Below are positions 1-64,000 of a stretch of DNA of 64,000 nucleotides, one piece after another. The DNA is from an uncultured Ignavibacteriales bacterium. GTDB lineage: Bacteria > Zixibacteria > MSB-5A5 > GN15 > FEB-12. Position numbers and translations under genes: made by a program. Each line of letters opens with the position of its first letter. Positions within the stretch are counted from its first letter, which is position 1. The notes beneath the pieces are model-generated. The model worked only from the letters and a program-made list of their open reading frames with translations. It was not told the DNA's origin and made no database searches. Location of the stretch: contig CAZNAI010000004.1 in NCBI GenBank assembly GCA_964571235.1, positions 233,836-297,835 on the forward strand. Direction: 5' to 3'.

Positions 1-38
1 TTGCCAAACCGGATTCGGTGAAGTAAATCGATTCCTTT

Positions 39-64
39 GTCATTCCCGCGAAAGCGGGAATCCA
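39..64. repeat. REP/dRS3-like palindrome GTCATTCCCGCGAAAGCGGGAATCCA
   Basis: ATTCCC-GCGAAAGC-GGGAAT perfect hairpin; matches the ATTCCC-N8-GGGAAT form. Confidence 0.7.
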
Positions 65-88
65 AGGGTGTATGACTTAAGAGTAATC

Positions 89-170
89 GCGGAAGTGGTG
101 GAATTGGCAGACACACTATCTTGAGGGGGTAGCGGAGCAATCCATGCGGGTTCAAGTCCCGCCTTCCGCA
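89..170 (+). tRNA. tRNA-Leu(GAG), long variable arm, CCA not encoded
   Basis: Acceptor GCGGAAG/CTTCCGC; anticodon arm CTATC-TTGAGGG-GGTAG; T-loop GGTTCAAGTCC. Confidence 0.96.
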
Positions 171-177
171 GAATAAC

Positions 178-213
178 AAAAACCCGTCGCTTGCAAAAGC
201 GGCGGGTTTTTTT
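178..213 (+). terminator. Intrinsic terminator after tRNA-Leu (potentially bidirectional)
   Basis: AAAAACCCGTCGC-TTGCAAAA-GCGGCGGGTTTTTTT. Confidence 0.85.
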
Positions 214-311
214 GTCGTCTGCGAAATCCTCGAAGGCAGTTGGTTTGACGCGCGCAAGCCGCCAATATTGGCCTTTTTCGCTCGCGTCAATTGTCGTATT
301 TTCACCGGCGC

Positions 312-2582
312 ATGACACTTAATCCCGGGACTCGCATCGGATCATACGAAATCATCGGCCCGCTTGGCGCGGGTGGGATGGGGCTGGTATTTCGCGCCCG
401 CGACGTTCGCTTGGGGCGCGAGGCGGCGGTCAAAGTGCTACCGGCAGATCTCACCGCCCATGCCGAGAGCCTCGCTCGCTTCGAACGGGAGGCAAAGACG
501 CTGGCCTCTCTGAACCATCCCAATATCGCCGTAATCTACGGACTTGAAGAATCCGCGGGCGTTCCGCATCTGGTGCTTGAGCTGATTGATGGCGAAACGC
601 TTGCCGCGCGGCTCGCCCGGGGGCCGCTGGAACTTCGCGACGCCTTATCTATCTGCGGACAAATCGCCGCTGGAATCGAAGCGGCGCATGAGCGCGGGAT
701 CATTCATCGCGACCTCAAACCGGGCAATGTGATGATCAATGTCTCGGGAATTGTTAAAGTCCTCGATTTCGGTCTGGCAAAAAACGACACTGCGCAAACG
801 CCGGGGACGAATCCGGCGCATTCACCTACCATGACTGCCTACTCCAGTTCAACACAGGCGGGTGTGATTCTCGGTACGGCGGCATATATGAGTCCCGAGC
901 AGGCGCGAGGGAAAGCGGTTGACCGGCGAACAGACGTCTGGTCATTTGGGTGTATCCTATACGAATGTCTGTCAGGCAAGCCGGTGTTCAGCGGCGAGAC
1001 AACTTCAGACTTACTTGCCCGCGTGTTGGAACGGGAGCCGGATTGGTCCAAGTTGCCGGCCAATACATCGTCACGGCTAAAAGAAACACTGCGCCGCTGT
1101 TTGCAGAAAGATGCCGACGCACGGCCGCGAGATATTCGTGATGTCCGGCTGGAGCTTGTTACACTCTCGTCGTCCGGAGCTGTGAACGAGACTCAGGCAG
1201 TCAATTCGGTGGGCGTGTTGCCCTTTGAGAATCAGAGCGGCGCCGAAGATGAGTTCTTTGCCGATGGCATCACCGACGAAATACTAAATGCACTCGCCCA
1301 TGTCGAAGGACTGCGGGTGCCTGCCCGGTCTTCCTGTTTCGCCTTCAAGGGTCGGCGTGAAGATTTGCGGTCGGTGGCGGAAAAACTCGATGTGACCACT
1401 ATGCTGGAAGGTACCGTTCGACGATCAGGGACAAGACTTCGAATAACCGTTCAACTCGTAAATGTAGCCGATGGTTATCAATTATGGTCGGAACGGTACG
1501 ACCGTGAGATGACCGATGTCTTCGCCGTGCAGGATGAAATCGCCAACGCGGTCGCGGGAAAACTGAAAGTAAGTTTGCAGGGATCCCGCGATATAGCCGG
1601 CGGAAGGCACGGCACGTCGAATATTGAAGCGTATGAGCTGTTCCTCCGCGGAAAAGCGTTGCAACTGAAACGCGGAAGGTATCTTCGAGATGCCATTGAA
1701 GTCTTTGAAAAAGCAATCAAGCTCGACCCGAACTATGCCGAGGCGTTGGCCTGGCTTGCTGACGCATACCGACTGCTTGGGACATTTGCGGTTGTACCGC
1801 CAACCGAAGTGATGCCCAAGGCACAGGCGTTGGCTGAGCGGGCGCTGAGTATTGATCCGCGATTGGCGGAGGCGTATGCGACCCTGGCCGATGTCGCCGC
1901 GCAGTACACCCGTGATTATCCCAAGGCAGTGGAATCATGGCGCAAGGCGCTTGAATACGATCCCAAGCATGTCCGGGCTCGGTGTGAACGGGCCTTGTGG
2001 GGGTACGGATTTGGATTGTTCTCGATTGATGAAGCTATTGCGGAGGTTCAGCGAGCCGTAGCCGACGAGCCGCTCAATGCCTGGGCAGGCGGGATGAACG
2101 CCATGGTCCATGGTTTCGCTGGACGATTCGAGGAGTCAATCGCCGAAGCCAACCGCGCACACGAGATCGACAAAGAATCGTTTGTGGCACACTGGACACT
2201 GGTGATGTGCTACTCATGGAAAGGTGCCTTTGATCAGGCGCTTGCAAAGGCCGCGGAACTGTTGGCGCTTTCCGGACGGAATCCCTGGGTATTAGCAATC
2301 TTTGGTTGGTCACTTTGCAGAGCCGAAAAAAGTCAGTGGGCGCGGGCTGTATATGATGAGCTTTCAGCCAGAGCGCGTCACGAATTTGTCTCACCATTTT
2401 GGCTGGCCGTTGCGGCCACCTCGGCCGGGTGTCAGGACGAAGCAATGAAACTGGCGGAACGGGCAGTAGCAGAGCAGGATTCGTTTGTTGTCGTGGGACG
2501 GTTTATGCCATTTTGGGAGGGGGTGCGGGCAGATGCACGGTTCTCACAGGTCACGAAGGGCGTTTGGAATTTCTCCCAATGA
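312..2582 (+). CDS. Hanks-type Ser/Thr protein kinase with TolB-N-like and TPR domains
   Basis: LGAGGMG, AAVK, HRDLKPGN, DFGLAK, GTAAYMSPEQ; SVGVLPFEN...FADGITDEI segment; TPR helices; ATG 312 preferred over TTG 291. Confidence 0.93.
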   Translation: MTLNPGTRIGSYEIIGPLGAGGMGLVFRARDVRLGREAAVKVLPADLTAHAESLARFEREAKTLASLNHPNIAVIYGLEESAGVPHLVLELIDGETLAARLARGPLELRDALSICGQIAAGIEAAHERGIIHRDLKPGNVMINVSGIVKVLDFGLAKNDTAQTPGTNPAHSPTMTAYSSSTQAGVILGTAAYMSPEQARGKAVDRRTDVWSFGCILYECLSGKPVFSGETTSDLLARVLEREPDWSKLPANTSSRLKETLRRCLQKDADARPRDIRDVRLELVTLSSSGAVNETQAVNSVGVLPFENQSGAEDEFFADGITDEILNALAHVEGLRVPARSSCFAFKGRREDLRSVAEKLDVTTMLEGTVRRSGTRLRITVQLVNVADGYQLWSERYDREMTDVFAVQDEIANAVAGKLKVSLQGSRDIAGGRHGTSNIEAYELFLRGKALQLKRGRYLRDAIEVFEKAIKLDPNYAEALAWLADAYRLLGTFAVVPPTEVMPKAQALAERALSIDPRLAEAYATLADVAAQYTRDYPKAVESWRKALEYDPKHVRARCERALWGYGFGLFSIDEAIAEVQRAVADEPLNAWAGGMNAMVHGFAGRFEESIAEANRAHEIDKESFVAHWTLVMCYSWKGAFDQALAKAAELLALSGRNPWVLAIFGWSLCRAEKSQWARAVYDELSARARHEFVSPFWLAVAATSAGCQDEAMKLAERAVAEQDSFVVVGRFMPFWEGVRADARFSQVTKGVWNFSQ

Positions 2583-2616
2583 TCTCGGCTCCAAGTACTC
2601 ATCTTCGCGGCGCTAC

Positions 2617-3105
2617 TCACGCCTCTTTCAACAGAGATTCCAGATCGAGCGGCTCAGTAAACATTTCCAGTTCGCCGTTATCGTTCTTGGGCCACTCTTC
2701 GCGGGGTCGGTCGCGGTATAACTCAATTCCATTTTGGTCCGGATCGCGAAGGTAGATCGCCTCGCTGACACCGTGATCGGCGGCGCCGTCGATCGGCCAG
2801 TTGTGGTCGAGCAGTCGCTGAAGTGTTTGCGCCAGCGCCACGCGGCTCGGAAGGAGAATGGCGAAATGAAAAAGCCCTGTTGCATGCGGCGGGGGAGGAG
2901 TGCCGCCGCGGCTTTCCCACGTATTCAACCCAATATGATGATGATATCCGCCGGCAGACAAAAAGGCGGCCTGGCGTCCCATACGGGCGGTCAATTCAAA
3001 ACCGAGTATCTCTGTGTAGAAATGAAGTGCTCGGTCAAGGTCGGACACCTTCAGGTGAATATGTCCGATGACCGTCTTCGGGTCGATCAATTGCGACTTG
3101 GACAC
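2617..3105 (-). CDS. VOC family protein (catechol-2,3-dioxygenase CatE-like)
   Basis: IGHIHLKVSDL, GGYHHHIGLNTW, GLFHFA, DHGVSEAIYLRDPDQNGIELY. Confidence 0.88.
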   Translation of the reverse strand: MSKSQLIDPKTVIGHIHLKVSDLDRALHFYTEILGFELTARMGRQAAFLSAGGYHHHIGLNTWESRGGTPPPPHATGLFHFAILLPSRVALAQTLQRLLDHNWPIDGAADHGVSEAIYLRDPDQNGIELYRDRPREEWPKNDNGELEMFTEPLDLESLLKEA

Positions 3106-3107
3106 AC

Positions 3108-3596
3108 TTACTTCCGCTGTTTCCAGATTTCGTAATTCTGGCGCATCTGTTCAATGTGGCCGTGGGTGTGGTGCTCGTATATATCCAGCCAACGGCTCAT
3201 CGACATGATACCGGCCTCGGGGTGGACAATGGTCCGCTCCCAGACCGGGTCGGGGAGATTCTTGATGAGTTCGTATGTCGACTTGCGGAGCGCACGAAAC
3301 AGATCAAGCGCGGTCTCGGTGCTCAGATTGTGGTAGTGCATGAACCGGGCCCACTTGTCTTGATCGTAGGCGTATATCGTATTCCCCGGTTCAGAAAGAA
3401 AAACGCGGGCGCGGACAAACGAATTGGCTTCAGAATCGGCCAAATGGATCACAATTTCATGGATCGACCAGCGATCCGGCGACGGCTTGTACTGCCACAT
3501 TTCTTTGGGAAACTCTTTGAGTGCGGCGATCAATAACTCATGAGCGCGGCCGTACGATTCGATCTTGTCTGTGCGATTAGCGAACGTGGTAGTCAT
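3108..3596 (-). CDS. DinB/YfiT-like (DinB_2) metal-binding protein, putative thiol transferase
   Basis: WSIHEIVIHLADSE, YDQDKWA, HHTHGHIEQ. Confidence 0.85.
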   Translation of the reverse strand: MTTTFANRTDKIESYGRAHELLIAALKEFPKEMWQYKPSPDRWSIHEIVIHLADSEANSFVRARVFLSEPGNTIYAYDQDKWARFMHYHNLSTETALDLFRALRKSTYELIKNLPDPVWERTIVHPEAGIMSMSRWLDIYEHHTHGHIEQMRQNYEIWKQRK

Positions 3597-3649
3597 AGAC
3601 CTTTCCTTTTCGTTACCGGCAGGTGTGTGTACCCGTTAGAACTGAGCAA

Positions 3650-4312
3650 TTATTGGATTGTTCGCCGCCGATCAAGAGAAAAGTACAAAACCACCACCAG
3701 AATATTCGTCGCCAGTGATCCGACAGCCAGTGGGGTTTCGCCGGGTGGAGCCGGCGCCAGTAGGCCGCCGTAGACGGTCATTCCCGCAATGAAAAAAGTG
3801 AGAAGGCCGATCAGCCATTTTCGGAGAGAAGAAATTTCGGTGCTGTGTGTGAGATAGAGCCAGAGTCCAAAGGCGGCAAACGAAATTTCGATGCCTAAGG
3901 CTTTCGGCATCTGGTCCCAGAGCCCCAGGCCGAGTTTTTGGGTGCTACTTCCGGCAAGTGGCAAATCCTGAGTATGTTCAATCCAGTCACAAGTCCAGTG
4001 TAGAAAGACCGCGGCTCCCAAGATTATCCCCGCCCTCAGTCGCTTCGATGTGCGAATAACAGCACAGCCGACTCCAAAAGCGAGTGCCGAGTAAAGCAGA
4101 GCCGCAACCAGTGAGTGCGAATATGGAAAATCGAAGGAGAGAAAATGAATGTCGGAATAATTCGGCGGAATCGCCACGTGCTCGGCGCCGATCAGAACGA
4201 GCACCCACAACACGATATCCAAGAAAAGCGATGCGGTGACCAGCCAGCCGACATTCAACTTTGGCTCCGCCTTTTTGAGTGCAAGCCCTACCCCCACGTG
4301 ACCTAGGAACAT
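3650..4312 (-). CDS. Membrane-bound metal-dependent hydrolase-like protein
   Basis: N-terminal MFLGH, PYSHSL, LHWTCDWIEH motifs; several TM helices. Confidence 0.7.
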   Translation of the reverse strand: MFLGHVGVGLALKKAEPKLNVGWLVTASLFLDIVLWVLVLIGAEHVAIPPNYSDIHFLSFDFPYSHSLVAALLYSALAFGVGCAVIRTSKRLRAGIILGAAVFLHWTCDWIEHTQDLPLAGSSTQKLGLGLWDQMPKALGIEISFAAFGLWLYLTHSTEISSLRKWLIGLLTFFIAGMTVYGGLLAPAPPGETPLAVGSLATNILVVVLYFSLDRRRTIQ

Positions 4313-4314
4313 CG

Positions 4315-4698
4315 CTACTCCTCTAGAAGTCCGTGCCAGTCAACAGTCATCAGCTCACCCTGGTGACCGTCGGGATCAAAAAAGTACAAACTCTTGTGCG
4401 GCGTCTGCCAGTTGTGTTCGACGACCTCGCATCCGAGTTTAAGTAGCCGTTGGCGAAAGATTTCGAGTTCGTCAAGTTCGATTTGTACAGCGTAGTGAAC
4501 ATGCTGACCAGCCCGTGAGCCGTGCAAGCCCACTTTGCCTGCTTTCCAAATTCCCAGGGTGGTACCACTATCGAAGACAAAGGCAACCGCCGACCGATCG
4601 TCCCACTTTGATATCCGCGCCTTTGGAAATAGGGTAGCATAAAAAGAAATCGACCGATCAAGATCGGCCGATTCCAGATGAACTTCGAGTAATCGCAC
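4315..4698 (-). CDS. VOC/glyoxalase family protein
   Basis: LEVHLESADLDRSISFY, HVHYA, SLYFFDPDGHQGEL. Confidence 0.85.
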   Translation of the reverse strand: MRLLEVHLESADLDRSISFYATLFPKARISKWDDRSAVAFVFDSGTTLGIWKAGKVGLHGSRAGQHVHYAVQIELDELEIFRQRLLKLGCEVVEHNWQTPHKSLYFFDPDGHQGELMTVDWHGLLEE

Positions 4699-4725
4699 GT
4701 CGTCGGGGAGGGCCCGTGAAGGCGG

Positions 4726-5094
4726 CTAATTTTCGATATACTTCCCAAGAATCTGGTGCATCCGCGAGGTCATCTTGGAATTGGGGAGGACCTCGTTGGC
4801 CCCGGCGGTCAGGGCCGCTTTCATTTGGTCGGCCATGATGTGGGGGGAGTAGCACACGATCGGGATCCGCTTGGTCGCATTGTACGAACGGAGCTTGTTG
4901 ATAAGCGAGGGGGCCTCGATCCCGTTTAGGTTCAGGTCGATGATGATCAGGTCTGGGAGCAGTTCCTGCGCTTTGACAAATATCTCTTCGGCGCGGATGG
5001 CTTTTATCCCTTCCGCTTCCATCGTGTCCAAGATTGACATGATCTTTGAGGTAAAGATCATGTTATTAACAGCTATTAGTACCTTTTTGCTCAA
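4726..5094 (-). CDS. Single-domain response regulator receiver (atypical)
   Basis: PDLIIIDLNL, IPIVCYS, ALTAGA; TTG 5094 follows GAGGGAGG RBS. Confidence 0.75.
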   Translation of the reverse strand: MSKKVLIAVNNMIFTSKIMSILDTMEAEGIKAIRAEEIFVKAQELLPDLIIIDLNLNGIEAPSLINKLRSYNATKRIPIVCYSPHIMADQMKAALTAGANEVLPNSKMTSRMHQILGKYIEN

Positions 5095-5342
5095 CTCACC
5101 CTCCCTCTTCCCTTCTGAAGGAACTCTCGGGTTTAACAAACTGAGAGTGAACCAATTATACGCAAAATTCGGTCGAATCGCCAGCTAATTGCGGTTTTGG
5201 TGTCAACAAAAAACAGACCGCATTGTAAGCCGTTGATCAGTAATTGATTGCAACGGCGCCTCCTTTCGGGTCTTTTCGGGTACTGAAGTGGCGATGAGGA
5301 GGTTTTAGTTGAAGTTGGCTTGTGAAGCTGGTAGCTAAGAGC

Positions 5343-6755
5343 ATGAAACATACGAAGATACTCGCGACTTACGGACCCTCGGTCAACTCAGCCGCCAAAT
5401 TGGCAGAATTGCTTGCGGCGGGAGCGAACGGAATCCGGGTCAACTGCTCGCACGGTGATCCGGCAAGTCATGAAAAAGCTGTCCGAACCATTCGACAGGC
5501 CGCCAAAAGCACCCAGTACCCGGTGGCGGTGTTGTTTGATATCTCCGGTCCCAAGCTACGGCTGGACCAGTTTGAGGGTGAGATTACGGTGTCCCAGGGG
5601 GACCGGATAACCCTGACCAAGAGTGGGACCGACTTGGCCAAGCGGCAGGTGGCGGTCAACCATTCGGCCATAATCGAATCGCTCAAAAAAGGTGAGCGGT
5701 TTTATGTCGATGACGGTCGGGTGGAGTTTCGCATTACGTCAACCTCGCGCGATTCGGTAACGGCCGAGGCGATCAACGGTGGCGGGCTGACCTCGGGGAA
5801 GGGAGTCAATTTGCCCGACACCAATTTAGCAATTGGAACAATCACCGCCAAAGACAAGAAAGACCTTGAAGCGGCAGTGAAACTCGGCGCCGATCTGGTC
5901 GCCATTTCATTTGTCCGGTCCGGCGATGACATAATAGAGGCCAAGCAGATCATCAAGAAATTCGGCGGCAACCAGCGTGTCATAGCCAAGCTGGAAAAGC
6001 GCGAAGCAATCGAAAAGCTCGAAAACATCCTATTACTCTGTGATGGCGTCATGATCGCCAGGGGCGATCTGGGCGTAGAGTTGCCGCCGGCCGAAGTACC
6101 CCATATCCAGCGTGAAATAATTCGGCAAGCCAATCGAAATCATAAGCCGGTGATTGTGGCGACTCAAATGCTCGAGTCGATGCGGTTTTCGCCAAGGGCA
6201 ACGCGAGCGGAAATCAGCGACGTCGCCGGGGCAGTGTATGATTATGTCGACACCGTCATGCTCTCGGCGGAAACCGCCAGCGGACAGTATCCGGTCGAGG
6301 CGGTCAAAGTAATGGCGGATGTAATCAAAGCAACCGAAAGCTCAGCGCCGGCCCGGCGGGTCGTGCTCGATGAATATCTCATTTCCTCGCCGCAAGCACG
6401 GGGGATTGCCGAAGCGGTTCGCTCGACAATCGATGCCTGCCCGGTCGCTGGAATTTTTGCATTTACCACTTCCGGCTTCAGCGCCGAGCTGATCTCAATG
6501 CTCTTCCCGCCGTATCAGGTCATCGCCCTTACGCCGGATGAAGAAGTTTTGCGGCGGCTGGCATTGCGACGATCGGTCTATTCCATAAAATCGGCGCATC
6601 CGAAATCAATTGACGATATGGGGAAGAAAGTCGATCAGATTTGCCGCGAACATAAATTGGCCAAAGCGGGCGAGCGGGTGATTATCTCCGGTGGTGCGCC
6701 GTTTGGATCGACCACCCCGACAAACTTCATGATGATCCACGAGGTACGTAAATGA
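5343..6755 (+). CDS. pyk: Pyruvate kinase
   Basis: TKILATYGP, RVNCSHG, IAKLEK, DGVMIARGDLGVE, ATQMLESM, MLSAETASG. Confidence 0.97.
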   Translation: MKHTKILATYGPSVNSAAKLAELLAAGANGIRVNCSHGDPASHEKAVRTIRQAAKSTQYPVAVLFDISGPKLRLDQFEGEITVSQGDRITLTKSGTDLAKRQVAVNHSAIIESLKKGERFYVDDGRVEFRITSTSRDSVTAEAINGGGLTSGKGVNLPDTNLAIGTITAKDKKDLEAAVKLGADLVAISFVRSGDDIIEAKQIIKKFGGNQRVIAKLEKREAIEKLENILLLCDGVMIARGDLGVELPPAEVPHIQREIIRQANRNHKPVIVATQMLESMRFSPRATRAEISDVAGAVYDYVDTVMLSAETASGQYPVEAVKVMADVIKATESSAPARRVVLDEYLISSPQARGIAEAVRSTIDACPVAGIFAFTTSGFSAELISMLFPPYQVIALTPDEEVLRRLALRRSVYSIKSAHPKSIDDMGKKVDQICREHKLAKAGERVIISGGAPFGSTTPTNFMMIHEVRK

Positions 6756-7603
6756 AGAAGATCATAGCGTTCGTACTCGCGTTACTAGTTTCTTCCGGCC
6801 AGCTATCGGCACAGTCCAAACGGATCGCGGTGACCTTCGACGAACTCCCCGTGGCGCAGTCGTTCGTACAAGTCAACGGCGAAGAACTGACCGGGCAGAT
6901 TTTGAGCGCTCTCAAAGAATTCAATATCAAGGCAACCGGATTTGTTTTGGGCGAGCAGGTAGCGACCTCGGCTGATCTTGTCGGCCAGTGGCTCAATGCC
7001 GGACACACTCTTGGCACAATGACCTGGTCGAATCAGGATTTCCACGATGTCGGCGTGGGTGAATTCATGCGCCAGGTGAAGGGAGGAAAGGACGCCCTCG
7101 AACCAATTCTCAAGCAGTTTGGCCAGAAGACCCGTTGGTTCCGCTACCCATTCCTACACTACGGCGCCACTACCAGCGATCGCGCCAAGGCGCGCGATCT
7201 GCTGTCATCAAATAATATGACTGTCGCGCACGCAACAGTGATGACAGACGACTTCCTATACAATCTCAAGCTCGAGCAATTAGGGCCGCGGGCCGACACA
7301 GGGCGTCTGGACCAACTAAATCTCGAGTACACCATGCACGTCATGGACGAACTGCACCGTCAGGAAGAGCTGGCCCTCGCAGTAGCCGGACGGCCGGTGA
7401 TTCACATTCTGCAACTGCGGGCCAATCGCCTCAATGCGCTCTTCTGTTGGAGTATTTTCGACGCGCTCAAAACCGACGGATACAAGTTTGTGCCGTTGGC
7501 CGAAGCTTTGGCCGACCCGGCTTACACGATCACCGAAAAGTACACCGGTAGTAAAGGTGTCGGATATCTTGATATGGTTGCTCAAAGCCGTAAGAAAAAG
7601 TGA
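6752..7603 (+). CDS. Secreted polysaccharide deacetylase (NodB/CE4)
   Basis: Signal peptide; IAVTFDE, KATGFV, FRYPFL; CE4 metal ligands partly substituted (TFDE, MTWSN). Confidence 0.85.
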   Translation: MKKIIAFVLALLVSSGQLSAQSKRIAVTFDELPVAQSFVQVNGEELTGQILSALKEFNIKATGFVLGEQVATSADLVGQWLNAGHTLGTMTWSNQDFHDVGVGEFMRQVKGGKDALEPILKQFGQKTRWFRYPFLHYGATTSDRAKARDLLSSNNMTVAHATVMTDDFLYNLKLEQLGPRADTGRLDQLNLEYTMHVMDELHRQEELALAVAGRPVIHILQLRANRLNALFCWSIFDALKTDGYKFVPLAEALADPAYTITEKYTGSKGVGYLDMVAQSRKKK

Positions 7604-7736
7604 CAGTTCTCGAGGGGTTGCGGCCGGGGCTAAATCACTAAGCCTCAATTGAAATCCGATAGGACATTGAATTTTTTCCTGAATTGATTACCTTGAGAGT
7701 GACCAAGGTACTTCCAGTTGACTATTGGCGTCCAGA

Positions 7737-9947
7737 ATGAAATTCGTTGTTCTCCTGTTTCTCGGTATAACACTGATCGCCGGGTTCGTTTCCGGTCAGG
7801 GTTTTTATGATCCTGACAGTATACACACTATCGAGCTGACATTCACTCAGCCCAACTGGGACTATATTCTCGACACTCTGTACGACCGGGGCCTCAAACA
7901 ACGGCTTCTGGGTACAGCCGTCATCGATGGCGTCGTGTTCGACAGTGTCGGGGTGCGGTACAAAGGGAATAGTACCTACAGCCCGAGCCGTGTGAAGAAT
8001 CCACTGAATATCAAGCTCGACTACGTGATCGACGGTCAGGAAATACAGGGGTACGGGACACTAAAGCTGGCCAATTCGTGGTCTGACCCCAGCTTTATTC
8101 GCGAGGTTCTGGGATATGAAATTGCCCGAAAGTACATGCCGGCCGCGCTGTGCAATTATGCCAACGTCTATGTGAACGGTTCACTGATCGGGTTGTACGT
8201 AAGTGTCCAGGACTATGACAAGCTCTTTTTGCGATCACATTTTTCCACCGACGAAAATCCGTTCTTCGAAGGCACCTACGAAGGGATTCCGCCGGGCAAC
8301 TTAACGGTACTCGGATACCTCGGCGAAGACTCCTCGCTTTACTCCCCATATTACGAGATGGAATCCGATACCGGATGGAGCGATCTGATAGACTTTCTTG
8401 ACACCTTGAATGACCACCCGGTGGCGGTCGATTCAGTGCTGAATATTGACCGTCACTTATGGATGCTGGCCTTTGATTTTCTGATGGTCAACTTAGATGC
8501 TCCGATCAACATGTACCACAACTACTACCTCTATCGTGAACAGTCCGGACAATTCCACCCGATTCTGTGGGACCTAAATATGAATTTCGGAGGCTTTAGA
8601 AGATTGGTCTCAGGGGGAAATCTCGGTCTGAACGCAATGCACCAACTCGACCCATACACACACCTGACCAATTTTCGGTACCCGTTGATCAATAAGTTGC
8701 TGACCACCGATACACTAAAACGCAAATACATCGCGCATATGAAGACCATGATGACGGAGAATTTCTCCAACGGGTGGTATCAGATCCGTGGAGCCGAGCT
8801 ACAGAGCATCATAGCAGACGATGTTCAGGCCGACCCGTACAAGTTTTACTCCTTCACAAATTTCCAGGCCAACCTGACCTCAACCGTGCTTGAGGTAGTC
8901 GGCATTGAACAGCTCATGACGGGGCGAGTGGCGTACTTGAGTAGTCGCGACGATTTTCTGGCGACGCCCCCGAATATTACAGCAATTGCACATGCACCTG
9001 CAATTCCGATGGCGCATACCCCGGTAGTTGTCACCGCTCACGTGTCCGGCGCAACAAGTGTCGAACTCAATTACAAGACCAATCCAGTCGACCCCTTTGC
9101 CGCAATTCCGATGTATGACGACGGCGCTCACAGCGACGGCCAGGCAGACGACGGTTTCTGGGGCGCGACCATTCACGCCGGAATCACGAGCGTGCACTAT
9201 TACATTTATGCGGAGAATGATGACGCGGGTATCTTCGAGCCGGCGCGGGCTGAATTTGAAGACTCGGTAATATCTGTGAAGTTCCCCTCAGCAACCGATC
9301 TTGTTATTAATGAATTCATGGCCGACAATACAACCTCGGTCGCAGACCAGAACGGCGAGTACGAAGACTGGATAGAAATTCACAATCCGACCTCCAGCTC
9401 GGTCTCCTTACAGTACTGCCACTTATCGGACAAAATTGCAACGCCGGGGAAATGGACATTCCCTGATACCTCGATAAACGCCGGCGGATACATTACTATC
9501 TGGGCGGATCAGGATACGACACAGATCGGCCTGCACGCGAATTTTGCGCTATCAAAATCCGGCGAGGCGGTTGTCCTGTCCGATTCATCGTTGGCTATAA
9601 TCGACACAATTACATTCGGCGCTCAGGTGACCGACTCAAGTTACGGCCGCTGTCCGGATGGAGCGGGGGGCTTTGGATTCATGGCTGAAACTTTCGGAGC
9701 CGTGAACAACTGCGCGAATTGTTGCAAAGGTCTGACCGGCAATATCGATTGCGATCCAGGGAACGGGATTGATATCGCCGACCTCTCTCGTCTGATCGAT
9801 TACCTGTTTATATCTCTTTCACCGCTTTGTTGTGACGCATCGGCCAACTCCGACGGCGACCTTGCTGGAAGGGTCGATATCGCTGATCTCACTGCGTTGA
9901 TCGATTTTCTCTATATCAGTCTCACTCCGCCAGCCACCTGCAAGTAG
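7737..9947 (+). CDS. CotH-family kinase + DDG..DG anchor-like motif + lamin-tail domain + C-terminal dockerin
   Basis: Signal peptide; GVRYKGNST, DPSFIREVL, WDLNMNFG; MYDDGAHSDG; VINEFMADN..DWIEIHN; two DIADL..LID.L dockerin repeats. Alternative TTG start at 7725. Confidence 0.88.
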   Translation: MKFVVLLFLGITLIAGFVSGQGFYDPDSIHTIELTFTQPNWDYILDTLYDRGLKQRLLGTAVIDGVVFDSVGVRYKGNSTYSPSRVKNPLNIKLDYVIDGQEIQGYGTLKLANSWSDPSFIREVLGYEIARKYMPAALCNYANVYVNGSLIGLYVSVQDYDKLFLRSHFSTDENPFFEGTYEGIPPGNLTVLGYLGEDSSLYSPYYEMESDTGWSDLIDFLDTLNDHPVAVDSVLNIDRHLWMLAFDFLMVNLDAPINMYHNYYLYREQSGQFHPILWDLNMNFGGFRRLVSGGNLGLNAMHQLDPYTHLTNFRYPLINKLLTTDTLKRKYIAHMKTMMTENFSNGWYQIRGAELQSIIADDVQADPYKFYSFTNFQANLTSTVLEVVGIEQLMTGRVAYLSSRDDFLATPPNITAIAHAPAIPMAHTPVVVTAHVSGATSVELNYKTNPVDPFAAIPMYDDGAHSDGQADDGFWGATIHAGITSVHYYIYAENDDAGIFEPARAEFEDSVISVKFPSATDLVINEFMADNTTSVADQNGEYEDWIEIHNPTSSSVSLQYCHLSDKIATPGKWTFPDTSINAGGYITIWADQDTTQIGLHANFALSKSGEAVVLSDSSLAIIDTITFGAQVTDSSYGRCPDGAGGFGFMAETFGAVNNCANCCKGLTGNIDCDPGNGIDIADLSRLIDYLFISLSPLCCDASANSDGDLAGRVDIADLTALIDFLYISLTPPATCK

Positions 9948-10082
9948 CACCTGGCTTGAGCAACGTACAAATCGTCGGCGACGCTCACGAGTACTTGTTT
10001 TCGTAAGACGGTTTTGGTAATCACAATATTCGCCTTGACCTCTCCCGTTCCCAGTGAGGCGCTACCTTCTCCATGACAAGAA

Positions 10083-10110
10083 ACAGCCGCTCCGTTTTCG
10101 GAGCGGCTGT
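10083..10110. terminator. Hairpin between convergent genes
   Basis: ACAGCCGCTCCG-TTTT-CGGAGCGGCTGT, 12-bp perfect stem. Confidence 0.7.
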
Positions 10111-10136
10111 CGAGTGAAAACCAAGTGGCAGTCGCG

Positions 10137-12452
10137 CTACTTGACTAAGAGCATTTTGCGGGCTTTTGTAAAGGTCTCCGACTGCATTCTATAGAAGTAA
10201 ATCCCTGAAGCTACCTGTTGACCATACTGATCGGTCCCGCGCCAGGTGACTTCATGGTGCCCGGTCGTGTATTCCTCATCGGTGAGAACAGTGATCAACT
10301 GACCGAGAAGATTAAGGACTTCAATGCGGACTCGTGCCGGGTGTGGAATGTCGAAAGCAATCTGAGTCTCAGGGTTGAAGGGATTGGGGTAATTATTGTA
10401 CAGATCAAAAGCCAACGGAAGTTCGGCGTCGACGACTTTTTCAAGCGGGATATCCGGTTCGGGATCTGCGTCGTAGCAACCACCGGTGCCGTTATTGCAC
10501 TTGCCGCGCAGGCCGGCGTTGTTGATATGGGCAAACATCACGCTGCCCGCCTGATGGCGAATGTACGGCGACGATGCGTACGCAGTGGTCGTGACCGATT
10601 TGTTCATCGGGCAATTCTGCACGACTCCATGAGACATGCGACCGACAAAAATAAGGGAATTACCCTGTGGCGCTGAGAATCCTGTCGTCGAACGAATCCG
10701 GATCGATTGGGGATTGATCCGGGAGTAGGTAACGTTGGGCGCACCCGCGAAAGTGTTCAGGCAGAATCCGCCTCCGTCGCTGATTGTAATCGCAAACGAA
10801 TCAACCGAGCAGGTGGGACTCTTAATGAACAATGAATCCCAGATGATTGTCGAGTTGGAGTAACCGCCTGAGAGGAATAACTGACCGACGGCCACCTCAA
10901 CCGAGTCGGAGATGGTCACCAGGCGGGGCGGATTCCCGGTCATACGCGCCGAGATGCGCCGCGTGGTGTCAAGGACGTGCGTGGAATAGGTGAGGCCATC
11001 CGTATATAAGTCGAGGAAACGAAGTTTGACCCAGCGGCTGTCAACGAGTGGTACAAACAGAGTAGAATCGAACTCGGCCGTGAACGCGAACAGGTTCTTT
11101 GGAGTTGACCGCGCCGGCCACCAATTGGCAAAGGGGGCACTGTAGTACTGATAGATCGAAGCCTGGCGAGAGACTCCCGGGACCTGGGTAGAGCGAACCG
11201 CAAAGGCCATTGAGTCATCGACAACGGATGCCTGCAGATCGGGGAGTTTAAGCGAGCTCGCCCACATGTCGAAGTTCACTACTACCTGCGTGTCTCCGGT
11301 AAAGCCGGGGCCGTTGCCGGCAGGAAACGTGCTCTTCATCTTCACAACATATGGGATGTCCTGTTCAGGTTCGTTGAACAGCAATTGCGGAATGGTCACG
11401 ACGGCGTGCAGTGTATCTACATACTCACCGACAGCCACATGGCCAAACTGATTCTCGTAGGTAAGCGGATTCATGGAATTATCAAGCAACTCACATCCCC
11501 CGGCCTGATAGAAAAATGACTTGTTGGCGCCGTAATCAAAAGTGAGTTGCGTTTGATTGGCGGCTCCGTCCCAAGCGCCGAGCACTCGGAACCGAAGCAA
11601 ATAGAAAGGCGCTTCTGTGCCAACTTGATCGATTCTATTGAAATCGACTCCTGTTATCCTGATTTGGCCGCCAACGATTGCGTGGAACAAGTTGAGTGTA
11701 GGAAAACTCGGCGACTGAGTTGGAGTCAGGAACTCCAGTTTCGTATTGTCGTAGTTGAAATAGTGATAAAATGCGTAGGTTTTGAAATTCACATCTTGGG
11801 CATACACGGGTATCTGAACAATCGTGCCGAGGGCCCCTCCGCTCAAGGTGGTGTCATGAATGCGAAAAGTGCCGTGGTAGTCGGCGGATACGACCGCGCC
11901 ATCCTGATGACCCAATGGTACCGTGGGATAGTATTGCACGCCATCCACAATAGCATACGTGTTGAGCGAGGAGTGATCAACATGCAGACCGTTTGTGGAG
12001 TTTTCCGGCTGACACTTCAAGGAAAAGTCGATAGATGCGAAAGCGGTCGGCGACGTGGGGACAGCCATACAGTTGTTGCAGGCGAACGAAAGAACGACCG
12101 TCCCGGTGGAGCCCACAATCGAGTGAGAGAAGGTCGCGTCTCGTTCTGCCGGCCAATTGGTGAGGTTGCGATTGGCGCCGATGTACCGGAGCGAGTCGGC
12201 GTTGTAAGTAAACGTGATGCGGAACGATTGAAGATTGCCTGAAGGAGCGGGGGATTCACTCCAGAAATTGAAGGTGACCGTTGCAACCGTGTCGTTGGCG
12301 TCCCGGGTATACGGCAGATAGGTGGTCGCTGAGTTAAGCTGAAATCTGAGGTTGTCCCAAGTAGAGGCCATGGGGTCAGCAAGAACACTGACCGAGGCCA
12401 CAGCAATGAGCATGACTACGATCGTGATGAGGAGAAAAAGGCGGTGAAACAT
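10137..12452 (-). CDS. Secreted protein with cohesin-like domains and a T9SS-type/FlgD-Ig C-terminal domain
   Basis: Signal peptide; IVQIPVY..FNYDNTKLEF..LLRFRV and FRITFTYNADSL patterns; C-term YNNYPNPFNPET..ASGIYFYRM..RKMLLVK; RBS GGAGG. Confidence 0.75.
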   Translation of the reverse strand: MFHRLFLLITIVVMLIAVASVSVLADPMASTWDNLRFQLNSATTYLPYTRDANDTVATVTFNFWSESPAPSGNLQSFRITFTYNADSLRYIGANRNLTNWPAERDATFSHSIVGSTGTVVLSFACNNCMAVPTSPTAFASIDFSLKCQPENSTNGLHVDHSSLNTYAIVDGVQYYPTVPLGHQDGAVVSADYHGTFRIHDTTLSGGALGTIVQIPVYAQDVNFKTYAFYHYFNYDNTKLEFLTPTQSPSFPTLNLFHAIVGGQIRITGVDFNRIDQVGTEAPFYLLRFRVLGAWDGAANQTQLTFDYGANKSFFYQAGGCELLDNSMNPLTYENQFGHVAVGEYVDTLHAVVTIPQLLFNEPEQDIPYVVKMKSTFPAGNGPGFTGDTQVVVNFDMWASSLKLPDLQASVVDDSMAFAVRSTQVPGVSRQASIYQYYSAPFANWWPARSTPKNLFAFTAEFDSTLFVPLVDSRWVKLRFLDLYTDGLTYSTHVLDTTRRISARMTGNPPRLVTISDSVEVAVGQLFLSGGYSNSTIIWDSLFIKSPTCSVDSFAITISDGGGFCLNTFAGAPNVTYSRINPQSIRIRSTTGFSAPQGNSLIFVGRMSHGVVQNCPMNKSVTTTAYASSPYIRHQAGSVMFAHINNAGLRGKCNNGTGGCYDADPEPDIPLEKVVDAELPLAFDLYNNYPNPFNPETQIAFDIPHPARVRIEVLNLLGQLITVLTDEEYTTGHHEVTWRGTDQYGQQVASGIYFYRMQSETFTKARKMLLVK

Positions 12453-12815
12453 AACAAACCTCCATGTGTTGTCGATTTTTTCACAGTTGTCTCATAGATG
12501 AAAAGGCAAACGGAGGAGATCGATCAGAGGGTCGATCGTTGTCGCCACAAGTTGACGTTCGGACCACGCTAGCCACGTGACATGACCTTCATTGAAAGCT
12601 ATTTGATCTTATTGTTGCCAATCAAAGATCGACTGGTAGTCGGTCTGGGCGCAAGCTCTTTCTCATATATAAGGTGGGTTTTCTCTTACCTGAATCCTCA
12701 CAATGTTTGATTTCTATTGTGGCACTCAAGAATTGAAGCCGAGAAACCGAAGTCCCCGTTGATCTTGTGGCCGCACCGAGCGAATCAAAATGTGACACCA
12801 ATCCAACCCAAACGA

Positions 12816-12824
12816 TGTTATAAT
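12816..12824 (+). promoter_or_regulatory. Extended -10 promoter for nrdJ
   Basis: TGtTATAAT about 47 nt upstream of ATG 12871. Confidence 0.6.
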
Positions 12825-12870
12825 AGATACAGGCGGTTGTGTCGACAATGGAATGAGAGGCCATCCACGT

Positions 12871-15162
12871 ATGTCACGGACGAACAAAGAAACAAAGCTC
12901 TCCGCCAATGCGCTGACAGTGCTCGCGCGGCGGTACCTGCTCAAAGACGTCGAGGGGCGGGTGATTGAGACTCCCCACGACTTGTTTGTGCGGGTAGCGC
13001 AGTTTATCGCCGAAGCCGACCGTGGGTATGGCGCAACCGACGCCGATATCCAGAAGACCACCGGCCAATTCTATGACATGATGGCCGCTCTGGATTTTCT
13101 CCCCAATTCACCAACCCTCATGAACTCCGGACGAGAGCTGGGACAGCTCTCCGCCTGCTTTGTCCTTCCGGTCGGCGACTCGATGGAAGAGATTTTCGAA
13201 ACCAACAAGAACGCGGCGCTGATTCATAAATCGGGAGGGGGCACCGGGTTTTCGTTTTCGCGCCTTCGCCCCAAAAACTCGATAGTCGCCTCGACTCACG
13301 GTGTCGCCAGTGGGCCGGTTTCGTTTATGAAAGTCTTCAATGCTTCGACCGAGGCGGTCAAACAAGGGGGAACGAGGCGTGGCGCAAATATGGGAATCCT
13401 GCGGGTAGATCACCCCGATATTCTCGAGTTCATTTCGTGCAAAGACGACACGGCCGAATTCACCAATTTCAATATTTCCGTGGCGATCACCGACCAGTTC
13501 ATGACTGCGGTGAAAGAGGGGACCGACTATCCGCTCATCAATCCGAAAACCGGACAAGTGCACACGGTCGACGGCAAGCAGTTGTCGCTCGATGCCCGCC
13601 AAGTGTTTGACAAGATCATCGACCACGCTTGGAAAACCGGCGAGCCGGGGATCATCTTCATTGATCGGATGAACCGATTAAATCCAACCTCACCGAGCGA
13701 GACAATCGAAGCAACCAATCCCTGTGGCGAACAACCATTGCCGCCCTATGATTCGTGCAATTTGGGTTCGATCAATTTGAGTCACGTCGTGAGAGAGTCA
13801 CTACCGAAGGATTATTCTATCCATCAAGCAGGCGATGGGGTCGATTGGCAGAAGTTTGGGAAACTGGTGCACACCGCAGTGCATTTTCTTGACAATGTCA
13901 TCGACCAAAACAAATACCCGCTGGCCGAGATCGCGGTGCAGTCAAAGAAGAATCGCCGTGTCGGTCTGGGGGTGATGGGTTGGGCCGACATGCTGGTAAA
14001 GCTTCACTTGCCGTATAACTGCGAACAAGCGCTGGCGCTGGGCGAGCAAGTCATGGCCTTTGTCGAGTCCGAGGCGCGCAATGCCTCGTCGGAACTTGCC
14101 AAAACCCGAGGACGGTTCCCCAACTGGAACGGCTCGATTTACAAGTCGCAGGAAGTCTCGCTCCGCAATGCCACGGTGACCACGATAGCGCCGACCGGAA
14201 CAATCTCGATTATCGCCGGATGTTCTTCCGGAATCGAGCCGTTCTACTCGCTGGGTTTCGAACGAAATGTCCTCGACGGCGCACGGCTCGTCGAAATCAA
14301 CCCTCTCTTTGAAAGTACAGCGCACGAACAAAAATTCCACTCCGATACTCTCATGCGCAAAGTGGCGTCGCTAAGATCGATTTCAGAAATGACCGAGATC
14401 CCCGAATCAGTTCGCTCACTATTTGTGACGGCCGCCGATGTCTCACCCGAAGACCACATCAAAATGCAGGCGGTATTCCAAACGCACTGCGATTCATCGG
14501 TCTCAAAAACGATCAATTTCCCGGAATCGGCCAGCCGCGACGATGTCCGGTCAGCGTTTAAACTGGCCTATGAGCTGGGATGCAAAGGGGCAACTATCTA
14601 CCGCGACAATTCTCGTCCCAATCAGGTCCTGTCGAGCATTAAGCCCTCTATTGAAAAGGCGCAATCGCCCTTGTCGGCAAGTCCGGTGGAGAAGCGGCCT
14701 GCAGTTCTCTCTGGTTTCACCGAAAAAATCACCACCGGATACGGGAATCTGTATGTCACGGTCAATGTCAAAGACGGCCGGCCCTTTGAAGTCTTCGCGA
14801 CTATCGGCAAATCTGGATATACAACCATGGCCGACTCCGAGGCGATCTGCCGGTTGATTTCGCTCTCGCTCCGGGCAAGTGTACCGGTGGCCGAGATAGT
14901 CCGCCAGCTACGCGGGATCGGCGGTTCAAGCCAGGTCTATTCCGACGGATCGAGGATATTTTCGATTCCCGACGCCATAGCTCAGGTTCTGGGGCGACAT
15001 TTCTGTCCTGCCGAGATCGCTTCCGAAGCAGGGACTTCAAAGGCGGGCGCTGTGAATAGACCGCCTCTTGCGGGGATTGAGATCTGTCCTGAGTGCGCCG
15101 AACCGATGACTTTCGACGCCGGGTGCTATCACTGTGCCTCCTGCGGCTATTCCAATTGCTAA
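12871..15162 (+). CDS. nrdJ: Class II (adenosylcobalamin-dependent) ribonucleotide reductase with C-terminal TSCPD-like/Zn-ribbon region
   Basis: PNSPTLMN, QLSACFV, GGGTG, TNPCGEQPL, TIAPTGTIS, C-term CPEC..CASCGYSNC; no obvious N-terminal ATP cone. Confidence 0.95.
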   Translation: MSRTNKETKLSANALTVLARRYLLKDVEGRVIETPHDLFVRVAQFIAEADRGYGATDADIQKTTGQFYDMMAALDFLPNSPTLMNSGRELGQLSACFVLPVGDSMEEIFETNKNAALIHKSGGGTGFSFSRLRPKNSIVASTHGVASGPVSFMKVFNASTEAVKQGGTRRGANMGILRVDHPDILEFISCKDDTAEFTNFNISVAITDQFMTAVKEGTDYPLINPKTGQVHTVDGKQLSLDARQVFDKIIDHAWKTGEPGIIFIDRMNRLNPTSPSETIEATNPCGEQPLPPYDSCNLGSINLSHVVRESLPKDYSIHQAGDGVDWQKFGKLVHTAVHFLDNVIDQNKYPLAEIAVQSKKNRRVGLGVMGWADMLVKLHLPYNCEQALALGEQVMAFVESEARNASSELAKTRGRFPNWNGSIYKSQEVSLRNATVTTIAPTGTISIIAGCSSGIEPFYSLGFERNVLDGARLVEINPLFESTAHEQKFHSDTLMRKVASLRSISEMTEIPESVRSLFVTAADVSPEDHIKMQAVFQTHCDSSVSKTINFPESASRDDVRSAFKLAYELGCKGATIYRDNSRPNQVLSSIKPSIEKAQSPLSASPVEKRPAVLSGFTEKITTGYGNLYVTVNVKDGRPFEVFATIGKSGYTTMADSEAICRLISLSLRASVPVAEIVRQLRGIGGSSQVYSDGSRIFSIPDAIAQVLGRHFCPAEIASEAGTSKAGAVNRPPLAGIEICPECAEPMTFDAGCYHCASCGYSNC

Positions 15163-15211
15163 TTCTGCCGATAAGTGGTAGAGTAGCGGCCAACCGTCTA
15201 CACCTATACCT

Positions 15212-15856
15212 ATGGCAGTAAGCAGTTTCATACCGGCGGGAAGAACCTCGCTCGTTCGCAAAGGAAATCTGGCCTTACAGGTTCAGACCGAGTACGCGGT
15301 GCGCCCAAATCCGCGTATCACTACCACTATCCTAAAAGACGGCCAGGTCTTGCATAAGATCGAGCGGGTGTTGGATCGCGAGATCGAGTCATTCGAGGAA
15401 CAGCGCTCAATCGAATTCGGCATGAAACGCCAGCATATCGAAGTAGTCGATATCCTGCAGTCAGCCTCGCCCGAAGCGGCTCTGAACCTCACCAGTAATT
15501 TCACTCCCGACGGCAAAAATGATAAGCCACAGTCGGTTGAAGAGCGGTTGAACAACATTCCGGGAGTCCGCAAGATCTACCATTTGGATTACGACGGAAA
15601 TTTCAAGGGTGCCGATACCACAGATCAGTTCAAAAAGCAGTTCAGCTTTGTCTTCAAAAACCTGCGGGAAGTCCTGAGCATCTTTGCCGAACTACCCGGC
15701 AGTGACAGGCATGAACAGGGAGTCTACGAAGTCGAGCAGGACCGTCTGTACTTCGTCTCGCTCGGCACAGAGTGCTACTTTGTACTGGTATCGCCTGTTC
15801 ATTCGGTATCGGATTACGAGGCGGCGATTCGGGAAGTAATCAAGTCCGAGCGATAG
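15212..15856 (+). CDS. Hypothetical protein
   Basis: 214-aa ORF 49 nt after nrdJ, followed by a terminator; no recognised catalytic motif. Confidence 0.75.
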   Translation: MAVSSFIPAGRTSLVRKGNLALQVQTEYAVRPNPRITTTILKDGQVLHKIERVLDREIESFEEQRSIEFGMKRQHIEVVDILQSASPEAALNLTSNFTPDGKNDKPQSVEERLNNIPGVRKIYHLDYDGNFKGADTTDQFKKQFSFVFKNLREVLSIFAELPGSDRHEQGVYEVEQDRLYFVSLGTECYFVLVSPVHSVSDYEAAIREVIKSER

Positions 15857-15877
15857 CCAATTGTTACGATTCTTATG

Positions 15878-15904
15878 CAAAAACCCGCCTTGCGGCGGGT
15901 TTTG
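15878..15904. terminator. Bidirectional intrinsic terminator (hypothetical ORF and 6S RNA)
   Basis: AAAAACCCGCC-TTGC-GGCGGGTTTT. Confidence 0.85.
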
Positions 15905-15909
15905 TCGTT

Positions 15910-16093
15910 TTGGAGAGAGAACATGCAATTTGAAAAAACTCCACTTTACCAACGGTAAAGGGTTTTCACAGCCACTTGCGGCATTTTGCGTTCGCTATCG
16001 GCCAGGGGCCGGGTCACGGCGGTTGCTCAGCTCGAAGAGGCGACCTTCATAAGATAGGTGTAAGAGATTTTCAAATGGCTCGTCTCTCTCCGT
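15910..16093 (-). ncRNA. ssrS: Probable 6S RNA
   Basis: About 184-nt rod: GGAGAGAGA/TCTCTCTCC and ATTTGAAAA/TTTTCAAAT terminal helices; central bubble with 3'-side hairpin CTTTACC/GGTAAAG; own promoter and terminator on the minus strand. Confidence 0.72.
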
Positions 16094-16108
16094 TTTCCTA
16101 TCTGCCCA

Positions 16109-16138
16109 AGTATAGCGGTGTTGTTGCAATTTGAGCAA
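16109..16138 (-). promoter_or_regulatory. sigma70-type promoter for 6S RNA
   Basis: TTGCTC-N18-TATACT about 16 nt before the terminal stem. Confidence 0.55.
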
Positions 16139-16155
16139 TCTGTTTTTTTCGCTCG

Positions 16156-16184
16156 TTGCGGCAACGGCCCTCAGATGGTATCTT
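16156..16184 (+). promoter_or_regulatory. sigma70-type promoter for acpS-pyrE
   Basis: TTGCGG-N17-TATCTT with extended TG; 9 nt before ATG. Confidence 0.5.
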
Positions 16185-16193
16185 TGATCTATT

Positions 16194-16568
16194 ATGGTTA
16201 CGGCTGTCGGAATAGACATTGTCGAGATCGCTCGTATAGATCGGCTCTTGAAAATCTACGGCGCCCGGTTCGAGCGCAAAGTGCTCGGTGACCGTGAGCG
16301 CAAACTGCTCTTGTCGCGTCGCGATCAGGCGCAGTTTGTGGCGGGGCGATTCGCCTGCAAAGAAGCGATCATCAAGGCGTTGGGTCGCTATCTACCCCAA
16401 AGGCCGGCCTATCATCAAATCGAGATCATCGGAGACGAGCATCGCGGGCCGGTGGCCAATTTCCCGGCCGAGATTGCCGGAGCATTGGGCCGGGCGCGGA
16501 CGCTTGTCTCCATCAGTCATGAAAAAACACACGCTGTCGCGATGGCGGTGGTGTCGGAGGAGTTATGA
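16194..16568 (+). CDS. acpS: Holo-[acyl-carrier-protein] synthase
   Basis: VGIDIVEIARI, AGRFACKEAIIKALG, VSISHEK. Confidence 0.95.
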   Translation: MVTAVGIDIVEIARIDRLLKIYGARFERKVLGDRERKLLLSRRDQAQFVAGRFACKEAIIKALGRYLPQRPAYHQIEIIGDEHRGPVANFPAEIAGALGRARTLVSISHEKTHAVAMAVVSEEL

Positions 16569-17152
16569 ACGAGCAGGATGTACTCAAATTATTCACCGAA
16601 TCCGGTGCGCTTTTGCATGGGCATTTCAAGCTGACGTCCGGGCGGCATTCCGATGTTTACTACGAGAAGTTCACGCTACTGAAAAACCCGGCCTTGTGTA
16701 CGCAGATCTGCAAAGCGATGGCCGACCGATTTGCCGCGGCCAAACCAACTGCGGTGATTGGCCCGACCACTGGTGGAATCATCATCGCCTACGATGTCGC
16801 CCGCTATCTCGGGATAGAATCGCTCTATGCCGAAGCCGGCGATTCGGGCGGGCGAGTGTTCAAGCGCGGTTTCTCGCTTGAACCGGGTCAGCGAGTCGTG
16901 ATTGTAGACGATGTCCTCACTACCGGGACATCAGTGCACGAAGTCATCGAGCTGGTCAAATCGTATCAGGCAGACATTGTGGGTGTCGGTGTTTTTCTGG
17001 ACAGGTCAGGGAAGAACCACCCTGGGTTTGATTATCCGTTCTTTCCGCTGACCAAAGTCAGCGCCGAAAGCTGGGAGCCGGAAAAGTGCCCGATGTGCCA
17101 AAAGGGAATGGAACTGACTCAGCGCGGCAGTCGGAAATTCCAGAAAGTGTAG
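16565..17152 (+). CDS. pyrE: Orotate phosphoribosyltransferase
   Basis: GHFKLTSGRHS, VVIVDDVLTTGTS PRPP motif, C-terminal CPMC. Confidence 0.95.
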   Translation: MNEQDVLKLFTESGALLHGHFKLTSGRHSDVYYEKFTLLKNPALCTQICKAMADRFAAAKPTAVIGPTTGGIIIAYDVARYLGIESLYAEAGDSGGRVFKRGFSLEPGQRVVIVDDVLTTGTSVHEVIELVKSYQADIVGVGVFLDRSGKNHPGFDYPFFPLTKVSAESWEPEKCPMCQKGMELTQRGSRKFQKV

Positions 17153-17176
17153 ACGGAGTTCAAAGAGACGATCAGT

Positions 17177-18904
17177 TCAGCGGGCGGTTGCTAATTGCTT
17201 TGCTGATCGGTGCGGGTCGGTCTTCTCAGGATCAGTATCGTCTTCGGCCGAGCAGATCGGGAAGGTAATCGCAATCGTCGCCCCCTTGCCGGGTTGTGAC
17301 TGCAGATCGAGAACACCGTTGTGGTTTTCGATAATTCGTTTGCATACCACCAACCCGAATCCGTGACCGGTTGGTTTGGTGGTAAATCGTTCCTGAAATG
17401 CCTTGGCTACCACTTCTGGTTCAAATCCTGAGCCGGTATCAGAAATAGAAAAGACAAAGTGCTCTTGATCTTCGGCTACTCTCAAGCTGACCGTTATCCG
17501 TCGGGTCGCCGAGTTGATCATCGCGTCGGCGGAGTTGTTAAATAGATTGTACAGCAATTGCTGAATCTGAATCGAGTCGGCGTCGACGGGTAGATCGGGG
17601 AAATCCGCGGGGGCAACAATATCGATTCCGCGAAACCGTTTTTGTGGGCGCACATATGTCAGAACTTCGGACAAGAGCGCCCCGAAAGAGGTCCGGACCT
17701 TCTTTGACGACATTGGCGTTAGGTCCATCAGGTTGCGCGTGAAGACGGTCATCTTCTCAACGGTCCCATTGATGGCGGTGACATACCGTTCAATCTGATC
17801 GAACTTCTGTTTCTTCACGTTCACTTGAAGGAGCGACAGGTTTCCCGCCACCACAGCGAGGAAATTGTTCATCTCGTGGCCGATCTCGGCGGACATGACG
17901 CCTCGAGTCGCCATTTTTTCAAGTTCAATCGTCTGTTCCTGTAGTCCCTTGAGAGTCGAATAGGCGCGCTGGGAATCGCGGAGCAGAGCAAGATTTTCAA
18001 GGGAGATGGCAAGTTGTGAGGCCGCGATGTCAAGGTACTTGTGGTTCGCTGAGCGAATCTGATCGGCGTTGGATTTGTATCCGAGGACAGCCCAGCCATA
18101 CCAACGATCAGGCCTGGCGACCGGAACAAAGATCACCGGCTGATCGCCGTTACGCCATTCTGGCGCGAGAGATTTGAGCAGACCGGCCGACTCAAGTGCC
18201 CGGCCGACTGGGTGCGCAAGACAATCTTCGATGATGACTGTTTCACCCCACGTCTCAGCGGACAAATCTCTCAAGGCCGACTGGACCGTCTCAAGCGGAA
18301 TACGTGATTCGAAGGTCTTTTGGCTGTCTATTGAAACTCTGAATAGTTCACCATGTTCGCGGTCGGTAATGAGCGCCTGCCCCTGGTCAGCCTGCTGTTG
18401 CATCATCATAAAGCGAAGGGTGGAGCTGACCAGTGAATTGACATCGCCGGCCGAAAACAACATCGAACTCATTTTCGACAAGCTTGTCAAATGAGACTCT
18501 GAATTTCGCGAGGAGTCCTCGCTCCGGCGCTTAAGCGCTTTGCGCACTGCCGAACGGATCTCTTCCAGATCGAACGGCTTCATAATGTAGTCATAGGCGC
18601 CTTGTTGGATAGCGTCTTTGGCCGAATTCAAATCGGCGTAGCCGGTGACAAAAATAACCGCCAAATCGGGGTTGAATTCCCGCGCAACCCGGGCAAGTTC
18701 AATGCCGTTCATTCCGGGCATCCGAATATCAGAGATCAGAAGATCAGCCCGTTGTTGTCGTAGCGCGGACAGCGCGGATTGACCATCCGAAGCGGTACGA
18801 ACCCGAAATTGCTCGTCCTCCAGAGTGTCCCGGATAAGAGAGACTACGATGGACTCGTCGTCCACCACCAAAATGTTGGGCGCAGTATCAGGGAGTGATG
18901 CCAT
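17177..18904 (-). CDS. Hybrid REC-GAF-histidine kinase
   Basis: ILVVDDE, LISDIRMP, KPF; GHEMNN H-box; LLYNLFNNS, DTGSG, GHGFGL. Confidence 0.9.
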   Translation of the reverse strand: MASLPDTAPNILVVDDESIVVSLIRDTLEDEQFRVRTASDGQSALSALRQQRADLLISDIRMPGMNGIELARVAREFNPDLAVIFVTGYADLNSAKDAIQQGAYDYIMKPFDLEEIRSAVRKALKRRSEDSSRNSESHLTSLSKMSSMLFSAGDVNSLVSSTLRFMMMQQQADQGQALITDREHGELFRVSIDSQKTFESRIPLETVQSALRDLSAETWGETVIIEDCLAHPVGRALESAGLLKSLAPEWRNGDQPVIFVPVARPDRWYGWAVLGYKSNADQIRSANHKYLDIAASQLAISLENLALLRDSQRAYSTLKGLQEQTIELEKMATRGVMSAEIGHEMNNFLAVVAGNLSLLQVNVKKQKFDQIERYVTAINGTVEKMTVFTRNLMDLTPMSSKKVRTSFGALLSEVLTYVRPQKRFRGIDIVAPADFPDLPVDADSIQIQQLLYNLFNNSADAMINSATRRITVSLRVAEDQEHFVFSISDTGSGFEPEVVAKAFQERFTTKPTGHGFGLVVCKRIIENHNGVLDLQSQPGKGATIAITFPICSAEDDTDPEKTDPHRSAKQLATAR

Positions 18905-19268
18905 TGGCAACCGTCCGGGGAATCAGTGTCGCGAGCACTTTTCGAATTTGCTGTAAGTCAAACGGTTTGCGCAGGACGAGGAATCGGTTGTCAGCGGCGA
19001 GTTGCTCGGTGAATGAGTCCGGCATAGAATCGGTAAATACGAAATTCATCTGGGGTCGTCGCGGGCCGACCAGTTCATAGACCTGATATCCATTTCGGCG
19101 TGGCATGTGCAGATCACAAAATGCAATCAAGTAGTCGCCGGCAAGGGCTTTGGTGATCCCCTCCTCGCCGTCAATTGCGACATCAACCTCGTGCCCCTCG
19201 CTTTCGAGGAACTCTCGCAGGAGATTCCGCATGACGTGGCTGTCGTCGATCACCAGAATTCGTGCCAT
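18888..19268 (-). CDS. Single-domain response regulator
   Basis: ILVIDDS, FCDLHMP, RKPF. Confidence 0.9.
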   Translation of the reverse strand: MARILVIDDSHVMRNLLREFLESEGHEVDVAIDGEEGITKALAGDYLIAFCDLHMPRRNGYQVYELVGPRRPQMNFVFTDSMPDSFTEQLAADNRFLVLRKPFDLQQIRKVLATLIPRTVANGITP

Positions 19269-19274
19269 ACCCGC

Positions 19275-19640
19275 TCACCCCGCCAGCGCGGTCGTTACCG
19301 ATTGCATCAGTTCTTTGATGCTGAATGGTTTGGACAAAAAGGCGCAGGCGCCATTGCGCACTGATTGACTCACCGTATACAAGCTGGAGTATCCGGAAAT
19401 GACGATAACCTTTGCGTCGGCATCGGCGGCCCGGGCGGCTTTGACCACTTCTTCGCCAGGCACACGCGGCATCCGCAGGTCGGTAATAACAAGGTCGTAC
19501 TTCTTCTGGGAAATATGTGTAATAGCCTCGTCGCCATCGGAGGCCAATGTAAGGTCGTAGTCTTCCAAAACCTCGCTCAAGAAATCGCGGATTATTTCCT
19601 CATCATCGACGATTAGTATGGACTTCACTGGAGTAGACAT
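19275..19640 (-). CDS. Single-domain response regulator
   Basis: ILIVDDE, ITDLRMP, SKPF. Confidence 0.92.
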   Translation of the reverse strand: MSTPVKSILIVDDEEIIRDFLSEVLEDYDLTLASDGDEAITHISQKKYDLVITDLRMPRVPGEEVVKAARAADADAKVIVISGYSSLYTVSQSVRNGACAFLSKPFSIKELMQSVTTALAG

Positions 19641-19657
19641 TTAGGTTCCGGTCGTCT

Positions 19658-21340
19658 TTATAGATTACCCTTGGCACTTTCGTTACTTCTCAAGATACTA
19701 TCGACATCGGTCACCGATTTCTGCACCGGGAGGACGACGGTAAACGTGGTCCCCTGTCCAACTACCGATGAGACAGTGATTTCGCCGCCATGTTCCTTTA
19801 TGATACCATAGCTGATCGACAGGCCAAGTCCGGTTCCCTTACCGATTTCTTTGGTCGTGAAGAACGGCTCGAAGATCTTCTTGATGTTTTCAGCGGCGAT
19901 ACCGTGACCCTGGTCGACAAACTGCAATTCGACCGCGCCGCCAAATTCGCCCACTGACGGCGAGAATCGCGACACGATCAGTAGGGATGTCCCCGATTTG
20001 GACGCGTGCATAGCGTTTATCAGCAGATTCGTGAACACCTGCTGGAGCTGGCCGGCGTTCCCCTGGACAAGCGGCAGAGCCGGTTCAAGTTCCAATTTCA
20101 GTTCGATCTGGTTCATGTGCAACTGGTGTTCCATGAAGGTCATGGTCTCTTCAATAATCTTATTCAGATCGACCGGTTCAAGATCAAGCGTCCGAGATGA
20201 ACGCGAGAAGCGCAGAAGGTTCTGGACGATCTGCTTACACCGGCGCGCCTGAACCTCGATATCGGTGACATACCTGACATAACTTTCAACTTCGCGGCTG
20301 GTCGTTTTGGTCGGGTCATTCTTTTGTAGTTTTTCCAGCGTGAACTGAGCGTATCCGAGAATGCCGCCCAACGGATTATTCAGTTCATGGGCGACGCCCG
20401 CGGCCAATTGACCAATCGCGCTCATTTTTTCCGACTGAATCAGTGCGTTCTGGGCTTCCTCGAGCTGGCGAGTGCGATCGATGATCTTGCCTTCGAGGGT
20501 GCGGTTGTACTGCTCGATCTCATCACGGGATTGGCGCAGTGACACGATCATCTCGTTAAATGTCCGGGCAAGATGTCCTATTTCATCTCCGCGATCGATT
20601 TCAACCTTCTGATTCAGATCGCCTTTGCTGACCAGATCGGTTACGGCCACCAGATCGGTTAAGGGGTGGGTAATAGCACTGACGATCACCGCGATTACCA
20701 GAACCGCAAAGAGTAGGACGAAAACGGTGAGGAAAATCACCGCCATTTGGGCTTCCTGAATCGACTGAGAAACGGTCGCTGTCGAGAGCCACAGTTCGAT
20801 GGTACCGATCTGCTCAGTATCATCGCTGTCCTGCATAGCCCCGTCGAGCCCGCCGATGATGCCAAGGTGTTCCCGATCCAGAACCGCGTTGTGCGTCAGC
20901 ACCGGTACGGTGACGATCAGGATGTCATTTCCGGTCGTATCCGTCAGATAACGGCGCTGTATCCCCGAGGTCGAGTCAGAGATCGGGACAGGAGAGTCCG
21001 TTGAAGTAGACCTGACAATCGCCCGCTGTCCAACTTCGGCAAGCACCGAATCTTCACGGTTGCCGACTGCGGCATACTGGATCACATCGAATTGCGCAAC
21101 CAGCCTCAGCGTATTTTCCAGATCGCGCGAATTGCCAAAGAGCACGCCGCTTTCGACATTCATCGCCAGCATTTGAGCGATTGTCTGTCCTCGGGTTTCG
21201 AGTTCACGAAGGTAGCTTTCCGACTGACGACGGATAAGATACCCGCTGATCACGAGCATACTCAGTACGAGAATGATCGAAATGGGGATAACAAACTGCG
21301 TGCGCAGACTGGCCGTGAATTTGCCGGGGAGGAGTCTCAT
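19658..21340 (-). CDS. Membrane sensor histidine kinase with periplasmic domain and HAMP (NtrB-like core)
   Basis: Two TM helices; [13 protein letters not shown]; [11 protein letters not shown]; TNLLINA; DQGHG; PFFTTK; GTGLGL. Confidence 0.93.
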
Positions 21341-22287
21341 CGGTAGACCTCCTTGGCAATGGCGACCAAATCAGAGGGCATGGCCAATCCCAGGCGCTGA
21401 GCAGTTTTTTCATTGTAGTGAAACCAGATGATATCCGGCGAAGACACCGGAATCTCCGATGGCCGCGAGCCATGCAGTATCTGCGTGATTTGAGCGCCGG
21501 CCTGGCGTCCGATTGCTTTGTAGTCGAAATCAAGGGCGAACAGAGCCCCGGATTCAACCACATTGCGCGAAAATCCCATGAACGGTTTGCCGGATTTGAG
21601 CGTATTGAGCAGAATGTACTTGGTCGCCTGAGGGCTGAACAGGATGGGATCGGCCAGAGACCAGATTCCGTCGCACGAGCGAGTAAGCGAATCAAGCGCC
21701 GACGGTAACTCTCGTTCGCCGTTGACTGCAATTGCGATCAGTCGAAACCCAAGATCCTTTGCAACAACGATTGACGCGGGAATCAGCGACGCTGTGTTGG
21801 TCGAATACAACACGCCGATCGACTTCATATTCGGTACAATCCGCTTGAAATATTTGAACTGAATCTCAGGCGAAATAGTGAGTGATGCGCCCGTGATATT
21901 CCCGCCGGGAGAGTTCATCGACTGGACAAATCCGGAGACGACCGGGTACATGACCGATGAGAAGACAATCGGGACTTTCGGGAAATTTGCCTGGGCAAAC
22001 TGGGTCGCAAAACTCCCGACCGCCAGAATAACGCCCGGTTTTTGTGCCTTGATCGAGTCGAGTTGTCGTGCCCGCCCGGCGATGTCGTCTGTAAGCACGA
22101 AATGGATAAATCGGGCCTGCGCAAATTCAGCGCTTACCACACCCTTGCTTCCATTTATCGTTCGGGTCGTGGATGTAAGCGTATCGACAGAAAGGACCAC
22201 TACTGTCTGGGCGCCAACCGATCCGGACAGCGCAAAGACCAATGCCAGCGCAAGCGTGAAAATGCCGAGGCGTGCTCGATAGGCCAT
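21337..22287 (-). CDS. ABC-type substrate-binding protein (ABC_sub_bind-like) without adjacent permease/ATPase
   Basis: Signal peptide; PIVFSSV, GGNITGAS, IGVLY, GALFAL..DY..IGRQAG; ATG 22287 preferred. Confidence 0.85.
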   Translation of the reverse strand: MAYRARLGIFTLALALVFALSGSVGAQTVVVLSVDTLTSTTRTINGSKGVVSAEFAQARFIHFVLTDDIAGRARQLDSIKAQKPGVILAVGSFATQFAQANFPKVPIVFSSVMYPVVSGFVQSMNSPGGNITGASLTISPEIQFKYFKRIVPNMKSIGVLYSTNTASLIPASIVVAKDLGFRLIAIAVNGERELPSALDSLTRSCDGIWSLADPILFSPQATKYILLNTLKSGKPFMGFSRNVVESGALFALDFDYKAIGRQAGAQITQILHGSRPSEIPVSSPDIIWFHYNEKTAQRLGLAMPSDLVAIAKEVYR

Positions 22288-22342
22288 AAATCCAATCAAC
22301 GTATGCGGACACAACGGGTTGAACACGACCCCAAGTCGCTTG

Positions 22343-22358
22343 TGCAACCGCGCATCCA
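22343..22358 (-). promoter_or_regulatory. Candidate sigma54 -24/-12 element
   Basis: TGGATGCGCGGTTGCA: GG-N10-GC with TTGCA; left half departs from TGGCAC. Confidence 0.3.
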
Positions 22359-22574
22359 GCCATGGATATTCAGATACTTTATCGGGATATTTCCTTTAAC
22401 CTTAAGGTCAGCGGCGGACCATAGTTTGTCCGGATCGGCGGACCGCAGAGTTTTTGTGGGAAGAGGTTAAGGTTTTTCGCCGCCTGTCGATACTCACCGA
22501 TGAAGGCCCGATGAAGAACAGGCTCGCGCAGAGACTGATCAGGTCCGGCCGACAATCAGATTGATGGAGTTGCT

Positions 22575-25268
22575 TTGAGAACACCGATCCGAAACATCTT
22601 CGTTGTGTGTGCGCTGGCGCTGGCTGTCATCAGTGGCGCACGCTCGGCATACGCCGGTGTCACCGGAAAAATTTCCGGGGTTGTATTGCAGACTGATAAC
22701 AAGTCTCCTCTTGCCGGCGCTACCATTCGAGTTGAAGGCACCAATCTGGCGACAAAGACCGACGACGACGGCGAATACTTCATTATTAATGTCCCGGTGG
22801 GAACGTATGATTTGACCGTTACCTACGTCGGATATGAAACGATGGTGAAGAAAGGTGTCCGGATTCTTGTCGATTTAACCACTCCGGTCGACTTTGCGAT
22901 CCTGCAGTCGGCGGTTGAATTGAAACAACCGACCGTGGTTCATGCCACCGCTCCGGTAATCCAACGCGACCAGACTTCGTCCAGTTTGATTTTCACTTCC
23001 GAGCGTTTACGTAATCTGCCAAATATCATCTCAGTGCAGTCGATTCTTACGAATTATCCCGGCGTAGTTGTAGATAGAAAAGAAGAACTGCACGTCCGCG
23101 GCGGTCGCGCCGGGCAGGTATCATATTACTTGGACGGTTTCTCGATTCAGGATCCGTTCGTCGCCCAGGCCGGCATACGCATTATGCCGACTGCAATTGA
23201 AGAACTGACGCTCACTTCCGGCGGATTTACCGCCGAGTACGGCGAGGCCCTTTCCGGCGTTGTCAACGCGGTTACCCGCGAAGGCGGCTCTACATATAAA
23301 GGGAATGTTCGTACCTATCAAGGCGCAACCCATCCCTACGACGTCACAAAAGCTGAGTGGGGGACGTTTGGGACAAATCAAAACCGGGCCGTGAGTTTCA
23401 ATCTGTCCGGTCCAATTCCGGGGCTGTCCAGCGACCGGTATTCGTTCTTTGCCGCCGGCGAATATTTGCGGGACTACTCGTTCCTTCCGCACGACTTTGA
23501 CAAGACTTTTACCGCGACCACCAAATTCTCCGCCCAGCCGACCTCTAAGGTCCGGATTCGCGGAGACTTCTCGTATTCACACGACGATGGCCAAATCTAC
23601 CGCCATCGAGATCAAAATGGCGCGTCGTTTGATTTCAATCTCGACGGCCTCCCGGTCAAGCGGGCGGAATCGTACTTAGCTGGCATCACTGCCAACTATG
23701 CGGCGACGGAGCGATCGATCTGGTCGTTGACTGTCAACCGATTTTCCACCTGGACCCTGACCGCGCCGGGGCATTTGCTTGATGTTTACTGGCGTGACTG
23801 GCCGGGGTACTCCGAAGATGCCAATGGCGTATATAATGGAACAGTTCACGATCACAACTATCTGGATCATCTTGATTACAACAACGAGTACGAACTGACC
23901 GGTTTCCTGCTGGGCGACCGGTTCGACCCGACCTATTCATATCGCAAGTCGGCGAACAATTCGATCATGGGCACCTGGGTACAGCAGATTTCCAAGACCA
24001 ACCAGTTCAAGTTCGGCGTTGAATACGACCGGTACCATGTCAAGCGTGACTCGAAACAGTTCTTTAACAGCAAGCCGTATACTGAATTCTACGACTGTCG
24101 GCCGACATATATCTCGACCTATGTGCAGGACAAACTTGAGTACCAGCAGTTTGTGATCAACGCCGGTGTCCGCTTCGACTATCACAACCCGGATATCTCG
24201 TATAACAAACTCACCGCCATCAAGCGCCAGAATCAGATTGATTCGATCGATTCTAAGTGGATCGACGCGTCGTCGAAATCCCGCATCGCGCCGCGCTTTG
24301 GCATTTCGTTCCCCGTTTCAGAAAAGACAGTTATGCACGCCAACTACGGCGTGTACTATCAGACGCCGATTTATCGTTACCTGTATATCAATCTGGCTGG
24401 CGATATTTCAACCGGACTTCCGCTGGTCGGTAATCCCGACCTTAAGCCGGAAAAGACAGTTTCGTATGAGTTGGGTGTGGATCACTTGGTGGGCGACTAT
24501 CTGCGTCTTGATGTCACCGCCTATTACAAGGACATCAAGGACCTGGTCACCACTCGGCGGCTGTCGCAGATTCCCGGAACTTCGATTACCTATTTCACCA
24601 ACGATGATTATGGTTCCGCGTCCGGTATCGATATTGCCATCGAGCGCCTTCGGGTGAATGGATTTGTAAGCGGCTCAATATCCTATGGATACATGGTCGC
24701 CCGCGGCATCGGATCGAATGCCCTCGACCCGTACTATACCTATCTGACGTCAACCATCGACACCCTCGCGCCGGTGACCGAGTATCCGCTCGATTTCGAT
24801 CAGCGGCACACGTTGACCGCCGTCTTCGATATGCGCTTCCCCGCCAACTGGAAAGGACACCTCTTTGGTCTCCCTGTTCCCGGATCATGGGGACTGACCT
24901 TTGTCGGTTCTCTCGGATCGGGACTTCCGTATACCAAGAGCGACGACAAGGGTAGCCGCGTGGGCGCCCGCAACGAAGGCCGTCTGCCTGCCTATTCAAG
25001 CGTCGACATGCGCTTTAACAAAGACTGGAATCTGGGTGGATCAGGGAAGATGCTCACCTTCTTCTTTGAGATCGACAATCTCTTCAATCGTCACAACGTA
25101 CTGGGTGTCTATTCTCGTTCCGGCCTCCCCGATGACGATAATATCCGGCAGACCTCGCTGGCCCTCGACGCCAACCTGCTTTCCGGGCTCGACCGACTGT
25201 ACGATCACGATCCTCAGAACTACTCGGCGCCGCGCACCGCTCGCCTTGGAATGGAATACAGTTTCTGA
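22575..25268 (+). CDS. TonB-dependent receptor with N-terminal carboxypeptidase-regulatory-like domain
   Basis: GKISGVV..PLAGATI..EGT; plug LHVRGGRAGQVSYYLDG; PDLKPEKTVSYELG; C-term LGMEYSF. Confidence 0.92.
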   Translation: MRTPIRNIFVVCALALAVISGARSAYAGVTGKISGVVLQTDNKSPLAGATIRVEGTNLATKTDDDGEYFIINVPVGTYDLTVTYVGYETMVKKGVRILVDLTTPVDFAILQSAVELKQPTVVHATAPVIQRDQTSSSLIFTSERLRNLPNIISVQSILTNYPGVVVDRKEELHVRGGRAGQVSYYLDGFSIQDPFVAQAGIRIMPTAIEELTLTSGGFTAEYGEALSGVVNAVTREGGSTYKGNVRTYQGATHPYDVTKAEWGTFGTNQNRAVSFNLSGPIPGLSSDRYSFFAAGEYLRDYSFLPHDFDKTFTATTKFSAQPTSKVRIRGDFSYSHDDGQIYRHRDQNGASFDFNLDGLPVKRAESYLAGITANYAATERSIWSLTVNRFSTWTLTAPGHLLDVYWRDWPGYSEDANGVYNGTVHDHNYLDHLDYNNEYELTGFLLGDRFDPTYSYRKSANNSIMGTWVQQISKTNQFKFGVEYDRYHVKRDSKQFFNSKPYTEFYDCRPTYISTYVQDKLEYQQFVINAGVRFDYHNPDISYNKLTAIKRQNQIDSIDSKWIDASSKSRIAPRFGISFPVSEKTVMHANYGVYYQTPIYRYLYINLAGDISTGLPLVGNPDLKPEKTVSYELGVDHLVGDYLRLDVTAYYKDIKDLVTTRRLSQIPGTSITYFTNDDYGSASGIDIAIERLRVNGFVSGSISYGYMVARGIGSNALDPYYTYLTSTIDTLAPVTEYPLDFDQRHTLTAVFDMRFPANWKGHLFGLPVPGSWGLTFVGSLGSGLPYTKSDDKGSRVGARNEGRLPAYSSVDMRFNKDWNLGGSGKMLTFFFEIDNLFNRHNVLGVYSRSGLPDDDNIRQTSLALDANLLSGLDRLYDHDPQNYSAPRTARLGMEYSF

Positions 25269-25279
25269 GCGCAAATGGG

Positions 25280-28027
25280 ATGGGTAAACAAATGACAGGT
25301 CACAAGAAATTCACAATCGCGGCGACCGCAGTCGTCCTTTGTTTCGGAGTTGAGCTAGGTATCGCCCGGCCAGCACCGACTGGCAACGGGATCGGAATAG
25401 ACGGTACACCGCCCAGGCTGATCCCGTCACCGGCGACTATTGATCAGGTTGTTCACGATTTCGGAAATATCGCCACCACGGTCGACAACTGGGGGTATAT
25501 CGGCGGATACGACTGGCAGGGACTTCCCTCGGGCGAATGGCCGCGCGGAAGCCACCACCACTATCTGGCTGAAATCAAATACTGGATGGGCGCCATCGTC
25601 GGCCCCGATACTCTGATCGCCGATAGCTACGAGGATTTCCAGGGACTACCGGACAGTATCAATGGCGGCGAGTCTTACAAGATTCATCTCTCGACTGATA
25701 CCAGTCGGTACTATTCTTATAACCCGACCGACACCACCGGAATAGGGCTTGGGAATCCGTCGCAGGGATGGAAAGTCTGGAACTTTGATTCCAGCGCCTA
25801 TACCTACAACCAGGTGTACAGTACGCGCGATACACAGTTGGTCTCCGGCAATTGGACTCACTTTTTCCCCGGCGGACCGACCTCGCTCCAGGAGTCGCAT
25901 TACCGTTTCAATGACGCCGCCGAAGGCAGTTCACTGCTCGGCCTTGAAATGACCCAGACTGTTCTACAATGGAATTATTGCTACAATCAGGACTTGATGT
26001 ATGTCATCCTCGACATTAAGAACAATTCCGGCGCTGATCTGAATAATTTCGCTTTCGGTCTCTATGTCGATCTCGACGTTGGCGCCAATGAACAGGCGGG
26101 GCAAAATGGCCAGACTGACGATCTGGTCGGTTCGGACTCTACCCAAAATCTCGCCTGGATTTACGACGACAACAAGTACGATGAAGGGTGGAAAGCCAAA
26201 CCCGGTATTATGGGGACCAAGTTCATCGAGACCCCGCAAGGGATCGGGATGACCTCTTTCCGCACCGGTGACTGGGCGCTTGTACCGGACAACGATCCGG
26301 GCAAATATGAAATGATCAATGGCACCCAATACGACGGCTCAATCCCGCCTGCCGATCAATACTATGTCCAGTGCACGCGCGGCATCAATTTCATGGCCGA
26401 TTCAACTATTCGCGTCGTATTTGCGATCATAGCCGGCGCCGACGAAGACGCTTTCCGGGCCAATGCGCAGATGGCACAGACGCTCTACGACAAGCACTAT
26501 GTAGGCCCACAACCGCCTACCACGCCGTTTCTTTCTGTGACCGCAGGTGACAGCAAAAATTATTTGCGCTGGACCGACACCTCTGAAGTCGGTGTCGACC
26601 CGCTGACCGGTGTCAATGATTTCCGGGGCTACAAACTCTACCGCTCAGAAAACAAAGGGAAGACCTGGGGCGAACTTGACTTGACCAATCGCAACACCTG
26701 CTTGGAAGTCGACTACAAGCGGCTGGCCGAATTTCCGGTCGGTGCGCCGGGTGAACCGATGGTCCACTCATATATCGATACCGGACTTTCCAACGGCGCT
26801 GAGTATTGGTACTGCCTCTCCGCCTATGACGCGGGGGAGCCGGGGCTTGTCGATGTGCTGCAAACTGGATTTGGATCACCTAACTCAGCCCGAAATGTCG
26901 GCTCAGGAACTCCGCGCACCAATCCGGCCGGATACTACTCTGCCGCCGGAACTGTCGAACATCAAACGTTGACTATCGACCCGCCCTCAGATGGAAGTAT
27001 TAAGCCTACTGTCTTCGACCAGGCGGCTTTGACTGGATCAGATTACAAAGTGGTCTTCACCGACGCCCCCGATCAGACTTACTGGCACCTGATCAACGTC
27101 ACCACCGGCGATACGGTCGTGAAAGACCAGACGCTGGAAAACGCCGCTGATGATCTTTATCCGGTTGGCGAAGGCCTTCGGGTGGTAGTGAATAACGGTG
27201 ACCGCGCACCACGGGGGTATGATCAGACCGGCTTTGCAACGTCGGGCGACACCACCATGGCGCTCTCGGTCTTTCTCGGTCCAGTCATACCCTTGATCAC
27301 CGATGATGAAAGCTATCACTTTGGCGATGCCAAGATTCGAGCCACTTACGAAATCCGATACACCGGCGATACCACTATTGCCACTTCGGTATGGGAAGGC
27401 TTCGACGCCACCACCTACCCGAAAACGCGCATTCCGTACGAAGTTTGGAATACGACTACCAATCAGCGCGTGTCGCTTGCCAATACGTCGGTTTCAGGCA
27501 CCTGGGGACCGGGTAGCACCGCAATTATTGTCGACTACCCATATGATTCGACTGCCGACCTGACGGCCGAAGCTTTCCCGTACTTGTATGGATGGGCGTT
27601 CAGATTTGACGCGACAGTCTGGAATCCTCAGACGGGCGATGTCTTTACAATTGAGGGCGCTCCGGTAAATGGTCCGAACGACGAATTTGTGTTCAAGGCC
27701 GACGGTATCGACGCGGCGTTGGCTGGCAAAAGTCTGAGCCGTATCCACACGCTTCCCGATCCGTACTTCGGTCGCTACAGTTCGCATGTGGAAGATCTCA
27801 ACGGCGAAACAGTGCTTCAGTTTGTCAATCTGCCCGACAAGTGCACGATTCGCATATACACGCTGTCCGGCGATCTGGTCAACACGATCGAACATGACAA
27901 CCTGACCGGAACCGAAAACTGGAATCTGCTCAGCAGTGACCGTCGCGAGATTGCTTCGGGTGTTTATATCTACCATGTCGACTCACCGTACGGCGAGAAA
28001 CTCGGACGCATGGCGATCATGAAGTGA
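25280..28027 (+). CDS. Secreted protein with FN3-like domain and divergent T9SS-type C-terminal domain
   Basis: Signal peptide; VTAGDSKNYLRW..FRGYKLYRS; C-term IHTLPDPY..FVNLPDKCTIRIYTLSGDLV..IASGVYIYHV..MAIMK. Confidence 0.82.
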   Translation: MGKQMTGHKKFTIAATAVVLCFGVELGIARPAPTGNGIGIDGTPPRLIPSPATIDQVVHDFGNIATTVDNWGYIGGYDWQGLPSGEWPRGSHHHYLAEIKYWMGAIVGPDTLIADSYEDFQGLPDSINGGESYKIHLSTDTSRYYSYNPTDTTGIGLGNPSQGWKVWNFDSSAYTYNQVYSTRDTQLVSGNWTHFFPGGPTSLQESHYRFNDAAEGSSLLGLEMTQTVLQWNYCYNQDLMYVILDIKNNSGADLNNFAFGLYVDLDVGANEQAGQNGQTDDLVGSDSTQNLAWIYDDNKYDEGWKAKPGIMGTKFIETPQGIGMTSFRTGDWALVPDNDPGKYEMINGTQYDGSIPPADQYYVQCTRGINFMADSTIRVVFAIIAGADEDAFRANAQMAQTLYDKHYVGPQPPTTPFLSVTAGDSKNYLRWTDTSEVGVDPLTGVNDFRGYKLYRSENKGKTWGELDLTNRNTCLEVDYKRLAEFPVGAPGEPMVHSYIDTGLSNGAEYWYCLSAYDAGEPGLVDVLQTGFGSPNSARNVGSGTPRTNPAGYYSAAGTVEHQTLTIDPPSDGSIKPTVFDQAALTGSDYKVVFTDAPDQTYWHLINVTTGDTVVKDQTLENAADDLYPVGEGLRVVVNNGDRAPRGYDQTGFATSGDTTMALSVFLGPVIPLITDDESYHFGDAKIRATYEIRYTGDTTIATSVWEGFDATTYPKTRIPYEVWNTTTNQRVSLANTSVSGTWGPGSTAIIVDYPYDSTADLTAEAFPYLYGWAFRFDATVWNPQTGDVFTIEGAPVNGPNDEFVFKADGIDAALAGKSLSRIHTLPDPYFGRYSSHVEDLNGETVLQFVNLPDKCTIRIYTLSGDLVNTIEHDNLTGTENWNLLSSDRREIASGVYIYHVDSPYGEKLGRMAIMK

Positions 28028-28037
28028 CGAGGAACAT

Positions 28038-29036
28038 ATGAAAAAAATTCTCATCACATTGATTATGCTACTCCCGGTCGCCGGGACCTACGCCGAGCAG
28101 ACCAAAGTCGGTTCGGCCGGAGCACAGTTTCTGAAAATCGGCGTTGGTTCGCGCTATCAGGCGCTTGGCGATGCCGGCGCGGCGACGGCCAACGATGTCT
28201 ACGCCATGTTCTGGAATCCGGCGGGACTAGTTGGGATCGAAGGAAACGCGATCAGTTTCACCAATGTCAATTATCTGCTCGATATCGATATGAACTATGT
28301 CGGCTATGCGAAAAACTTCGAGGGAATCGGCGTTTTCGGCGCTTCAGCCACCGTGCTCTCGATGGGTGAACAGAATATTTACACCTACGAAAATCAAGAA
28401 GGCAATGGCCAGCATTACACCGCCGGTTCGATGGCGATAGGTTTGTCGTTTGCCCGTCAAATGACTTCCACGTTTGCCTTTGGTGGCACGGTCAGATATG
28501 TCGGCGAACGGATTCACCTTGAGAAATCATCTGGGTTCGCCGTCGATTTCGGTACCATGCTCTGGACCGGGTTTAAGACCCTGCGCCTTGGGTTGGCGAT
28601 CACCAACATGGGCCCGCAACTGAAATTCAGCGGTCCGGATCTGACCGTCCCATACGACGAACAGGGTAATAGCGGATCGAACTACCCGATCGGTGCTTCT
28701 ATCGACGTGAACAAATACAACCTCCCGATGATGTTCCGTATGGGCATGGCGTATGATATGAGTGTCGGCTCTAAATCACTCGTGACGTTCGCGGCTGACC
28801 TTCGCAACCCTAACGACAATGTCCAGCAAGGGTCGCTCGGGGCTGAATTCGGATATAACGATCAGTTCTTTGTCCGGGGTGGATACAAGATAAACAGCAA
28901 GGAAGAGAAGATGTCGCTGGGCGCCGGGCTGAATACGGCCGTGACCAAAGACACGCGGTTGAGCATCGACTACGCCTGGCAGGACTTCGGGCGGCTGAAT
29001 TCGACTCAGCGTTTCTCCGTTGGCTTTACCTTCTAA
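28038..29036 (+). CDS. PorV/PorQ-family outer-membrane beta-barrel
   Basis: AQFLKIGVGSRYQALG, WNPAGL, DYAWQDFGRL..RFSVGFTF. Confidence 0.9.
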   Translation: MKKILITLIMLLPVAGTYAEQTKVGSAGAQFLKIGVGSRYQALGDAGAATANDVYAMFWNPAGLVGIEGNAISFTNVNYLLDIDMNYVGYAKNFEGIGVFGASATVLSMGEQNIYTYENQEGNGQHYTAGSMAIGLSFARQMTSTFAFGGTVRYVGERIHLEKSSGFAVDFGTMLWTGFKTLRLGLAITNMGPQLKFSGPDLTVPYDEQGNSGSNYPIGASIDVNKYNLPMMFRMGMAYDMSVGSKSLVTFAADLRNPNDNVQQGSLGAEFGYNDQFFVRGGYKINSKEEKMSLGAGLNTAVTKDTRLSIDYAWQDFGRLNSTQRFSVGFTF

Positions 29037-29052
29037 GATGGCCGATAGACTT

Positions 29053-29086
29053 AAAAAATCATGCCCCCCCTCGGGGCATTTTTTTT
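29053..29086 (+). terminator. Intrinsic terminator closing the TBDR-CTD protein-PorV operon
   Basis: ATGCCCC/GGGGCAT stem followed by a long T run, preceded by A6. Confidence 0.8.
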
Positions 29087-29164
29087 GGCGCCGGGTTTGT
29101 CCCGCTGGACTTTTGGTGTACAATGGGATATACTAAAGATTCACCCTCAACGAGCTATGGAAGT

Positions 29165-30754
29165 ATGAAGAGTATCCGACGCCTTGCTGTCACTGCCACC
29201 GTTGCCGTTCTTGTTCTTGGGTATACCCCCGTCCGATCGGCTGACGAATCCCCCCTTCAAGTAGTCCAAACCTACCTTGACTATGTTGCCAGCGGCAACT
29301 ATGAGTCGGCCATCGAACTCTGGAGCCCGGCCTCGGCCGCCCGAGCCAATCGGTTCGGGATCGAATTCCCCGAGTCGCCGATCCGCGCCGATGCCGCCTC
29401 GCCACTGGTGCGCCATGCCAACGAATTGTCGGGATACAATGTTCAGCCGGTCCAGAGTTTGCAAACAGTCGGACTGGACGCCACCTTTGTCAAGATGCTC
29501 TTCTCCGCGACGAAAGAGAAAACTTCGCTCCAACAGTGGTACTTCACCCGACACGAGGCCGAATGGTACTGGCTTTGTTATCCGCAGGACGCCATCGCAA
29601 AAGACTGGCCGGTGCAGGAGAGCAGATATTTCCGATTGCATGTCCACCCCTCGGTCGCCGATTTTGTCAGTGCACCGGCAATGGCCCAGTTCGACCACTT
29701 TGTCGAAGCGGTCGCCGATACCCTCGGGCTGACCCGCGCCGATATTGCCCTGATCGCTGACAAAAAAATAGAATATTTCTACTGCAACGATGACTCCACA
29801 GTGCTGTCGATTACCGGACAGTTTACCAAAGGGGTGCTCGATCAGTCGTCCAACGACATCATTTCGTCGAGCTTCCCGCATCACCACGAAGTCGTCCACT
29901 TACTTACAAACATAAAGCTCAAATCGCTCCCCCTGTATACTCTGCCCGTTGTTCGCGAAGGACTCGCGGTTAGGTTCGGCGGACGATGGGGGAAAGGCCC
30001 GGCCGCGCTTTTGGACCTCGGCGCTTTCCTAATTAGAGACACGCTGGTCTCGATAGACTCAAGTCTGGCAGTGCCAAATTTTGAGAATTCGTCGGAGATG
30101 GATCTTTTGTATCCGGTCTCGGGAGTAGTAGTTTCATATTTGTGGGACAAGCTGGGTAAACAGAAATTCTGGAGTTTGTATAGCTCAATGTCCGGCCCGC
30201 AGGATGTTATCAGCCGGCTTTCGACCGCTGAGGTCGGGGCCCGATTGGCCACCGCTCTTTCTCGCAAGAGCTGGGACGAAGTCAAAACAGGTCTTTCGGC
30301 GTATATGGCGCAAAATGTTGCAGGTTGGACAACCTCGAGCGCGGGCTCTTCACCCAAAGGAAAGCTGATCTGGAATAACCCCACCGATAGCGTGGTCATA
30401 GATGGCGACTGGATTTGCTTCTCTGTCAAAGCCGATTCCGGTGTCCTGGTCAAGGAGAGTTTTCTTCTGTTCAGAGACTCTACTTTTGCCGGTCATAAAT
30501 CGCTGTTGTTCGACGAACACTTTATGGGAGCAGTGCCGTTTGAGGGATTTCGGTACGGAGTCCGGATCGATCAAAACGAAGCCGGTGTGTACGACTATGC
30601 CGGCAACAACCTGATCTCCAAGTTTATCCTCGGTATCAACGGTGTAGACAATTATTACAACCCGAAGACCAACCGGGTCACAATAAAATTCAAGAAAAGC
30701 CTGTTCGGACCTATCACTCCAGCGGCGGCCGACATGGTGGCGGTTCCGTACTAA
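29165..30754 (+). CDS. Secreted gluzincin (peptidase MA-like) metallopeptidase
   Basis: Signal peptide; HEVVH and downstream REGLA; promoter TTGTCC-N16-TACAAT overlaps ATG 29123, so ATG 29165 is preferred. Confidence 0.7.
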   Translation: MKSIRRLAVTATVAVLVLGYTPVRSADESPLQVVQTYLDYVASGNYESAIELWSPASAARANRFGIEFPESPIRADAASPLVRHANELSGYNVQPVQSLQTVGLDATFVKMLFSATKEKTSLQQWYFTRHEAEWYWLCYPQDAIAKDWPVQESRYFRLHVHPSVADFVSAPAMAQFDHFVEAVADTLGLTRADIALIADKKIEYFYCNDDSTVLSITGQFTKGVLDQSSNDIISSSFPHHHEVVHLLTNIKLKSLPLYTLPVVREGLAVRFGGRWGKGPAALLDLGAFLIRDTLVSIDSSLAVPNFENSSEMDLLYPVSGVVVSYLWDKLGKQKFWSLYSSMSGPQDVISRLSTAEVGARLATALSRKSWDEVKTGLSAYMAQNVAGWTTSSAGSSPKGKLIWNNPTDSVVIDGDWICFSVKADSGVLVKESFLLFRDSTFAGHKSLLFDEHFMGAVPFEGFRYGVRIDQNEAGVYDYAGNNLISKFILGINGVDNYYNPKTNRVTIKFKKSLFGPITPAAADMVAVPY

Positions 30755-30806
30755 CATTCCGCCGACACTACAGCATCATTTCCCCACTACTCAGGACGAG
30801 AAGTAC

Positions 30807-32219
30807 ATGGCTGACGGAGCAGTAAAACATCACGACTTAGACCTCATCGTTATCGGCTCAGGGCCGGCCGGTGAGAAAGCGGCCATCGAGGCCTCCAAGC
30901 TCCGCAAGAGCACCGCGATCATCGAGCGTCAATCGGTGCAGGGGGGAGTTTGCCTGCACACCGGAACTATCCCTTCAAAGACTCTTCGGGAAACCGTTCT
31001 CTATATCGCCGGTCTTCGTCAGCGCTCGGTCTACGGATTGGTCGGCGGCACCCGGCCCGGCGTTACGATTCGCGAACTGATGTATCGCAAGGACCAAGTC
31101 ATCCAGCAGGAACTCGACGTTATCTCGCAGAATATGGCAAGGCACCACATCGAAGTCATTCACGGCACCGGAATGATCGCCGATCCGCATACGGTAGTTG
31201 TGTCAGCCGACGATCAAAGCGCGAGAGTGCTCAAAGCCGAATCTATTATCATTTCCACCGGGACCCGCTCTTTTCGGCCGCCGAATATCAACTTCGATGG
31301 CACGCATATCTACGATTCCGAGACGATTCTCGATCTGGATGTTATCCCCCGGAGTTTGACCATTGTCGGCGGCGGCGTCATTGGCTGTGAATACGCCTCG
31401 ATCTTCTCGCACATCGGCGTGAAAGTGACGATTGTCGATGTCCGCAAGAAACTCCTGTCGTTTCTCGATCACGAAATTTCCGAGGCGCTCATGTACCTGA
31501 TGCGCAAGTATGGCACTAATCTGGTGCTTGGCGAATCGTGGGAGAGCATCACTCGCGAGGGGGATCAAGTCGTTACCGTAACGAAATCCGGCCGACGAAT
31601 CGTTTCCGACCGTCTCTTGTTCGCCGCCGGACGCTACGGCAACACCGAGAATCTCGGGCTTGAAGGACTGGGCGTTGAGACCGACGACCGCGGCTTAATC
31701 AAAGTGAATGAAAAGTACCAAACCGCTGTGCCGAATATTTTCGCCGTCGGCGATGTCATCGGGTTCCCCTCGCTTGCCTCAGTATCCATGGATCAGGGAC
31801 GGCTGGCGGCGATCCACGCATTTCAGCGGCCTGACATCGGTTGCCTCAATACCCTTCTTCCGTTCGGTATTTATACCATCCCCGAAGTGTCGCTTGTTGG
31901 AGAAACCGAGGAGTCGTTATCCGGCGCAGGGCAGGATTACGAGATCGGTATGGCTCGGTACTACGAATTGCCGCGCGGGCAGATAATCAACGACCACGAC
32001 GGCATGCTCAAGCTGATATTCGACCGTCAATCAAAGCGGATTTTAGGCGTGCACATCATTGGCGACAAAGCGACCGAACTTATACATATTGGTCAAGCGG
32101 TGATGACCCACGGCGGCACGCTGGATTATTTCGCCGACACGGTCTTCAATCACCCGACCCTTTCCGAGGCGTACAAAATCGCCGCCCTGGATGGTTTCGC
32201 GCGTCTCCAGGTGCACTGA
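30807..32219 (+). CDS. sthA: Soluble Si-specific NAD(P)+ transhydrogenase
   Basis: GSGPAGEKAA, GGVCLHTGTIPSKTLRE (single Cys), GGGVIGCEYAS, GIYTIPE, FNHPTLSEAYK. Confidence 0.92.
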   Translation: MADGAVKHHDLDLIVIGSGPAGEKAAIEASKLRKSTAIIERQSVQGGVCLHTGTIPSKTLRETVLYIAGLRQRSVYGLVGGTRPGVTIRELMYRKDQVIQQELDVISQNMARHHIEVIHGTGMIADPHTVVVSADDQSARVLKAESIIISTGTRSFRPPNINFDGTHIYDSETILDLDVIPRSLTIVGGGVIGCEYASIFSHIGVKVTIVDVRKKLLSFLDHEISEALMYLMRKYGTNLVLGESWESITREGDQVVTVTKSGRRIVSDRLLFAAGRYGNTENLGLEGLGVETDDRGLIKVNEKYQTAVPNIFAVGDVIGFPSLASVSMDQGRLAAIHAFQRPDIGCLNTLLPFGIYTIPEVSLVGETEESLSGAGQDYEIGMARYYELPRGQIINDHDGMLKLIFDRQSKRILGVHIIGDKATELIHIGQAVMTHGGTLDYFADTVFNHPTLSEAYKIAALDGFARLQVH

Positions 32220-32243
32220 CCGTTCGTCAGTTTCCACGCAAAT

Positions 32244-34262
32244 CTAACGATTCTTGAGAATCTCGATCCGGCGGATCGCCGGCTCTATGTCTGGATCATT
32301 CGCGGGGGCGTTCTGCACAAACCTGTTGTACTCATTTCGAGCCGAGTCAGATAGACCCTTCTGGTCGGCTATTCGCGCAAGTACTAAATGGGCCGACGGA
32401 CTATTCGGCTGGCGCCCCAGAACAACCCGGGCAAGCGAATCAAGCAGTTCGGTTTTCTTCAATCGAAATGAATAGAGGAGCAGATCGGCGGCAATGTCGT
32501 TGTCGGACGGGTATTGCCGGCCGACGATTTGCGCTAACTGAAATGCACTGTCGTCTCTATCAATTGCCCGATAATATTTGTACAGGCTGACTTGATGCGA
32601 TTTCACATCGGGATCGAGCCAGAGGCAGGTGTCGATTTGGAATTTCGCATCGGAGATCCGGCCTTGATTTAGCAGGACTGCCGCCAGTAAAGCGCGTGGC
32701 TCTGCCCAAAAGGGCTGGCGCCCCACCAATCGATACAACGACACAAGTGCGTCTTGTATCCGGTTGGTCGACACCAAATCGCTACACCCGCGCATATTCA
32801 AAAAGTCGGGCGACTTTACAGGTAACGACCATTCCCAGGCGTTGGCGCGGTCGAGTTGTTTGCGATAAAAATAGGCGTCGCGAAACGACAGGCCGGTGGT
32901 GCGATAGTAATGGTCGGTTTGCTCGGCGAATCCGGCGGCGAGAGGATCGGTCCAGTTGATCTTTGTAAATGTCGGGACCACCGAGAGCGGCGAGAGAACT
33001 GTGATCGCGGCGCATGTCAGATAGAATCGGGGCGTGACCTTCTTCATTTGCAGAACCCTCTGCAAACAGAACGCGATCGCTATGCCGATCGGGGCGAGAT
33101 AGGCGGTAAGACGAGGGAAGTCCAGCACAATTCCGTTGATCGGATCGAGCACGCGGATCAGAACTCGCCCACTAATCACCGCAATCATAATGGTGATCGC
33201 GAAGACCTTGTCGTTTTGGGTCTGCAGGCGCACGAATACCAACCAGAGAATCAAGAGCGCCAGCGGTACAGCGGCCAGAGTCACCTGCATATTGTCCATC
33301 ACCGCCGACGAAGAAAACAGAGTGTAGCTCACTAGCGGTAGCTTCCCACTCGGCATTATCAAATACTGCGCGAGACCGGGTGACGTAGCGGCGATCTTGA
33401 AGAGCCAAACAGCGCTCCCCAAAGCGAGCGTTCCGCCGACCGCACCGCCGATTTTCCAGTTACTTCTGCTTTTGAGCAACGACGCGACGGTCACGCATAT
33501 CCCTGGCGGAATGAGAAACACACTCTGGATGTGCATAACGCAGGCAACTGCGATCATTCCCCACAACGCCGCAAAGTTCAGAATTGTCCTGCGCGAGATG
33601 TATCGCCATGCGGCTACCGAAAACCAAATGGTCGAGGCGACAATCACCGGCTCGATCCCAATGTACCCGAGAAACATCAGGAACGGCCCGCCAAATACAA
33701 TTGTCGCCAGCGCGACGATATCGGTTTGCCGCGTACCGCCAATCAATCGAGCGAGGCGTACGGCTCCGAAAAGCGAAAGGAGAGAGAGTCCGAACGAAAA
33801 TACACGCCAGGCCCAGACACCAGCGGTGTTGCTTGCTACCCCCAACATTGAGAGCGCCTTGAAAAGCAGTGTGACGATTCCAATCGTTCCAAATTCATAC
33901 CAGTGGACAACGACATGTTCCGATTGCGCAATCTGCGCTATTCGCAGATTTCCACCTCCTGCAACAAACGAGTCAAAGTGAAAGAGTGCGATGAGAGCAA
34001 CAATCCCCACAATCGCTATTCCGGTCGCTTTTGGGCTCGCGACCGCTCGCAATATCACGGCGGAATTCTTCCAGATATACAAGATCAGCCCTGCTGAAAG
34101 GAAACCCCACAAAACGAGATACCAGATCGGCGTGTACTGCCACGCCTTAAGTACCCACAACTCATGCCATCCCACTAATCCGGCAACTTGTGTTCCGATT
34201 GCGGCCAGAGTCAGAGTGACTACAGCAATGACGGCAAACCTATTCGATTTCTCGCCTGCCAT
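32244..34262 (-). CDS. Polytopic membrane protein with C-terminal TPR repeats (possible GT-C-fold)
   Basis: About 11-12 hydrophobic segments then TPR-like helices; ATG 34262 avoids overlap with recR. Confidence 0.65.
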   Translation of the reverse strand: MAGEKSNRFAVIAVVTLTLAAIGTQVAGLVGWHELWVLKAWQYTPIWYLVLWGFLSAGLILYIWKNSAVILRAVASPKATGIAIVGIVALIALFHFDSFVAGGGNLRIAQIAQSEHVVVHWYEFGTIGIVTLLFKALSMLGVASNTAGVWAWRVFSFGLSLLSLFGAVRLARLIGGTRQTDIVALATIVFGGPFLMFLGYIGIEPVIVASTIWFSVAAWRYISRRTILNFAALWGMIAVACVMHIQSVFLIPPGICVTVASLLKSRSNWKIGGAVGGTLALGSAVWLFKIAATSPGLAQYLIMPSGKLPLVSYTLFSSSAVMDNMQVTLAAVPLALLILWLVFVRLQTQNDKVFAITIMIAVISGRVLIRVLDPINGIVLDFPRLTAYLAPIGIAIAFCLQRVLQMKKVTPRFYLTCAAITVLSPLSVVPTFTKINWTDPLAAGFAEQTDHYYRTTGLSFRDAYFYRKQLDRANAWEWSLPVKSPDFLNMRGCSDLVSTNRIQDALVSLYRLVGRQPFWAEPRALLAAVLLNQGRISDAKFQIDTCLWLDPDVKSHQVSLYKYYRAIDRDDSAFQLAQIVGRQYPSDNDIAADLLLYSFRLKKTELLDSLARVVLGRQPNSPSAHLVLARIADQKGLSDSARNEYNRFVQNAPANDPDIEPAIRRIEILKNR

Positions 34263-34272
34263 GACAGGTGTC

Positions 34273-34869
34273 CTAATATTCCTGTCGCCCTTCAAGGGCT
34301 CGCGTGAGTGTCACCGAATCGGCATATTCAAGATCGGAGCCAACCGGTAGCCCGCGCGCGATGCGCGTCACTTTCAGGCCGAGCGGTTTGAGAAGTCGCG
34401 ACAAGTACGACGCAGTCGCTTCCCCTTCGACATTGGGATTAGTCGCCAGAATAATTTCTGTCACTTCCGATTCGAGCCGATGCAATAGCTCCTTGATCTT
34501 CAGATCATCGGGGCCGATGCCATCAAGCGGCGACAGGCGTCCGCCGAGCACATGAAACAGGCCGTTAAATCCCTCGGCTTTTTCCAGCGCCGCGACATCC
34601 ATCGCCTGTTCGACCACACAAATCACATCGCGACGTCTTCGCGGATCGGTGCAGATATTACAGGGATCAGTTTCGGAGATATTGTTACAGACAGTGCAGA
34701 ATCCGACTTTCGATTTTACTTCAATAATCGTTTCGGCCAGTTCCACTGCTTCGTTCTTGGGCATCTTGAGGATATGAAATGCAAGCCGGGCGGCAGTTTT
34801 GCGACCGATCCCCGGAAGTTTGGCCAGCGAGTTGACCAGACGTTCGACTGTATTTGCAGAAGTAAACAC
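34273..34869 (-). CDS. recR: Recombination mediator RecR
   Basis: [14 protein letters not shown]4 zinc finger, Toprim [14 protein letters not shown]. Confidence 0.98.
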
Positions 34870-34875
34870 AATAAC

Positions 34876-35202
34876 CTAAAAGGGGAGACCCAGCCCCGGT
34901 ATATTCAGTCCGCCGGTGATCGCCGACATTTGCTCGGCTTGAATTGCTTGCGATTTTTCCTGTGCTTGTTTCACCGCCGCCAGCACCAGGTCCTGTAGCA
35001 TTTCGACATCGTCTTTGTTGACCACTTCGGGGTCGATCGTAATCCCGATAACTTCATTCTTGCCGTTGGCAACTACTTTGACCACGCCACCGCCGGCTGA
35101 TCCTTCAACTGTCATCTCTTCAAGCTGTTTCTGGATCTCAGCCATTTTCTGTTGCATCTGCTGAACCTGGCGCATCATATCGCCCAAGCCACCTTTACCC
35201 AT
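34876..35202 (-). CDS. ybaB: YbaB/EbfC nucleoid-associated protein
   Basis: GSAGGGVVKV, DVEMLQDLVLAA; canonical dnaX-ybaB-recR order. Confidence 0.96.
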   Translation of the reverse strand: MGKGGLGDMMRQVQQMQQKMAEIQKQLEEMTVEGSAGGGVVKVVANGKNEVIGITIDPEVVNKDDVEMLQDLVLAAVKQAQEKSQAIQAEQMSAITGGLNIPGLGLPF

Positions 35203-36907
35203 CGTTTTGCTCCTTTATTCCGGGTTGTCGAGACCCGCTGTCATGCTTTTTTACACCAATAATCTCACCATCGACCAAATCCATGAGCCTCTTCAGCCGA
35301 GGCGATTTGTCGACCAGTTGCCGTGCGTCGGTCGACGACACCGTGTTGGTCGCCTGCTCCGGACGAGCATAATCTTTTTCCATATCGACATCGAATCGCA
35401 CGGTCAGGCCGGCTCTAAAATGCTCCCGCAATGTAGTCAAAATCAAGTTCATATTATCCGGCTTGCCGACCAATTGCCGCGAAACCTCGCCCGATTTGAG
35501 GAAGACCAATTGAATCTGATTGTCATTCATCCCGCGCAATTCGGCCATCTTGACCTGCGAGGCCAGCATCTGGCTCTGACTCCGCAAATGCACCAGGTAG
35601 GTTTCCCATCCGGCCTTCACTTGCGCAAAATTAATCGTTCTCAGCGGAGCGAGTGGTTCGGGAGCTGGTTGATTGGCTACCGGTCGACCCGGCTGGAAAC
35701 TATCGTTTTTTTTTTGAGTCGAGTTGCCGAACAGCGATGGTTCACCCGATCCGGCGGTCGGCGCGACTTGAATATTTCCACTCTTAATAAGCGCGATGAC
35801 ATCTTCAAGGCGCACCGTCGATTCCATCTCGGCCATTTTCACCGCGGCAACATCCAGCACCAGCCGATGATCCAGCCCTGATTTGAGATCGGTGACAATT
35901 TCGCCAGCCATTCGCAATAGCCGTAAAAGATCACCCAGCTCAAAGTTCTCCGATTGCGTCTTGAACTCGGCGAATTCCGAACTGCTTAGTTGCACCAAAG
36001 TCTCTGCCCCCGGAGTCGAGCGGATAATCATCAGTACGCGCAGATGTTCGATCAATTCGGCGACAAAGTCAGCCGGATCGACACCTGAATCTACTACCTG
36101 GCGGATCAACTCAAGAGTCTTAGCTCTTTCGGAGGCGGCGATGGCGTCGACAAATGCCACCAGCAATTGCCGGTCAACCAGTCGCAACGCATTGACTACA
36201 TCGCCCGCCGAAATCGTATCCCCGCAGAATGCCGCGATCTGATCCAACAGCGAAAGCGCGTCGCGCACCCCTCCTTCGGCTTTGCGGGCGATCAAGGCCA
36301 GCGCGTCATCATCGATCTTGAGATTTTCCTTTTGCGCAATGTTTTTCAAATGCGCCGCCAGATCGCTGACCGATACACGACGGAAGTCATACCGCTGTGT
36401 TCGCGAAAGAATTGTCTCAGGCACCTTCAGCGGTTCGGTGGTCGCAAAAATAAACATGACATGCGCCGGCGGTTCTTCCAGCGTTTTCAATAGCGCGTCA
36501 AACGCCGAGCCCGACAAACGGTGAACTTCGTCGATTATGTAGATTCGCTTCTTACCGCGAGTCGGCAGGTACCGGACATTCTCGCGCAGAGCACGGATAT
36601 CATCCACACCGGTATTAGAGGCGGCGTCGACTTCAAGCACATCAAGCGAGGCTCCCGATGTGATTTCCTGGCAGGCCGGGCACTCGCCGCAGGGAGTCGG
36701 TGTCGGGCCGTTCTGGCAATTGACCGCTTTGGCCAAAATTCGCGCGACCGTCGTCTTGCCGGTCCCACGCGGGCCGCAAAAGAGGTACCCCGAGGCAATT
36801 CGGTCATTAGTCAACGCATTGCGCAACGTTCGCGTGACGTGCTCTTGCGCGACCACATCCTCGAATGTCTGCGGGCGGTACTTTCGGGCAAAAACGACAT
36901 AGCTCAT
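35195..36907 (-). CDS. dnaX: DNA polymerase III subunits gamma/tau
   Basis: MSYVVFARKYRPQTF, GPRGTGKTT, IDEVHRLS, FNA-like FDALLKTLEEPP, TILSRTQ. Confidence 0.98.
   Translation of the reverse strand: MSYVVFARKYRPQTFEDVVAQEHVTRTLRNALTNDRIASGYLFCGPRGTGKTTVARILAKAVNCQNGPTPTPCGECPACQEITSGASLDVLEVDAASNTGVDDIRALRENVRYLPTRGKKRIYIIDEVHRLSGSAFDALLKTLEEPPAHVMFIFATTEPLKVPETILSRTQRYDFRRVSVSDLAAHLKNIAQKENLKIDDDALALIARKAEGGVRDALSLLDQIAAFCGDTISAGDVVNALRLVDRQLLVAFVDAIAASERAKTLELIRQVVDSGVDPADFVAELIEHLRVLMIIRSTPGAETLVQLSSSEFAEFKTQSENFELGDLLRLLRMAGEIVTDLKSGLDHRLVLDVAAVKMAEMESTVRLEDVIALIKSGNIQVAPTAGSGEPSLFGNSTQKKNDSFQPGRPVANQPAPEPLAPLRTINFAQVKAGWETYLVHLRSQSQMLASQVKMAELRGMNDNQIQLVFLKSGEVSRQLVGKPDNMNLILTTLREHFRAGLTVRFDVDMEKDYARPEQATNTVSSTDARQLVDKSPRLKRLMDLVDGEIIGVKKHDSGSRQPGIKEQNDG
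35706..35715 (-). other. A10 slippery run in dnaX (candidate gamma-generating recoding site)
   Basis: CAA AAA AAA AAC at codons about 398-401; both shifted frames reach TAG within 2 or 9 codons. Confidence 0.6.
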
Positions 36908-37034
36908 GGCCCAACAATATAGAGTCAACCGGTCGCCGGCGGAATCATTATTTGGCAGGTACGGTCTTGACATTCACCCCCCATTTCGCGTCTGTAGGAA
37001 AGAGTACCAAAAGACCAGAGGATCCGCACACTAC

Positions 37035-37631
37035 ATGACCACAATCCCAAAACTCACGGCAAGGACTGCCCGGCGCCTGCCGTTATGGATTTTGTTGGTT
37101 CTGCTTTTCGGCATGCCCGTCGTCTGGGCGGGCGACTACGATCCCCACCCGGTCTCAAAAGGGAAATTCGGCGCTAAGATCGGCATCATGTACTCGTCCA
37201 AATTCCGCGTCGACGGTGTCTCCACCGACGCCGACCTGGGAATCTCGTTTGGCGTACTTCTCGATTTGCCGGTGGCACGTCGAGGGGTGTCGGGTATTTC
37301 GGCCGAACTCCACGATCTCCATATCTACAAGAAGCGAAAGAAAGTGCTCGACCTGTCGGTGCCGGTCAAATACCGATTTATCTTTGAGGACCGACGCTGG
37401 GAATTGCGGCCAATGGCCGCGGCGGGATTTGGGTATATGACCGAGGTCGACGAACTCGAACGAACCACGTTTCTCACACTGAAAGCGGGGCTGGAGGCAG
37501 TCTTTCATTCAACTACCCGGTATTCGATGATAATCGACGGTCTTGTTTTTGCCGCGCCGAGCGGGGGGAATGCCGACAATAGAGTGACTTTCGGCCCAAC
37601 CTTGCTTTTGCGCATCGGATTCATATATTGA
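37035..37631 (+). CDS. Small outer-membrane beta-barrel protein
   Basis: Signal peptide; alternating beta pattern FGAKIG..; C-term LRIGFIY. Confidence 0.75.
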   Translation: MTTIPKLTARTARRLPLWILLVLLFGMPVVWAGDYDPHPVSKGKFGAKIGIMYSSKFRVDGVSTDADLGISFGVLLDLPVARRGVSGISAELHDLHIYKKRKKVLDLSVPVKYRFIFEDRRWELRPMAAAGFGYMTEVDELERTTFLTLKAGLEAVFHSTTRYSMIIDGLVFAAPSGGNADNRVTFGPTLLLRIGFIY

Positions 37632-37650
37632 CAAAAACGTCTATATATGA

Positions 37651-38283
37651 ATGGAGGGAGTTGTGCGTCAGAGAAATTGGGGCTACCGCGCTCTAACTGC
37701 CTGCCTCGCTGTCTTGCTGTGGACTCCGGTATCTGCGGACCAACCGAAAGACCGCAAAATTAACTGGAAATCACCAAGCGGGGGGGGAGTTCACTCAAAA
37801 ATAGGAGCGAAGATAGGTGGCATAGGGTCGGGCTCAATATCTGTAAACGGTTTGCATGTAAGCGGAACGGTGCGAAGTTATAGTTGGGGTGTATATTTTG
37901 AAGAAAAAGGGCCACGGCGATTTCAATTCGGCCTGGCGTTTGATGTCCACGATTTTATGCTCGGTGAAAGCGCAACCCGGCGAAAAAACTTTCTCAATGC
38001 GTCTTTGGAGATCAAGTACAGGAAATCTCTACAGATCTCTCGTTTAGAATTACGACCGTGCGCCGGTGTAGGGGTCGGTTATCTTAAACCCACAGCACTC
38101 ACTGAGGACGCCTATTTCCTTACTTCCAAGCTCTTCGCAGAAGCAACCTATCATTGGTTTGGGCAACACGGGCTCACGATGGAAATAGGTTTGACAGTCT
38201 CGCCTATCGGCCGAAGTTCCAAGAGCCACCTTAGAATGAAGACTGGTCCGATGGCTGTCTACCGAGTGGGGGTGTTTTGGTAG
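37651..38283 (+). CDS. Small outer-membrane beta-barrel protein (paralogue of preceding ORF)
   Basis: Signal peptide; IGAKIG, ELRP.A..G.GY shared with upstream ORF; C-term YRVGVFW. Confidence 0.75.
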   Translation: MEGVVRQRNWGYRALTACLAVLLWTPVSADQPKDRKINWKSPSGGGVHSKIGAKIGGIGSGSISVNGLHVSGTVRSYSWGVYFEEKGPRRFQFGLAFDVHDFMLGESATRRKNFLNASLEIKYRKSLQISRLELRPCAGVGVGYLKPTALTEDAYFLTSKLFAEATYHWFGQHGLTMEIGLTVSPIGRSSKSHLRMKTGPMAVYRVGVFW

Positions 38284-38305
38284 GTTGATCGGAAGTAGAT
38301 TGTCC

Positions 38306-38334
38306 TTGTCTCTGGGGAGAACAAATGCTATTGT
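38306..38334 (+). promoter_or_regulatory. sigma70-type promoter for tRNA-Ala
   Basis: TTGTCT-N17-TATTGT with extended TG. Confidence 0.5.
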
Positions 38335-38389
38335 TTCAATCCGGTTGGTGCCCGATTTGCGGACTGATCGGCGCATGACAATGGAGTTT

Positions 38390-38462
38390 GGGGCAGTAGC
38401 TCAGCTGGGAGAGCGCTACGTTCGCAACGTAGAGGCCGTCGGTTCGATCCCGATCTGCTCCA
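38390..38462 (+). tRNA. tRNA-Ala(CGC), CCA not encoded
   Basis: GGGGCAG/CTGCTCC acceptor with G3-U70; anticodon arm CTACG-TTCGCAA-CGTAG; GGTTCGATCC. Confidence 0.96.
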
Positions 38463-38480
38463 TTTGATTTTGATACTTCA

Positions 38481-38501
38481 GCCCACCCGACGGGTGGGTT
38501 T
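38481..38501 (+). terminator. Hairpin/terminator after tRNA-Ala
   Basis: GCCCACCC-GAC-GGGTGGGT-TT. Confidence 0.55.
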
Positions 38502-38607
38502 GGTGTCTTTGGGAAGCGGGCAGGCAGGAAGCTTGCCGCGCACAAGAATTGGGAATGTATCTTCTGACGACGAACTCGATACACGTCAGAATCCGGCCTG
38601 GCACAGC

Positions 38608-38872
<265 letters not shown>

Positions 38873-38877
38873 TTTTG

Positions 38878-38910
38878 ACACCCCCTGCCAAACGGCGGGG
38901 GGTGTTTTTT
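38878..38910 (+). terminator. Intrinsic terminator after SRP RNA
   Basis: ACACCCCCTGCC-AAAC-GGCGGGGGGTGT-TTTTT. Confidence 0.88.
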
Positions 38911-38911
38911 G

Positions 38912-38939
38912 TTGATTTTTGGAATCCTCCGTGTACAAT
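38912..38939 (+). promoter_or_regulatory. sigma70-type promoter for small ORF
   Basis: TTGATT-N16-TACAAT. Confidence 0.5.
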
Positions 38940-38984
38940 TCGGTCAATGATATGGTATTTGTGAACTCAAGTGAGGGAGTAGAT

Positions 38985-39104
38985 ATGATTTCCAAAAGAC
39001 TGCAAACCGTGGCCGCGATGCCCTGCTGTCGCAAACCGATGACGACAGCCGCTAAGAAAAGCCCGAAGAAACCGGCCAAGCCGACTACGAAAAAGAAAAA
39101 GTAA
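38985..39104 (+). CDS. 39-aa Lys-rich basic small protein
   Basis: RBS GAGGGAG 5 nt upstream; MISKRLQTVAAMPCCRKPMTTAAKKSPKKPAKPTTKKKK; terminator directly after. Confidence 0.6.
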   Translation: MISKRLQTVAAMPCCRKPMTTAAKKSPKKPAKPTTKKKK

Positions 39105-39111
39105 ATCTTCC

Positions 39112-39135
39112 CCGGGGGGGATCCCCGGCTTTTTT
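39112..39135 (+). terminator. Intrinsic terminator after small ORF
   Basis: CCGGGG/CCCCGG stem then T6. Confidence 0.7.
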
Positions 39136-39147
39136 GACCGCGTGAGA

Positions 39148-39175
39148 GTGCCGTCGGATGGGGAGATCCGACGGC
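39148..39175 (+). repeat. REP-like palindrome, family A (GTGCCGTC...GACGGC)
   Basis: GCCGTCGGAT-GGGGAG-ATCCGACGGC; related copy inverted at 40552-40579. Confidence 0.65.
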
Positions 39176-39225
39176 TTTGATATCTGTGGCTTGGAGTTCA
39201 AATAGTAAAGATCTATATTCGATAC

Positions 39226-39243
39226 CCCACAGCTTGCTGTGGG
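39226..39243. repeat. REP-like palindrome, family B (CCCA..GCTTGC..TGGG)
   Basis: CCCACAGC-TT-GCTGTGGG; related CCCAACGC-TT-GCGTTGGG at 40442-40459. Confidence 0.6.
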
Positions 39244-39283
39244 ACCGGTAATAGAAAAACGAAGTTGAATTCCGGATGCATAT

Positions 39284-40387
39284 TTGTCTCGTATGACTAG
39301 TCTTTGGCACAATGACTTGGCACGGCGCGGACTAGCGATTCTAATCTTGGCCGTTACCGTAGCATCGCCAGTAAGGGCGACTCCGCCCGAAATACCGATC
39401 CGCGAAATCAAAGACACAGCCAGATATTTCCACCTCATTCAAAAGACTAGAACTCATAGCTACATTCAGCCCTGGGAATGGATTCGCCTAAATTACTGCT
39501 GGTACAGACTTTCGACCCCAACAACAGGCGTTCAGGCAAGGGATAGTACGGCGGAGCTATCGCTTATCTACCTCCTACCAACTTCTCTGTTGCGCAACGG
39601 CACCAGATATGAGGTTGAGTTGAAATTCCTGTTCAGAAAAGAGAGCTGCATCAACGATGACAGCCTCCTAGCGTTTTGCAACGCGTTGCCATCGATGATT
39701 GAGGGAGCAGAGACTTCGAAAGAAGTATCGTTGTTTTTGCAGTTGACACGACCAGACGTCGTGGCCATCACATACCCCATGATCAAGTGGAGTTCTCAGC
39801 GTGACACGCTTATTTCTTGGCTGTCTCCTGACCTGTGTGACCAACACTTCTTCTCATTTCGGAGCCCCAACATCTTGACCCATTACAAGAAATACTTGGG
39901 AAGATGGAACTATCCCCAGACGGAGGAGTTCACAAGGAATACTACAATGCGATATGCGAGTCTCATGGGAGATCGCATGTGGGTTTCGTCGGGACCTGGC
40001 GTATACGGTGACTTTGAATACTTCGTGTCGTTTGAAGGTGTGTCCGTTGACAATTTCAGACTCAGGAACGGAAAGGGTTGGCAGAGTTTTGCAGAACTAA
40101 CTGCCGCCGATTCCCTTGCCCGGGGATTTCTCTCGTCAAATGGGTTTGCCGCTTGCACATTTGATACGTCTGTCGTTACCGGGTACGCAGTGAAACCATT
40201 CCGACCTAATCGCGGGTGCACTGCATGCGGCGATACGATTTACATTAGTTATCGATGCGCGTCGAGTGATGAACCCGTGGTCGTCGGGGTACAACTTATA
40301 GACAATTTGAGGCCGGGTTTTGTTGGATTCGTGGATACTTCAAAAGTTCGAGGATGGCTCGAAGACCCTCAACGGTCGAAGCGTTGA
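39284..40387 (+). CDS. Orphan secreted hypothetical protein
   Basis: 367-aa ORF; signal peptide ending VASPVRA; Cys-containing C-terminus; looks AT-richer than its neighbours. Confidence 0.7.
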   Translation: MSRMTSLWHNDLARRGLAILILAVTVASPVRATPPEIPIREIKDTARYFHLIQKTRTHSYIQPWEWIRLNYCWYRLSTPTTGVQARDSTAELSLIYLLPTSLLRNGTRYEVELKFLFRKESCINDDSLLAFCNALPSMIEGAETSKEVSLFLQLTRPDVVAITYPMIKWSSQRDTLISWLSPDLCDQHFFSFRSPNILTHYKKYLGRWNYPQTEEFTRNTTMRYASLMGDRMWVSSGPGVYGDFEYFVSFEGVSVDNFRLRNGKGWQSFAELTAADSLARGFLSSNGFAACTFDTSVVTGYAVKPFRPNRGCTACGDTIYISYRCASSDEPVVVGVQLIDNLRPGFVGFVDTSKVRGWLEDPQRSKR

Positions 40388-40402
40388 GCTCTACTGCGGG
40401 TT

Positions 40403-40654
40403 CAGTTTGTCGGTTCTCCGACTGACCTCCCTCCTTGGTGCCCCAACGCTTGCGTTGGGAGTGGATTCAGAGAAGAGAGCCCAACCGGAAGGTTGGGTTA
40501 CCAAGGAAGAAGATGGCGGGTTTTTATGACGAACCCTCCCCACAAGAAGAAGCCGTCAGGTGGAGGCGCCTGACGGCACAGTCCAATCAAGCACGTGGCG
40601 GGCGGGGACGACCGCCACGCAACGAAGGGGCAGACGAGGGCGTCTGCCGCCCAC
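40403..40654. repeat. Mosaic of six REP-like hairpins including a REPIN-like doublet
   Basis: Stems at 40409-22, 40442-59, 40480-97, 40552-77, 40594-619, 40629-48; CCTTGGT/ACCAAGG (40433/40506) closes a doublet. Confidence 0.7.
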
Positions 40655-40657
40655 AAA

Positions 40658-41107
40658 CTACGCCAATTGCGAGGTGCAATGGCCGCACTTCTTGGCGGAG
40701 ATCGGCACTGTCATCGCGCACTGAGGGCAGTCTTTGGTGGTCGGAGCGGCGGCTGGGGCCGGTTGCTCGCGCTTCATACGGTTCATCACTTTCACCATCA
40801 TGAAAATCGCAAACGCGACAATGATAAAGTTGATGATCGTATTTATGAACAAGCCGTAGTTGATTGTCACGGCGCCGGCGGCCTTCGCGGCGGCAACCGA
40901 CGCATACGGTCCCGCGGCCGCGCCTTCTTTGAGCGTCATGAATAGATTGGAAAAATCAACATTTCCCATCGCCAATCCGATCGGCGGCATGATGACATCG
41001 GAGACGAGTGATCCGACTATCGGGCCGAAGGCGGCGCCGATAATGATACCAATGGCCATGTCCATGACATTGCCGCGCATCGCGAATTCTTTGAATTCCT
41101 TTAACAC
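40658..41107 (-). CDS. mscL: Large-conductance mechanosensitive channel with C-terminal zinc ribbon
   Basis: [40 protein letters not shown]; CPQC..CGHC tail; GGAGG RBS. Confidence 0.96.
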
Positions 41108-41138
41108 GTTTTCCTCCTCCAGTGAGGGTTAAGGTGAT

Positions 41139-42044
41139 CTACTTCGAAAACTTCCAGCTTAAGCCGAGGCCAAGTGTTTCCTTTATGCGGACTTCCGAAT
41201 CGATCTCTTTGTCATAGAGCAGTTGGAAGTAAAGCGTGGTCTGCAGATACTTGGTGATGCTTGCTCCGACCAGATGTTCCCAGTTCAAATCGACGGATTT
41301 CCAATTGCCCGCAGTGTCAAGGTCAGACTTTGAAAAGAAGAGCGCTTTGTATACAGAGAGCTTGCTGTTGTAGGTCACGCTCTTCGACAGTTGGGCTTTG
41401 AAGTCGGTCACCGATTCCAGGCCGCCGTCGTTAGTCGAGATCGATTTGGCGTCAACTACTTTGGTAATAATCTGACGCACCGCAAACCCGAGACGACTCT
41501 TGAGCGTGTACGACTTCGGGTCATCCTTAAACACGCGCAGTAAGCCGCCCGACTCGGTTAGTTTCATTGGGCTTAGGAACAGCTTCTTGGCAGGATTGGA
41601 GCCGTCGTAAAATTGAGTCTCGGTACGAAATGCCAGATACGGATCGACGACTTTCTGAAGCGTGAAGCGCAAGACCGATTCCAAGTCGATCAGGTCGGTC
41701 GACTTGGCCGGTTTGGACCATCGGGCGACCTCTTTATTCAGAGCGGAATCGAATACCCGAGATTGTGTCAGGGTCTGCCCGAAAGCCAGTTTCAGAACAG
41801 TAGTCGAATTGAGTTTGGGGGAGAGCTGTCGACCCGCCTCGGTTTGCGATGTAAAGGCCCAAGAGACAGAGCCGAGTTCACCCCCTGTCCAGTTGTCGCT
41901 GTACGCATTTTGGGTTGCGGTGAGGCCGGATGTAACGGTAATCCGCCAGGCGGTGTCGGCAATGATCGGTGTTTTGGGTGGCTCCTGTGCGGAGATGAAA
42001 GTTGCCGTGCAGAGTAGTGTGGCGGTGATGAGCCCGGCTTTCAT
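41139..42044 (-). CDS. DUF3078-like outer-membrane protein
   Basis: Signal peptide; QNAYSDNWTGG, LKLAFGQT, YDKEID; C-term LGLSWKF; AAGGAGG RBS. Confidence 0.8.
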   Translation of the reverse strand: MKAGLITATLLCTATFISAQEPPKTPIIADTAWRITVTSGLTATQNAYSDNWTGGELGSVSWAFTSQTEAGRQLSPKLNSTTVLKLAFGQTLTQSRVFDSALNKEVARWSKPAKSTDLIDLESVLRFTLQKVVDPYLAFRTETQFYDGSNPAKKLFLSPMKLTESGGLLRVFKDDPKSYTLKSRLGFAVRQIITKVVDAKSISTNDGGLESVTDFKAQLSKSVTYNSKLSVYKALFFSKSDLDTAGNWKSVDLNWEHLVGASITKYLQTTLYFQLLYDKEIDSEVRIKETLGLGLSWKFSK

Positions 42045-42161
42045 GTGGGGATCCTCCTTGATCGTCAGAAATGCGGTGGTGAAGTAGTTCACATTGTTGA
42101 ATCGTGAAAAAGTATTTACATTCCGGCCTTCTATGCAAGCTATTTTTCTCACACTCCGGAG

Positions 42162-43037
42162 TTGGCACAAATGACCAGATTTCTGTTGCTGTTCACCGTG
42201 GTTATCTGGGGGTGGACATTTGTCGCCACCCGCATATGCCTTGAATTTCTTTCCCCGGCCGAATTGCTCGGACTACGCTTGCTAATCGGTCTACCTGTAT
42301 TAGTGGTCGTTGTCATTCTCAAAAAGATCAAGTTCAGATTCACACCGGGCGAATGGAAACAGATCCTCATTGGATCAGCCGTGATCACCCTGCACTTTCT
42401 TGTTCAAATCACCGGCCTGCAATACACAACGGCTACTAATACTGGGTGGATTATTTCGGTCTCGCCGCTGGTGATGGCAGTGCTGGCTTTTTTCTTTCTG
42501 AAGGAAAAGATCGGAAAGAATCAAATCATCGCAATCGCCGTTGCCACCTTCGGCATTTTGCTCCTCATGTCGCACGGCGACCTGACTCACTTGGGGTTCT
42601 TGACCTCGCTCGGTGATTGGTTGGTTTTGATCTCAGCACACACTTGGGCGATTTACACGGTGGTGACACGTAATCTCTCAAAGACTCAACATCCGCTGGC
42701 AATAACCGTAGGTGTGTTGACACCTGCGCTAATCGTGATGACAGTGTATATGGCGTTCACTTCCGAATGGACCAAGTTCGCCCATCTTCCTGCCAAAGGC
42801 GTCGTAGCTCTGCTTTTTCTCGCGATTGTCGGACTGGCGCTGGGGCATTGGTTCTGGCAGGAGGGAGTGGCCAAGGTCGGAGCGGCTCGGGCAGGAATCT
42901 ACTTGTACTTAGAGCCGGTCGCAACCACTGCGCTTGCGATTCCGCTTCTGGGTGAGCCGTTCGGCTGGGTCGCGGCGGCGGGGGCCACACTTGTGCTACT
43001 CGGTGTGTACATCGGCCAGCGCACCAAATCAGCTTGA
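42162..43037 (+). CDS. EamA/DMT family transporter
   Basis: IWGWTF, GLQYTTA, WAIYT, YLEPV; about 10 TM helices. Confidence 0.92.
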   Translation: MAQMTRFLLLFTVVIWGWTFVATRICLEFLSPAELLGLRLLIGLPVLVVVVILKKIKFRFTPGEWKQILIGSAVITLHFLVQITGLQYTTATNTGWIISVSPLVMAVLAFFFLKEKIGKNQIIAIAVATFGILLLMSHGDLTHLGFLTSLGDWLVLISAHTWAIYTVVTRNLSKTQHPLAITVGVLTPALIVMTVYMAFTSEWTKFAHLPAKGVVALLFLAIVGLALGHWFWQEGVAKVGAARAGIYLYLEPVATTALAIPLLGEPFGWVAAAGATLVLLGVYIGQRTKSA

Positions 43038-43260
43038 TCAATCCAACAAGTGTGTGGTAATAATGAGGCCGCCGGTCACGGAACCAGCGGCCTGGCAGGT
43101 GAAGTATATCAAGAGGCGTTGAGTCTTGAAGGCCCGAATCCATCCGGGCAAAGCGCCTCGCGTATCAGCGGGTGGTCCTCTTTACTCACGATGCAGACAC
43201 CCTGCTGTCTTGAGAATAAGACGGTTTAATGGGGAGATTGTGTAATCGAAAGTGGCAAAG

Positions 43261-43764
43261 TCACCGTTCCATCGATCGAACAGCGCGGATAAGTTCGCCG
43301 GGGGACCGGAGCGACATTAGTTGATTCCGGAATGACTCATGCTGAAGCAGTTCCGCGAGGGCTTTGAATGCTTTTAGATAGAGCGTGTCATCATAGGGCG
43401 GCGCGGCCATGATGAAAAACAGGTGAACCGGGAGGCCGTCGAGCGAATCAAAGTCGTACCCTGCAGTCGAACGGGCAAAGGCGATAGTGAAATCTTTGGC
43501 CTGCATCGACCGAATGTGGGGGATAGCCACACCCAAACCGATGGCAGTAGTTGCCTTTTTTTCGCGGTTAACGAAGTCGAGCACCAGTTTGGTCTTGTTT
43601 CCGATACGGTTCCCCTGTTCGAGCAGGTCGACAAGTTCTTCGAGGATCTCGGCCTTGGCTCGCTGACGCCATTTATCGACCGAGGCACCGTTCACCGGCG
43701 GCTCGATGATCGTCGACATTTCGAGCTGAACACGCTCCTCGGACATATACCGCGACAATTGCAT
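43261..43764 (-). CDS. PTS EIIA-domain protein (PtsN/fructose-type), stand-alone
   Basis: REKKATTAIGLGVAIPH (phospho-His), DSLDGLPVHLFF. Confidence 0.9.
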   Translation of the reverse strand: MQLSRYMSEERVQLEMSTIIEPPVNGASVDKWRQRAKAEILEELVDLLEQGNRIGNKTKLVLDFVNREKKATTAIGLGVAIPHIRSMQAKDFTIAFARSTAGYDFDSLDGLPVHLFFIMAAPPYDDTLYLKAFKALAELLQHESFRNQLMSLRSPGELIRAVRSMER

Positions 43765-43973
43765 AATTCTAATATCGACTAAAGTCACCAAAATGAAAAC
43801 CAGTATATCGCCCCAATCAGAAGTGTGTCAAGCACCGGTCCAGAACGACTCCGACTTCGCATCGTATGAGCCCGCAATCTATTGGCTTTAAATGACTTGT
43901 GTCGGCTTCGCCTTGTGTCGCGGGAGGTTTGGGTGGTCAGGCGATTTTCAGTTTTCTATTAAATTGCGGTCTA

Positions 43974-44002
43974 TTGACAGTTTGGTCGATCACCCTTAGC
44001 TT
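43974..44002 (+). promoter_or_regulatory. sigma70-type promoter for aspS operon
   Basis: TTGACA-N17-TAGCTT. Confidence 0.65.
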
Positions 44003-44089
44003 ACGCCAAGATGAGTTCAATGCCGGCTCTCAATGATCTTCCAACATTACCGATAATCAATTATATATCATTAAGTTAAAAGGAAGTTT

Positions 44090-45910
44090 GTGCCCCCGTT
44101 TTCAGAACTGAAGCGAAATCGATCCTGTGGACAGCTCCGGGTAGCCGATATTGGCGCCGAAGTCCGGCTTAACGGCTGGGTGAATTCATACCGAAATCTT
44201 GGAGGGGTGCTTTTCCTCGATCTGCGTGACCGATACGGGATCACGCAAGTTACGCTCGATCCAAAACTCCTCGATCCGGGTCAATTTGCAGAGGCCGACC
44301 GCTCACGCTCGGAATTTGTAGTGGCCGTGAGGGGCGTAGTACAGCATCGGCCCGAAGGCACGTCCAATCCGAAGTTGTTGACCGGGGAAATAGAAGTGGC
44401 GGCGCGTGAGTTTTACATACTCTCTGAATCCAAGACGCCACCGTTTGAAATTGTCGACAGCGCCATCGCCAATGAACTGCTCCGCCTTGAATATCGCTAT
44501 CTCGATCTGAGACGCAAACCGCTTCAGGAGAATATGCGCATCAGGCACGAAACCGCCCTGGCAGTCCGCAATCATTTGTCGAGCGTAGGGTTCTTTGAAA
44601 TCGAAACCCCCCTGTTGATTCGATCTACCCCGGAAGGGGCGCGCGACTATGTGGTGCCGAGTCGGGTACAGAAAGGGAAATTCTACGCCCTACCGCAATC
44701 TCCGCAATTGCTCAAGCAGATTCTGATGGTATCCGGTTATGACAAATATTTCCAATTGGCCCGATGCCTGCGCGACGAGGATCTTCGTGCCGATCGCCAG
44801 CCGGAACACACTCAAATCGACCTGGAAATGTCGTACGTGACACCGGAAGATGTTTGGACAACAGTCGAGGGGATGCTCAGGGACCTGTTTGCCAAAGTTC
44901 TCGGTGTCTCAATAGAAACACCGTTCCCGCGCTTTAGCTACGATGAAGTGATGAACCGATGGGGGATCGACAAGCCGGACCTTCGGTTTGGTATGGAAAT
45001 ATGCGATCTCACCGAAATCGCCGGCCAATCGGGATTCAAAGTCTTTGTCGACAACGTTGCCGGCGGTGGAGTGGTGAAGGGGATTGTGCTCAAAGGTGGC
45101 GGCTCGTATTCGCGCAAGCAAGTCGACGATCTGACCGAGAAGGCCAAGTCGCTCGGGGCGGGCGGTCTGGCGTATGTCTTGCGCACCGAAACCGAAGACA
45201 AGTCACCGATACAGAAATTCATCGGTGAAGCCAACTTGAAGGCGCTCTGCGCCAAGGCCGGCGCAGACAAAGGCGACGCGCTCTTTATTGTTTCAGACAA
45301 GAAGCTCAAGACTGAAACGATTCTCGGGCAGTTGCGGCTCGGGTTGGGTCGCGAACATAAATTGATGAAACCCGGCGAGTTCAAGTGTCTTTGGGTAACG
45401 CAATTCCCGATGTTCGATTTCAATGAAGAAGCCGGGCGATTCGACGCCATGCACAACATTGTCTCGCATCCACGGTTTGAGGATTTGACTTTGATCGACG
45501 AAGGTTTCTCCTGCAAACTGCCCGGTACTGACCTGGAACATCCCTGGCGCAAAGCTCGAGCCCTGCAATACGATATTGTGGTGAACGGATGGGAAATCGG
45601 TTCTGGCGGCCAGCGGATCAATCGGCGAGATTTGCAGGAAAAGATCTTATCGATACTCGGAATTGACAATCAACGCGCCGACCGGATGTTCGGTTTTCTG
45701 CTCAGAGCGCTCGAATATGGGGCGCCACCCCATGCCGGTATCGGGATGGGATTGGACCGGCTTGTCACGCTCATGGTGGGCACCGATTCCATCCGCGATG
45801 TCATTGCCTTCCCAAAAACAGCGCAGGCGATATCGCTCATGGACAGCTCGCCCTCGCCGATCGAGCAGGATCAGCTCGACGAACTCGGTTTGGTGATTAA
45901 AGGAGAATAA
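44090..45910 (+). CDS. aspS: Aspartate--tRNA ligase
   Basis: FLDLRDRYG, RYLDLRR, TPEGARDY, PQSPQLLKQ, CLRDEDLRADRQPE, GAPPHAGIG.GLDR, IAFPKT. Confidence 0.98.
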   Translation: MPPFSELKRNRSCGQLRVADIGAEVRLNGWVNSYRNLGGVLFLDLRDRYGITQVTLDPKLLDPGQFAEADRSRSEFVVAVRGVVQHRPEGTSNPKLLTGEIEVAAREFYILSESKTPPFEIVDSAIANELLRLEYRYLDLRRKPLQENMRIRHETALAVRNHLSSVGFFEIETPLLIRSTPEGARDYVVPSRVQKGKFYALPQSPQLLKQILMVSGYDKYFQLARCLRDEDLRADRQPEHTQIDLEMSYVTPEDVWTTVEGMLRDLFAKVLGVSIETPFPRFSYDEVMNRWGIDKPDLRFGMEICDLTEIAGQSGFKVFVDNVAGGGVVKGIVLKGGGSYSRKQVDDLTEKAKSLGAGGLAYVLRTETEDKSPIQKFIGEANLKALCAKAGADKGDALFIVSDKKLKTETILGQLRLGLGREHKLMKPGEFKCLWVTQFPMFDFNEEAGRFDAMHNIVSHPRFEDLTLIDEGFSCKLPGTDLEHPWRKARALQYDIVVNGWEIGSGGQRINRRDLQEKILSILGIDNQRADRMFGFLLRALEYGAPPHAGIGMGLDRLVTLMVGTDSIRDVIAFPKTAQAISLMDSSPSPIEQDQLDELGLVIKGE

Positions 45911-45925
45911 ACGGCAAGGATCGCC

Positions 45926-46909
45926 ATGGCTAACTCGCACCCTGAAATCGCCAGTCGGACATTTTCTGTCGAGGGGGTCGATCAACGACTCCTGTTCGGC
46001 CAGGCCGATTCGTTCTTGCGGATAATTGAGTCCCGCTTCGACGCCCGTATCGTGGCGCGCGGCGATCGGGTGATGGTCGAGGGTTCGACCAAAGCAGTCG
46101 ATCAAGTCATCCAATTGCTGACCGATCTGGTCAAGCGGCTCAGCCGAGGCGACTACATCACCGATCAATATCTCAACTACGCGATTTCAATGGTTTTGGA
46201 AAACGGCCAGGGTCCAGCAGAGAGTATTTCCACAGAAGCGCTTTTGACCAGCGCCCTGAAAAAAGCAATCAAGCCCAAGACCATCGGTCAGACACGGTAT
46301 GTCGAAGCAGTCGACAAGCGCGACATCGTTTTTGCAATCGGCCCGGCCGGAACCGGCAAAACCTATCTCGCAGTCGCCATGGCTGTCGCAGAACTGAAAG
46401 CCAAACGGGTCAATCGAATTGTATTTACCAGGCCGGCGGTCGAGGCAGGGGAGTCGCTTGGATTTTTGCCCGGAGATATTCGCGCCAAAGTTGATCCGTA
46501 TTTGCGGCCGGTATACGACGCCTTATACGACATGATGCAACCGGACAAGATTCGGGGACTTCTGGAGGTCGGCATCATCGAAATCGCCCCCCTTGCATTT
46601 ATGCGCGGGCGCACGCTCAACGAAGCATTTGTAGTTCTGGATGAGGCGCAAAACACCACCAGCGCACAGATGAAGATGTTCCTCACCCGCATCGGCGAGA
46701 AATCCAAAGCAGTGATTACCGGCGATATTACGCAGATTGATCTGCCGGATAAGCACACTTCGGGGCTGGTTAGAGTCCAGAAGATTCTCTCAGGCATTGA
46801 CGGCATCGAATTTGTATATCTGACCGAAAAAGATGTGATCAGACATCGGCTGGTGCAGAGCATCATAAAGGCGTACGAGCGTCACGAGACGAGCCGGCGG
46901 AAACAATAG
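45926..46909 (+). CDS. phoH: PhoH-family ATPase (YbeZ-like)
   Basis: GPAGTGKTYLA, RPAVEAGESLGFLPG, RGRTL, DEAQN, GDITQIDLP. Confidence 0.95.
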   Translation: MANSHPEIASRTFSVEGVDQRLLFGQADSFLRIIESRFDARIVARGDRVMVEGSTKAVDQVIQLLTDLVKRLSRGDYITDQYLNYAISMVLENGQGPAESISTEALLTSALKKAIKPKTIGQTRYVEAVDKRDIVFAIGPAGTGKTYLAVAMAVAELKAKRVNRIVFTRPAVEAGESLGFLPGDIRAKVDPYLRPVYDALYDMMQPDKIRGLLEVGIIEIAPLAFMRGRTLNEAFVVLDEAQNTTSAQMKMFLTRIGEKSKAVITGDITQIDLPDKHTSGLVRVQKILSGIDGIEFVYLTEKDVIRHRLVQSIIKAYERHETSRRKQ

Positions 46910-46926
46910 CGCGCGCGAGCCGCTGT

Positions 46927-49170
46927 ATGTTTACAATTCTACGAAAAGCCAAGCGGAGCATTAAACGGCTCCTGAAAGTTCAGACCGGAAGCCGCCAGCG
47001 GACTGAACTCAGCAAGGGTTCTTTGGCTGTCAAATACCTCGTGCTCGCGTTGGCCGCCTCAGTAATAGGCGTGCTGTATCCCTCCCGAAACGAAATCCTG
47101 CCGCTTGACGTCCCTCGGGTGGGGGCGATCTCTTCTGACAATATCATCGCGCCCTTTCCCATTGTCGTACAGAAATCGGCCCGCGAACTTGAAGATGAAC
47201 GTAATCTCTCCGCCGCCCAGGTGCCGTTCATCCTCGACGAAGACTCACTGGTTTCCCAGTCAGTCCTGACCCAACTGGGTCAATTTATAGCGTCGGCAGA
47301 TTCGATACGCCGTTCACCGGCCGGCGGCAATTCTCGCGCCACGGACAAAGCAGACCTTTTGGGCGGCGGGTTTCCCGCGTACAGCCGCTCGGTGATCGAG
47401 ACTGCGCTGTTGGCATCAACAGACCTTAAGAAACTCGATTCGATCCTTCGCGAAACGCTTACGCAGGAAATCTATCAAATCGGTGTGGTGAGGCATATGT
47501 CCGATATGCCGGATATCACGAACAAGACGGTGGTCGTGCGGAGCGGCGAAAAGGAACTTCTCTATCCCCGCGCCAAAGTCATAGACCTCGCCCTGGCCAA
47601 TGCACATTTGTTAACGGCGCTCAATAAGAGGTCGTCGGCCGACCCAATTGACGTTGAGTTCTACTATCTGGTTGGTCGGGGAGTGATCCAGCCGAATCTC
47701 CGTGTCAACATGGATGAATACAGCAAACGGTTGACCCAAGACCTCAGTACCATACCACGCGTAAGCGATTCAGTCGGCGCCGGTGACATTATCGTGATGG
47801 CGAATCAGCGCGTGGGGGAACGTGAGGCGGCCTTGCTGGCACAGATGGCTCATCTGGAGCGAAGTCGCGCCGAGGAAAGCGGTTTTCTGGCAATCATCTT
47901 TCCGTATGTGACGCGGATTTTACTGGTTGCGATTGTGCTGGGTGTGTTGTACCTGTTCTTGTCGCATTTTCGCCCCGAGATCTTTGCCTCGAATCAGAAA
48001 CTGGTGGCTATTTTCGGCGTGCTCGGGATACAACTGGTCTGTATTCATTTTGCGGAGCTGTTTGAAACATCGTCTATTTACGTCTATCCGGTGGCCATAT
48101 TGCCGGTCATGGTTTCGGTTTTATTTGATGCCGAGGTTGGCCTCTTTGCGACCGTGGCGCTCTCGCTCCTTCTTGGAGTAACGCACCAGTTCGACTTTTC
48201 GATTGCGCTGATGACCACCGCGATCGGTGTGCCGGCCTGCTTCGCATCCCGCGGTGTGCGGCGACGTGGCCACTTCTATCGAATTCTCTTTTTGCTGATG
48301 GCATCGTATGCCGCGTATGTACTCGTCTTTGAATCACTGAGTATTTTCCCCTCTGAAGAATTGCTGACCGAGGTTGTCTATGGTGTAGCCTCGGCGATGT
48401 TTTCCATTGGGCTGATTCTCTTTCTCCTGCCGATTTTCGAGTCCGTCTTCAGTATCACGACCGACATCACGCTCCTGGAGCTTTCTGATCTGAATCACCC
48501 ACTGCTCAAGCGACTTTCCATCGAGGCCCCTGGAACGTATCACCATTCCATACAGGTGGGGAATTTGTGTGAGACGGCCGCCAAAGCAATCGGCGCAAAC
48601 CCGCTCTTGGCTCGAGTTGGCTGTTATTATCACGATATTGGGAAGATCGAAATTCCCGAGTATTTCGTGGAAAATCAGCTCGGAATCAAATCGCGGCATG
48701 AAACGCTGTCGCCGTCGATGTCTGCGATGGTCCTAAGCTCCCATGTCAAACGGGGGAGAATGTTGGGCGAAGAGGCCGATATCCCCGACGACGTGCTCAA
48801 TTTCATCGAAGAGCACCACGGCACTATGGTGATGAAGTACTTCTACAACAAAGCGGTCGAACAAGGAGCGGATGTTTCCGCCATAGACAAGTTTCGCTAT
48901 CCCGGCCCCAAACCACAGATACGGGAAACCGGTATTGCCATGTTGGCGGACGCCGTGGAAGCGGCCAGCCGTACGCTCGACGATCCCAAGCCGGCGCGCA
49001 TTGATGCTCTTATTCAACGGATCATAAACGAGCGGTTTCAATCGGGAGAATTGGAAGAGTGTCCGCTGACGCTTCGTGACCTGGCCAAAATCAAAGAGGC
49101 GTTTGTGCACGCGGTGATTGCCTCGTTCCACCAGCGCGTCCATTATCCCAAGAAAGACGCGGTGTCGTGA
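46927..49170 (+). CDS. 7TM-HD phosphohydrolase (PgpH-like)
   Basis: Extracellular domain, 7TM block, EAPGTYHHS, YYHDIGK, EHHGT, YPGPKP, LADAVEAA. Confidence 0.92.
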   Translation: MFTILRKAKRSIKRLLKVQTGSRQRTELSKGSLAVKYLVLALAASVIGVLYPSRNEILPLDVPRVGAISSDNIIAPFPIVVQKSARELEDERNLSAAQVPFILDEDSLVSQSVLTQLGQFIASADSIRRSPAGGNSRATDKADLLGGGFPAYSRSVIETALLASTDLKKLDSILRETLTQEIYQIGVVRHMSDMPDITNKTVVVRSGEKELLYPRAKVIDLALANAHLLTALNKRSSADPIDVEFYYLVGRGVIQPNLRVNMDEYSKRLTQDLSTIPRVSDSVGAGDIIVMANQRVGEREAALLAQMAHLERSRAEESGFLAIIFPYVTRILLVAIVLGVLYLFLSHFRPEIFASNQKLVAIFGVLGIQLVCIHFAELFETSSIYVYPVAILPVMVSVLFDAEVGLFATVALSLLLGVTHQFDFSIALMTTAIGVPACFASRGVRRRGHFYRILFLLMASYAAYVLVFESLSIFPSEELLTEVVYGVASAMFSIGLILFLLPIFESVFSITTDITLLELSDLNHPLLKRLSIEAPGTYHHSIQVGNLCETAAKAIGANPLLARVGCYYHDIGKIEIPEYFVENQLGIKSRHETLSPSMSAMVLSSHVKRGRMLGEEADIPDDVLNFIEEHHGTMVMKYFYNKAVEQGADVSAIDKFRYPGPKPQIRETGIAMLADAVEAASRTLDDPKPARIDALIQRIINERFQSGELEECPLTLRDLAKIKEAFVHAVIASFHQRVHYPKKDAVS

Positions 49171-49598
49171 TGCTCCGCCTCGGCGTATACAAAACCTCAG
49201 CTGTGCGTCTTCCGATGGCTCAGTTACAACTTCTGTTTGCGCGGGTCGTCAAGGGCGAGTCCACCAAACGCGATCAGGGGTTGGTCAACCTGATATTTAC
49301 CGATGATAAGAAAATGCGAGCGTTGAACCACACGCACCGGCATAAGGACAAGCCGACCGATGTCCTCTCCTTCAACGTGGATCCGCCGGAGTCACGAGAC
49401 GCGGTATTCGGAGAAATCTATATCTCGACTCAGACCGCCGCGCGGCAGGCGGCTGATTACGGCGGAACTCTCGCGGAGGAGTATCTACGGTTGACCTGCC
49501 ACGGACTTTTGCATCTTTTTGGATATGACCATCAAAAGCCAGGTGAAACGCGCGTGATGAAGTCCCGCGAGTCGCGATATTTGGGAGCGGCACAATAA
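49167..49598 (+). CDS. ybeY: rRNA maturation endoribonuclease YbeY
   Basis: KDKPTDVLSF, GEIYIS, HGLLHLFGYDH. Confidence 0.97.
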   Translation: MMLRLGVYKTSAVRLPMAQLQLLFARVVKGESTKRDQGLVNLIFTDDKKMRALNHTHRHKDKPTDVLSFNVDPPESRDAVFGEIYISTQTAARQAADYGGTLAEEYLRLTCHGLLHLFGYDHQKPGETRVMKSRESRYLGAAQ

Positions 49599-49600
49599 GT

Positions 49601-50881
49601 ATGCACTTTGTATTCCCGGCACTGGTGATCGCGGCCGCGTATGTCTCCGCCTATATCGTCTCGGTGTATGCCACTGCGATGTACATCGATTCCGACGAGC
49701 TGGAGTCGCTATTCCCGAATTTGTCACGGCGCCGTCGGCAGTTGTTCGAGCGGATCACCGAAGACCCCCGGGTCTTCATGCAAATTGCGGCGGTCTACAA
49801 GTCGTTCGCTCTGGCATTAGTAGCGGGAGCGCTGTATTTCATGCTGGATGGCTCCGATCCCGAAACAGCCTTGCAGGCGCATCTTCGCTTTGTCGTCGCT
49901 CTGGTGGCCGGTTGGTTTATTTTTGTAATCATCGTCGAATATTTGCCCCGGTTGTCTTCCCGGACCGTCTTCGGACCTCGGACACTCGGGGCATTTTGGC
50001 TGGTGGTGCTGATTTATATCATTTTCTCGCCGCTGGTTAATCTCTATCGGCGGTCGTTGGCCCGCTCAAGTGTCGCCGACAAAGTCTCCGAAGAGGACAA
50101 AGAGGAAATTGTCGAACGCGCCATTGAGTCGCTGGCCGATCATGCCGGGATAGGCGAGGCGCTCGTCGAAGAGGACGAAAAAGAAATGATCGGGCAAATA
50201 TTCCGACTCGATCAAACCACCGTTCGAGAAATTATGGTTCCCCGCATTGATATGATCGCTATCGAAAAAGCATCGAGTTTTGCCGTGATTCGAGAGCTGG
50301 TCCGGCGCGACGGCCACTCACGCTACCCGGTCTACGACGGCACAATCGATAAAATTGCCGGGCTCTTGTATGTCAAAGACATCTTCAACAACATGCCCCT
50401 GCCGGGTGAGACGTTTGAAATCGACCGGTATTTGCGGCCGCCGTTTCTCATTCCGGAGTCCAAGATCATCGGTGAGCTCCTAAAAGAATTCAAGTCTAAT
50501 AAGCGCCATATAGCCATTGTCATCGACGAGTACGGCGGGGTTGCCGGCCTCATTACCCTTGAAGATGTCCTTGAAGAAATTGTGGGCGATATCCAGGACG
50601 AGCACGACTTAGAAGAAGCTGAATTTGTCTCTGTTGGGCCCCGCGAGTACCGGGTCGAGGGGGGGATGCTCTTGGACAAGTTTTTGGGAGAGATAGGGAT
50701 GGAATACGACCACGCCGAGTTCGACACGATCGGCGGTCTTATGTATGATCTCTTTGGCTCAGTCCCAAAGTTAGGCGCAAAAGTTAGGTGGCATGAACTT
50801 GAGATGGAAGTACTCAGGTTGCGCGGCCAGCGGATTGTCAGCGTCAAGGTCCGGATACTGCCCAGCTCAACCCCCGCCTGA
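49601..50881 (+). CDS. CNNM/HlyC-CorC family membrane protein with CBS pair
   Basis: TM region; VREIMVPR, GHSRYPV, IVIDEYGG, TLEDVLEEIVGDIQDEHD. Confidence 0.93.
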   Translation: MHFVFPALVIAAAYVSAYIVSVYATAMYIDSDELESLFPNLSRRRRQLFERITEDPRVFMQIAAVYKSFALALVAGALYFMLDGSDPETALQAHLRFVVALVAGWFIFVIIVEYLPRLSSRTVFGPRTLGAFWLVVLIYIIFSPLVNLYRRSLARSSVADKVSEEDKEEIVERAIESLADHAGIGEALVEEDEKEMIGQIFRLDQTTVREIMVPRIDMIAIEKASSFAVIRELVRRDGHSRYPVYDGTIDKIAGLLYVKDIFNNMPLPGETFEIDRYLRPPFLIPESKIIGELLKEFKSNKRHIAIVIDEYGGVAGLITLEDVLEEIVGDIQDEHDLEEAEFVSVGPREYRVEGGMLLDKFLGEIGMEYDHAEFDTIGGLMYDLFGSVPKLGAKVRWHELEMEVLRLRGQRIVSVKVRILPSSTPA

Positions 50882-50918
50882 TGGGCTGACGCAGGTTCTG
50901 CGTCGCCTAACAAATTGC

Positions 50919-50947
50919 TTGACATGAGTATCCAATAATGTCATACT
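50919..50947 (+). promoter_or_regulatory. sigma70-type promoter for small secreted protein / sigma54 activator
   Basis: TTGACA-N17-CATACT with extended TG. Confidence 0.6.
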
Positions 50948-51038
50948 ACCCATAGCAGAGACTGCGCCGTTCCGAAAACACAGGTTTGGCGCACATAAAC
51001 AGAAAAATCACAGGTAATAGATTCTTGCGGAGGTTCGC

Positions 51039-51362
51039 GTGAGAAAAGGCAAAGTTAAGACTTCGGCACTTTGGCTGATGATTGCCCTGCTCATCTCCTG
51101 CGTACTCTCAACGACCGTTTTTTCTGGGGAGAATCCCTGGGATTCGGACCATCGTCCGTCCCAATCGAATTGTCCTCCCGGCGGAAACGATTCCACATCA
51201 GTGAACTCAGGTTCGACCAGCCGTGCGGCCGTCGTTGGCGGATCGGCGACTTCGTCGAGCGAGAGTGGATGGGTGCAGACCGTGCATCGAGTGCTTATGT
51301 TTGTGGCTCGCCACCATGCTGATTGGCTCAGAGAATCGTCGCGGTCGGCCAAAATGCGGTAA
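51039..51362 (+). CDS. Small secreted hypothetical protein
   Basis: GGAGG RBS before GTG; signal peptide then GENPWD, Ser/Gly-rich linker, amphipathic C-terminal helix. Confidence 0.7.
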   Translation: MRKGKVKTSALWLMIALLISCVLSTTVFSGENPWDSDHRPSQSNCPPGGNDSTSVNSGSTSRAAVVGGSATSSSESGWVQTVHRVLMFVARHHADWLRESSRSAKMR

Positions 51363-51432
51363 TGAGAGTAGTGGTCAGTTCAGGAGAAGACAAAGGCATA
51401 GTGTAGAACTCTAAACGAAGACACTGCGAGTA

Positions 51433-54375
51433 ATGTATAGTCCCTCACACAGACTCGTCATTGATGATCGGCTCCTAGCGATCGAAGAACTGGTTCGCCA
51501 GAAAAAGTTCGATCTGGCCCGGCGTGAATTGACATCTCTGGGCCCCGACCAGTTTTCGTCAGATTCTCCCGAACAAGGTATCTACTTGTCGCTTTCGGCT
51601 GACTGTGCCATTGAGGCGACTGATTACCGCAAAGCAATTGAATTTGGCTTGGTGGCCGCCCGCCTGCTCTCTGAGTTATCGTTGCATGCCAAATACGGCC
51701 GCACGATGCTCACTCTTTCGCGCTCCTACTCAGCGCTTGGTGATCTCAAAAATGCCGAAATTCGTGCGAATGACTCGCTCGCCACATACCGACGGGCCGG
51801 AGACACGAATGGTCAGGTTGACGCGCTTAACGAGCTTGCCCGCATTTCTTACATTCGGACAAATCTTTCTGCCGCCGCCGGGTACCTCTCGGATGCCGCG
51901 GCACTGGCCGTTGATAACCCACGCAAATCGGCTCTCTTGACCGGAAACCTTGGTCGCGTCCAGACGTTTGGCGGTCAATGGGTGCAGGCCGAACAGAATC
52001 TGGCAACCGCATTAGACCACAATCGGGCTCACCACTACGACACCTCTGTCGCAACAGACTTGGTTTCGCTGGCGCTCATTAGTATTCGAAAGCGTGATTT
52101 CCTCACCGCGGATCGTCAGTTGACCGAAGCGATGACGATTATCGATCGTCTCGGACTTAAACGCGACCGTATTATCGCCTCCGAGTTTATCGGGGAACTG
52201 GCCTTTGAGCGGGGCGACCTGTTCAAAGCGAAGTCGGTGTTAGCCGAGGCGTATCATCAGGCCCGGTTGCTTGCGCCGAATTCCGGATTGGTCTCGCAAG
52301 TGGCCCGTCGCATGGCTGAGGTCGAATTGTCGCTGGATCATGTCGAAGAGGCGGGGAAATTTGCCAATATTGCAATGGAAGTTGCCCAGGAGTTGGGAGA
52401 AAAGGCCGAAATGGCCCACGCCCGCCGGGTGATGGCCCGTGTGTTTTTGGCCAAGGGTGCGCTGGCCGACGCGCTCGATTGCGTGAGGCAGGCGGTTGAC
52501 CTGTTCCGCGAAGTTGGCGATCCGTTTGATTTGGCGAAGGGACTATTGGCCTTGGGCGAAATCAAGTCTCTTGGCAGTTCTGATGAAGCCGAGAAAATTC
52601 GCTCCGCTATTGACGAAGCCGGACGCATCTATAGAAAACTCCACTTGGAATATGGTGTCGCTTTGGCTGAATTCCGGGCCGGTGTGTTTGCCTGCCAAAA
52701 TGGCGACTTGTCGCGTGGATTTAGAAAACTAAGCCGGTCGGAAAAAACATTTCAGACCATTGGCGACACTGTCCGCGCCCGCGAAGTTCAACAGTTTCTC
52801 GGCTCTCTTTCGGATCAAGCGGTCGCGCTTTCGATTTCAGACAACAATCAATTCAAAGTCTTTGGCCGGCTTCTGTCCCAGTCTGAACTAAAAGACCTTA
52901 AGTCGGGCCAGATGGAAGAAGTCATGGGTGTGCTTGTCCGGCGGACCGGGGCCAACCGTGCGATTCTCTTTTCTCCTCAAATCGAAGACCGCCCGATCAT
53001 CAGTTCACAGACTCTGACAGCCGGCCAGACGCGCCGCTTTGTCGAGGGATTCAAGCGTATGATAGGCGCCGAGTTCGCCTCCGACCGGCCCTCGTTGCGC
53101 CTGGACTGCCGCCGTGATCCGTACATCCGCGAGCTCTTCGCCGATCAGCCGGAAGTAATCGCCAGCGTTATGGTCGTGCCGTTTGTGCAAAGCGACCAGA
53201 CCCAGAGTTATCTCTATCTGGACAAAATCTCGGAAGACAATCTGCTTAATCCGTTCGGACAGGATGAACTGAACTTCGTCGTCGGATTTTCTGATATCGT
53301 AGCCTTCAAAGTGGCCGAACTGCAAAAGCAAAAATTGCTTGAAGACAATCGTCGGCTCAAAGCGCAACTTCAGAAAGAAGCGGCCTTCCCCAATTTCATT
53401 ACCCGCAGTACCGCCATGATGGAAGTGCTCGGCCAAGTCAAGCAGGTAGTCGATTCGAATATTTCGATATCCATCGAAGGCGAGACCGGGTGTGGCAAAG
53501 ACCTGTTGGCTCGCGCCATTCACTACAACTCGGTCCGCAAGAATAAACGATTCATCTCGGTCAACTGTGCCGCTCTTCCGGAGACATTGCTCGAATCTGA
53601 GTTGTTCGGATATCGGAAAGGGACATTCACCGGCGCTGATCGGGACAAGCCGGGATTGTTTGAAGAAGCCGACGGCGGCACATTCTTCTTAGATGAAATC
53701 GCCGACATGCCGCTGAATATTCAGGCAAAGATTCTTCGCGTTCTTGAAGCAAAAGAACTTGTCCGGCTGGGTGAATCGATTCCGCGCAAGGTTGATGTCC
53801 GGATCGTTTCCGCCACCAACAAGGACCTAAAAGTTCAAATGGCCGCCGGACTGTTCCGTCAGGATCTGTACTACCGGCTTTCGGCTCTGACGTTTTATCT
53901 GCCGTCGCTTCGTGAACGACGCGAGGACATTCCTCTGTTAGCCGCCCATTTCTTGTCGGGAAGCGAAAAGCGCCTCTCGGCGGAGGCGATCAAAGCGCTG
54001 GTGTCTTATGAGTGGCCGGGGAATGTGCGCGAATTGGAAAACGAAATCAAGAAGTCGATTTTGCTGGTGGGCGACCGGAGTGAGATCGATCTCGACGTGT
54101 TGTCGTCAAAGATCGCCTCGCCGTATCTGGCTGAATATTCAGCGGATACCGTCGGTCATTCCGTTGCGGTTGCCGCTGACATGACGTTTTCGCGCCAGTA
54201 CTCGCTGTACGATTTTCTGGCCACCCACGAGCGGCAGTTCATCATCCGAGCGCTCAAAGAGAAGGGCGGCATCAAAAAGCACGCCGCCGCGGCCCTCAAT
54301 ATTCCCGAGTCGACTTTGCGTCTTAAGATCAAGCAATACAATATTGACTTGAATCATTTGGACGCGGTGAACTGA
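51433..54375 (+). CDS. sigma54-dependent activator: TPR repeats + GAF-like + AAA+ + Fis HTH
   Basis: GETGCGKD, NCAAL, ESELFG..GTFTGA, FLDEI, FRQDLYYRL, WPGNVREL, C-terminal HTH. Confidence 0.95.
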   Translation: MYSPSHRLVIDDRLLAIEELVRQKKFDLARRELTSLGPDQFSSDSPEQGIYLSLSADCAIEATDYRKAIEFGLVAARLLSELSLHAKYGRTMLTLSRSYSALGDLKNAEIRANDSLATYRRAGDTNGQVDALNELARISYIRTNLSAAAGYLSDAAALAVDNPRKSALLTGNLGRVQTFGGQWVQAEQNLATALDHNRAHHYDTSVATDLVSLALISIRKRDFLTADRQLTEAMTIIDRLGLKRDRIIASEFIGELAFERGDLFKAKSVLAEAYHQARLLAPNSGLVSQVARRMAEVELSLDHVEEAGKFANIAMEVAQELGEKAEMAHARRVMARVFLAKGALADALDCVRQAVDLFREVGDPFDLAKGLLALGEIKSLGSSDEAEKIRSAIDEAGRIYRKLHLEYGVALAEFRAGVFACQNGDLSRGFRKLSRSEKTFQTIGDTVRAREVQQFLGSLSDQAVALSISDNNQFKVFGRLLSQSELKDLKSGQMEEVMGVLVRRTGANRAILFSPQIEDRPIISSQTLTAGQTRRFVEGFKRMIGAEFASDRPSLRLDCRRDPYIRELFADQPEVIASVMVVPFVQSDQTQSYLYLDKISEDNLLNPFGQDELNFVVGFSDIVAFKVAELQKQKLLEDNRRLKAQLQKEAAFPNFITRSTAMMEVLGQVKQVVDSNISISIEGETGCGKDLLARAIHYNSVRKNKRFISVNCAALPETLLESELFGYRKGTFTGADRDKPGLFEEADGGTFFLDEIADMPLNIQAKILRVLEAKELVRLGESIPRKVDVRIVSATNKDLKVQMAAGLFRQDLYYRLSALTFYLPSLRERREDIPLLAAHFLSGSEKRLSAEAIKALVSYEWPGNVRELENEIKKSILLVGDRSEIDLDVLSSKIASPYLAEYSADTVGHSVAVAADMTFSRQYSLYDFLATHERQFIIRALKEKGGIKKHAAAALNIPESTLRLKIKQYNIDLNHLDAVN

Positions 54376-54399
54376 TTTTTTCCCACCAGAGAGCTTGCC

Positions 54400-54423
54400 A
54401 GGCGCCGCTGTGGCGCCTTTTTT
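54400..54423 (+). terminator. Intrinsic terminator
   Basis: AGGCGCC-GCTGT-GGCGCCT then T run. Confidence 0.7.
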
Positions 54424-54429
54424 GTCTTT

Positions 54430-55245
54430 GTGAATCCGCCGCTCTATCTGCACCACTCCGCCGACCCGTATTTCAATATGGGGTTCGACGAATGGATGTT
54501 GCGGTGCGCGTCAAAATCTCCGGGTTCACTCATGTGGCGTTTGTATACGTGGCAAATCGGCACAATTACTTTTGGTTACAATCAGCGAAAAGAGACGGCG
54601 TTAGATTTTGAAAAGGCCGGCGATACTCCGGTCATTCGCAGAATAACCGGCGGTCGCGCGTTGTATCACGATATTTCCGAACTGACTTATTCCGTCGCTT
54701 ACAATTTGGCCGATCCGGGAACAGACCAGTTTCGGACCGGGCCGGCCAAGTCCTCCGAGGCAATCGCGATGATCCTGGCCAGATTTCTGGCCGCCCGCGG
54801 AGTCACCGCCACCTGGGAGCAATCGTCGGCACAGGAAAACTCCCGGCGCGATTTCTTTCATAAGGCCGCATGTTTTGCGTCGCACGCACGCCACGAACTT
54901 GTATCGGGCGGCGGGAAGATTGTCGCTTCAGCTCGCCGTGAATGGAACGGAGGCGTACTCCAACATGGCTCGATCAAACTGAACGGTCTGGTGGCGCATC
55001 CGGCTTTGCATTTTCAGCCGGACGCCCGCCCCGCCCCTGAGAAATCCGTTGCCCGATCAGAACTTAACGATTGCGCCATAGCGTTTGCGGACGCTGTCCG
55101 CGACACCATCGGGGTGAGTGTGCATGCCACTACCGATGACCTGCTTGACTCACCCGATATCGCATCGCGTACGCAATTTGTCAGGCAGTACCCATTTGAA
55201 AAGCGAGATTTGATTGCACACTCAGATACCATTGCGAGTCAATAG
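54430..55245 (+). CDS. Lipoate-protein ligase A / LipM-like family protein
   Basis: FNMGFDE, RLYTW..TITFGYNQ, RRITGGRALYH, KIVASA, LQHGSI. Confidence 0.88.
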   Translation: MNPPLYLHHSADPYFNMGFDEWMLRCASKSPGSLMWRLYTWQIGTITFGYNQRKETALDFEKAGDTPVIRRITGGRALYHDISELTYSVAYNLADPGTDQFRTGPAKSSEAIAMILARFLAARGVTATWEQSSAQENSRRDFFHKAACFASHARHELVSGGGKIVASARREWNGGVLQHGSIKLNGLVAHPALHFQPDARPAPEKSVARSELNDCAIAFADAVRDTIGVSVHATTDDLLDSPDIASRTQFVRQYPFEKRDLIAHSDTIASQ

Positions 55246-55288
55246 TGTGCGTGAGCGCCGAGATTAGTCACGCCGAGAAAAATACCGC

Positions 55289-55318
55289 TTGACTTGCCCC
55301 CGTTCGGGCGGGTATTTT
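55289..55318 (+). promoter_or_regulatory. Candidate sigma70 promoter embedded in an inverted repeat, upstream of the second TBDR operon
   Basis: TTGACT-N18-TATTTT; flanked by AAAATACC/GGTATTTT. Confidence 0.4.
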
Positions 55319-55479
55319 CGCCGGATGGTAGTGGCCGGTTTTCGCCGGTAACTGCCGGAAACAGATAGGGTTGAGAATTGAGGTTGTGAGCGGTTGGGAC
55401 GACTGATAGTGAATTCCCTCGGTCTTGTTCCCGTCAGCCTGCAACAGACATAAAGCAGTGAGCCCACGTCGGTCGTGGC

Positions 55480-55514
55480 TGATCGCTCGCGAAATCATTT
55501 CGCGACATCGATCA
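55480..55514. promoter_or_regulatory. Perfect palindrome adjacent to the TBDR RBS (operator or RNA hairpin)
   Basis: TCGCGAAAT-C-ATTTCGCGA (55487-55505) extended by TGATCG/CGATCA. Confidence 0.45.
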
Positions 55515-55521
55515 CAGGAGG

Positions 55522-58500
55522 ATGGAGATGATAGGTCGCAAACGTAATCTTCTGACAAGTGTCGCAATATTGCTCGCGCTTTTCCTGATAGATGTCGGGC
55601 CGGCGTTTGCCGGAGCGTACGGGCAGATCAAAGGAACGATCACCGACAAGGCGAACAAAGATCCGCTGGTCGGCGTGTCGATTCAGATTAAAGGGACGGC
55701 GGTCGGCGCCCTGACCGATATCGACGGTAACTTCGTTATTCAGCGCGTTGATCCCGGTACCTACGTACTGGTTATTTCCAGCGTTGGTTACGGCCGCATC
55801 GAAGTGACCGACATTGAGGTGCGCGCTGATTTGACCTCCGAAGTCAATCAGGCGCTGGAGCTGGCGGTATCTGATAAAGGCATCCAGACAGTTAAGGCCA
55901 AGCGCGACGTCATCAGTAAGTTCGAGGTCTCCGGCCAACTTTCCAAAACCGCCGAACAAATCAAGTCTCAGCCGGTGCAAAAAGTCGACGACATTCTCAA
56001 GGTCGTTCCCGGTGTAAAGACAACCCAGAGTGGCGATATTTTCATTCGCGGCGGCCGCGCCGGTGAAGTCGCGTACATTCTCGACGGCGTGCCGATCAAT
56101 GATCCTCTTGGTGGAACAGGTCAGACCGGTGCTAACCTGACCTTGGTGTCCGGTTCAATTCAGGAAATCCAGATCATCAAGGACGGTTTCGACCCGGAAT
56201 ACGGAAATGCCTTGTCGGGTATTGTCTCGATTCGTTCGCAGACTGGTAACAAAGAAAACACAAGGCTCAATCTGCGCTTCCTGACCGACGATTTTGGCAA
56301 CAAGTCGCTCAACAAGTATTCACGCAATAACGACAATTATAGAATTATCCTCTCCGGTCCCGATCCGATCCTGACCAGCCATATTCTCCCGGCGTTTGGT
56401 CTCAATTATCTCAAGGATAAAGAGTTTACGTACTATCTGTACTTCGAAGCGGATCAGAACGATGATTTCCAGCAGTTTTGGCGCTACGATACACCGTCGA
56501 CACGCCGGAATTACGGGTATTTCAATCTTTTGGGGATTCATGTCCCGGACCGTCTGAAGAATCAATACACCGTTCAGACTAACTTCCTGTTCCGTCCCAA
56601 ACAGAATATCCGCGCGGTATTCTCGTACAAGGGAACTGATTTTCGCTACAGCTCATTCGATTGGGAATATCGGTACACCTCAGCGACCATTCCGGTTCAG
56701 ACGCAGAAGCGCAACACCTATTCGATGGAGTGGACCCACGAGGTGAACAAGGATTTCCATTACGAAGCAATTTTCTCTGTCAACGCCCAGGAATACACCG
56801 TCAAGCCGGGTGATCCGGACCATCCGGGACTCGGACTTAACCCCGATCAGATTGCTCTTGAATCAGACTACGAAACGTACACCGATCGGAACGACAACGG
56901 AAAGTATGACGCCCCCGAACCGATCATTAATATCTTTCCGGATTCACTCTCTTACGGTACCGACTATAACGGCCCCGCCTACACTTTCGGTGAATTCAAC
57001 ACGACTCTTGGCAATCAGCAGGGTGGTGGCAACGGCTTCCCAACTGACTTCCGGTTTAATCGCAATGGCGTACCGGACTCGCTTGAGGGCGAGGCCTTTG
57101 TTGACATGAATGGCAACGGCGTGTGGGATCGCGGCGATGATTTGCAGGACAAAAACGGCAATGGCAAGCTTGATGCCGATCGGATTTCCACTATTGATAC
57201 CAAGAATCCGGAACCGTATGTCGACGGCGACTCGGTCATCGGCGAGCCGTTTACCGACCTAAACGCGAACGGGCGGTATGACGAGGGAGTCGATGGATTT
57301 GTCATTTCGGTAAATGCCACCATCAACCAGGATCTAAATCACAATGGAAAGTACGACGGTCCGTTGACCTTCTGGACGCCCGGCATTCCGTACTACGATC
57401 GAAACGGCAACGGGCTTTTTGATCGGGCCAACGGTCAGTTCGACCCGGGCGAGTTGTACAATGATATAAACGGCAACGGGAAATGGGATTATGGCGGTAC
57501 CGGGACATTTCTTAATCCAGGTCAACATAACGAGGACATGAGGTGGCATCGCCGCGCCACAACCACCTACCGCGCCGAAGTAAAGGGATTCCGTCAGGCG
57601 GGACACCACGAACTAAAAGTAGGTTTGGCGATTCAGCGCGACAATCTCGAATTTGAGGAAATCTTAAGGCCGTACATTCCGTACATTGGTCGACCCGACG
57701 GCGGACCGTATCAGGATCGCGGAGCTTTCAGGGACTTCTTTAAGTTCAAACCGGTTTCAGGAACCGTTTATTTCCGCGACAAAATCGAGTACGGATCAAT
57801 GATTGCCTCGCTTGGCGTGCGGTGGGATTACTTCTTGCAGGATACCAAAGATCTTGAGAAAACCCTGATCAGCGACGACCGGGGCGGTACGATTTTCGGC
57901 GATCGACAGAAGATTTCGCCGCGTATCGGCTTCTCGTACCCGATCTCAGACAAAGCCAAGGTGTATTTCAACTACGGACACTTCTTCCAACAGCCGCAGT
58001 TGCTTTACATGTACCAGCGCAATACGTCCTCGGCCGACCAGAACGCGGTTCTGGGCAACCCGAACTTGGACTATCAAAAGACGATTCAGTATTCCTTCGG
58101 CGTGAAGTACGCGATGAGCGAAACGTACTCGGTTGATTTCCAGGGGTACTTCAAGGACGAGTTCGACAAGATTAATAGCACCAAGATTAAAGAAGAGAGC
58201 GGCATTTTCATCCAGCGCTACCGGAACTCCGACTACGGCCGGAGCCGCGGATTGGAAGTAACAGTTGAAAAGCGCGGAAGCGGGTATGTGAATGGTTCGC
58301 TGAGTTATACCTACGCTTTTGCCAATGGAAAGGCGTCGCAAACAAACGCGAACTACCTGTCTGATTTCCTTCTGTCGCGCGAGCCGCTTTCTGAAGCGCC
58401 GCTTGATAACGATATCCGGCATTCGCTCCAGTCTGAGCTTCAAATCGTGATCCCGAACAACGTCAAGCCGAGGCTTTTCGGTATCCGCGTAATCAACGGC

Positions 58501-58869
58501 TGGTCGCTTTCGATTGCAACAGTGATTGAATCAGGGAGACCGTTTACACCGACCAAAACATTCCCGAATCTGGCAACGTCAGGGCTTGAAGACATCGAAA
58601 CGAATTCACTCCGGTACCCGGCGACTGCCTATTTCAATGTTCGGTTCCAAAAGGACTTCCGTTTGGCCGGAGCCGATTGGAGCCTCAATTTCTGGGTGGA
58701 TAATGTCTTTGATGCCCGGAATGTCGAAACGCTGTACGCGAATACGGGTAGACCGGACACCGATCAGAATATTTCCAATCAGGTCTTGGGTGGCACCGAG
58801 TTCAACCAGAACCCGGCAAATTGGAACTTTGGGCGTCAGGTGAAACTCGGCCTCGAAATGAACCTGTAA
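55522..58869 (+). CDS. TonB-dependent receptor with a large insertion of DxNxNG Ca-binding-type repeats
   Basis: GQIKGTI..PLVGVSI; plug IFIRGGRAGEVAYILDG; NPNLDYQKTIQY; C-term LGLEMNL. Confidence 0.92.
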   Translation: MEMIGRKRNLLTSVAILLALFLIDVGPAFAGAYGQIKGTITDKANKDPLVGVSIQIKGTAVGALTDIDGNFVIQRVDPGTYVLVISSVGYGRIEVTDIEVRADLTSEVNQALELAVSDKGIQTVKAKRDVISKFEVSGQLSKTAEQIKSQPVQKVDDILKVVPGVKTTQSGDIFIRGGRAGEVAYILDGVPINDPLGGTGQTGANLTLVSGSIQEIQIIKDGFDPEYGNALSGIVSIRSQTGNKENTRLNLRFLTDDFGNKSLNKYSRNNDNYRIILSGPDPILTSHILPAFGLNYLKDKEFTYYLYFEADQNDDFQQFWRYDTPSTRRNYGYFNLLGIHVPDRLKNQYTVQTNFLFRPKQNIRAVFSYKGTDFRYSSFDWEYRYTSATIPVQTQKRNTYSMEWTHEVNKDFHYEAIFSVNAQEYTVKPGDPDHPGLGLNPDQIALESDYETYTDRNDNGKYDAPEPIINIFPDSLSYGTDYNGPAYTFGEFNTTLGNQQGGGNGFPTDFRFNRNGVPDSLEGEAFVDMNGNGVWDRGDDLQDKNGNGKLDADRISTIDTKNPEPYVDGDSVIGEPFTDLNANGRYDEGVDGFVISVNATINQDLNHNGKYDGPLTFWTPGIPYYDRNGNGLFDRANGQFDPGELYNDINGNGKWDYGGTGTFLNPGQHNEDMRWHRRATTTYRAEVKGFRQAGHHELKVGLAIQRDNLEFEEILRPYIPYIGRPDGGPYQDRGAFRDFFKFKPVSGTVYFRDKIEYGSMIASLGVRWDYFLQDTKDLEKTLISDDRGGTIFGDRQKISPRIGFSYPISDKAKVYFNYGHFFQQPQLLYMYQRNTSSADQNAVLGNPNLDYQKTIQYSFGVKYAMSETYSVDFQGYFKDEFDKINSTKIKEESGIFIQRYRNSDYGRSRGLEVTVEKRGSGYVNGSLSYTYAFANGKASQTNANYLSDFLLSREPLSEAPLDNDIRHSLQSELQIVIPNNVKPRLFGIRVINGWSLSIATVIESGRPFTPTKTFPNLATSGLEDIETNSLRYPATAYFNVRFQKDFRLAGADWSLNFWVDNVFDARNVETLYANTGRPDTDQNISNQVLGGTEFNQNPANWNFGRQVKLGLEMNL

Positions 58870-58915
58870 CGCATTTGCTTTTGAGATGTTACGTTTGAGA
58901 ATAGATGAGGATACA

Positions 58916-59902
58916 ATGCAGAATCATACTCGCGGTCCGATCAGCTTCGTGAAAGCGCATCGTTCCGTTATCGGGATGCTGTTGCTGTTGCCGGCGCTCA
59001 CTGGCGTGGCCTTCGGTCAGGCGAAAGTCGGAACGACCGGTGCGCAGTTCCTTGAGATAGGAGTTTCGGCCAGAGCAATGGGAATGGCCGAGGCCTATAC
59101 GGCCGTCGTAAACGACGTCTCTTCCATTTACTACAACCCGGCCGGACTCACTTCGCTCTTGGGCAAGGAATTCATGACCTCGTACATTCAGATGCCCGCC
59201 GATGTGCAGTACGGATTTGTCGGGGTAGGCATTCCGCTCGAATCGATCGGCGGTGTGCTCGGCATCGGCGCCAACTACCTGACCTCCGGTGGAATCAAGG
59301 AAACCGACTACAACTACGGCGTGATTGGCGGCGGATTGAATGGCACCGGCCGGACCTTTTATGCCGATCATCTGGCGCTTTCGGCCGCCTATGGCCGGTA
59401 TTTGACCGATCGGTTTTCAGTCGGTGTGACCATGCGGTATATCGGAATGTGGTATCACGACTTCACCGCCAACGGTTGGGCGGCGGATGTCGGCACCATG
59501 TACGACAGCGGCTACCGAGGATTTAAGCTGGCTATGGTGATTACCAATTTCGGACCCGACGTCAAGTTTATTCAGAAGGCGGCACCGCTTCCAATCAACT
59601 TCAAGTTCGGCGGCGCTTTCAATCTCCTGGAAAAAGGAGATCACTATCTGACGTTTGCCGCCGACGGATCGCACCCGTCGGATAATCTTGAGAAGTATAA
59701 TGCCGGGCTGGAGTATACGTTTAAGGACCGCCTTATCATCAGAGCAGGCGAGCGCCTTAATTACGACTTGGATGGACTTACTTTCGGCGCCGGTTTCCGC
59801 CTGCCGTTTGCACAACAGGGCGAACTCAAATTTGACTATGCGTACCAGGATTTTGGGATTCTGACTGAAGTCCACCGGTTCACGCTCGGTGTTTCGTTCT
59901 AA
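58916..59902 (+). CDS. PorV/PorQ-family outer-membrane beta-barrel
   Basis: AQFLEIGVSARAMGM, YYNPAGL, DYAYQDFG..HRFTLGVSF. Confidence 0.9.
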   Translation: MQNHTRGPISFVKAHRSVIGMLLLLPALTGVAFGQAKVGTTGAQFLEIGVSARAMGMAEAYTAVVNDVSSIYYNPAGLTSLLGKEFMTSYIQMPADVQYGFVGVGIPLESIGGVLGIGANYLTSGGIKETDYNYGVIGGGLNGTGRTFYADHLALSAAYGRYLTDRFSVGVTMRYIGMWYHDFTANGWAADVGTMYDSGYRGFKLAMVITNFGPDVKFIQKAAPLPINFKFGGAFNLLEKGDHYLTFAADGSHPSDNLEKYNAGLEYTFKDRLIIRAGERLNYDLDGLTFGAGFRLPFAQQGELKFDYAYQDFGILTEVHRFTLGVSF

Positions 59903-59922
59903 TGGAAGGAATCAGGAAGACA

Positions 59923-62115
59923 ATGAATACATTTGCTTTTAGCCGGCGCAATTTTCGCCTGGCGGCCTTTGGCGCCGTCGCGGCTGGAACGCTGTTGTCG
60001 GTAATAGCCGGTGGATGTAAAAAAGTCGAAGGCACCAGAGTCGACAACCAAGCCCCGCTTGTCTGGTTTGCCAACGTCCCGCCGCAAGATCAGCAATTTT
60101 CCACCAATCCGTTGGTTCACTGGGTCGGTCAGGATCGCGACGGCCAGGTTGTGAGGTTCAGGTATCGCGTCATCAGGCAAACCACCATGATGGCCGCGAT
60201 CGGACGCGACAGCACGATCGGGTTGCCGCCGGGTGAACCTGATCCTTCGTACTTGGCAGAGTACATCGCTTATGTCACGAGTACTGCGCCGGACTCAGTT
60301 TGGAAATACTTGACGGTTGACCCGCAGAACGGTCAACCGCAGACCGGCGTGGTTGTCCCACTGGTTGCTGAATTATCAGATCCGGTGCGAGTGTTTGTGC
60401 CGCAATATGTGTTTGTTCAGGCGATTGATGACCGGGGAATGATGTCGGGCGTCGCCTATCGCCGATTTGTCCGTAATAATAATCCGCCTAATACCCGCAT
60501 ACTTGGTTTTGATTCGACCCTAACGCCGTTTATTGATGCCGTAGTACCGGGTGGAATAGCCACCGGTATCCGGTTGATGTGGGCCGGCTACGATATCTTG
60601 GATTATCCGACCGAACCGCCGCCGTTTGAATTCCAGTGGCGTCTGTACGGACCATTTGATTCCGCGACATTTGCCACCATGGAGCAGAAGTTCAAGCGCG
60701 AAGTGTACGTTACCAATGATGCACGGACGTTTGTTATCCATCCGAACGGTTTGGAAACCTACGCCGATACGCTCGAGTTCTGCGACACGGCGTACTATCC
60801 CGAGGGCGTATTTGTGCAGTGCGACACGATCGTCGTTGATACAATCACTGTCGCCAATCTTTACGGGCATCTTGACACGCTTTTCAATGTTGAAGATCCG
60901 GAGTTTGTTAGCGATACATCGTACAACCTGATCGCCGACAGCTCCAAGAACGGGGTTACCGGCTGGATCACAAATCTTCGGGATTCGATTTACGACGTTT
61001 TCCGGGCACGGCCGAGCGCGAATACCCAGCAGGGTAGGTTCCTATTCTGGGCCAGAGCGCGTGATGATGCCCGAGGACCGGATGTCGCTCCCGCCTTCGT
61101 TTCGTTCTTGGTTGTGGCGCCAAAATACGAACACACCATGTTGGTAGCCGATGCGATGATTTCATACGAAATCAATCCAAGGAATTTCATTAAGGCCAGG
61201 AAATACTGGGATTCAACTTTCCATTCCTGGCGACCGGCTGACACCGATTTTGACACCCTACGAGACTACCACATCGTCAGCCAAAGCTCAGGTAACGTCC
61301 TGCCGCTTTCGCTACTCCTTAGTCACAAGATTGTTGTCATAGTGTGCGACGACGTGATTAAGGGCGTGTTTAACACACCTGATATCCGCAAGAGGGTGTT
61401 TACCGCTCTGGATGCCGGCGTGAGCGTCTGGATGTGCGGGCGTTCAATGATTGCCGGCGATGAGGCCAAGCCGCCGGAATACATGACTCCGTTGTCCGGC
61501 AATTGGCCGAGAGACGACCGGAATTTCAGTCGCGATTATACCTATTACTTCGGGTCGGAAGCGTATCAGCATTCCGGTTGGAGTTGGTTCTGGATAATCA
61601 AGGAACCGTCCCAGCGAGTTGAGGATTTCATCGGCACGTCGTCGCTTAACACCACGCTGTGGCCCGATATTTCGGTCGATACCGCCCGGCTCCGAAGTTA
61701 TTACGGATGGGGGGGCGACTATTTCCCGCCCTTCCGGCCCGATCTCGGGGCGTTACCAGAAGTTGGCTACATGATCAGTAGTTTCGGCACCGAGGTTATG
61801 CACCTGTATCGATCAAAGTTCGGCAGTCAATTGTTACCGGAGCCGATAGGTAAGAGTTTCGACGGCCGCCCGGTTATGCATCGACTCAATCGCGGGGTGT
61901 TCCGATCGGTAGTGTCGCTCTTCACTCCGTATGCAATGACTGATACGTCGGAAGTGGACGGTGTTGGCAAGACCGTCAAGAACACGCTCGATTGGATGTA
62001 TTTCCCGTTTGAATCGGGGGCCGCTCCCGGAACGGCTGAGTTCTACTTCCCACAAGGTAGCGGAACAGTCAGCCAATCGACAGCGCGGGCTATTCACTTT
62101 CAGCCGGTTGAGTAG
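59923..62115 (+). CDS. Hypothetical lipoprotein, beta-rich
   Basis: Lipobox-like IAGG-C after hydrophobic stretch; HWVGQDRDGQV..FRY, NNPPNT.I, FWARARD patterns. Confidence 0.75.
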   Translation: MNTFAFSRRNFRLAAFGAVAAGTLLSVIAGGCKKVEGTRVDNQAPLVWFANVPPQDQQFSTNPLVHWVGQDRDGQVVRFRYRVIRQTTMMAAIGRDSTIGLPPGEPDPSYLAEYIAYVTSTAPDSVWKYLTVDPQNGQPQTGVVVPLVAELSDPVRVFVPQYVFVQAIDDRGMMSGVAYRRFVRNNNPPNTRILGFDSTLTPFIDAVVPGGIATGIRLMWAGYDILDYPTEPPPFEFQWRLYGPFDSATFATMEQKFKREVYVTNDARTFVIHPNGLETYADTLEFCDTAYYPEGVFVQCDTIVVDTITVANLYGHLDTLFNVEDPEFVSDTSYNLIADSSKNGVTGWITNLRDSIYDVFRARPSANTQQGRFLFWARARDDARGPDVAPAFVSFLVVAPKYEHTMLVADAMISYEINPRNFIKARKYWDSTFHSWRPADTDFDTLRDYHIVSQSSGNVLPLSLLLSHKIVVIVCDDVIKGVFNTPDIRKRVFTALDAGVSVWMCGRSMIAGDEAKPPEYMTPLSGNWPRDDRNFSRDYTYYFGSEAYQHSGWSWFWIIKEPSQRVEDFIGTSSLNTTLWPDISVDTARLRSYYGWGGDYFPPFRPDLGALPEVGYMISSFGTEVMHLYRSKFGSQLLPEPIGKSFDGRPVMHRLNRGVFRSVVSLFTPYAMTDTSEVDGVGKTVKNTLDWMYFPFESGAAPGTAEFYFPQGSGTVSQSTARAIHFQPVE

Positions 62116-62168
62116 AAATACAGACGACTCGATCCGCTGATTGAATTTCACCAAGGCAGAACAATAGC

Positions 62169-62201
62169 AAGGGATCGGCCCAAGGGCCGGTCCCTTTCTT
62201 T
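62169..62201. terminator. Bidirectional terminator between convergent genes
   Basis: AAGGGATCGGCC-CAAG-GGCCGGTCCCTT followed by a T-rich tract. Confidence 0.75.
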
Positions 62202-64000
62202 ATAACAGAGCTAATCGTTGAGCAAGAGCCATGAAGATCGGGTCGCCCGGCAAGAGGCGGGTGGCTTCTTTTAGATACCGGCGGGCACGATCCACATTGC
62301 CAAGTTGTACTTCTGCGGAGATGAGATTCACCCAGGCGCCAGCAAGGGTTGAGTCAATCGCAATCGCTGACAAACTGAAGATGGCGGCCTGCGTATAGGT
62401 ACCCTGTTTTCCGAATATAGCGCCAAGACTCATGTTCGCCAGCGCACGGCGGTGGGTGTCGCGCTCTTTGGCGCTCCAGTAGGTTTGAGTAAACATGCGG
62501 TCGTCGGTTTCAAGCGGAGGCGCCTCGGACTTGGTCATAACGCGATACAGGTCGACTGCATCGCTTGAATTGCCGGCGGTCTCAAGGGCAGTCGCTCCCT
62601 CAAAGCAAACATCGATATTGTCGCGGGTTGCGGCCATTCCCGCCCTGCAGACGCGGGCAAGCGAATCAGTTGTCACGCCAGAACGGGCCGTAGACCGAAT
62701 CAGTACCAGCCACCCGGACGGCTCGTACGGGCGACGCTCAATTGCCATTCGGGCAAAGCCGGCGGCTGAATCGTATTTCTGTTGAACCAGCCGGAGTGCG
62801 CCCAGGTTTGCGTAGGCAAGCGGACGATCAGGATGATTGGAAATTTCCTTGCGAAAATGCCATTCGGCCGAGTCGGCGTTTGCCAGTCTCAGATGAGCCG
62901 CACCCAGATTGAGATGTATCTCTGGGGCCAAGCTATCGATTGCCCAGGCGTTTCGGTAGTGCACCAATGAACCGGCAAAATCGCCGTTGTTGTATAACAA
63001 GAGGCCTTTGGAGGTTTCGTCCTGCGACATGTGCTGATACTGGAAGAAAAGACTCGGCAGAAATGTAACGGCCGTGCCGATCACCAAAGTCGGCCAGAGG
63101 TTGCGATGCCGCAGTTTTTCTCTCCAGTGCATCGTCAGGTCGTCAAGCCATGCCGCCGCGAGAATGAAATAGGCCGGCAAGAGAGTCAGCCGAAAACGAC
63201 TGTTGACAAAAAAGAGGGCGTTGACGAGCGTGAAACCAACGACCACTGCAATGATCCAGCGCATCTGTACCGACCCACCCCACCGGGTAACCAATCCCAG
63301 CGTGGCCAGGACGAAGATCACTCCAAATCCGAGTGGAACGTATCGCACAATTGACACCTGGGAAATCAACGCCAACTGGCTTCGATTGTTGTCGATTTCA
63401 ATGTTAGCAAAAGAAAACCAGATTCGCTTGAGCGTGAGGATGGCGAAATCTACCGGATTGTGTACGATCCAATCAATGCCACGGCCAAACCAATACTTCG
63501 ATATTTCGCCCGGTTTGAGTTGCCGTCCTGTTCCTTTTTCTGCGATGTACCTTACATCGGCAGTTCGCCAGTTGTGGCCGAGCGGCTGGGGGAGAACCGC
63601 ATGGAGGCCGTCGGATCCCTCATTGTTTCCGATGTAGAAGTTTATCCCTCCCTGCGAGGCGATCAGAACCGGATCGCCGGCTACCGCTACGTTTCGAGCA
63701 AAGACAACTCCGATCGGGATCGCCATCCCGATGAGCAAAACGAGCGCCGGCCGAAGCATCTGTCGTGCGGGTCGACGCAGTTGCCAGACTACTCCCAGCG
63801 TCACCAGCGGCGCCAGAGCGAGTATGGTCGGTCGTGTGATAGCGGCCAACCCAAACAAAAACGACGCGAGAAACAAAAACCGGTGGGTCTTTCGATCGGA
63901 CCAGATCAAAAACGCATATCCCGAAGCCTGCACTATCAACATGAAGAGGGGATCCAAAAGTAGTTCTGCTTCAAGTGTGACGAGCATTGGATAGATACAC
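62200..64000 (-). CDS. GT-C (PMT/ArnT-like) membrane glycosyltransferase with C-terminal TPRs; 5' end outside the window
   Basis: GLAAITRP, SQGGINFYIGN, RFRL motifs; many TM helices; TPRs; frame stays open to the window edge. Confidence 0.8.
   Translation of the reverse strand, partial: CIYPMLVTLEAELLLDPLFMLIVQASGYAFLIWSDRKTHRFLFLASFLFGLAAITRPTILALAPLVTLGVVWQLRRPARQMLRPALVLLIGMAIPIGVVFARNVAVAGDPVLIASQGGINFYIGNNEGSDGLHAVLPQPLGHNWRTADVRYIAEKGTGRQLKPGEISKYWFGRGIDWIVHNPVDFAILTLKRIWFSFANIEIDNNRSQLALISQVSIVRYVPLGFGVIFVLATLGLVTRWGGSVQMRWIIAVVVGFTLVNALFFVNSRFRLTLLPAYFILAAAWLDDLTMHWREKLRHRNLWPTLVIGTAVTFLPSLFFQYQHMSQDETSKGLLLYNNGDFAGSLVHYRNAWAIDSLAPEIHLNLGAAHLRLANADSAEWHFRKEISNHPDRPLAYANLGALRLVQQKYDSAAGFARMAIERRPYEPSGWLVLIRSTARSGVTTDSLARVCRAGMAATRDNIDVCFEGATALETAGNSSDAVDLYRVMTKSEAPPLETDDRMFTQTYWSAKERDTHRRALANMSLGAIFGKQGTYTQAAIFSLSAIAIDSTLAGAWVNLISAEVQLGNVDRARRYLKEATRLLPGDPIFMALAQRLALL

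Follow-up and report, generated by a model that had tools for sequence, protein, structure and literature searches.

A conserved A10 run in dnaX as a candidate site of tau/gamma recoding in the phylum Zixibacteria

The dnaX gene of Escherichia coli is decoded with a -1 programmed ribosomal frameshift at the heptamer A_AAA_AAG, assisted by an upstream SD and a downstream stem-loop. In this bacterium, both the SD and the hairpin are needed for an efficiency of about 50% (PMC3711429; PMC5009743), and the heptamers A_AAA_AAC and A_AAA_AAA are much less shift-prone than A_AAA_AAG (PMC5009743). Another example is dnaX of Thermus thermophilus, in which transcriptional slippage on an A9 run has been experimentally proven (Larsen et al. 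2000 PNAS; Yurieva et al. 1997; both as related in PMC1088944 and PMC5009743) and, according to the latter two papers, gives tau and gamma in a 1:1 ratio. Runs of A10 have also been predicted in dnaX of Chlorobi, Bacteroidetes and Coraliomargarita, with transcriptional realignment as the predicted mechanism (Antonov et al. 2013, PMC3711429, Suppl. Fig. S3). There the zero frame closes past the run, which makes gamma the default product and leaves tau dependent on a slip. Single-ORF cases like the one described here escape the kind of screen for disrupted ORFs by which those genes were found (PMC4066793), and a literature search combining Zixibacteria and frameshift returned nothing relevant. 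The initial annotation of this locus knew of no description of such recoding for the lineage; this stands in so far as the Zixibacteria instance appears to be unreported, but the design itself is known in kind, from Thermus (via PMC1088944) and, as a prediction, from Chlorobi and Bacteroidetes (PMC3711429).

The gene studied here was found in a window of 64 kb (the whole stretch of DNA that was analysed), and the coordinates of its features are collected in Table 1. Zixibacteria, a candidate phylum for which we know of no cultured representative, belong to the same FCB superphylum as Chlorobi and Bacteroidetes. The mechanically delimited dnaX ORF (35195..36973, minus strand) has 592 codons, of which 22 lie upstream of the conserved start M23 (MSYVVF...). 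Its product scores 500 bits against the NCBIfam model PRK05563 (cutoff 400), full-length gamma/tau models of NCBIfam align over ORF residues 23-576, and E. coli gamma/tau structures in the PDB match from residue 23 (E=1e-79). The Pfam domains DNA_pol3_delta2, DNAX_ATPase_lid and DNA_pol3_gamma3 span ORF residues 43-388, and the AF2 model has a pLDDT of 80-92 as far as residue 376 (M23 numbering); this clamp-loader module is predicted to be common to tau and gamma. The linker contains a conserved (D/S/N)LF motif, the F393 of which is at least 90% conserved (alignment A1), together with the A10 run. Beyond the linker, the tau C-terminal region is conserved phylum-wide and its folded domain has an alpha/beta core modelled with pLDDT above 90, so that the gene, as in the Thermus type, combines domains I-III with a tau-specific C-terminal region. 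A Pfam search of the C-terminal 162 aa gave no meaningful match, and the Foldseek matches of the C-terminal domain to E. coli tau (5fku_E, 5fkv_E, 2aya), DnaA domain I and DciA were weak though coherent (E=0.01-0.07); its identification as tau domain V therefore rests on a weak fold match and on the full-length NCBIfam alignment.

Table 1. Features of the dnaX locus (positions in the window)
Feature	Position	Strand	Remarks
dnaX CDS (tau, 570 aa from conserved start M23)	35195..36907	-	NCBIfam and PDB matches
Clamp-loader module (AAA+ domains I-II, lid, domain III)	35780..36907	-	Pfam, AF2
Disordered linker, residues 377-418 (M23)	35654..35779	-	AF2 pLDDT <50
A10 run	35706..35715	-	CAA AAA AAA AAC = Q398 K K N401; exactly ten A, read 35715->35706; candidate slippage site
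-1-frame stop TAG	35700..35702	-	One sense codon (CGA) past the A10 run
CCGG-GTCGA-CCGG inverted repeat	35680..35692	-	About 13 nt 3' of the run; probably not functional
+1-frame stop TAG	35677..35679	-	Nine sense codons past the A10 run; ends ORF 35677..35808 (-)
tau-specific C-terminal folded domain, residues 427-544 (M23)	35276..35629	-	AF2, Foldseek
ybaB/ebfC	34876..35202	-	Directly 3' of dnaX; TIGR00103, E=3e-26
recR	34273..34869	-	TIGR00615, E=1e-79

The A10 run is the sole homopolymer of at least nine nucleotides within the window, for which an iid model gives an expected count of 0.06 A10/T10 runs. It is a sense-strand run located 3' of domain III and in the tau frame, in the minus-strand context GGC AAC TCG ACT CAA AAA AAA AAC GAT AGT TTC CAG CCG GGT CGA CCG GTA GCC. 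Its first codon is number 420 of the ORF, or 398 when numbering starts at M23. The initial annotation had placed the run at codons 398-401, which is right in the numbering from the conserved start, since residue 23 is where the alignments to NCBIfam and the PDB start. It had also described stops in both shifted frames and products of about 402-409 aa, and this was borne out by inserting or deleting one A. With one A added, the frame closes as ...QKKKR* after 424 codons (402 from M23), and with one A removed it closes as ...QKKTIVSSRVDR* after 431 codons (409 from M23). Near stops are therefore present in both non-zero frames, and the predicted C-terminal peptides of gamma are ...SLFGNSTQKKKR and ...QKKTIVSSRVDR.

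The comparison with relatives covered 17 Zixibacteria-type dnaX lineages less than 85% identical in domains I-III (52-93% protein identity). All 17 have retained a run of A9-A11 at the same place in the linker, and a -1-frame stop lies at most three codons past it in 16 of them. This stop (TGA, TAG or TAA) occupies the exact position of that in the window in 12 of the 17, being formed by codon pairs as varied as CGA TAG, GAG TGA, GGA TGA, TCA TAA, GAA TGA, GAG TAG, GGC TGA and AAG TGA; the chance background for a -1 stop within two codons is 5-10%. Stops in the +1 frame are found 5-35 nt past the run in most relatives, and most lineages have stops in both shifted frames, the close stop of lineage L169 being in the +1 frame; on the whole, conservation is far tighter for the -1 stop than for the +1 stop. 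The residues that flank the run vary (Q/E/S/D/G before, K/N/S after) and the flanking codons contribute A's to it in every lineage. In addition, the run has stayed A10 in either of two codon phases, xAA AAA AAA AAx and AAA AAA AAA AGY. Elsewhere in these dnaX genes lysine is encoded by 387 AAA vs 344 AAG codons (53% AAA). In 218 kb of Zixibacteria DNA, runs of A or T become scarce with length (109 of six nucleotides, 29 of seven and 10 of eight), and all 24 runs of at least nine are the dnaX site, 21 of them, from different genomes, being exactly A10. The scarcity of other long runs agrees with the general counter-selection of 9A/9T runs in coding DNA (PMC1088944). Run and stops are thus conserved beyond protein constraint, as judged in 17 lineages from the codon-usage and stop backgrounds, which is a feature of the Thermus type; this sequence record shows that, phylum-wide, both the length of the run and the -1 stop are under strong purifying selection. 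As a test of its claim that gamma is produced in this lineage through slippage or frameshifting, the initial annotation had named the retention of the A run and nearby out-of-frame stops in relatives. The outcome supports that claim at the level of conservation. On the other hand, the run is absent from several Zixibacteria-type clades (L002, L016, L085, L161-L163, L165, L166 and L171), and hence it is not indispensable.

These data suggest that A10 is probably a programmed recoding site at which Thermus-type slippage of RNA polymerase, perhaps accompanied by ribosomal slippage, yields gamma. Transcripts with the templated A10 (or 10 +/- 3n) would encode full-length tau of 570 aa, in which the disordered linker joins the clamp-loader module to a polymerase/helicase-binding domain at the C-terminus. 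Slippage of RNA polymerase on the dT10:rA10 hybrid would add one A to a sizeable part of the transcripts, and would less often add two or omit one. Where a single A is added, ordinary translation would end one codon past the run, in the -1 frame; where one is missing or two are added, it would end nine codons past the run, in the +1 frame. The product would be in each case a gamma-like protein of about 402-409 aa, devoid of the C-terminal domain of tau. An identical protein would result if ribosomes slipped by -1 on this A run without stimulators, and such slippage may contribute. We infer that slippage occurs, that its route is mainly transcriptional, and likewise its efficiency and the role of gamma.

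The likeness to Thermus is broad: tau is encoded by one ORF, a sense-strand A run follows the clamp-loader domains, near stops exist in both frames, ribosomal stimulators would not be needed, and the short product (predicted in the window) is gamma. Unlike in Thermus, the window has A10 instead of A9, belongs to Zixibacteria within the FCB group and is a case predicted from sequence; its -1 stop keeps a set distance of exactly one sense codon from the run, and the run lies about 70% of the way through dnaX, whereas PMC1088944 puts that of Thermus at 'seven-eighths'. With the two-ORF genes of Antonov et al. (2013) the window shares A10, and a TGA/TAA within a few codons is found in those genes; their layout is different, however, because in the window the zero frame is that of tau, open to the tau stop, and it is gamma that needs a slip.

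The most serious alternative, though an unlikely one, is that gamma arises purely by -1 programmed ribosomal frameshifting (at A_AAA_AAA, A_AAA_AAC or A_AAA_AAG) on homogeneous mRNA, as in E. coli dnaX. In fact, the two genes have much in common: the site lies in the same linker past domain III in a Lys-Lys-(Ser-Glu) context (KKSE), one sense codon precedes the -1 stop (GCA AAA AAG AGT GAA in K-12), and the gene order dnaX-ybaB-recR is that of K-12. Slippery heptamers of the form X_XXY_YYZ are in phase in the window (A_AAA_AAA and A_AAA_AAC), and most relatives read GAA AAA AAA AAG, with A_AAA_AAG in the right phase, so that -1 ribosomal frameshifting with the same product is fully possible. 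Lineages L003 and L006 (GAA AAA AAA AAG AGT GAG) even reproduce the exact E. coli layout, and the tighter conservation of the -1 stop than of the +1 stop also favours a ribosomal event. Against it, the sites differ from that of E. coli in having ten A's instead of six A's and a G, and in that run length, not phase, is conserved; a heptamer would need just 7 nt, yet A9-A10 is conserved, and in two codon phases. In the window, as in L081, L007/8 and L169, the run closes with AAC/AAT instead of the shift-prone AAG, and the near stop of L169 is in the +1 frame.

The stimulators of E. coli are also lacking. Regions of 50 nt upstream and downstream of the run were folded and scanned for SD-like motifs in 19 sequences. 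The window has no GGAG, GAGG or AGGA 8-14 nt upstream of the run, and the same is true of 18 of 19 relatives; no downstream structure conserved across lineages was found among the folds of the 19 sequences, the z-scores of which range from -1.6 to +1.7 with the exception of L004 (-3.45). In the window, the 50 nt 3' of the run fold with -8.8 kcal/mol (z=+0.44 vs shuffles), which is not a stable stem-loop of the E. coli type. The CCGG-GTCGA-CCGG hairpin pointed out in the initial annotation does exist as an inverted repeat, but it is no more stable than shuffles, and neither L001 (93% identical) nor L081 preserves its pairing; being neither conserved nor unusually stable, it should not count as a stimulator and was rejected as such.

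On sequence grounds, several of these features would speak for transcription rather than translation: the conserved length of 9-10 compared with the seven nucleotides of a ribosomal heptamer, the two codon phases, the runs ending in AAC/AAT in several lineages including the window, and the want of an SD-like element and a conserved hairpin. By analogy, the +1-frame stop of L169, the stops in both frames of most lineages, as in Thermus, and the precedents of Thermus A9 and of the A10 predicted in Chlorobi and Bacteroidetes would point the same way. Computation cannot separate the transcriptional from the ribosomal mechanism.

Partial proteolysis of tau, in addition to or instead of recoding, is a known third route to gamma in Caulobacter (bioRxiv 10.1101/2022.11.10.516041). 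It might suit clades without any run, such as L165 and L166, but as an explanation of this locus, with the run as an incidental feature, it is very unlikely, because the nucleotide-level conservation of run and stops is left unexplained. Still less credible is an origin at the DNA level, either as a hypermutable contingency tract (tau/gamma phase variation) or as a homopolymer artefact of sequencing or assembly. Homopolymers are hot spots of replication slippage, and A11 in the MAG of L014 contrasts with A10 in its close relative L005; however, in eight metagenome assemblies made independently, some with strains more than 10% diverged, every contig through the run has A10 with no indel (contigs hide minor variants), exactly A10 is found in the 21 of 24 sites mentioned above, and on/off switching is implausible since dnaX tau is essential. 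At the RNA level, only two small metatranscriptomes (X21 and X22) contain dnaX, and their 151-nt contigs span 35287-35678 and end 28 nt before the run; a search for RNA runs of the relatives L010 and L081 gave none. Finally, a functionless Lys-rich patch with AAA codons gathered by chance, as the free drift of composition in a disordered linker and the clades without a run might suggest, is hardly tenable and effectively refuted by the conservation data, given that outside the run just 53% of the Lys codons of these genes are AAA, that neighbouring codons add A's in every lineage, that non-homologous codon pairs maintain the -1 stop, and that 24 of 24 long A/T runs are at the dnaX site in spite of counter-selection in coding DNA (PMC1088944).

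If the run is indeed a recoding site, Zixibacteria would be added to the organisms making tau and gamma from one gene, a case that supports selection for both forms across bacteria whatever the production route (bioRxiv 10.1101/2022.11.10.516041). The understanding of slippage itself is unchanged. For the annotation of Zixibacteria MAGs, a gamma product should be added at the A run, and where dnaX is split at an A11 or A9 run, it should be neither labelled a pseudogene nor 'corrected'. In addition, with A10, A11, T7 with a +1 stop, and no run at all occurring in close relatives, the phylum offers a natural comparison for the turnover of recoding devices. It is tentatively proposed, as a doubtful reading, that the dnaX gamma device has been swapped repeatedly within this one phylum among at least three designs: A10 with a -1 stop, A11 with tau needing a slip, and T7 with a +1-frame stop.

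The second design was seen in the L014 MAG (DAOWIM010000268.1), the dnaX of which is assembled with A11. There the tau frame requires slippage, and the reversed two-ORF layout, which the window does not have, is found only in this lineage. The A11 could be an assembly error; if real, it would be viable only where slippage is efficient, and in this way it would speak for slippage at the run. The third design belongs to a sister clade, DFF (L002, L161-L163 and L171), which has GAT TTT TTT (T7). A -1 heptamer was considered for this site and rejected, the near stop proving on recomputation to be in the +1 frame. A one-U deletion in transcription, or a +1 ribosomal shift from UUU_C to UUC before CGG/CCG, would give access to it, and to our knowledge such a +1-frame route is undescribed for dnaX. 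The stop lies 5-6 codons past the run, where the rare Arg codon AGA fixes its position.

The evidence supports the run of ten adenines in the linker of dnaX as a conserved site of programmed recoding, as the initial annotation had proposed for the production of tau (full-length DnaX) and gamma (a shorter clamp-loader form ending just after the run). The minus strand reads ...GGC AAC TCG ACT CAA AAA AAA AAC GAT AGT TTC CAG CCG GGT CGA CCG GTA GCC... at this site. Re-reading it has borne out the exact in-frame A10, its placement at codons 398-401 when these are counted from residue M23, and both of the shifted-frame products that had been described: adding an A leads to ...QKKKR-stop (402 aa from M23) and losing one leads to ...QKKTIVSSRVDR-stop (409 aa). 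The true start of dnaX is most likely M23 (MSYVVFARKYRPQTF...), because alignments to the NCBIfam full-length gamma/tau models and to E. coli gamma/tau structures begin only at residue 23, and the 22-codon extension upstream of it is probably not translated. The AAA+ module, lid and domain III occupy ORF residues 43-388 (Pfam), and the protein passes the NCBIfam equivalog PRK05563. Downstream of the gene lie ybaB and then recR, in an order identical to that of E. coli K-12. The nearest relatives are MAGs of Candidatus Zixiibacteriota; they come from activated sludge, bioreactors, soils and sediments.

Coordinates of features at the dnaX locus and in two related loci
Feature	Position	Strand	Description
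dnaX ORF	35195-36973	-	592 codons
Upstream ORF extension	36908-36973	-	22 codons before conserved Met (MSYVVF...)
(D/S/N)-L-F motif	35716-35745	-	residues about 388-397, counted from M23
A-run	35715 down to 35706	-	exactly ten A's, in frame of the dnaX ORF
CCGG-GTCGA-CCGG inverted repeat	35680-35692	-	seen in sequence
A11 run in relative L014 (DAOWIM010000268.1)	2808-2818
A10 run in L005, a close relative of L014	2709-2718

In an AlphaFold2 model of DnaX (50 homologues, mean pLDDT 78), the clamp-loader module is confident up to residue 376, residues 377-418 are disordered (pLDDT below 50), and an alpha/beta domain folded at 427-507 is followed by terminal helices. When modelled by itself, the C-terminal domain reaches pLDDT above 90. 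Its top fold hits in the PDB, though weak (E=0.01-0.07), are coherent: the E. coli Pol III tau C-terminal domain (5fku_E, 5fkv_E, 2aya), DnaA domain I and DciA. Since the run lies mid-way in the disordered linker, ahead of this folded domain, a frame change at it would, on the model, remove the tau-specific part and leave a gamma-like clamp-loader subunit. A (D/S/N)LF motif stands 3-5 codons upstream of the run; its F393 is at least 90% conserved in an alignment of DnaX homologues, the linker being otherwise disordered and variable. The motif would occur in both tau and gamma, and it resembles the C-terminal half of a beta-clamp-binding motif (QL[SD]LF).

The run is more than a chance occurrence. 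No other homopolymer in the 64 kb window reaches a length of 9, and the number of A10/T10 runs expected there under an iid model is 0.06. Across the 218 kb made up of the window and 32 Zixibacteria-type dnaX loci, A/T runs of 6, 7 and 8 numbered 109, 29 and 10, and all 24 runs of length at least 9 fell at the dnaX site (A10 in twenty-one cases, A9 in two and A11 in one). Runs of this kind are generally counter-selected in bacterial coding DNA, since both RNA polymerase and DNA polymerase are prone to slippage there (Baranov et al., 2005, PMC1088944). The comparison with related genomes that the initial annotation had named was made on dnaX DNA that came from contigs of genomes and metagenomes or was retrieved through exact look-up of the protein, lineages being counted as separate when under 85% identical in domains I-III (52-93% overall identity to the window). 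An A9-A11 run has been kept in 17 lineages at the equivalent linker position, about 347 residues past Walker A, and the A10 appears without indel in contigs of eight metagenome assemblies, from the same species and from strains more than 10% diverged. The residues flanking the run are variable (Q/E/S/D/G before, K/N/S after), and every lineage uses AAA alone for the two or three Lys positions of the site, whereas elsewhere in these genes 387 AAA stand against 344 AAG. A stop in the -1 frame falls exactly one sense codon past the run in 12/17 lineages and within three codons in 16/17, compared with a background of 5-10% per position for a -1 stop within two codons. These -1 stops are formed by non-homologous codon pairs (CGA TAG, GAG TGA, GGA TGA, TCA TAA, GAA TGA, GAG TAG, GGC TGA, AAG TGA). 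The +1 stop is usually near (5-35 nt) and less fixed; in relative L169 the closest stop is in the +1 frame. Such conservation clearly favours a selected recoding signal.

Comparable systems have been described. The dnaX gene of Thermus thermophilus uses transcriptional slippage on an A9 run and yields tau and gamma at 1:1 (Larsen et al., 2000, as cited in PMC1088944 and PMC5009743). A two-ORF layout has been found in 17 dnaX genes of 12 genera, nine of them with A10: Chlorobium luteolum, C. tepidum, Prosthecochloris, Pelodictyon, Flavobacterium johnsoniae, F. psychrophilum, Cytophaga hutchinsonii, Capnocytophaga and Coraliomargarita (Antonov et al., 2013, PMC3711429). Most of these nine hosts fall, like Zixibacteria, within the FCB superphylum. 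That screen sees only interrupted zero frames, so that single-ORF cases such as the window dnaX escape it (PMC4066793). The frameshift site of E. coli K-12 (GCA AAA AAG AGT GAA) shares with three relatives (GAA AAA AAA AAG AGT GAG/GAC in L003 and L006; AAA AAA AAA AGT GAG CCG in L168) a Lys-Lys-Ser-Glu context, one sense codon followed by TGA, and the same linker; the Zixibacteria site resembles the classic dnaX site with its poly-A stretch lengthened. A literature search found no description of recoding in Zixibacteria; the novelty is modest, a new lineage for known dnaX recoding and not a new mechanism.

The sequence alone cannot separate transcriptional from ribosomal slippage, because both yield an identical protein. 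It is fairly likely that gamma would arise mainly by slippage of RNA polymerase. The conserved length of nine to ten is within the range of efficient slippage by bacterial RNA polymerases (PMC1088944, PMC5009743). A ribosomal heptamer, by comparison, needs only seven bases. A10 also stands in either of two codon phases (xAA AAA AAA AAx in the majority of lineages, AAA AAA AAA AGY in L167 and L168), so that selection acts on its length rather than on a phased X_XXY_YYZ motif. In the window and in several relatives the run ends in AAC/AAT, giving A_AAA_AAC or A_AAA_AAA, both reported to be far less prone to shifting in E. coli than A_AAA_AAG (PMC5009743). The presence of stops in each of the shifted frames matches Thermus as well. 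Purely ribosomal frameshifting is unlikely, though many relatives carry A_AAA_AAG in phase and the -1 stop is conserved far better than the +1 stop; these two features fit a -1 event of either kind. No Shine-Dalgarno-like element was found 8-14 nt upstream of the run, and no conserved or unusually stable hairpin downstream of it (fold z-scores around 0). The small CCGG repeat noticed initially does exist, but as a part of the recoding signal it was discarded (z=+0.44; lost in the 93%-identical relative L001). The remaining probability goes to other rivals. X22 and X21 were the only two metatranscriptome runs found to contain dnaX. Their contigs (depth 2-4, read-length) lie wholly 3' of the A-run and end at 35678 and 35631, most likely because of low coverage, yet they show that the tau-specific part is transcribed. 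For two relatives, L010 and L081, the search turned up no RNA runs.

Other designs may occur among related dnaX genes. The zero frame of the Zixibacteria MAG L014 (contig labelled cov_73), with A11 against A10 in L005, ends ...EKKKG-stop, and the tau C-terminus lies intact in the +1 frame, open for a further 487 nt; if not a homopolymer assembly error, this would be the reversed two-ORF layout of Chlorobi/Bacteroidetes. The KK motif is absent in about half of the best 120 protein homologues. Among those without it is a sister clade that also lacks the A-run (L002, L085, L161, L162, L163, L171). In 6/6 of its sequences the DLF position, about 345 codons past Walker A, reads GAT TTT TTT C(G/C)G, although TTT makes up only 38% of Phe codons in these genes. 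A +1-frame TGA/TAA follows 5-6 codons on, formed by CT(G/A) then AGA or AAA; the Arg cases use AGA in 4/4, although it accounts for just 6% of Arg codons. This site may be a second, different recoding device (one-U deletion or +1 ribosomal shift). The linkers of L165 ('RDLFRSKRH') and L166 ('PPELFTPP') show neither a homopolymer nor nearby out-of-frame stops at the equivalent position, and in these clades gamma may be absent or made another way. In Desulfobacterales dnaX (L017, L020, L021, L023, L027, L028, L030, L031, L034, L038, L039) a conserved A10 (A9-A11) lies about 477 codons past Walker A and about 40 codons before the C-terminus, unlike the Zixibacteria position, with variable distances to out-of-frame stops; slippage there would trim only the conserved C-terminal helices of tau. 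Finally, the single-ORF dnaX of a Bacteroidota MAG (L019 / L089) has an A9 (CTG AAA AAA AAA CTC GGT GAC) about 332 codons past Walker A with a -1 TGA two codons past it, which suggests that the single-ORF poly-A design exists in Bacteroidota too.

Follow-up and report, generated by a model that had tools for sequence, protein, structure and literature searches.

The locus considered here poses the question of why genes for a TonB-dependent receptor (TB2), a barrel of the PorV/PorQ family (PorV2) and a lipoprotein (LP2) are tightly packed together at positions 55522-62115 of the window, by which we mean the whole 64,000-nucleotide stretch of DNA that was analysed. An earlier note on this DNA described these three open reading frames, all of which are present where it had placed them, and proposed that the receptor and the barrel constitute a conserved core while their partner is exchangeable, with a lipoprotein here taking the place of a protein that carries a C-terminal sorting domain (CTD). 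The likely start of PorV2 is the ATG at 58916, with GAGGA located 5-6 nt ahead of it, and that of LP2 is at 59923 behind AGGAAG, which gives the 730-aa length reported earlier. With these preferred starts, the intergenic gaps are 46 nt between TB2 and PorV2 and 20 nt between PorV2 and LP2. A strong terminator-like hairpin forms the end of the operon between the convergent LP2 and glycosyltransferase genes (Table 1). At the other end there is a weak candidate sigma70-like promoter that is not significant by itself because the region holds 6 such sites versus 6.3 expected, and a search for a conserved sigma54 promoter upstream of TB2 in 55 loci found none. As judged from gene order and sequence, the trio is a real three-gene outer-membrane operon of a Zixibacteria genome and has been kept across the whole phylum.

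Table 1. Coordinates of the genes and sequence features discussed in the text, counted from the first nucleotide of the window.
Feature	Position	Strand	Basis or remark
Module 1: TB1 (22575-25268), 915-aa giant (25280-28027), PorV1 (28038-29036)	22575-29036	+	Paralogous to the TB2/PorV2 locus
Sigma54-dependent activator (TPR + AAA+ + HTH_8)	51433-54375	+	Pfam Sigma54_activat, 223.8 bits
LplA/LipB-like lipoate-ligase-family gene	54430-55245	+	Pfam LplA-B_cat, 70.1 bits
Candidate sigma70-like promoter (weak)	55289-55318	+	TTGACT-18-TATTTT, 9/12 matches; in the 276-nt gap 5' of TB2
TB2, TonB-dependent receptor of Oar/SusC-type architecture	55522-58869	+	PF13715, PF13620, PF07715 and PF00593 above cut-off
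TB2-specific insertion, about 235 aa, seven DxNxNGxxD loops	56809-57516	+	Without counterpart in TB1 and TB3
PorV2, 14-strand-type FadL/PorV/PorQ-family outer-membrane barrel	58916-59902	+	NF033709; longest ORF from 58886
LP2, 730-aa lipoprotein	59923-62115	+	Lipobox, AF2 model; longest ORF from 59902
Lipobox cysteine codon of LP2	60016-60018	+	C39 of the long ORF = C32 of the 730-aa protein
Terminator-like hairpin (strong, intrinsic)	62169-62196	+	12-bp stem with 8 GC pairs, then a T-rich tail
GT-C (PMT_2) + TPR membrane glycosyltransferase, convergent, cut by the window end	62200-64000	-	Pfam PMT_2 + TPR

Conservation of this arrangement is nearly complete. The LP2 family occurs in 199 of 201 Zixibacteriota genomes (179 of the 180 of high quality), a barrel gene lies directly upstream of LP2 in 71 of the 73 loci with room upstream, and a TB2-type receptor is found upstream in 66 of 68. 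Within the taxonomic order of the window the trio belongs to a near-invariant block of eight genes comprising the sigma54 activator, the LplA-like gene, TB2, PorV2, LP2, the convergent GT-C/TPR gene and the genes for an S8 and an M6 protease. The sigma54 activator is often present upstream, being syntenic in most loci of this order, but its presence is not obligatory. The immediate upstream neighbour is the LplA-like gene, which adjoins TB2 in nearly every locus, distant families included, and probably has its own terminator, given a terminator-like hairpin at 55299-55312. The GT-C/TPR protein, 725 aa in full when read from the genome, is syntenic in nearly all loci. The two proteases, also in conserved synteny, are encoded 2-3 kb downstream and have Por_Secre_tail-like ends typical of type IX secretion (T9SS).

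The window contains a paralogous module (module 1) that lies 32.9 kb upstream of the TB2 module and in which a large protein with a CTD-like tail, hereafter called a giant, is encoded between receptor and barrel, an order (TB1-giant-PorV1) also kept in 17 relatives; a third module (TB3, PorV3) is located on contig C1. Paralogy of PorV2 and PorV1 is far above chance (E = 1.6e-30), and the three receptors retrieve one another in iterative searches with E-values of 1e-244 or lower. The receptor tree, (TB2,(TB1,TB3)), and the barrel tree, (PorV2,(PorV1,PorV3)), have the same topology, and the receptor-linked barrels form a clade of their own (SH-aLRT 92) apart from the other approximately eight PorV/PorQ paralogues. 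Since the two trees mirror each other, receptor and barrel were duplicated together as pairs. The proposed comparison of PorV paralogues with their adjacent receptors thus comes out in agreement, and the pair is indeed a co-inherited, conserved core.

The proposed exchange of partners fares differently. Among 23 informative loci of other Zixibacteria families (f5-f18), 21 have an orthologous operon of four genes, TB2, giant, PorV2 and LP2, in which the giant is a protein of about 850-900 aa with a CTD-like tail and the giant-PorV2 pair sometimes occurs twice. LP2 therefore coexists with the giant and is not a substitute for it. Nowhere in the order of the window does the operon include a giant. 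On the rooted TB2 tree this giant-less state is confined to one derived clade (support 97) and one single genome, requiring two changes, which argues for loss. Because the TB2 tree has a polytomy at its base, the choice of loss over gain leans on parsimony and on the outgroup modules TB1 and TB3, both of which also carry giants. By this reasoning the giant gene has been lost from the operon in the clade of the window, and LP2 is an ancestral fourth component.

Giants have not disappeared from the genome of the window, which at other loci encodes five giants of a sister clade that have the same tail and no adjacent barrel. The in-operon giants are sister (support 100) to these dispersed ones, and both share the tail WDLI(T/S)RNTQ..VSG.Y...VE...IGK.VII(K/M). 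Matches of the tails of giants to T9SS CTD models are all sub-threshold (E = 0.013-0.09), with 20 bits for the module 1 giant (cut-off 23) and 16.2 and 13.5 bits for in-operon giants of relatives (cut-off 27), and the same search gave no match in the giant paralogue at C4:644070 of the window's genome. LP2 and the giants are further linked by LP2 paralogues (LP2b) that form tandems with clade-B giants, both at C1:67018-71327 and in other genomes; these tandems have neither a receptor nor a barrel close by.

These observations bear on the exchangeable-partner reading, in which a lipid-anchored protein replaces a CTD-anchored one and PorV2 works independently of CTDs, for example by holding LP2 via its extracellular loops. 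There is a precedent in the Bacteroidota BAM complex, where BamG, a FadL-like barrel with 14 strands, uses its extracellular loops to bind the surface lipoprotein BamH and the paralogous BamG2-BamH2 pair forms an operon (PMC12578637). Consistent with this reading, PorV2 remains 60-70% identical across its best 120 homologues even though the order of the window lacks an in-operon giant, PorV2 and LP2 are coupled at 20 nt, and TB2, PorV2 and LP2 show the tightest three-way covariation of branch rates in the block (rho 0.46-0.54, a modest excess over other block pairs, which reach up to 0.62). However, the co-occurrence of LP2 with a giant described above speaks against it, as do the position of LP2, which is always 3' of the barrel and never between receptor and barrel, the rejection of LP2 as a homologue of the giants (hhalign probability 1.4%), the same-tail giants encoded in trans, and the lack of a match of PorV2 to the BamG model NF053685 at E <= 0.01. 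The locus also differs from that of BamG-BamH in that no BamA is encoded nearby and the partner is a TonB-dependent receptor. We judge this reading to be unlikely. The corollary that PorV must act beyond the holding of CTDs loses its necessity, given that same-tail giants and tailed proteases exist, while such a role is possible.

The identification of LP2 as a lipoprotein, in contrast, is borne out. Its N-terminus has the Sec/SPII pattern of a basic region, a hydrophobic stretch and a lipobox (..LLSVIAGG-C-KKVEG). At least 90% of 31 homologues share the cysteine, which directly follows an invariant glycine (G31). Orthologues of 14 further families have this cysteine too, making it conserved phylum-wide, and the gene is tightly coupled to that of the barrel. 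LP2 has no sequence match in Pfam, NCBIfam or PDB. In its AF2 model (mean pLDDT 81.5) the signal peptide with the lipobox is accompanied by two regions of beta-sandwich fold (Ig/FN3-like), an alpha/beta domain similar to GATase1/ThuA and a tail that is disordered. In structure comparisons the beta-sandwich regions match FN3/Ig tandems only, and the C-terminal domain (pLDDT 87.1) weakly matches GATase1/ThuA-like folds (TM 0.4-0.5, E about 1e-3). A catalytic class I glutamine amidotransferase, which would need a Cys-His-Glu triad, was rejected as the domain's invariant columns include no Cys or His, and a SusD/RagB-like lid, which would have an all-alpha TPR-like fold, was rejected given the modelled folds and the lack of a SusD Pfam match. 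No C-terminal sorting domain (TIGR04183 / PF18962) was found on LP2, the last approximately 35 residues of which are modelled at low confidence or disordered. The acidic lipoprotein export signal of the Bacteroidota type is absent, and LP2 may face the periplasm rather than be on the surface.

PorV2 matches the NCBIfam PorV_fam model NF033709 over its entire length (residues 50-338, profile positions 1-326 of 326) with 198.9 bits (cut-off 90) and has the motifs AQFLEIGV..R, NPAGL and YAYQDFG; its nearest database homologue (328 aa) is 98% identical. It scores below the cut-offs of both equivalog models, with 65 versus 250 bits for PorV (NF033710; PorV1 reaches 98.8) and 101.8 versus 220 bits for PorQ, and by these scores is a specialised paralogue of the family. 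Unlike PorV proper, it does not adjoin porU. The PorU sortase gene is at C7:202789-206646 (653 bits, cut-off 420) and is adjoined by another PorV-family gene (C7:206666-209287) that has the best PorV equivalog score of the genome (148.3 bits) and is probably the canonical PorV. PorV2 might instead function as a genuine FadL-type channel through which a hydrophobic compound passes, with a receptor and a lipoprotein that are unrelated to it and just happen to be in the operon; the LplA-like neighbour would then hint at lipoate- or octanoate-type substrates. Pfam does give PorV2 and PorV1 a Toluene_X/FadL match, albeit below threshold, orthologues are called 'long-subunit fatty acid transport protein' in some sources, and the LplA-like gene is kept beside TB2 phylum-wide, but that gene seems to end at its own hairpin, the barrels have been co-duplicated with receptors and in most lineages each lies directly 3' of a tailed giant, and the tandem (giant-PorV2) x2 duplications favour a pairing of giant and barrel. 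A channel function of this kind is consequently very improbable.

TB2 is a protein of 1115 aa, the sequence of which contains IRGGRAGEVAYILDG, with a signal peptide followed by a CarboxypepD_reg N-terminal extension, a plug and a 22-strand-type barrel. Its plug (PF07715, 48.8 bits, cut-off 23.9) and barrel (PF00593, 72.9 bits, cut-off 27) identify it as a TonB-dependent transporter, orthologues of which are 57-60% identical across the family. A TonB-box-like GIQTVKAK lies between extension and plug and is, as judged by eye, alignable in all TB1, TB2 and TB3 orthologues, and a profile search found TonB_C domains above cut-off at 10 places in the genome. Both TB2 (49.2 bits) and TB1 (82.9 bits) are below the cut-off of 368 for the SusC/RagA model TIGR04056. 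The DxNxNGxxD loops number 4 to 8 in each of the TB2 orthologues that were examined, whether or not the operon includes a giant; they look like calcium-binding sites, with both calcium binding and its sidedness putative.

Myxococcus xanthus Oar has a domain architecture identical to that of TB2, namely a CarboxypepD_reg N-terminal extension, a plug with a TonB box (a TonB-box-like motif in TB2) and a barrel, and is linked to a secreted protease (PMC6434023). TB2 could by analogy work outward, in the way that Oar acts on the protease PopC, moving or displaying giants, LP2 or the neighbouring proteases, with PorV2 as the receiving socket. The secreted proteases kept in the neighbourhood and the single-copy, phylum-wide conservation, which suits a housekeeping machine, fit with export, whereas import-type SusC/RagA receptors have the same architecture and the genome already has a complete-looking T9SS for tailed cargo. 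Oar also differs from TB2 in acting alone, without a PorV-like barrel or lipoprotein partner, and in lacking the loop insertion. We therefore regard export as quite unlikely.

The reading that we prefer, at a probability of roughly 0.55, is that the operon was trimmed down from an ancient outer-membrane module of four genes that belongs to the core of the phylum, and that it specifies a SusD-independent surface capture and import complex. Gene content, conservation, receptor-barrel co-duplication, the direction of change and the LP2 domain folds are established by the analysis, and from them we infer the mechanism. The ancestral module would have comprised TB2, a secreted giant with a variant T9SS-CTD-like tail, a dedicated PorV2 and LP2. 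The ancestor of the order that includes the window would have dropped the giant gene from this operon, with TB2-PorV2-LP2 staying together and sister-clade giants encoded elsewhere. PorV2 would be a membrane socket that holds surface proteins beside the transporter via their uncleaved tails, much as Porphyromonas gingivalis PorU and PorZ are surface-anchored through PorV and PorQ (PMC5562754), and it might also contact LP2 in the manner of BamG with BamH. The module resembles this T9SS attachment complex in that a PorV/PorQ-family barrel gene is beside that of a large CTD-like-tailed protein, and differs in that a TonB-dependent receptor and a lipoprotein go with the barrel and that no sortase or LPS-delivery domain is present. 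LP2, anchored by its lipid, would serve as an accessory or binding subunit and work together with giants, and TB2 would import the captured product using TonB energy. The genome has the machinery that such a complex requires, as it encodes an SprA-like translocon, the PorU sortase and several TonB_C proteins. Points against this reading are the sub-threshold CTD matches of the giants' tails, the possible periplasmic location of LP2 and the modest margin of the rate covariation.

SusC/SusD and RagA/RagB of Bacteroidota, including 'utilisomes' with extra surface lipoproteins, are like the TB2 locus in combining a CarboxypepD_reg receptor with surface accessory proteins beside secreted hydrolases. 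RagAB is an importer of peptides, in keeping with the S8 and M6 neighbours of TB2, and these adjacent T9SS-tailed proteases suggest that the substrate is peptides or protein fragments. The TB2 locus is nevertheless unlike these systems in having no SusD/RagB-type protein, LP2 being composed of Ig-like regions and a GATase1-like domain; in having a barrel of the PorV/PorQ family as part of the unit, joined ancestrally by a T9SS-tailed giant; and in being single-copy and phylum-wide while SusCD/RagAB loci are variable. Another system in which a TonB-dependent transporter has a substrate-binding partner other than SusD and lies beside secreted hydrolases is the Bacteroidales DdbC/DdbD DNA-utilisation system (bioRxiv 10.1101/2025.03.18.642099), which differs from the TB2 locus in that the partner is a DUF5689 protein, there is no PorV-like barrel and the substrate is DNA.

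Universal single-copy conservation is odd for a substrate-specific uptake locus, and the complex could have a housekeeping role. More tentatively, PorV/PorQ-family barrels outside Bacteroidota may be general membrane sockets on which feeding complexes of several proteins are built around TonB-dependent transporters, with the Zixibacteriota complex of Ca-loop transporter, tailed giant, socket and lipoprotein as a core, phylum-wide organelle of the outer membrane. If so, the socket in the lineage of the window would work either with giants that are provided in trans or with the lipoprotein directly, and TonB-dependent uptake would have a fourth architecture in addition to the stand-alone, SusCD-type and DdbCD-type ones.

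The three open reading frames of the operon lie on the same strand and encode a TonB-dependent receptor (TB2), a PorV/PorQ-family barrel (PorV2) and a lipoprotein (LP2), and the receptor and PorV motifs quoted in the earlier note are present in TB2 and PorV2. Ribosome-binding-site-like sequences favor 58916 as the start of PorV2 and 59923 as that of LP2, which gives intergenic gaps of 46 and 20 nt and an LP2 of 730 aa, the same length as that note gave. The operon ends in a 12-bp GC-rich hairpin followed by a T tail. Control of the operon by sigma54 was considered and rejected, as a conserved GG-N10-GC promoter is absent upstream of TB2 across 55 loci; the sequence TGGCTGATCGCTCGC of the window, picked by eye as a sigma54-like candidate, is without counterpart in the other loci. 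Directly upstream of TB2 there is an LplA/LipB-family gene in almost all Zixibacteria loci examined, distant families included. Just past the window end lie two proteases with tails of the T9SS type, an S8 subtilase of 1050 aa and an InhA-like M6 metalloprotease of 941 aa. These two downstream proteases are kept phylum-wide, and both have Por_Secre_tail-like ends.

For analysis of relatives, open reading frames came from a simple longest-ORF script and were labeled by phmmer or tblastn against the proteins of the window, and trees were built with the quick mode of IQ-TREE. In a phylum-wide sample of 201 genomes, a profile search found the LP2 family in 199, and the same profile matched 698 representatives of 50%-identity clusters in a library of 1.84 billion proteins. 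Among the matches listed, lengths range from 220 to 870 aa (full-length members ~600-870 aa) and none is giant-sized, where "giant" denotes the ~850-900-aa secreted protein with a CTD-like tail that is found in the orthologous operon of other families. Across 80 named loci, a barrel is immediately upstream of the LP2-type gene in 71 of the 73 with upstream room, and 66 of 68 include a TB2-type receptor; the two LP2-type genes that depart from this pattern are extra copies, the canonical locus being present in their genomes as well. Within the taxonomic order of the source genome the block is near-invariant, comprising (sigma54 activator), LplA-like, TB2, PorV2, LP2, convergent GT-C/TPR, and the S8 and M6 proteases. 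Tree lengths of 12.6 for PorV2, 12.6 for TB2 and 25.5 for LP2 indicate that receptor and barrel evolve at about half the rate of LP2. In branch-rate covariation among seven block proteins, TB2, PorV2 and LP2 constitute the tightest triple (0.46-0.54), with other pairs reaching up to 0.62 over an inflated baseline, and we regard the covariation of the trio as weak evidence.

Outside of the window's order, loci from families f5, f6, f7, f9, f10, f11, f12, f14, f15, f17 and f18 present a different layout, with 21 of the 23 informative loci having the gene order TB2, giant (~820-1020 aa), PorV2, LP2. The earlier note had proposed that receptor and PorV form a core with an exchangeable partner, the lipoprotein being an alternative to a CTD protein. 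The exchangeable partner is not supported, since LP2 coexists with the giant in these 21 loci and the two are not homologous (a domain-shuffled partner was rejected at an hhalign probability of 1.4%). As judged from sequence, LP2 is a predicted conserved fourth subunit and not a lipid-anchored stand-in for a tailed partner. Loci without a giant are restricted to the window's order plus family f8, which together form one clade (support 97), and to one f7 genome. A TB2 tree rooted with the receptors of the other two modules, TB1 and TB3, contains two changes of giant state, with the base of the TB2 clade unresolved. These two changes, together with the presence of giants in both outgroup modules, make loss of the giant the parsimonious reading, under which the window's operon would be a trimmed version of an ancestral module. 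A tempting idea is thereby corrected: lipid anchors and T9SS tails do not appear to be interchangeable in the TB2 system.

In families f5, f15 and f18 there are two or three giants and two barrels per locus. Loci L157, L158, L161 and L162 from these families have the giant-PorV2 pair in tandem, giving the order TB2, giant, PorV2, giant, PorV2, LP2. Such tandem duplications inside the operon argue for a one-to-one pairing of giant and barrel. The in-operon giants end in ..WDLISRNTQAV.SGIYLYRV....G.QVGKIVIIK, which matches the T9SS tail model below threshold.

The three receptor-linked barrels form one clade (SH-aLRT 92), separate from the other paralogues, with the topology (PorV2,(PorV1,PorV3)), and the receptors have the topology (TB2,(TB1,TB3)) with support of 92. 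These matching topologies indicate that receptor-barrel pairs were duplicated as units, and the co-divergence of PorV paralogues with adjacent receptors that the earlier note had put up for testing is borne out by the mirrored trees. Module 1 (TB1, giant, PorV1; 22575-30754 in this comparison) is conserved like module 2, with neighbors unchanged in 17 relatives. Downstream of it, the relatives have a ~530-590-aa open reading frame that is the positional counterpart of a 543-aa Peptidase_MA-like one in the window, whose Pfam score is sub-threshold (21.8 bits versus a cut-off of 32.4).

Coordinates of the features discussed (C1, C3, C4, C5 and C7 are contigs of the same genome)
Feature	Location	Remark
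TB2-PorV2-LP2 operon	window 55522-62115
Operon-end hairpin and T tail	window 62169-62196
LplA/LipB-family gene	window 54430-55245
S8 and M6 proteases	C4:298234-304292
Module 1	window 22575-29036	TB1, giant with CTD-like tail, PorV1
Module 3	C1	TB3-giant-PorV3
Dispersed B-type giants	C4:644070-652164; C5:152160; C3:881787	three in tandem; one; one
Tandem giants with neighboring genes	C4:644070-658243
porU and following PorV-family gene	C7:202789-209287
Dockerin-like-repeat loci	C1:67018-71327; C1:60836-62752; C1:64977-66941; C3:126733-131224; C3:218134-224970
TB2 insertion, ~235 aa	window 56809-57516	seven DxNxNGxxD loops; absent from TB1 and TB3
LP2 beta-sandwich regions	residues ~46-200 and ~216-400	AF2 model
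LP2 alpha/beta domain	residues ~404-695	AF2 model

Dispersed paralogues in the window genome form the sister clade (support 100) of the in-operon giants, the two together being termed B-type as distinct from the A-type giants of modules 1 and 3. Five dispersed giants have a tail identical in kind to that of the in-operon giants, and none of the five has an adjacent barrel. The three in tandem lie beside two unlabeled open reading frames (711 and 505 aa) and a gene for a TonB-dependent receptor of 733 aa, a region in which a PorV-like barrel is absent. Some members of the same clade have dockerin-like repeats in place of the tail and are always in tandem with an LP2 paralogue, LP2b, that lacks the lipobox and first domain and begins with dockerin-like repeats. 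Thus, the LP2 family and B-type giants travel together in two genomic contexts. The repeats, (N/D)xDGxxxIDIxDLTxLIDYL(Y/F)(V/I)S, define a secreted, often Cys-rich family in which they are C-terminal, or N-terminal in LP2b; a Pfam search with them gave no match. They may represent a second surface-sorting or scaffolding tag beside the T9SS tail.

The genome (3.17 Mb), whose LP2 and PorV2 homologues carry the names candidate division Zixibacteria or Zixibacteriota, encodes an SprA-like translocon, several TonB C-terminal domains and a PorU sortase (653 bits versus a cut-off of 420), the C-terminal tail region of which matches ~39 further places in the genome. The NCBIfam PorV/PorQ family model aligns with PorV2 over its full length (198.9 bits; cut-off 90). 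On the equivalog models PorV2 scores 65 against a cut-off of 250 for PorV and 101.8 against 220 for PorQ, and neither cut-off is reached by any of the ~14 PorV/FadL-like paralogues in the genome. The highest PorV equivalog score, 148.3 bits, belongs to the gene directly following porU, by this measure the strongest candidate for PorV in the genome. A ~540-aa insertion interrupts the barrel of its product between residues 23-67 (first strand region) and 607-871. PorV2 is therefore best described as a family member and not as the canonical shuttle.

TB2 (1115 aa) contains CarboxypepD_reg, Plug and TonB_dep_Rec barrel domains, each above its Pfam cut-off. Its insertion is present in every orthologue examined, with 4-8 DxNxNGxxD loops each, irrespective of whether the operon has a giant, and both calcium binding by these loops and their sidedness are putative. 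LP2 begins with a basic stretch, a hydrophobic stretch and ..VIAGG-C. At least 90% of 31 homologues retain the lipobox cysteine, the glycine preceding it is invariant, and a lipobox also occurs in orthologues from 14 further families, so the earlier prediction of a lipoprotein stands. LP2 has no sequence matches in Pfam, NCBIfam or PDB, and a profile search of PDB gave TRPV1 matches only (E ~0.02), which were rejected as spurious. An AF2 model (mean pLDDT 81.5) consists of a signal helix, two beta-sandwich regions, an alpha/beta domain and a disordered tail. The full-length fold matches only FN3/Ig tandems, those from a viral library being generic and uninformative, while the C-terminal domain modeled alone (pLDDT 87.1) weakly resembles a GATase1/ThuA-like fold (TM 0.4-0.5). 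Its invariant columns include no Cys or His, which makes a catalytic amidotransferase unlikely. A GATase1-like domain common to LP2 and the neighboring M6 protease, suspected by eye, was rejected (hhalign probability 0.7%).

By analogy with PorV-PorU and PorQ-PorZ anchoring (PMC5562754) and with SusCD/RagAB and DdbCD-type transporters (bioRxiv 10.1101/2025.03.18.642099), surface proteins held by a socket barrel and a lipid anchor would capture substrate, and TB2 would import the captured material, with peptides suggested as substrate by the protease neighbors. Direct contact between PorV2 and LP2 of the BamG-BamH type (PMC12578637) is possible. It is also possible that TB2 has an Oar-like role in export (PMC6434023), as its architecture is of the Oar subclass; import of captured material is the role that the transporter analogies suggest. 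The earlier note had argued that, if the partner has no CTD, PorV must have a role independent of CTDs; this does not follow, as there are five candidate tail-bearing clients in trans and two tailed proteases kept nearby.

The literature searched contains nothing combining Zixibacteria with type IX secretion, and a link between a PorV-like barrel and a TonB-dependent receptor appears nowhere beyond a passing remark in a BAM paper. The locus supplies cognate and non-cognate sets, with PorV1, PorV2 and PorV3 set against A-type and B-type tails. It also presents a natural experiment in which one lineage is without the in-operon giant and receptor, barrel and lipoprotein are still strongly conserved, separating the components that have to be encoded as a unit from the one that other places in the genome can provide. 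Zixibacteria are widespread in soils and sediments and are uncultured, and we know of no experimental work on their envelope. A single-copy outer-membrane module that occurs in ~99% of their genomes is likely to be central to how these organisms feed.
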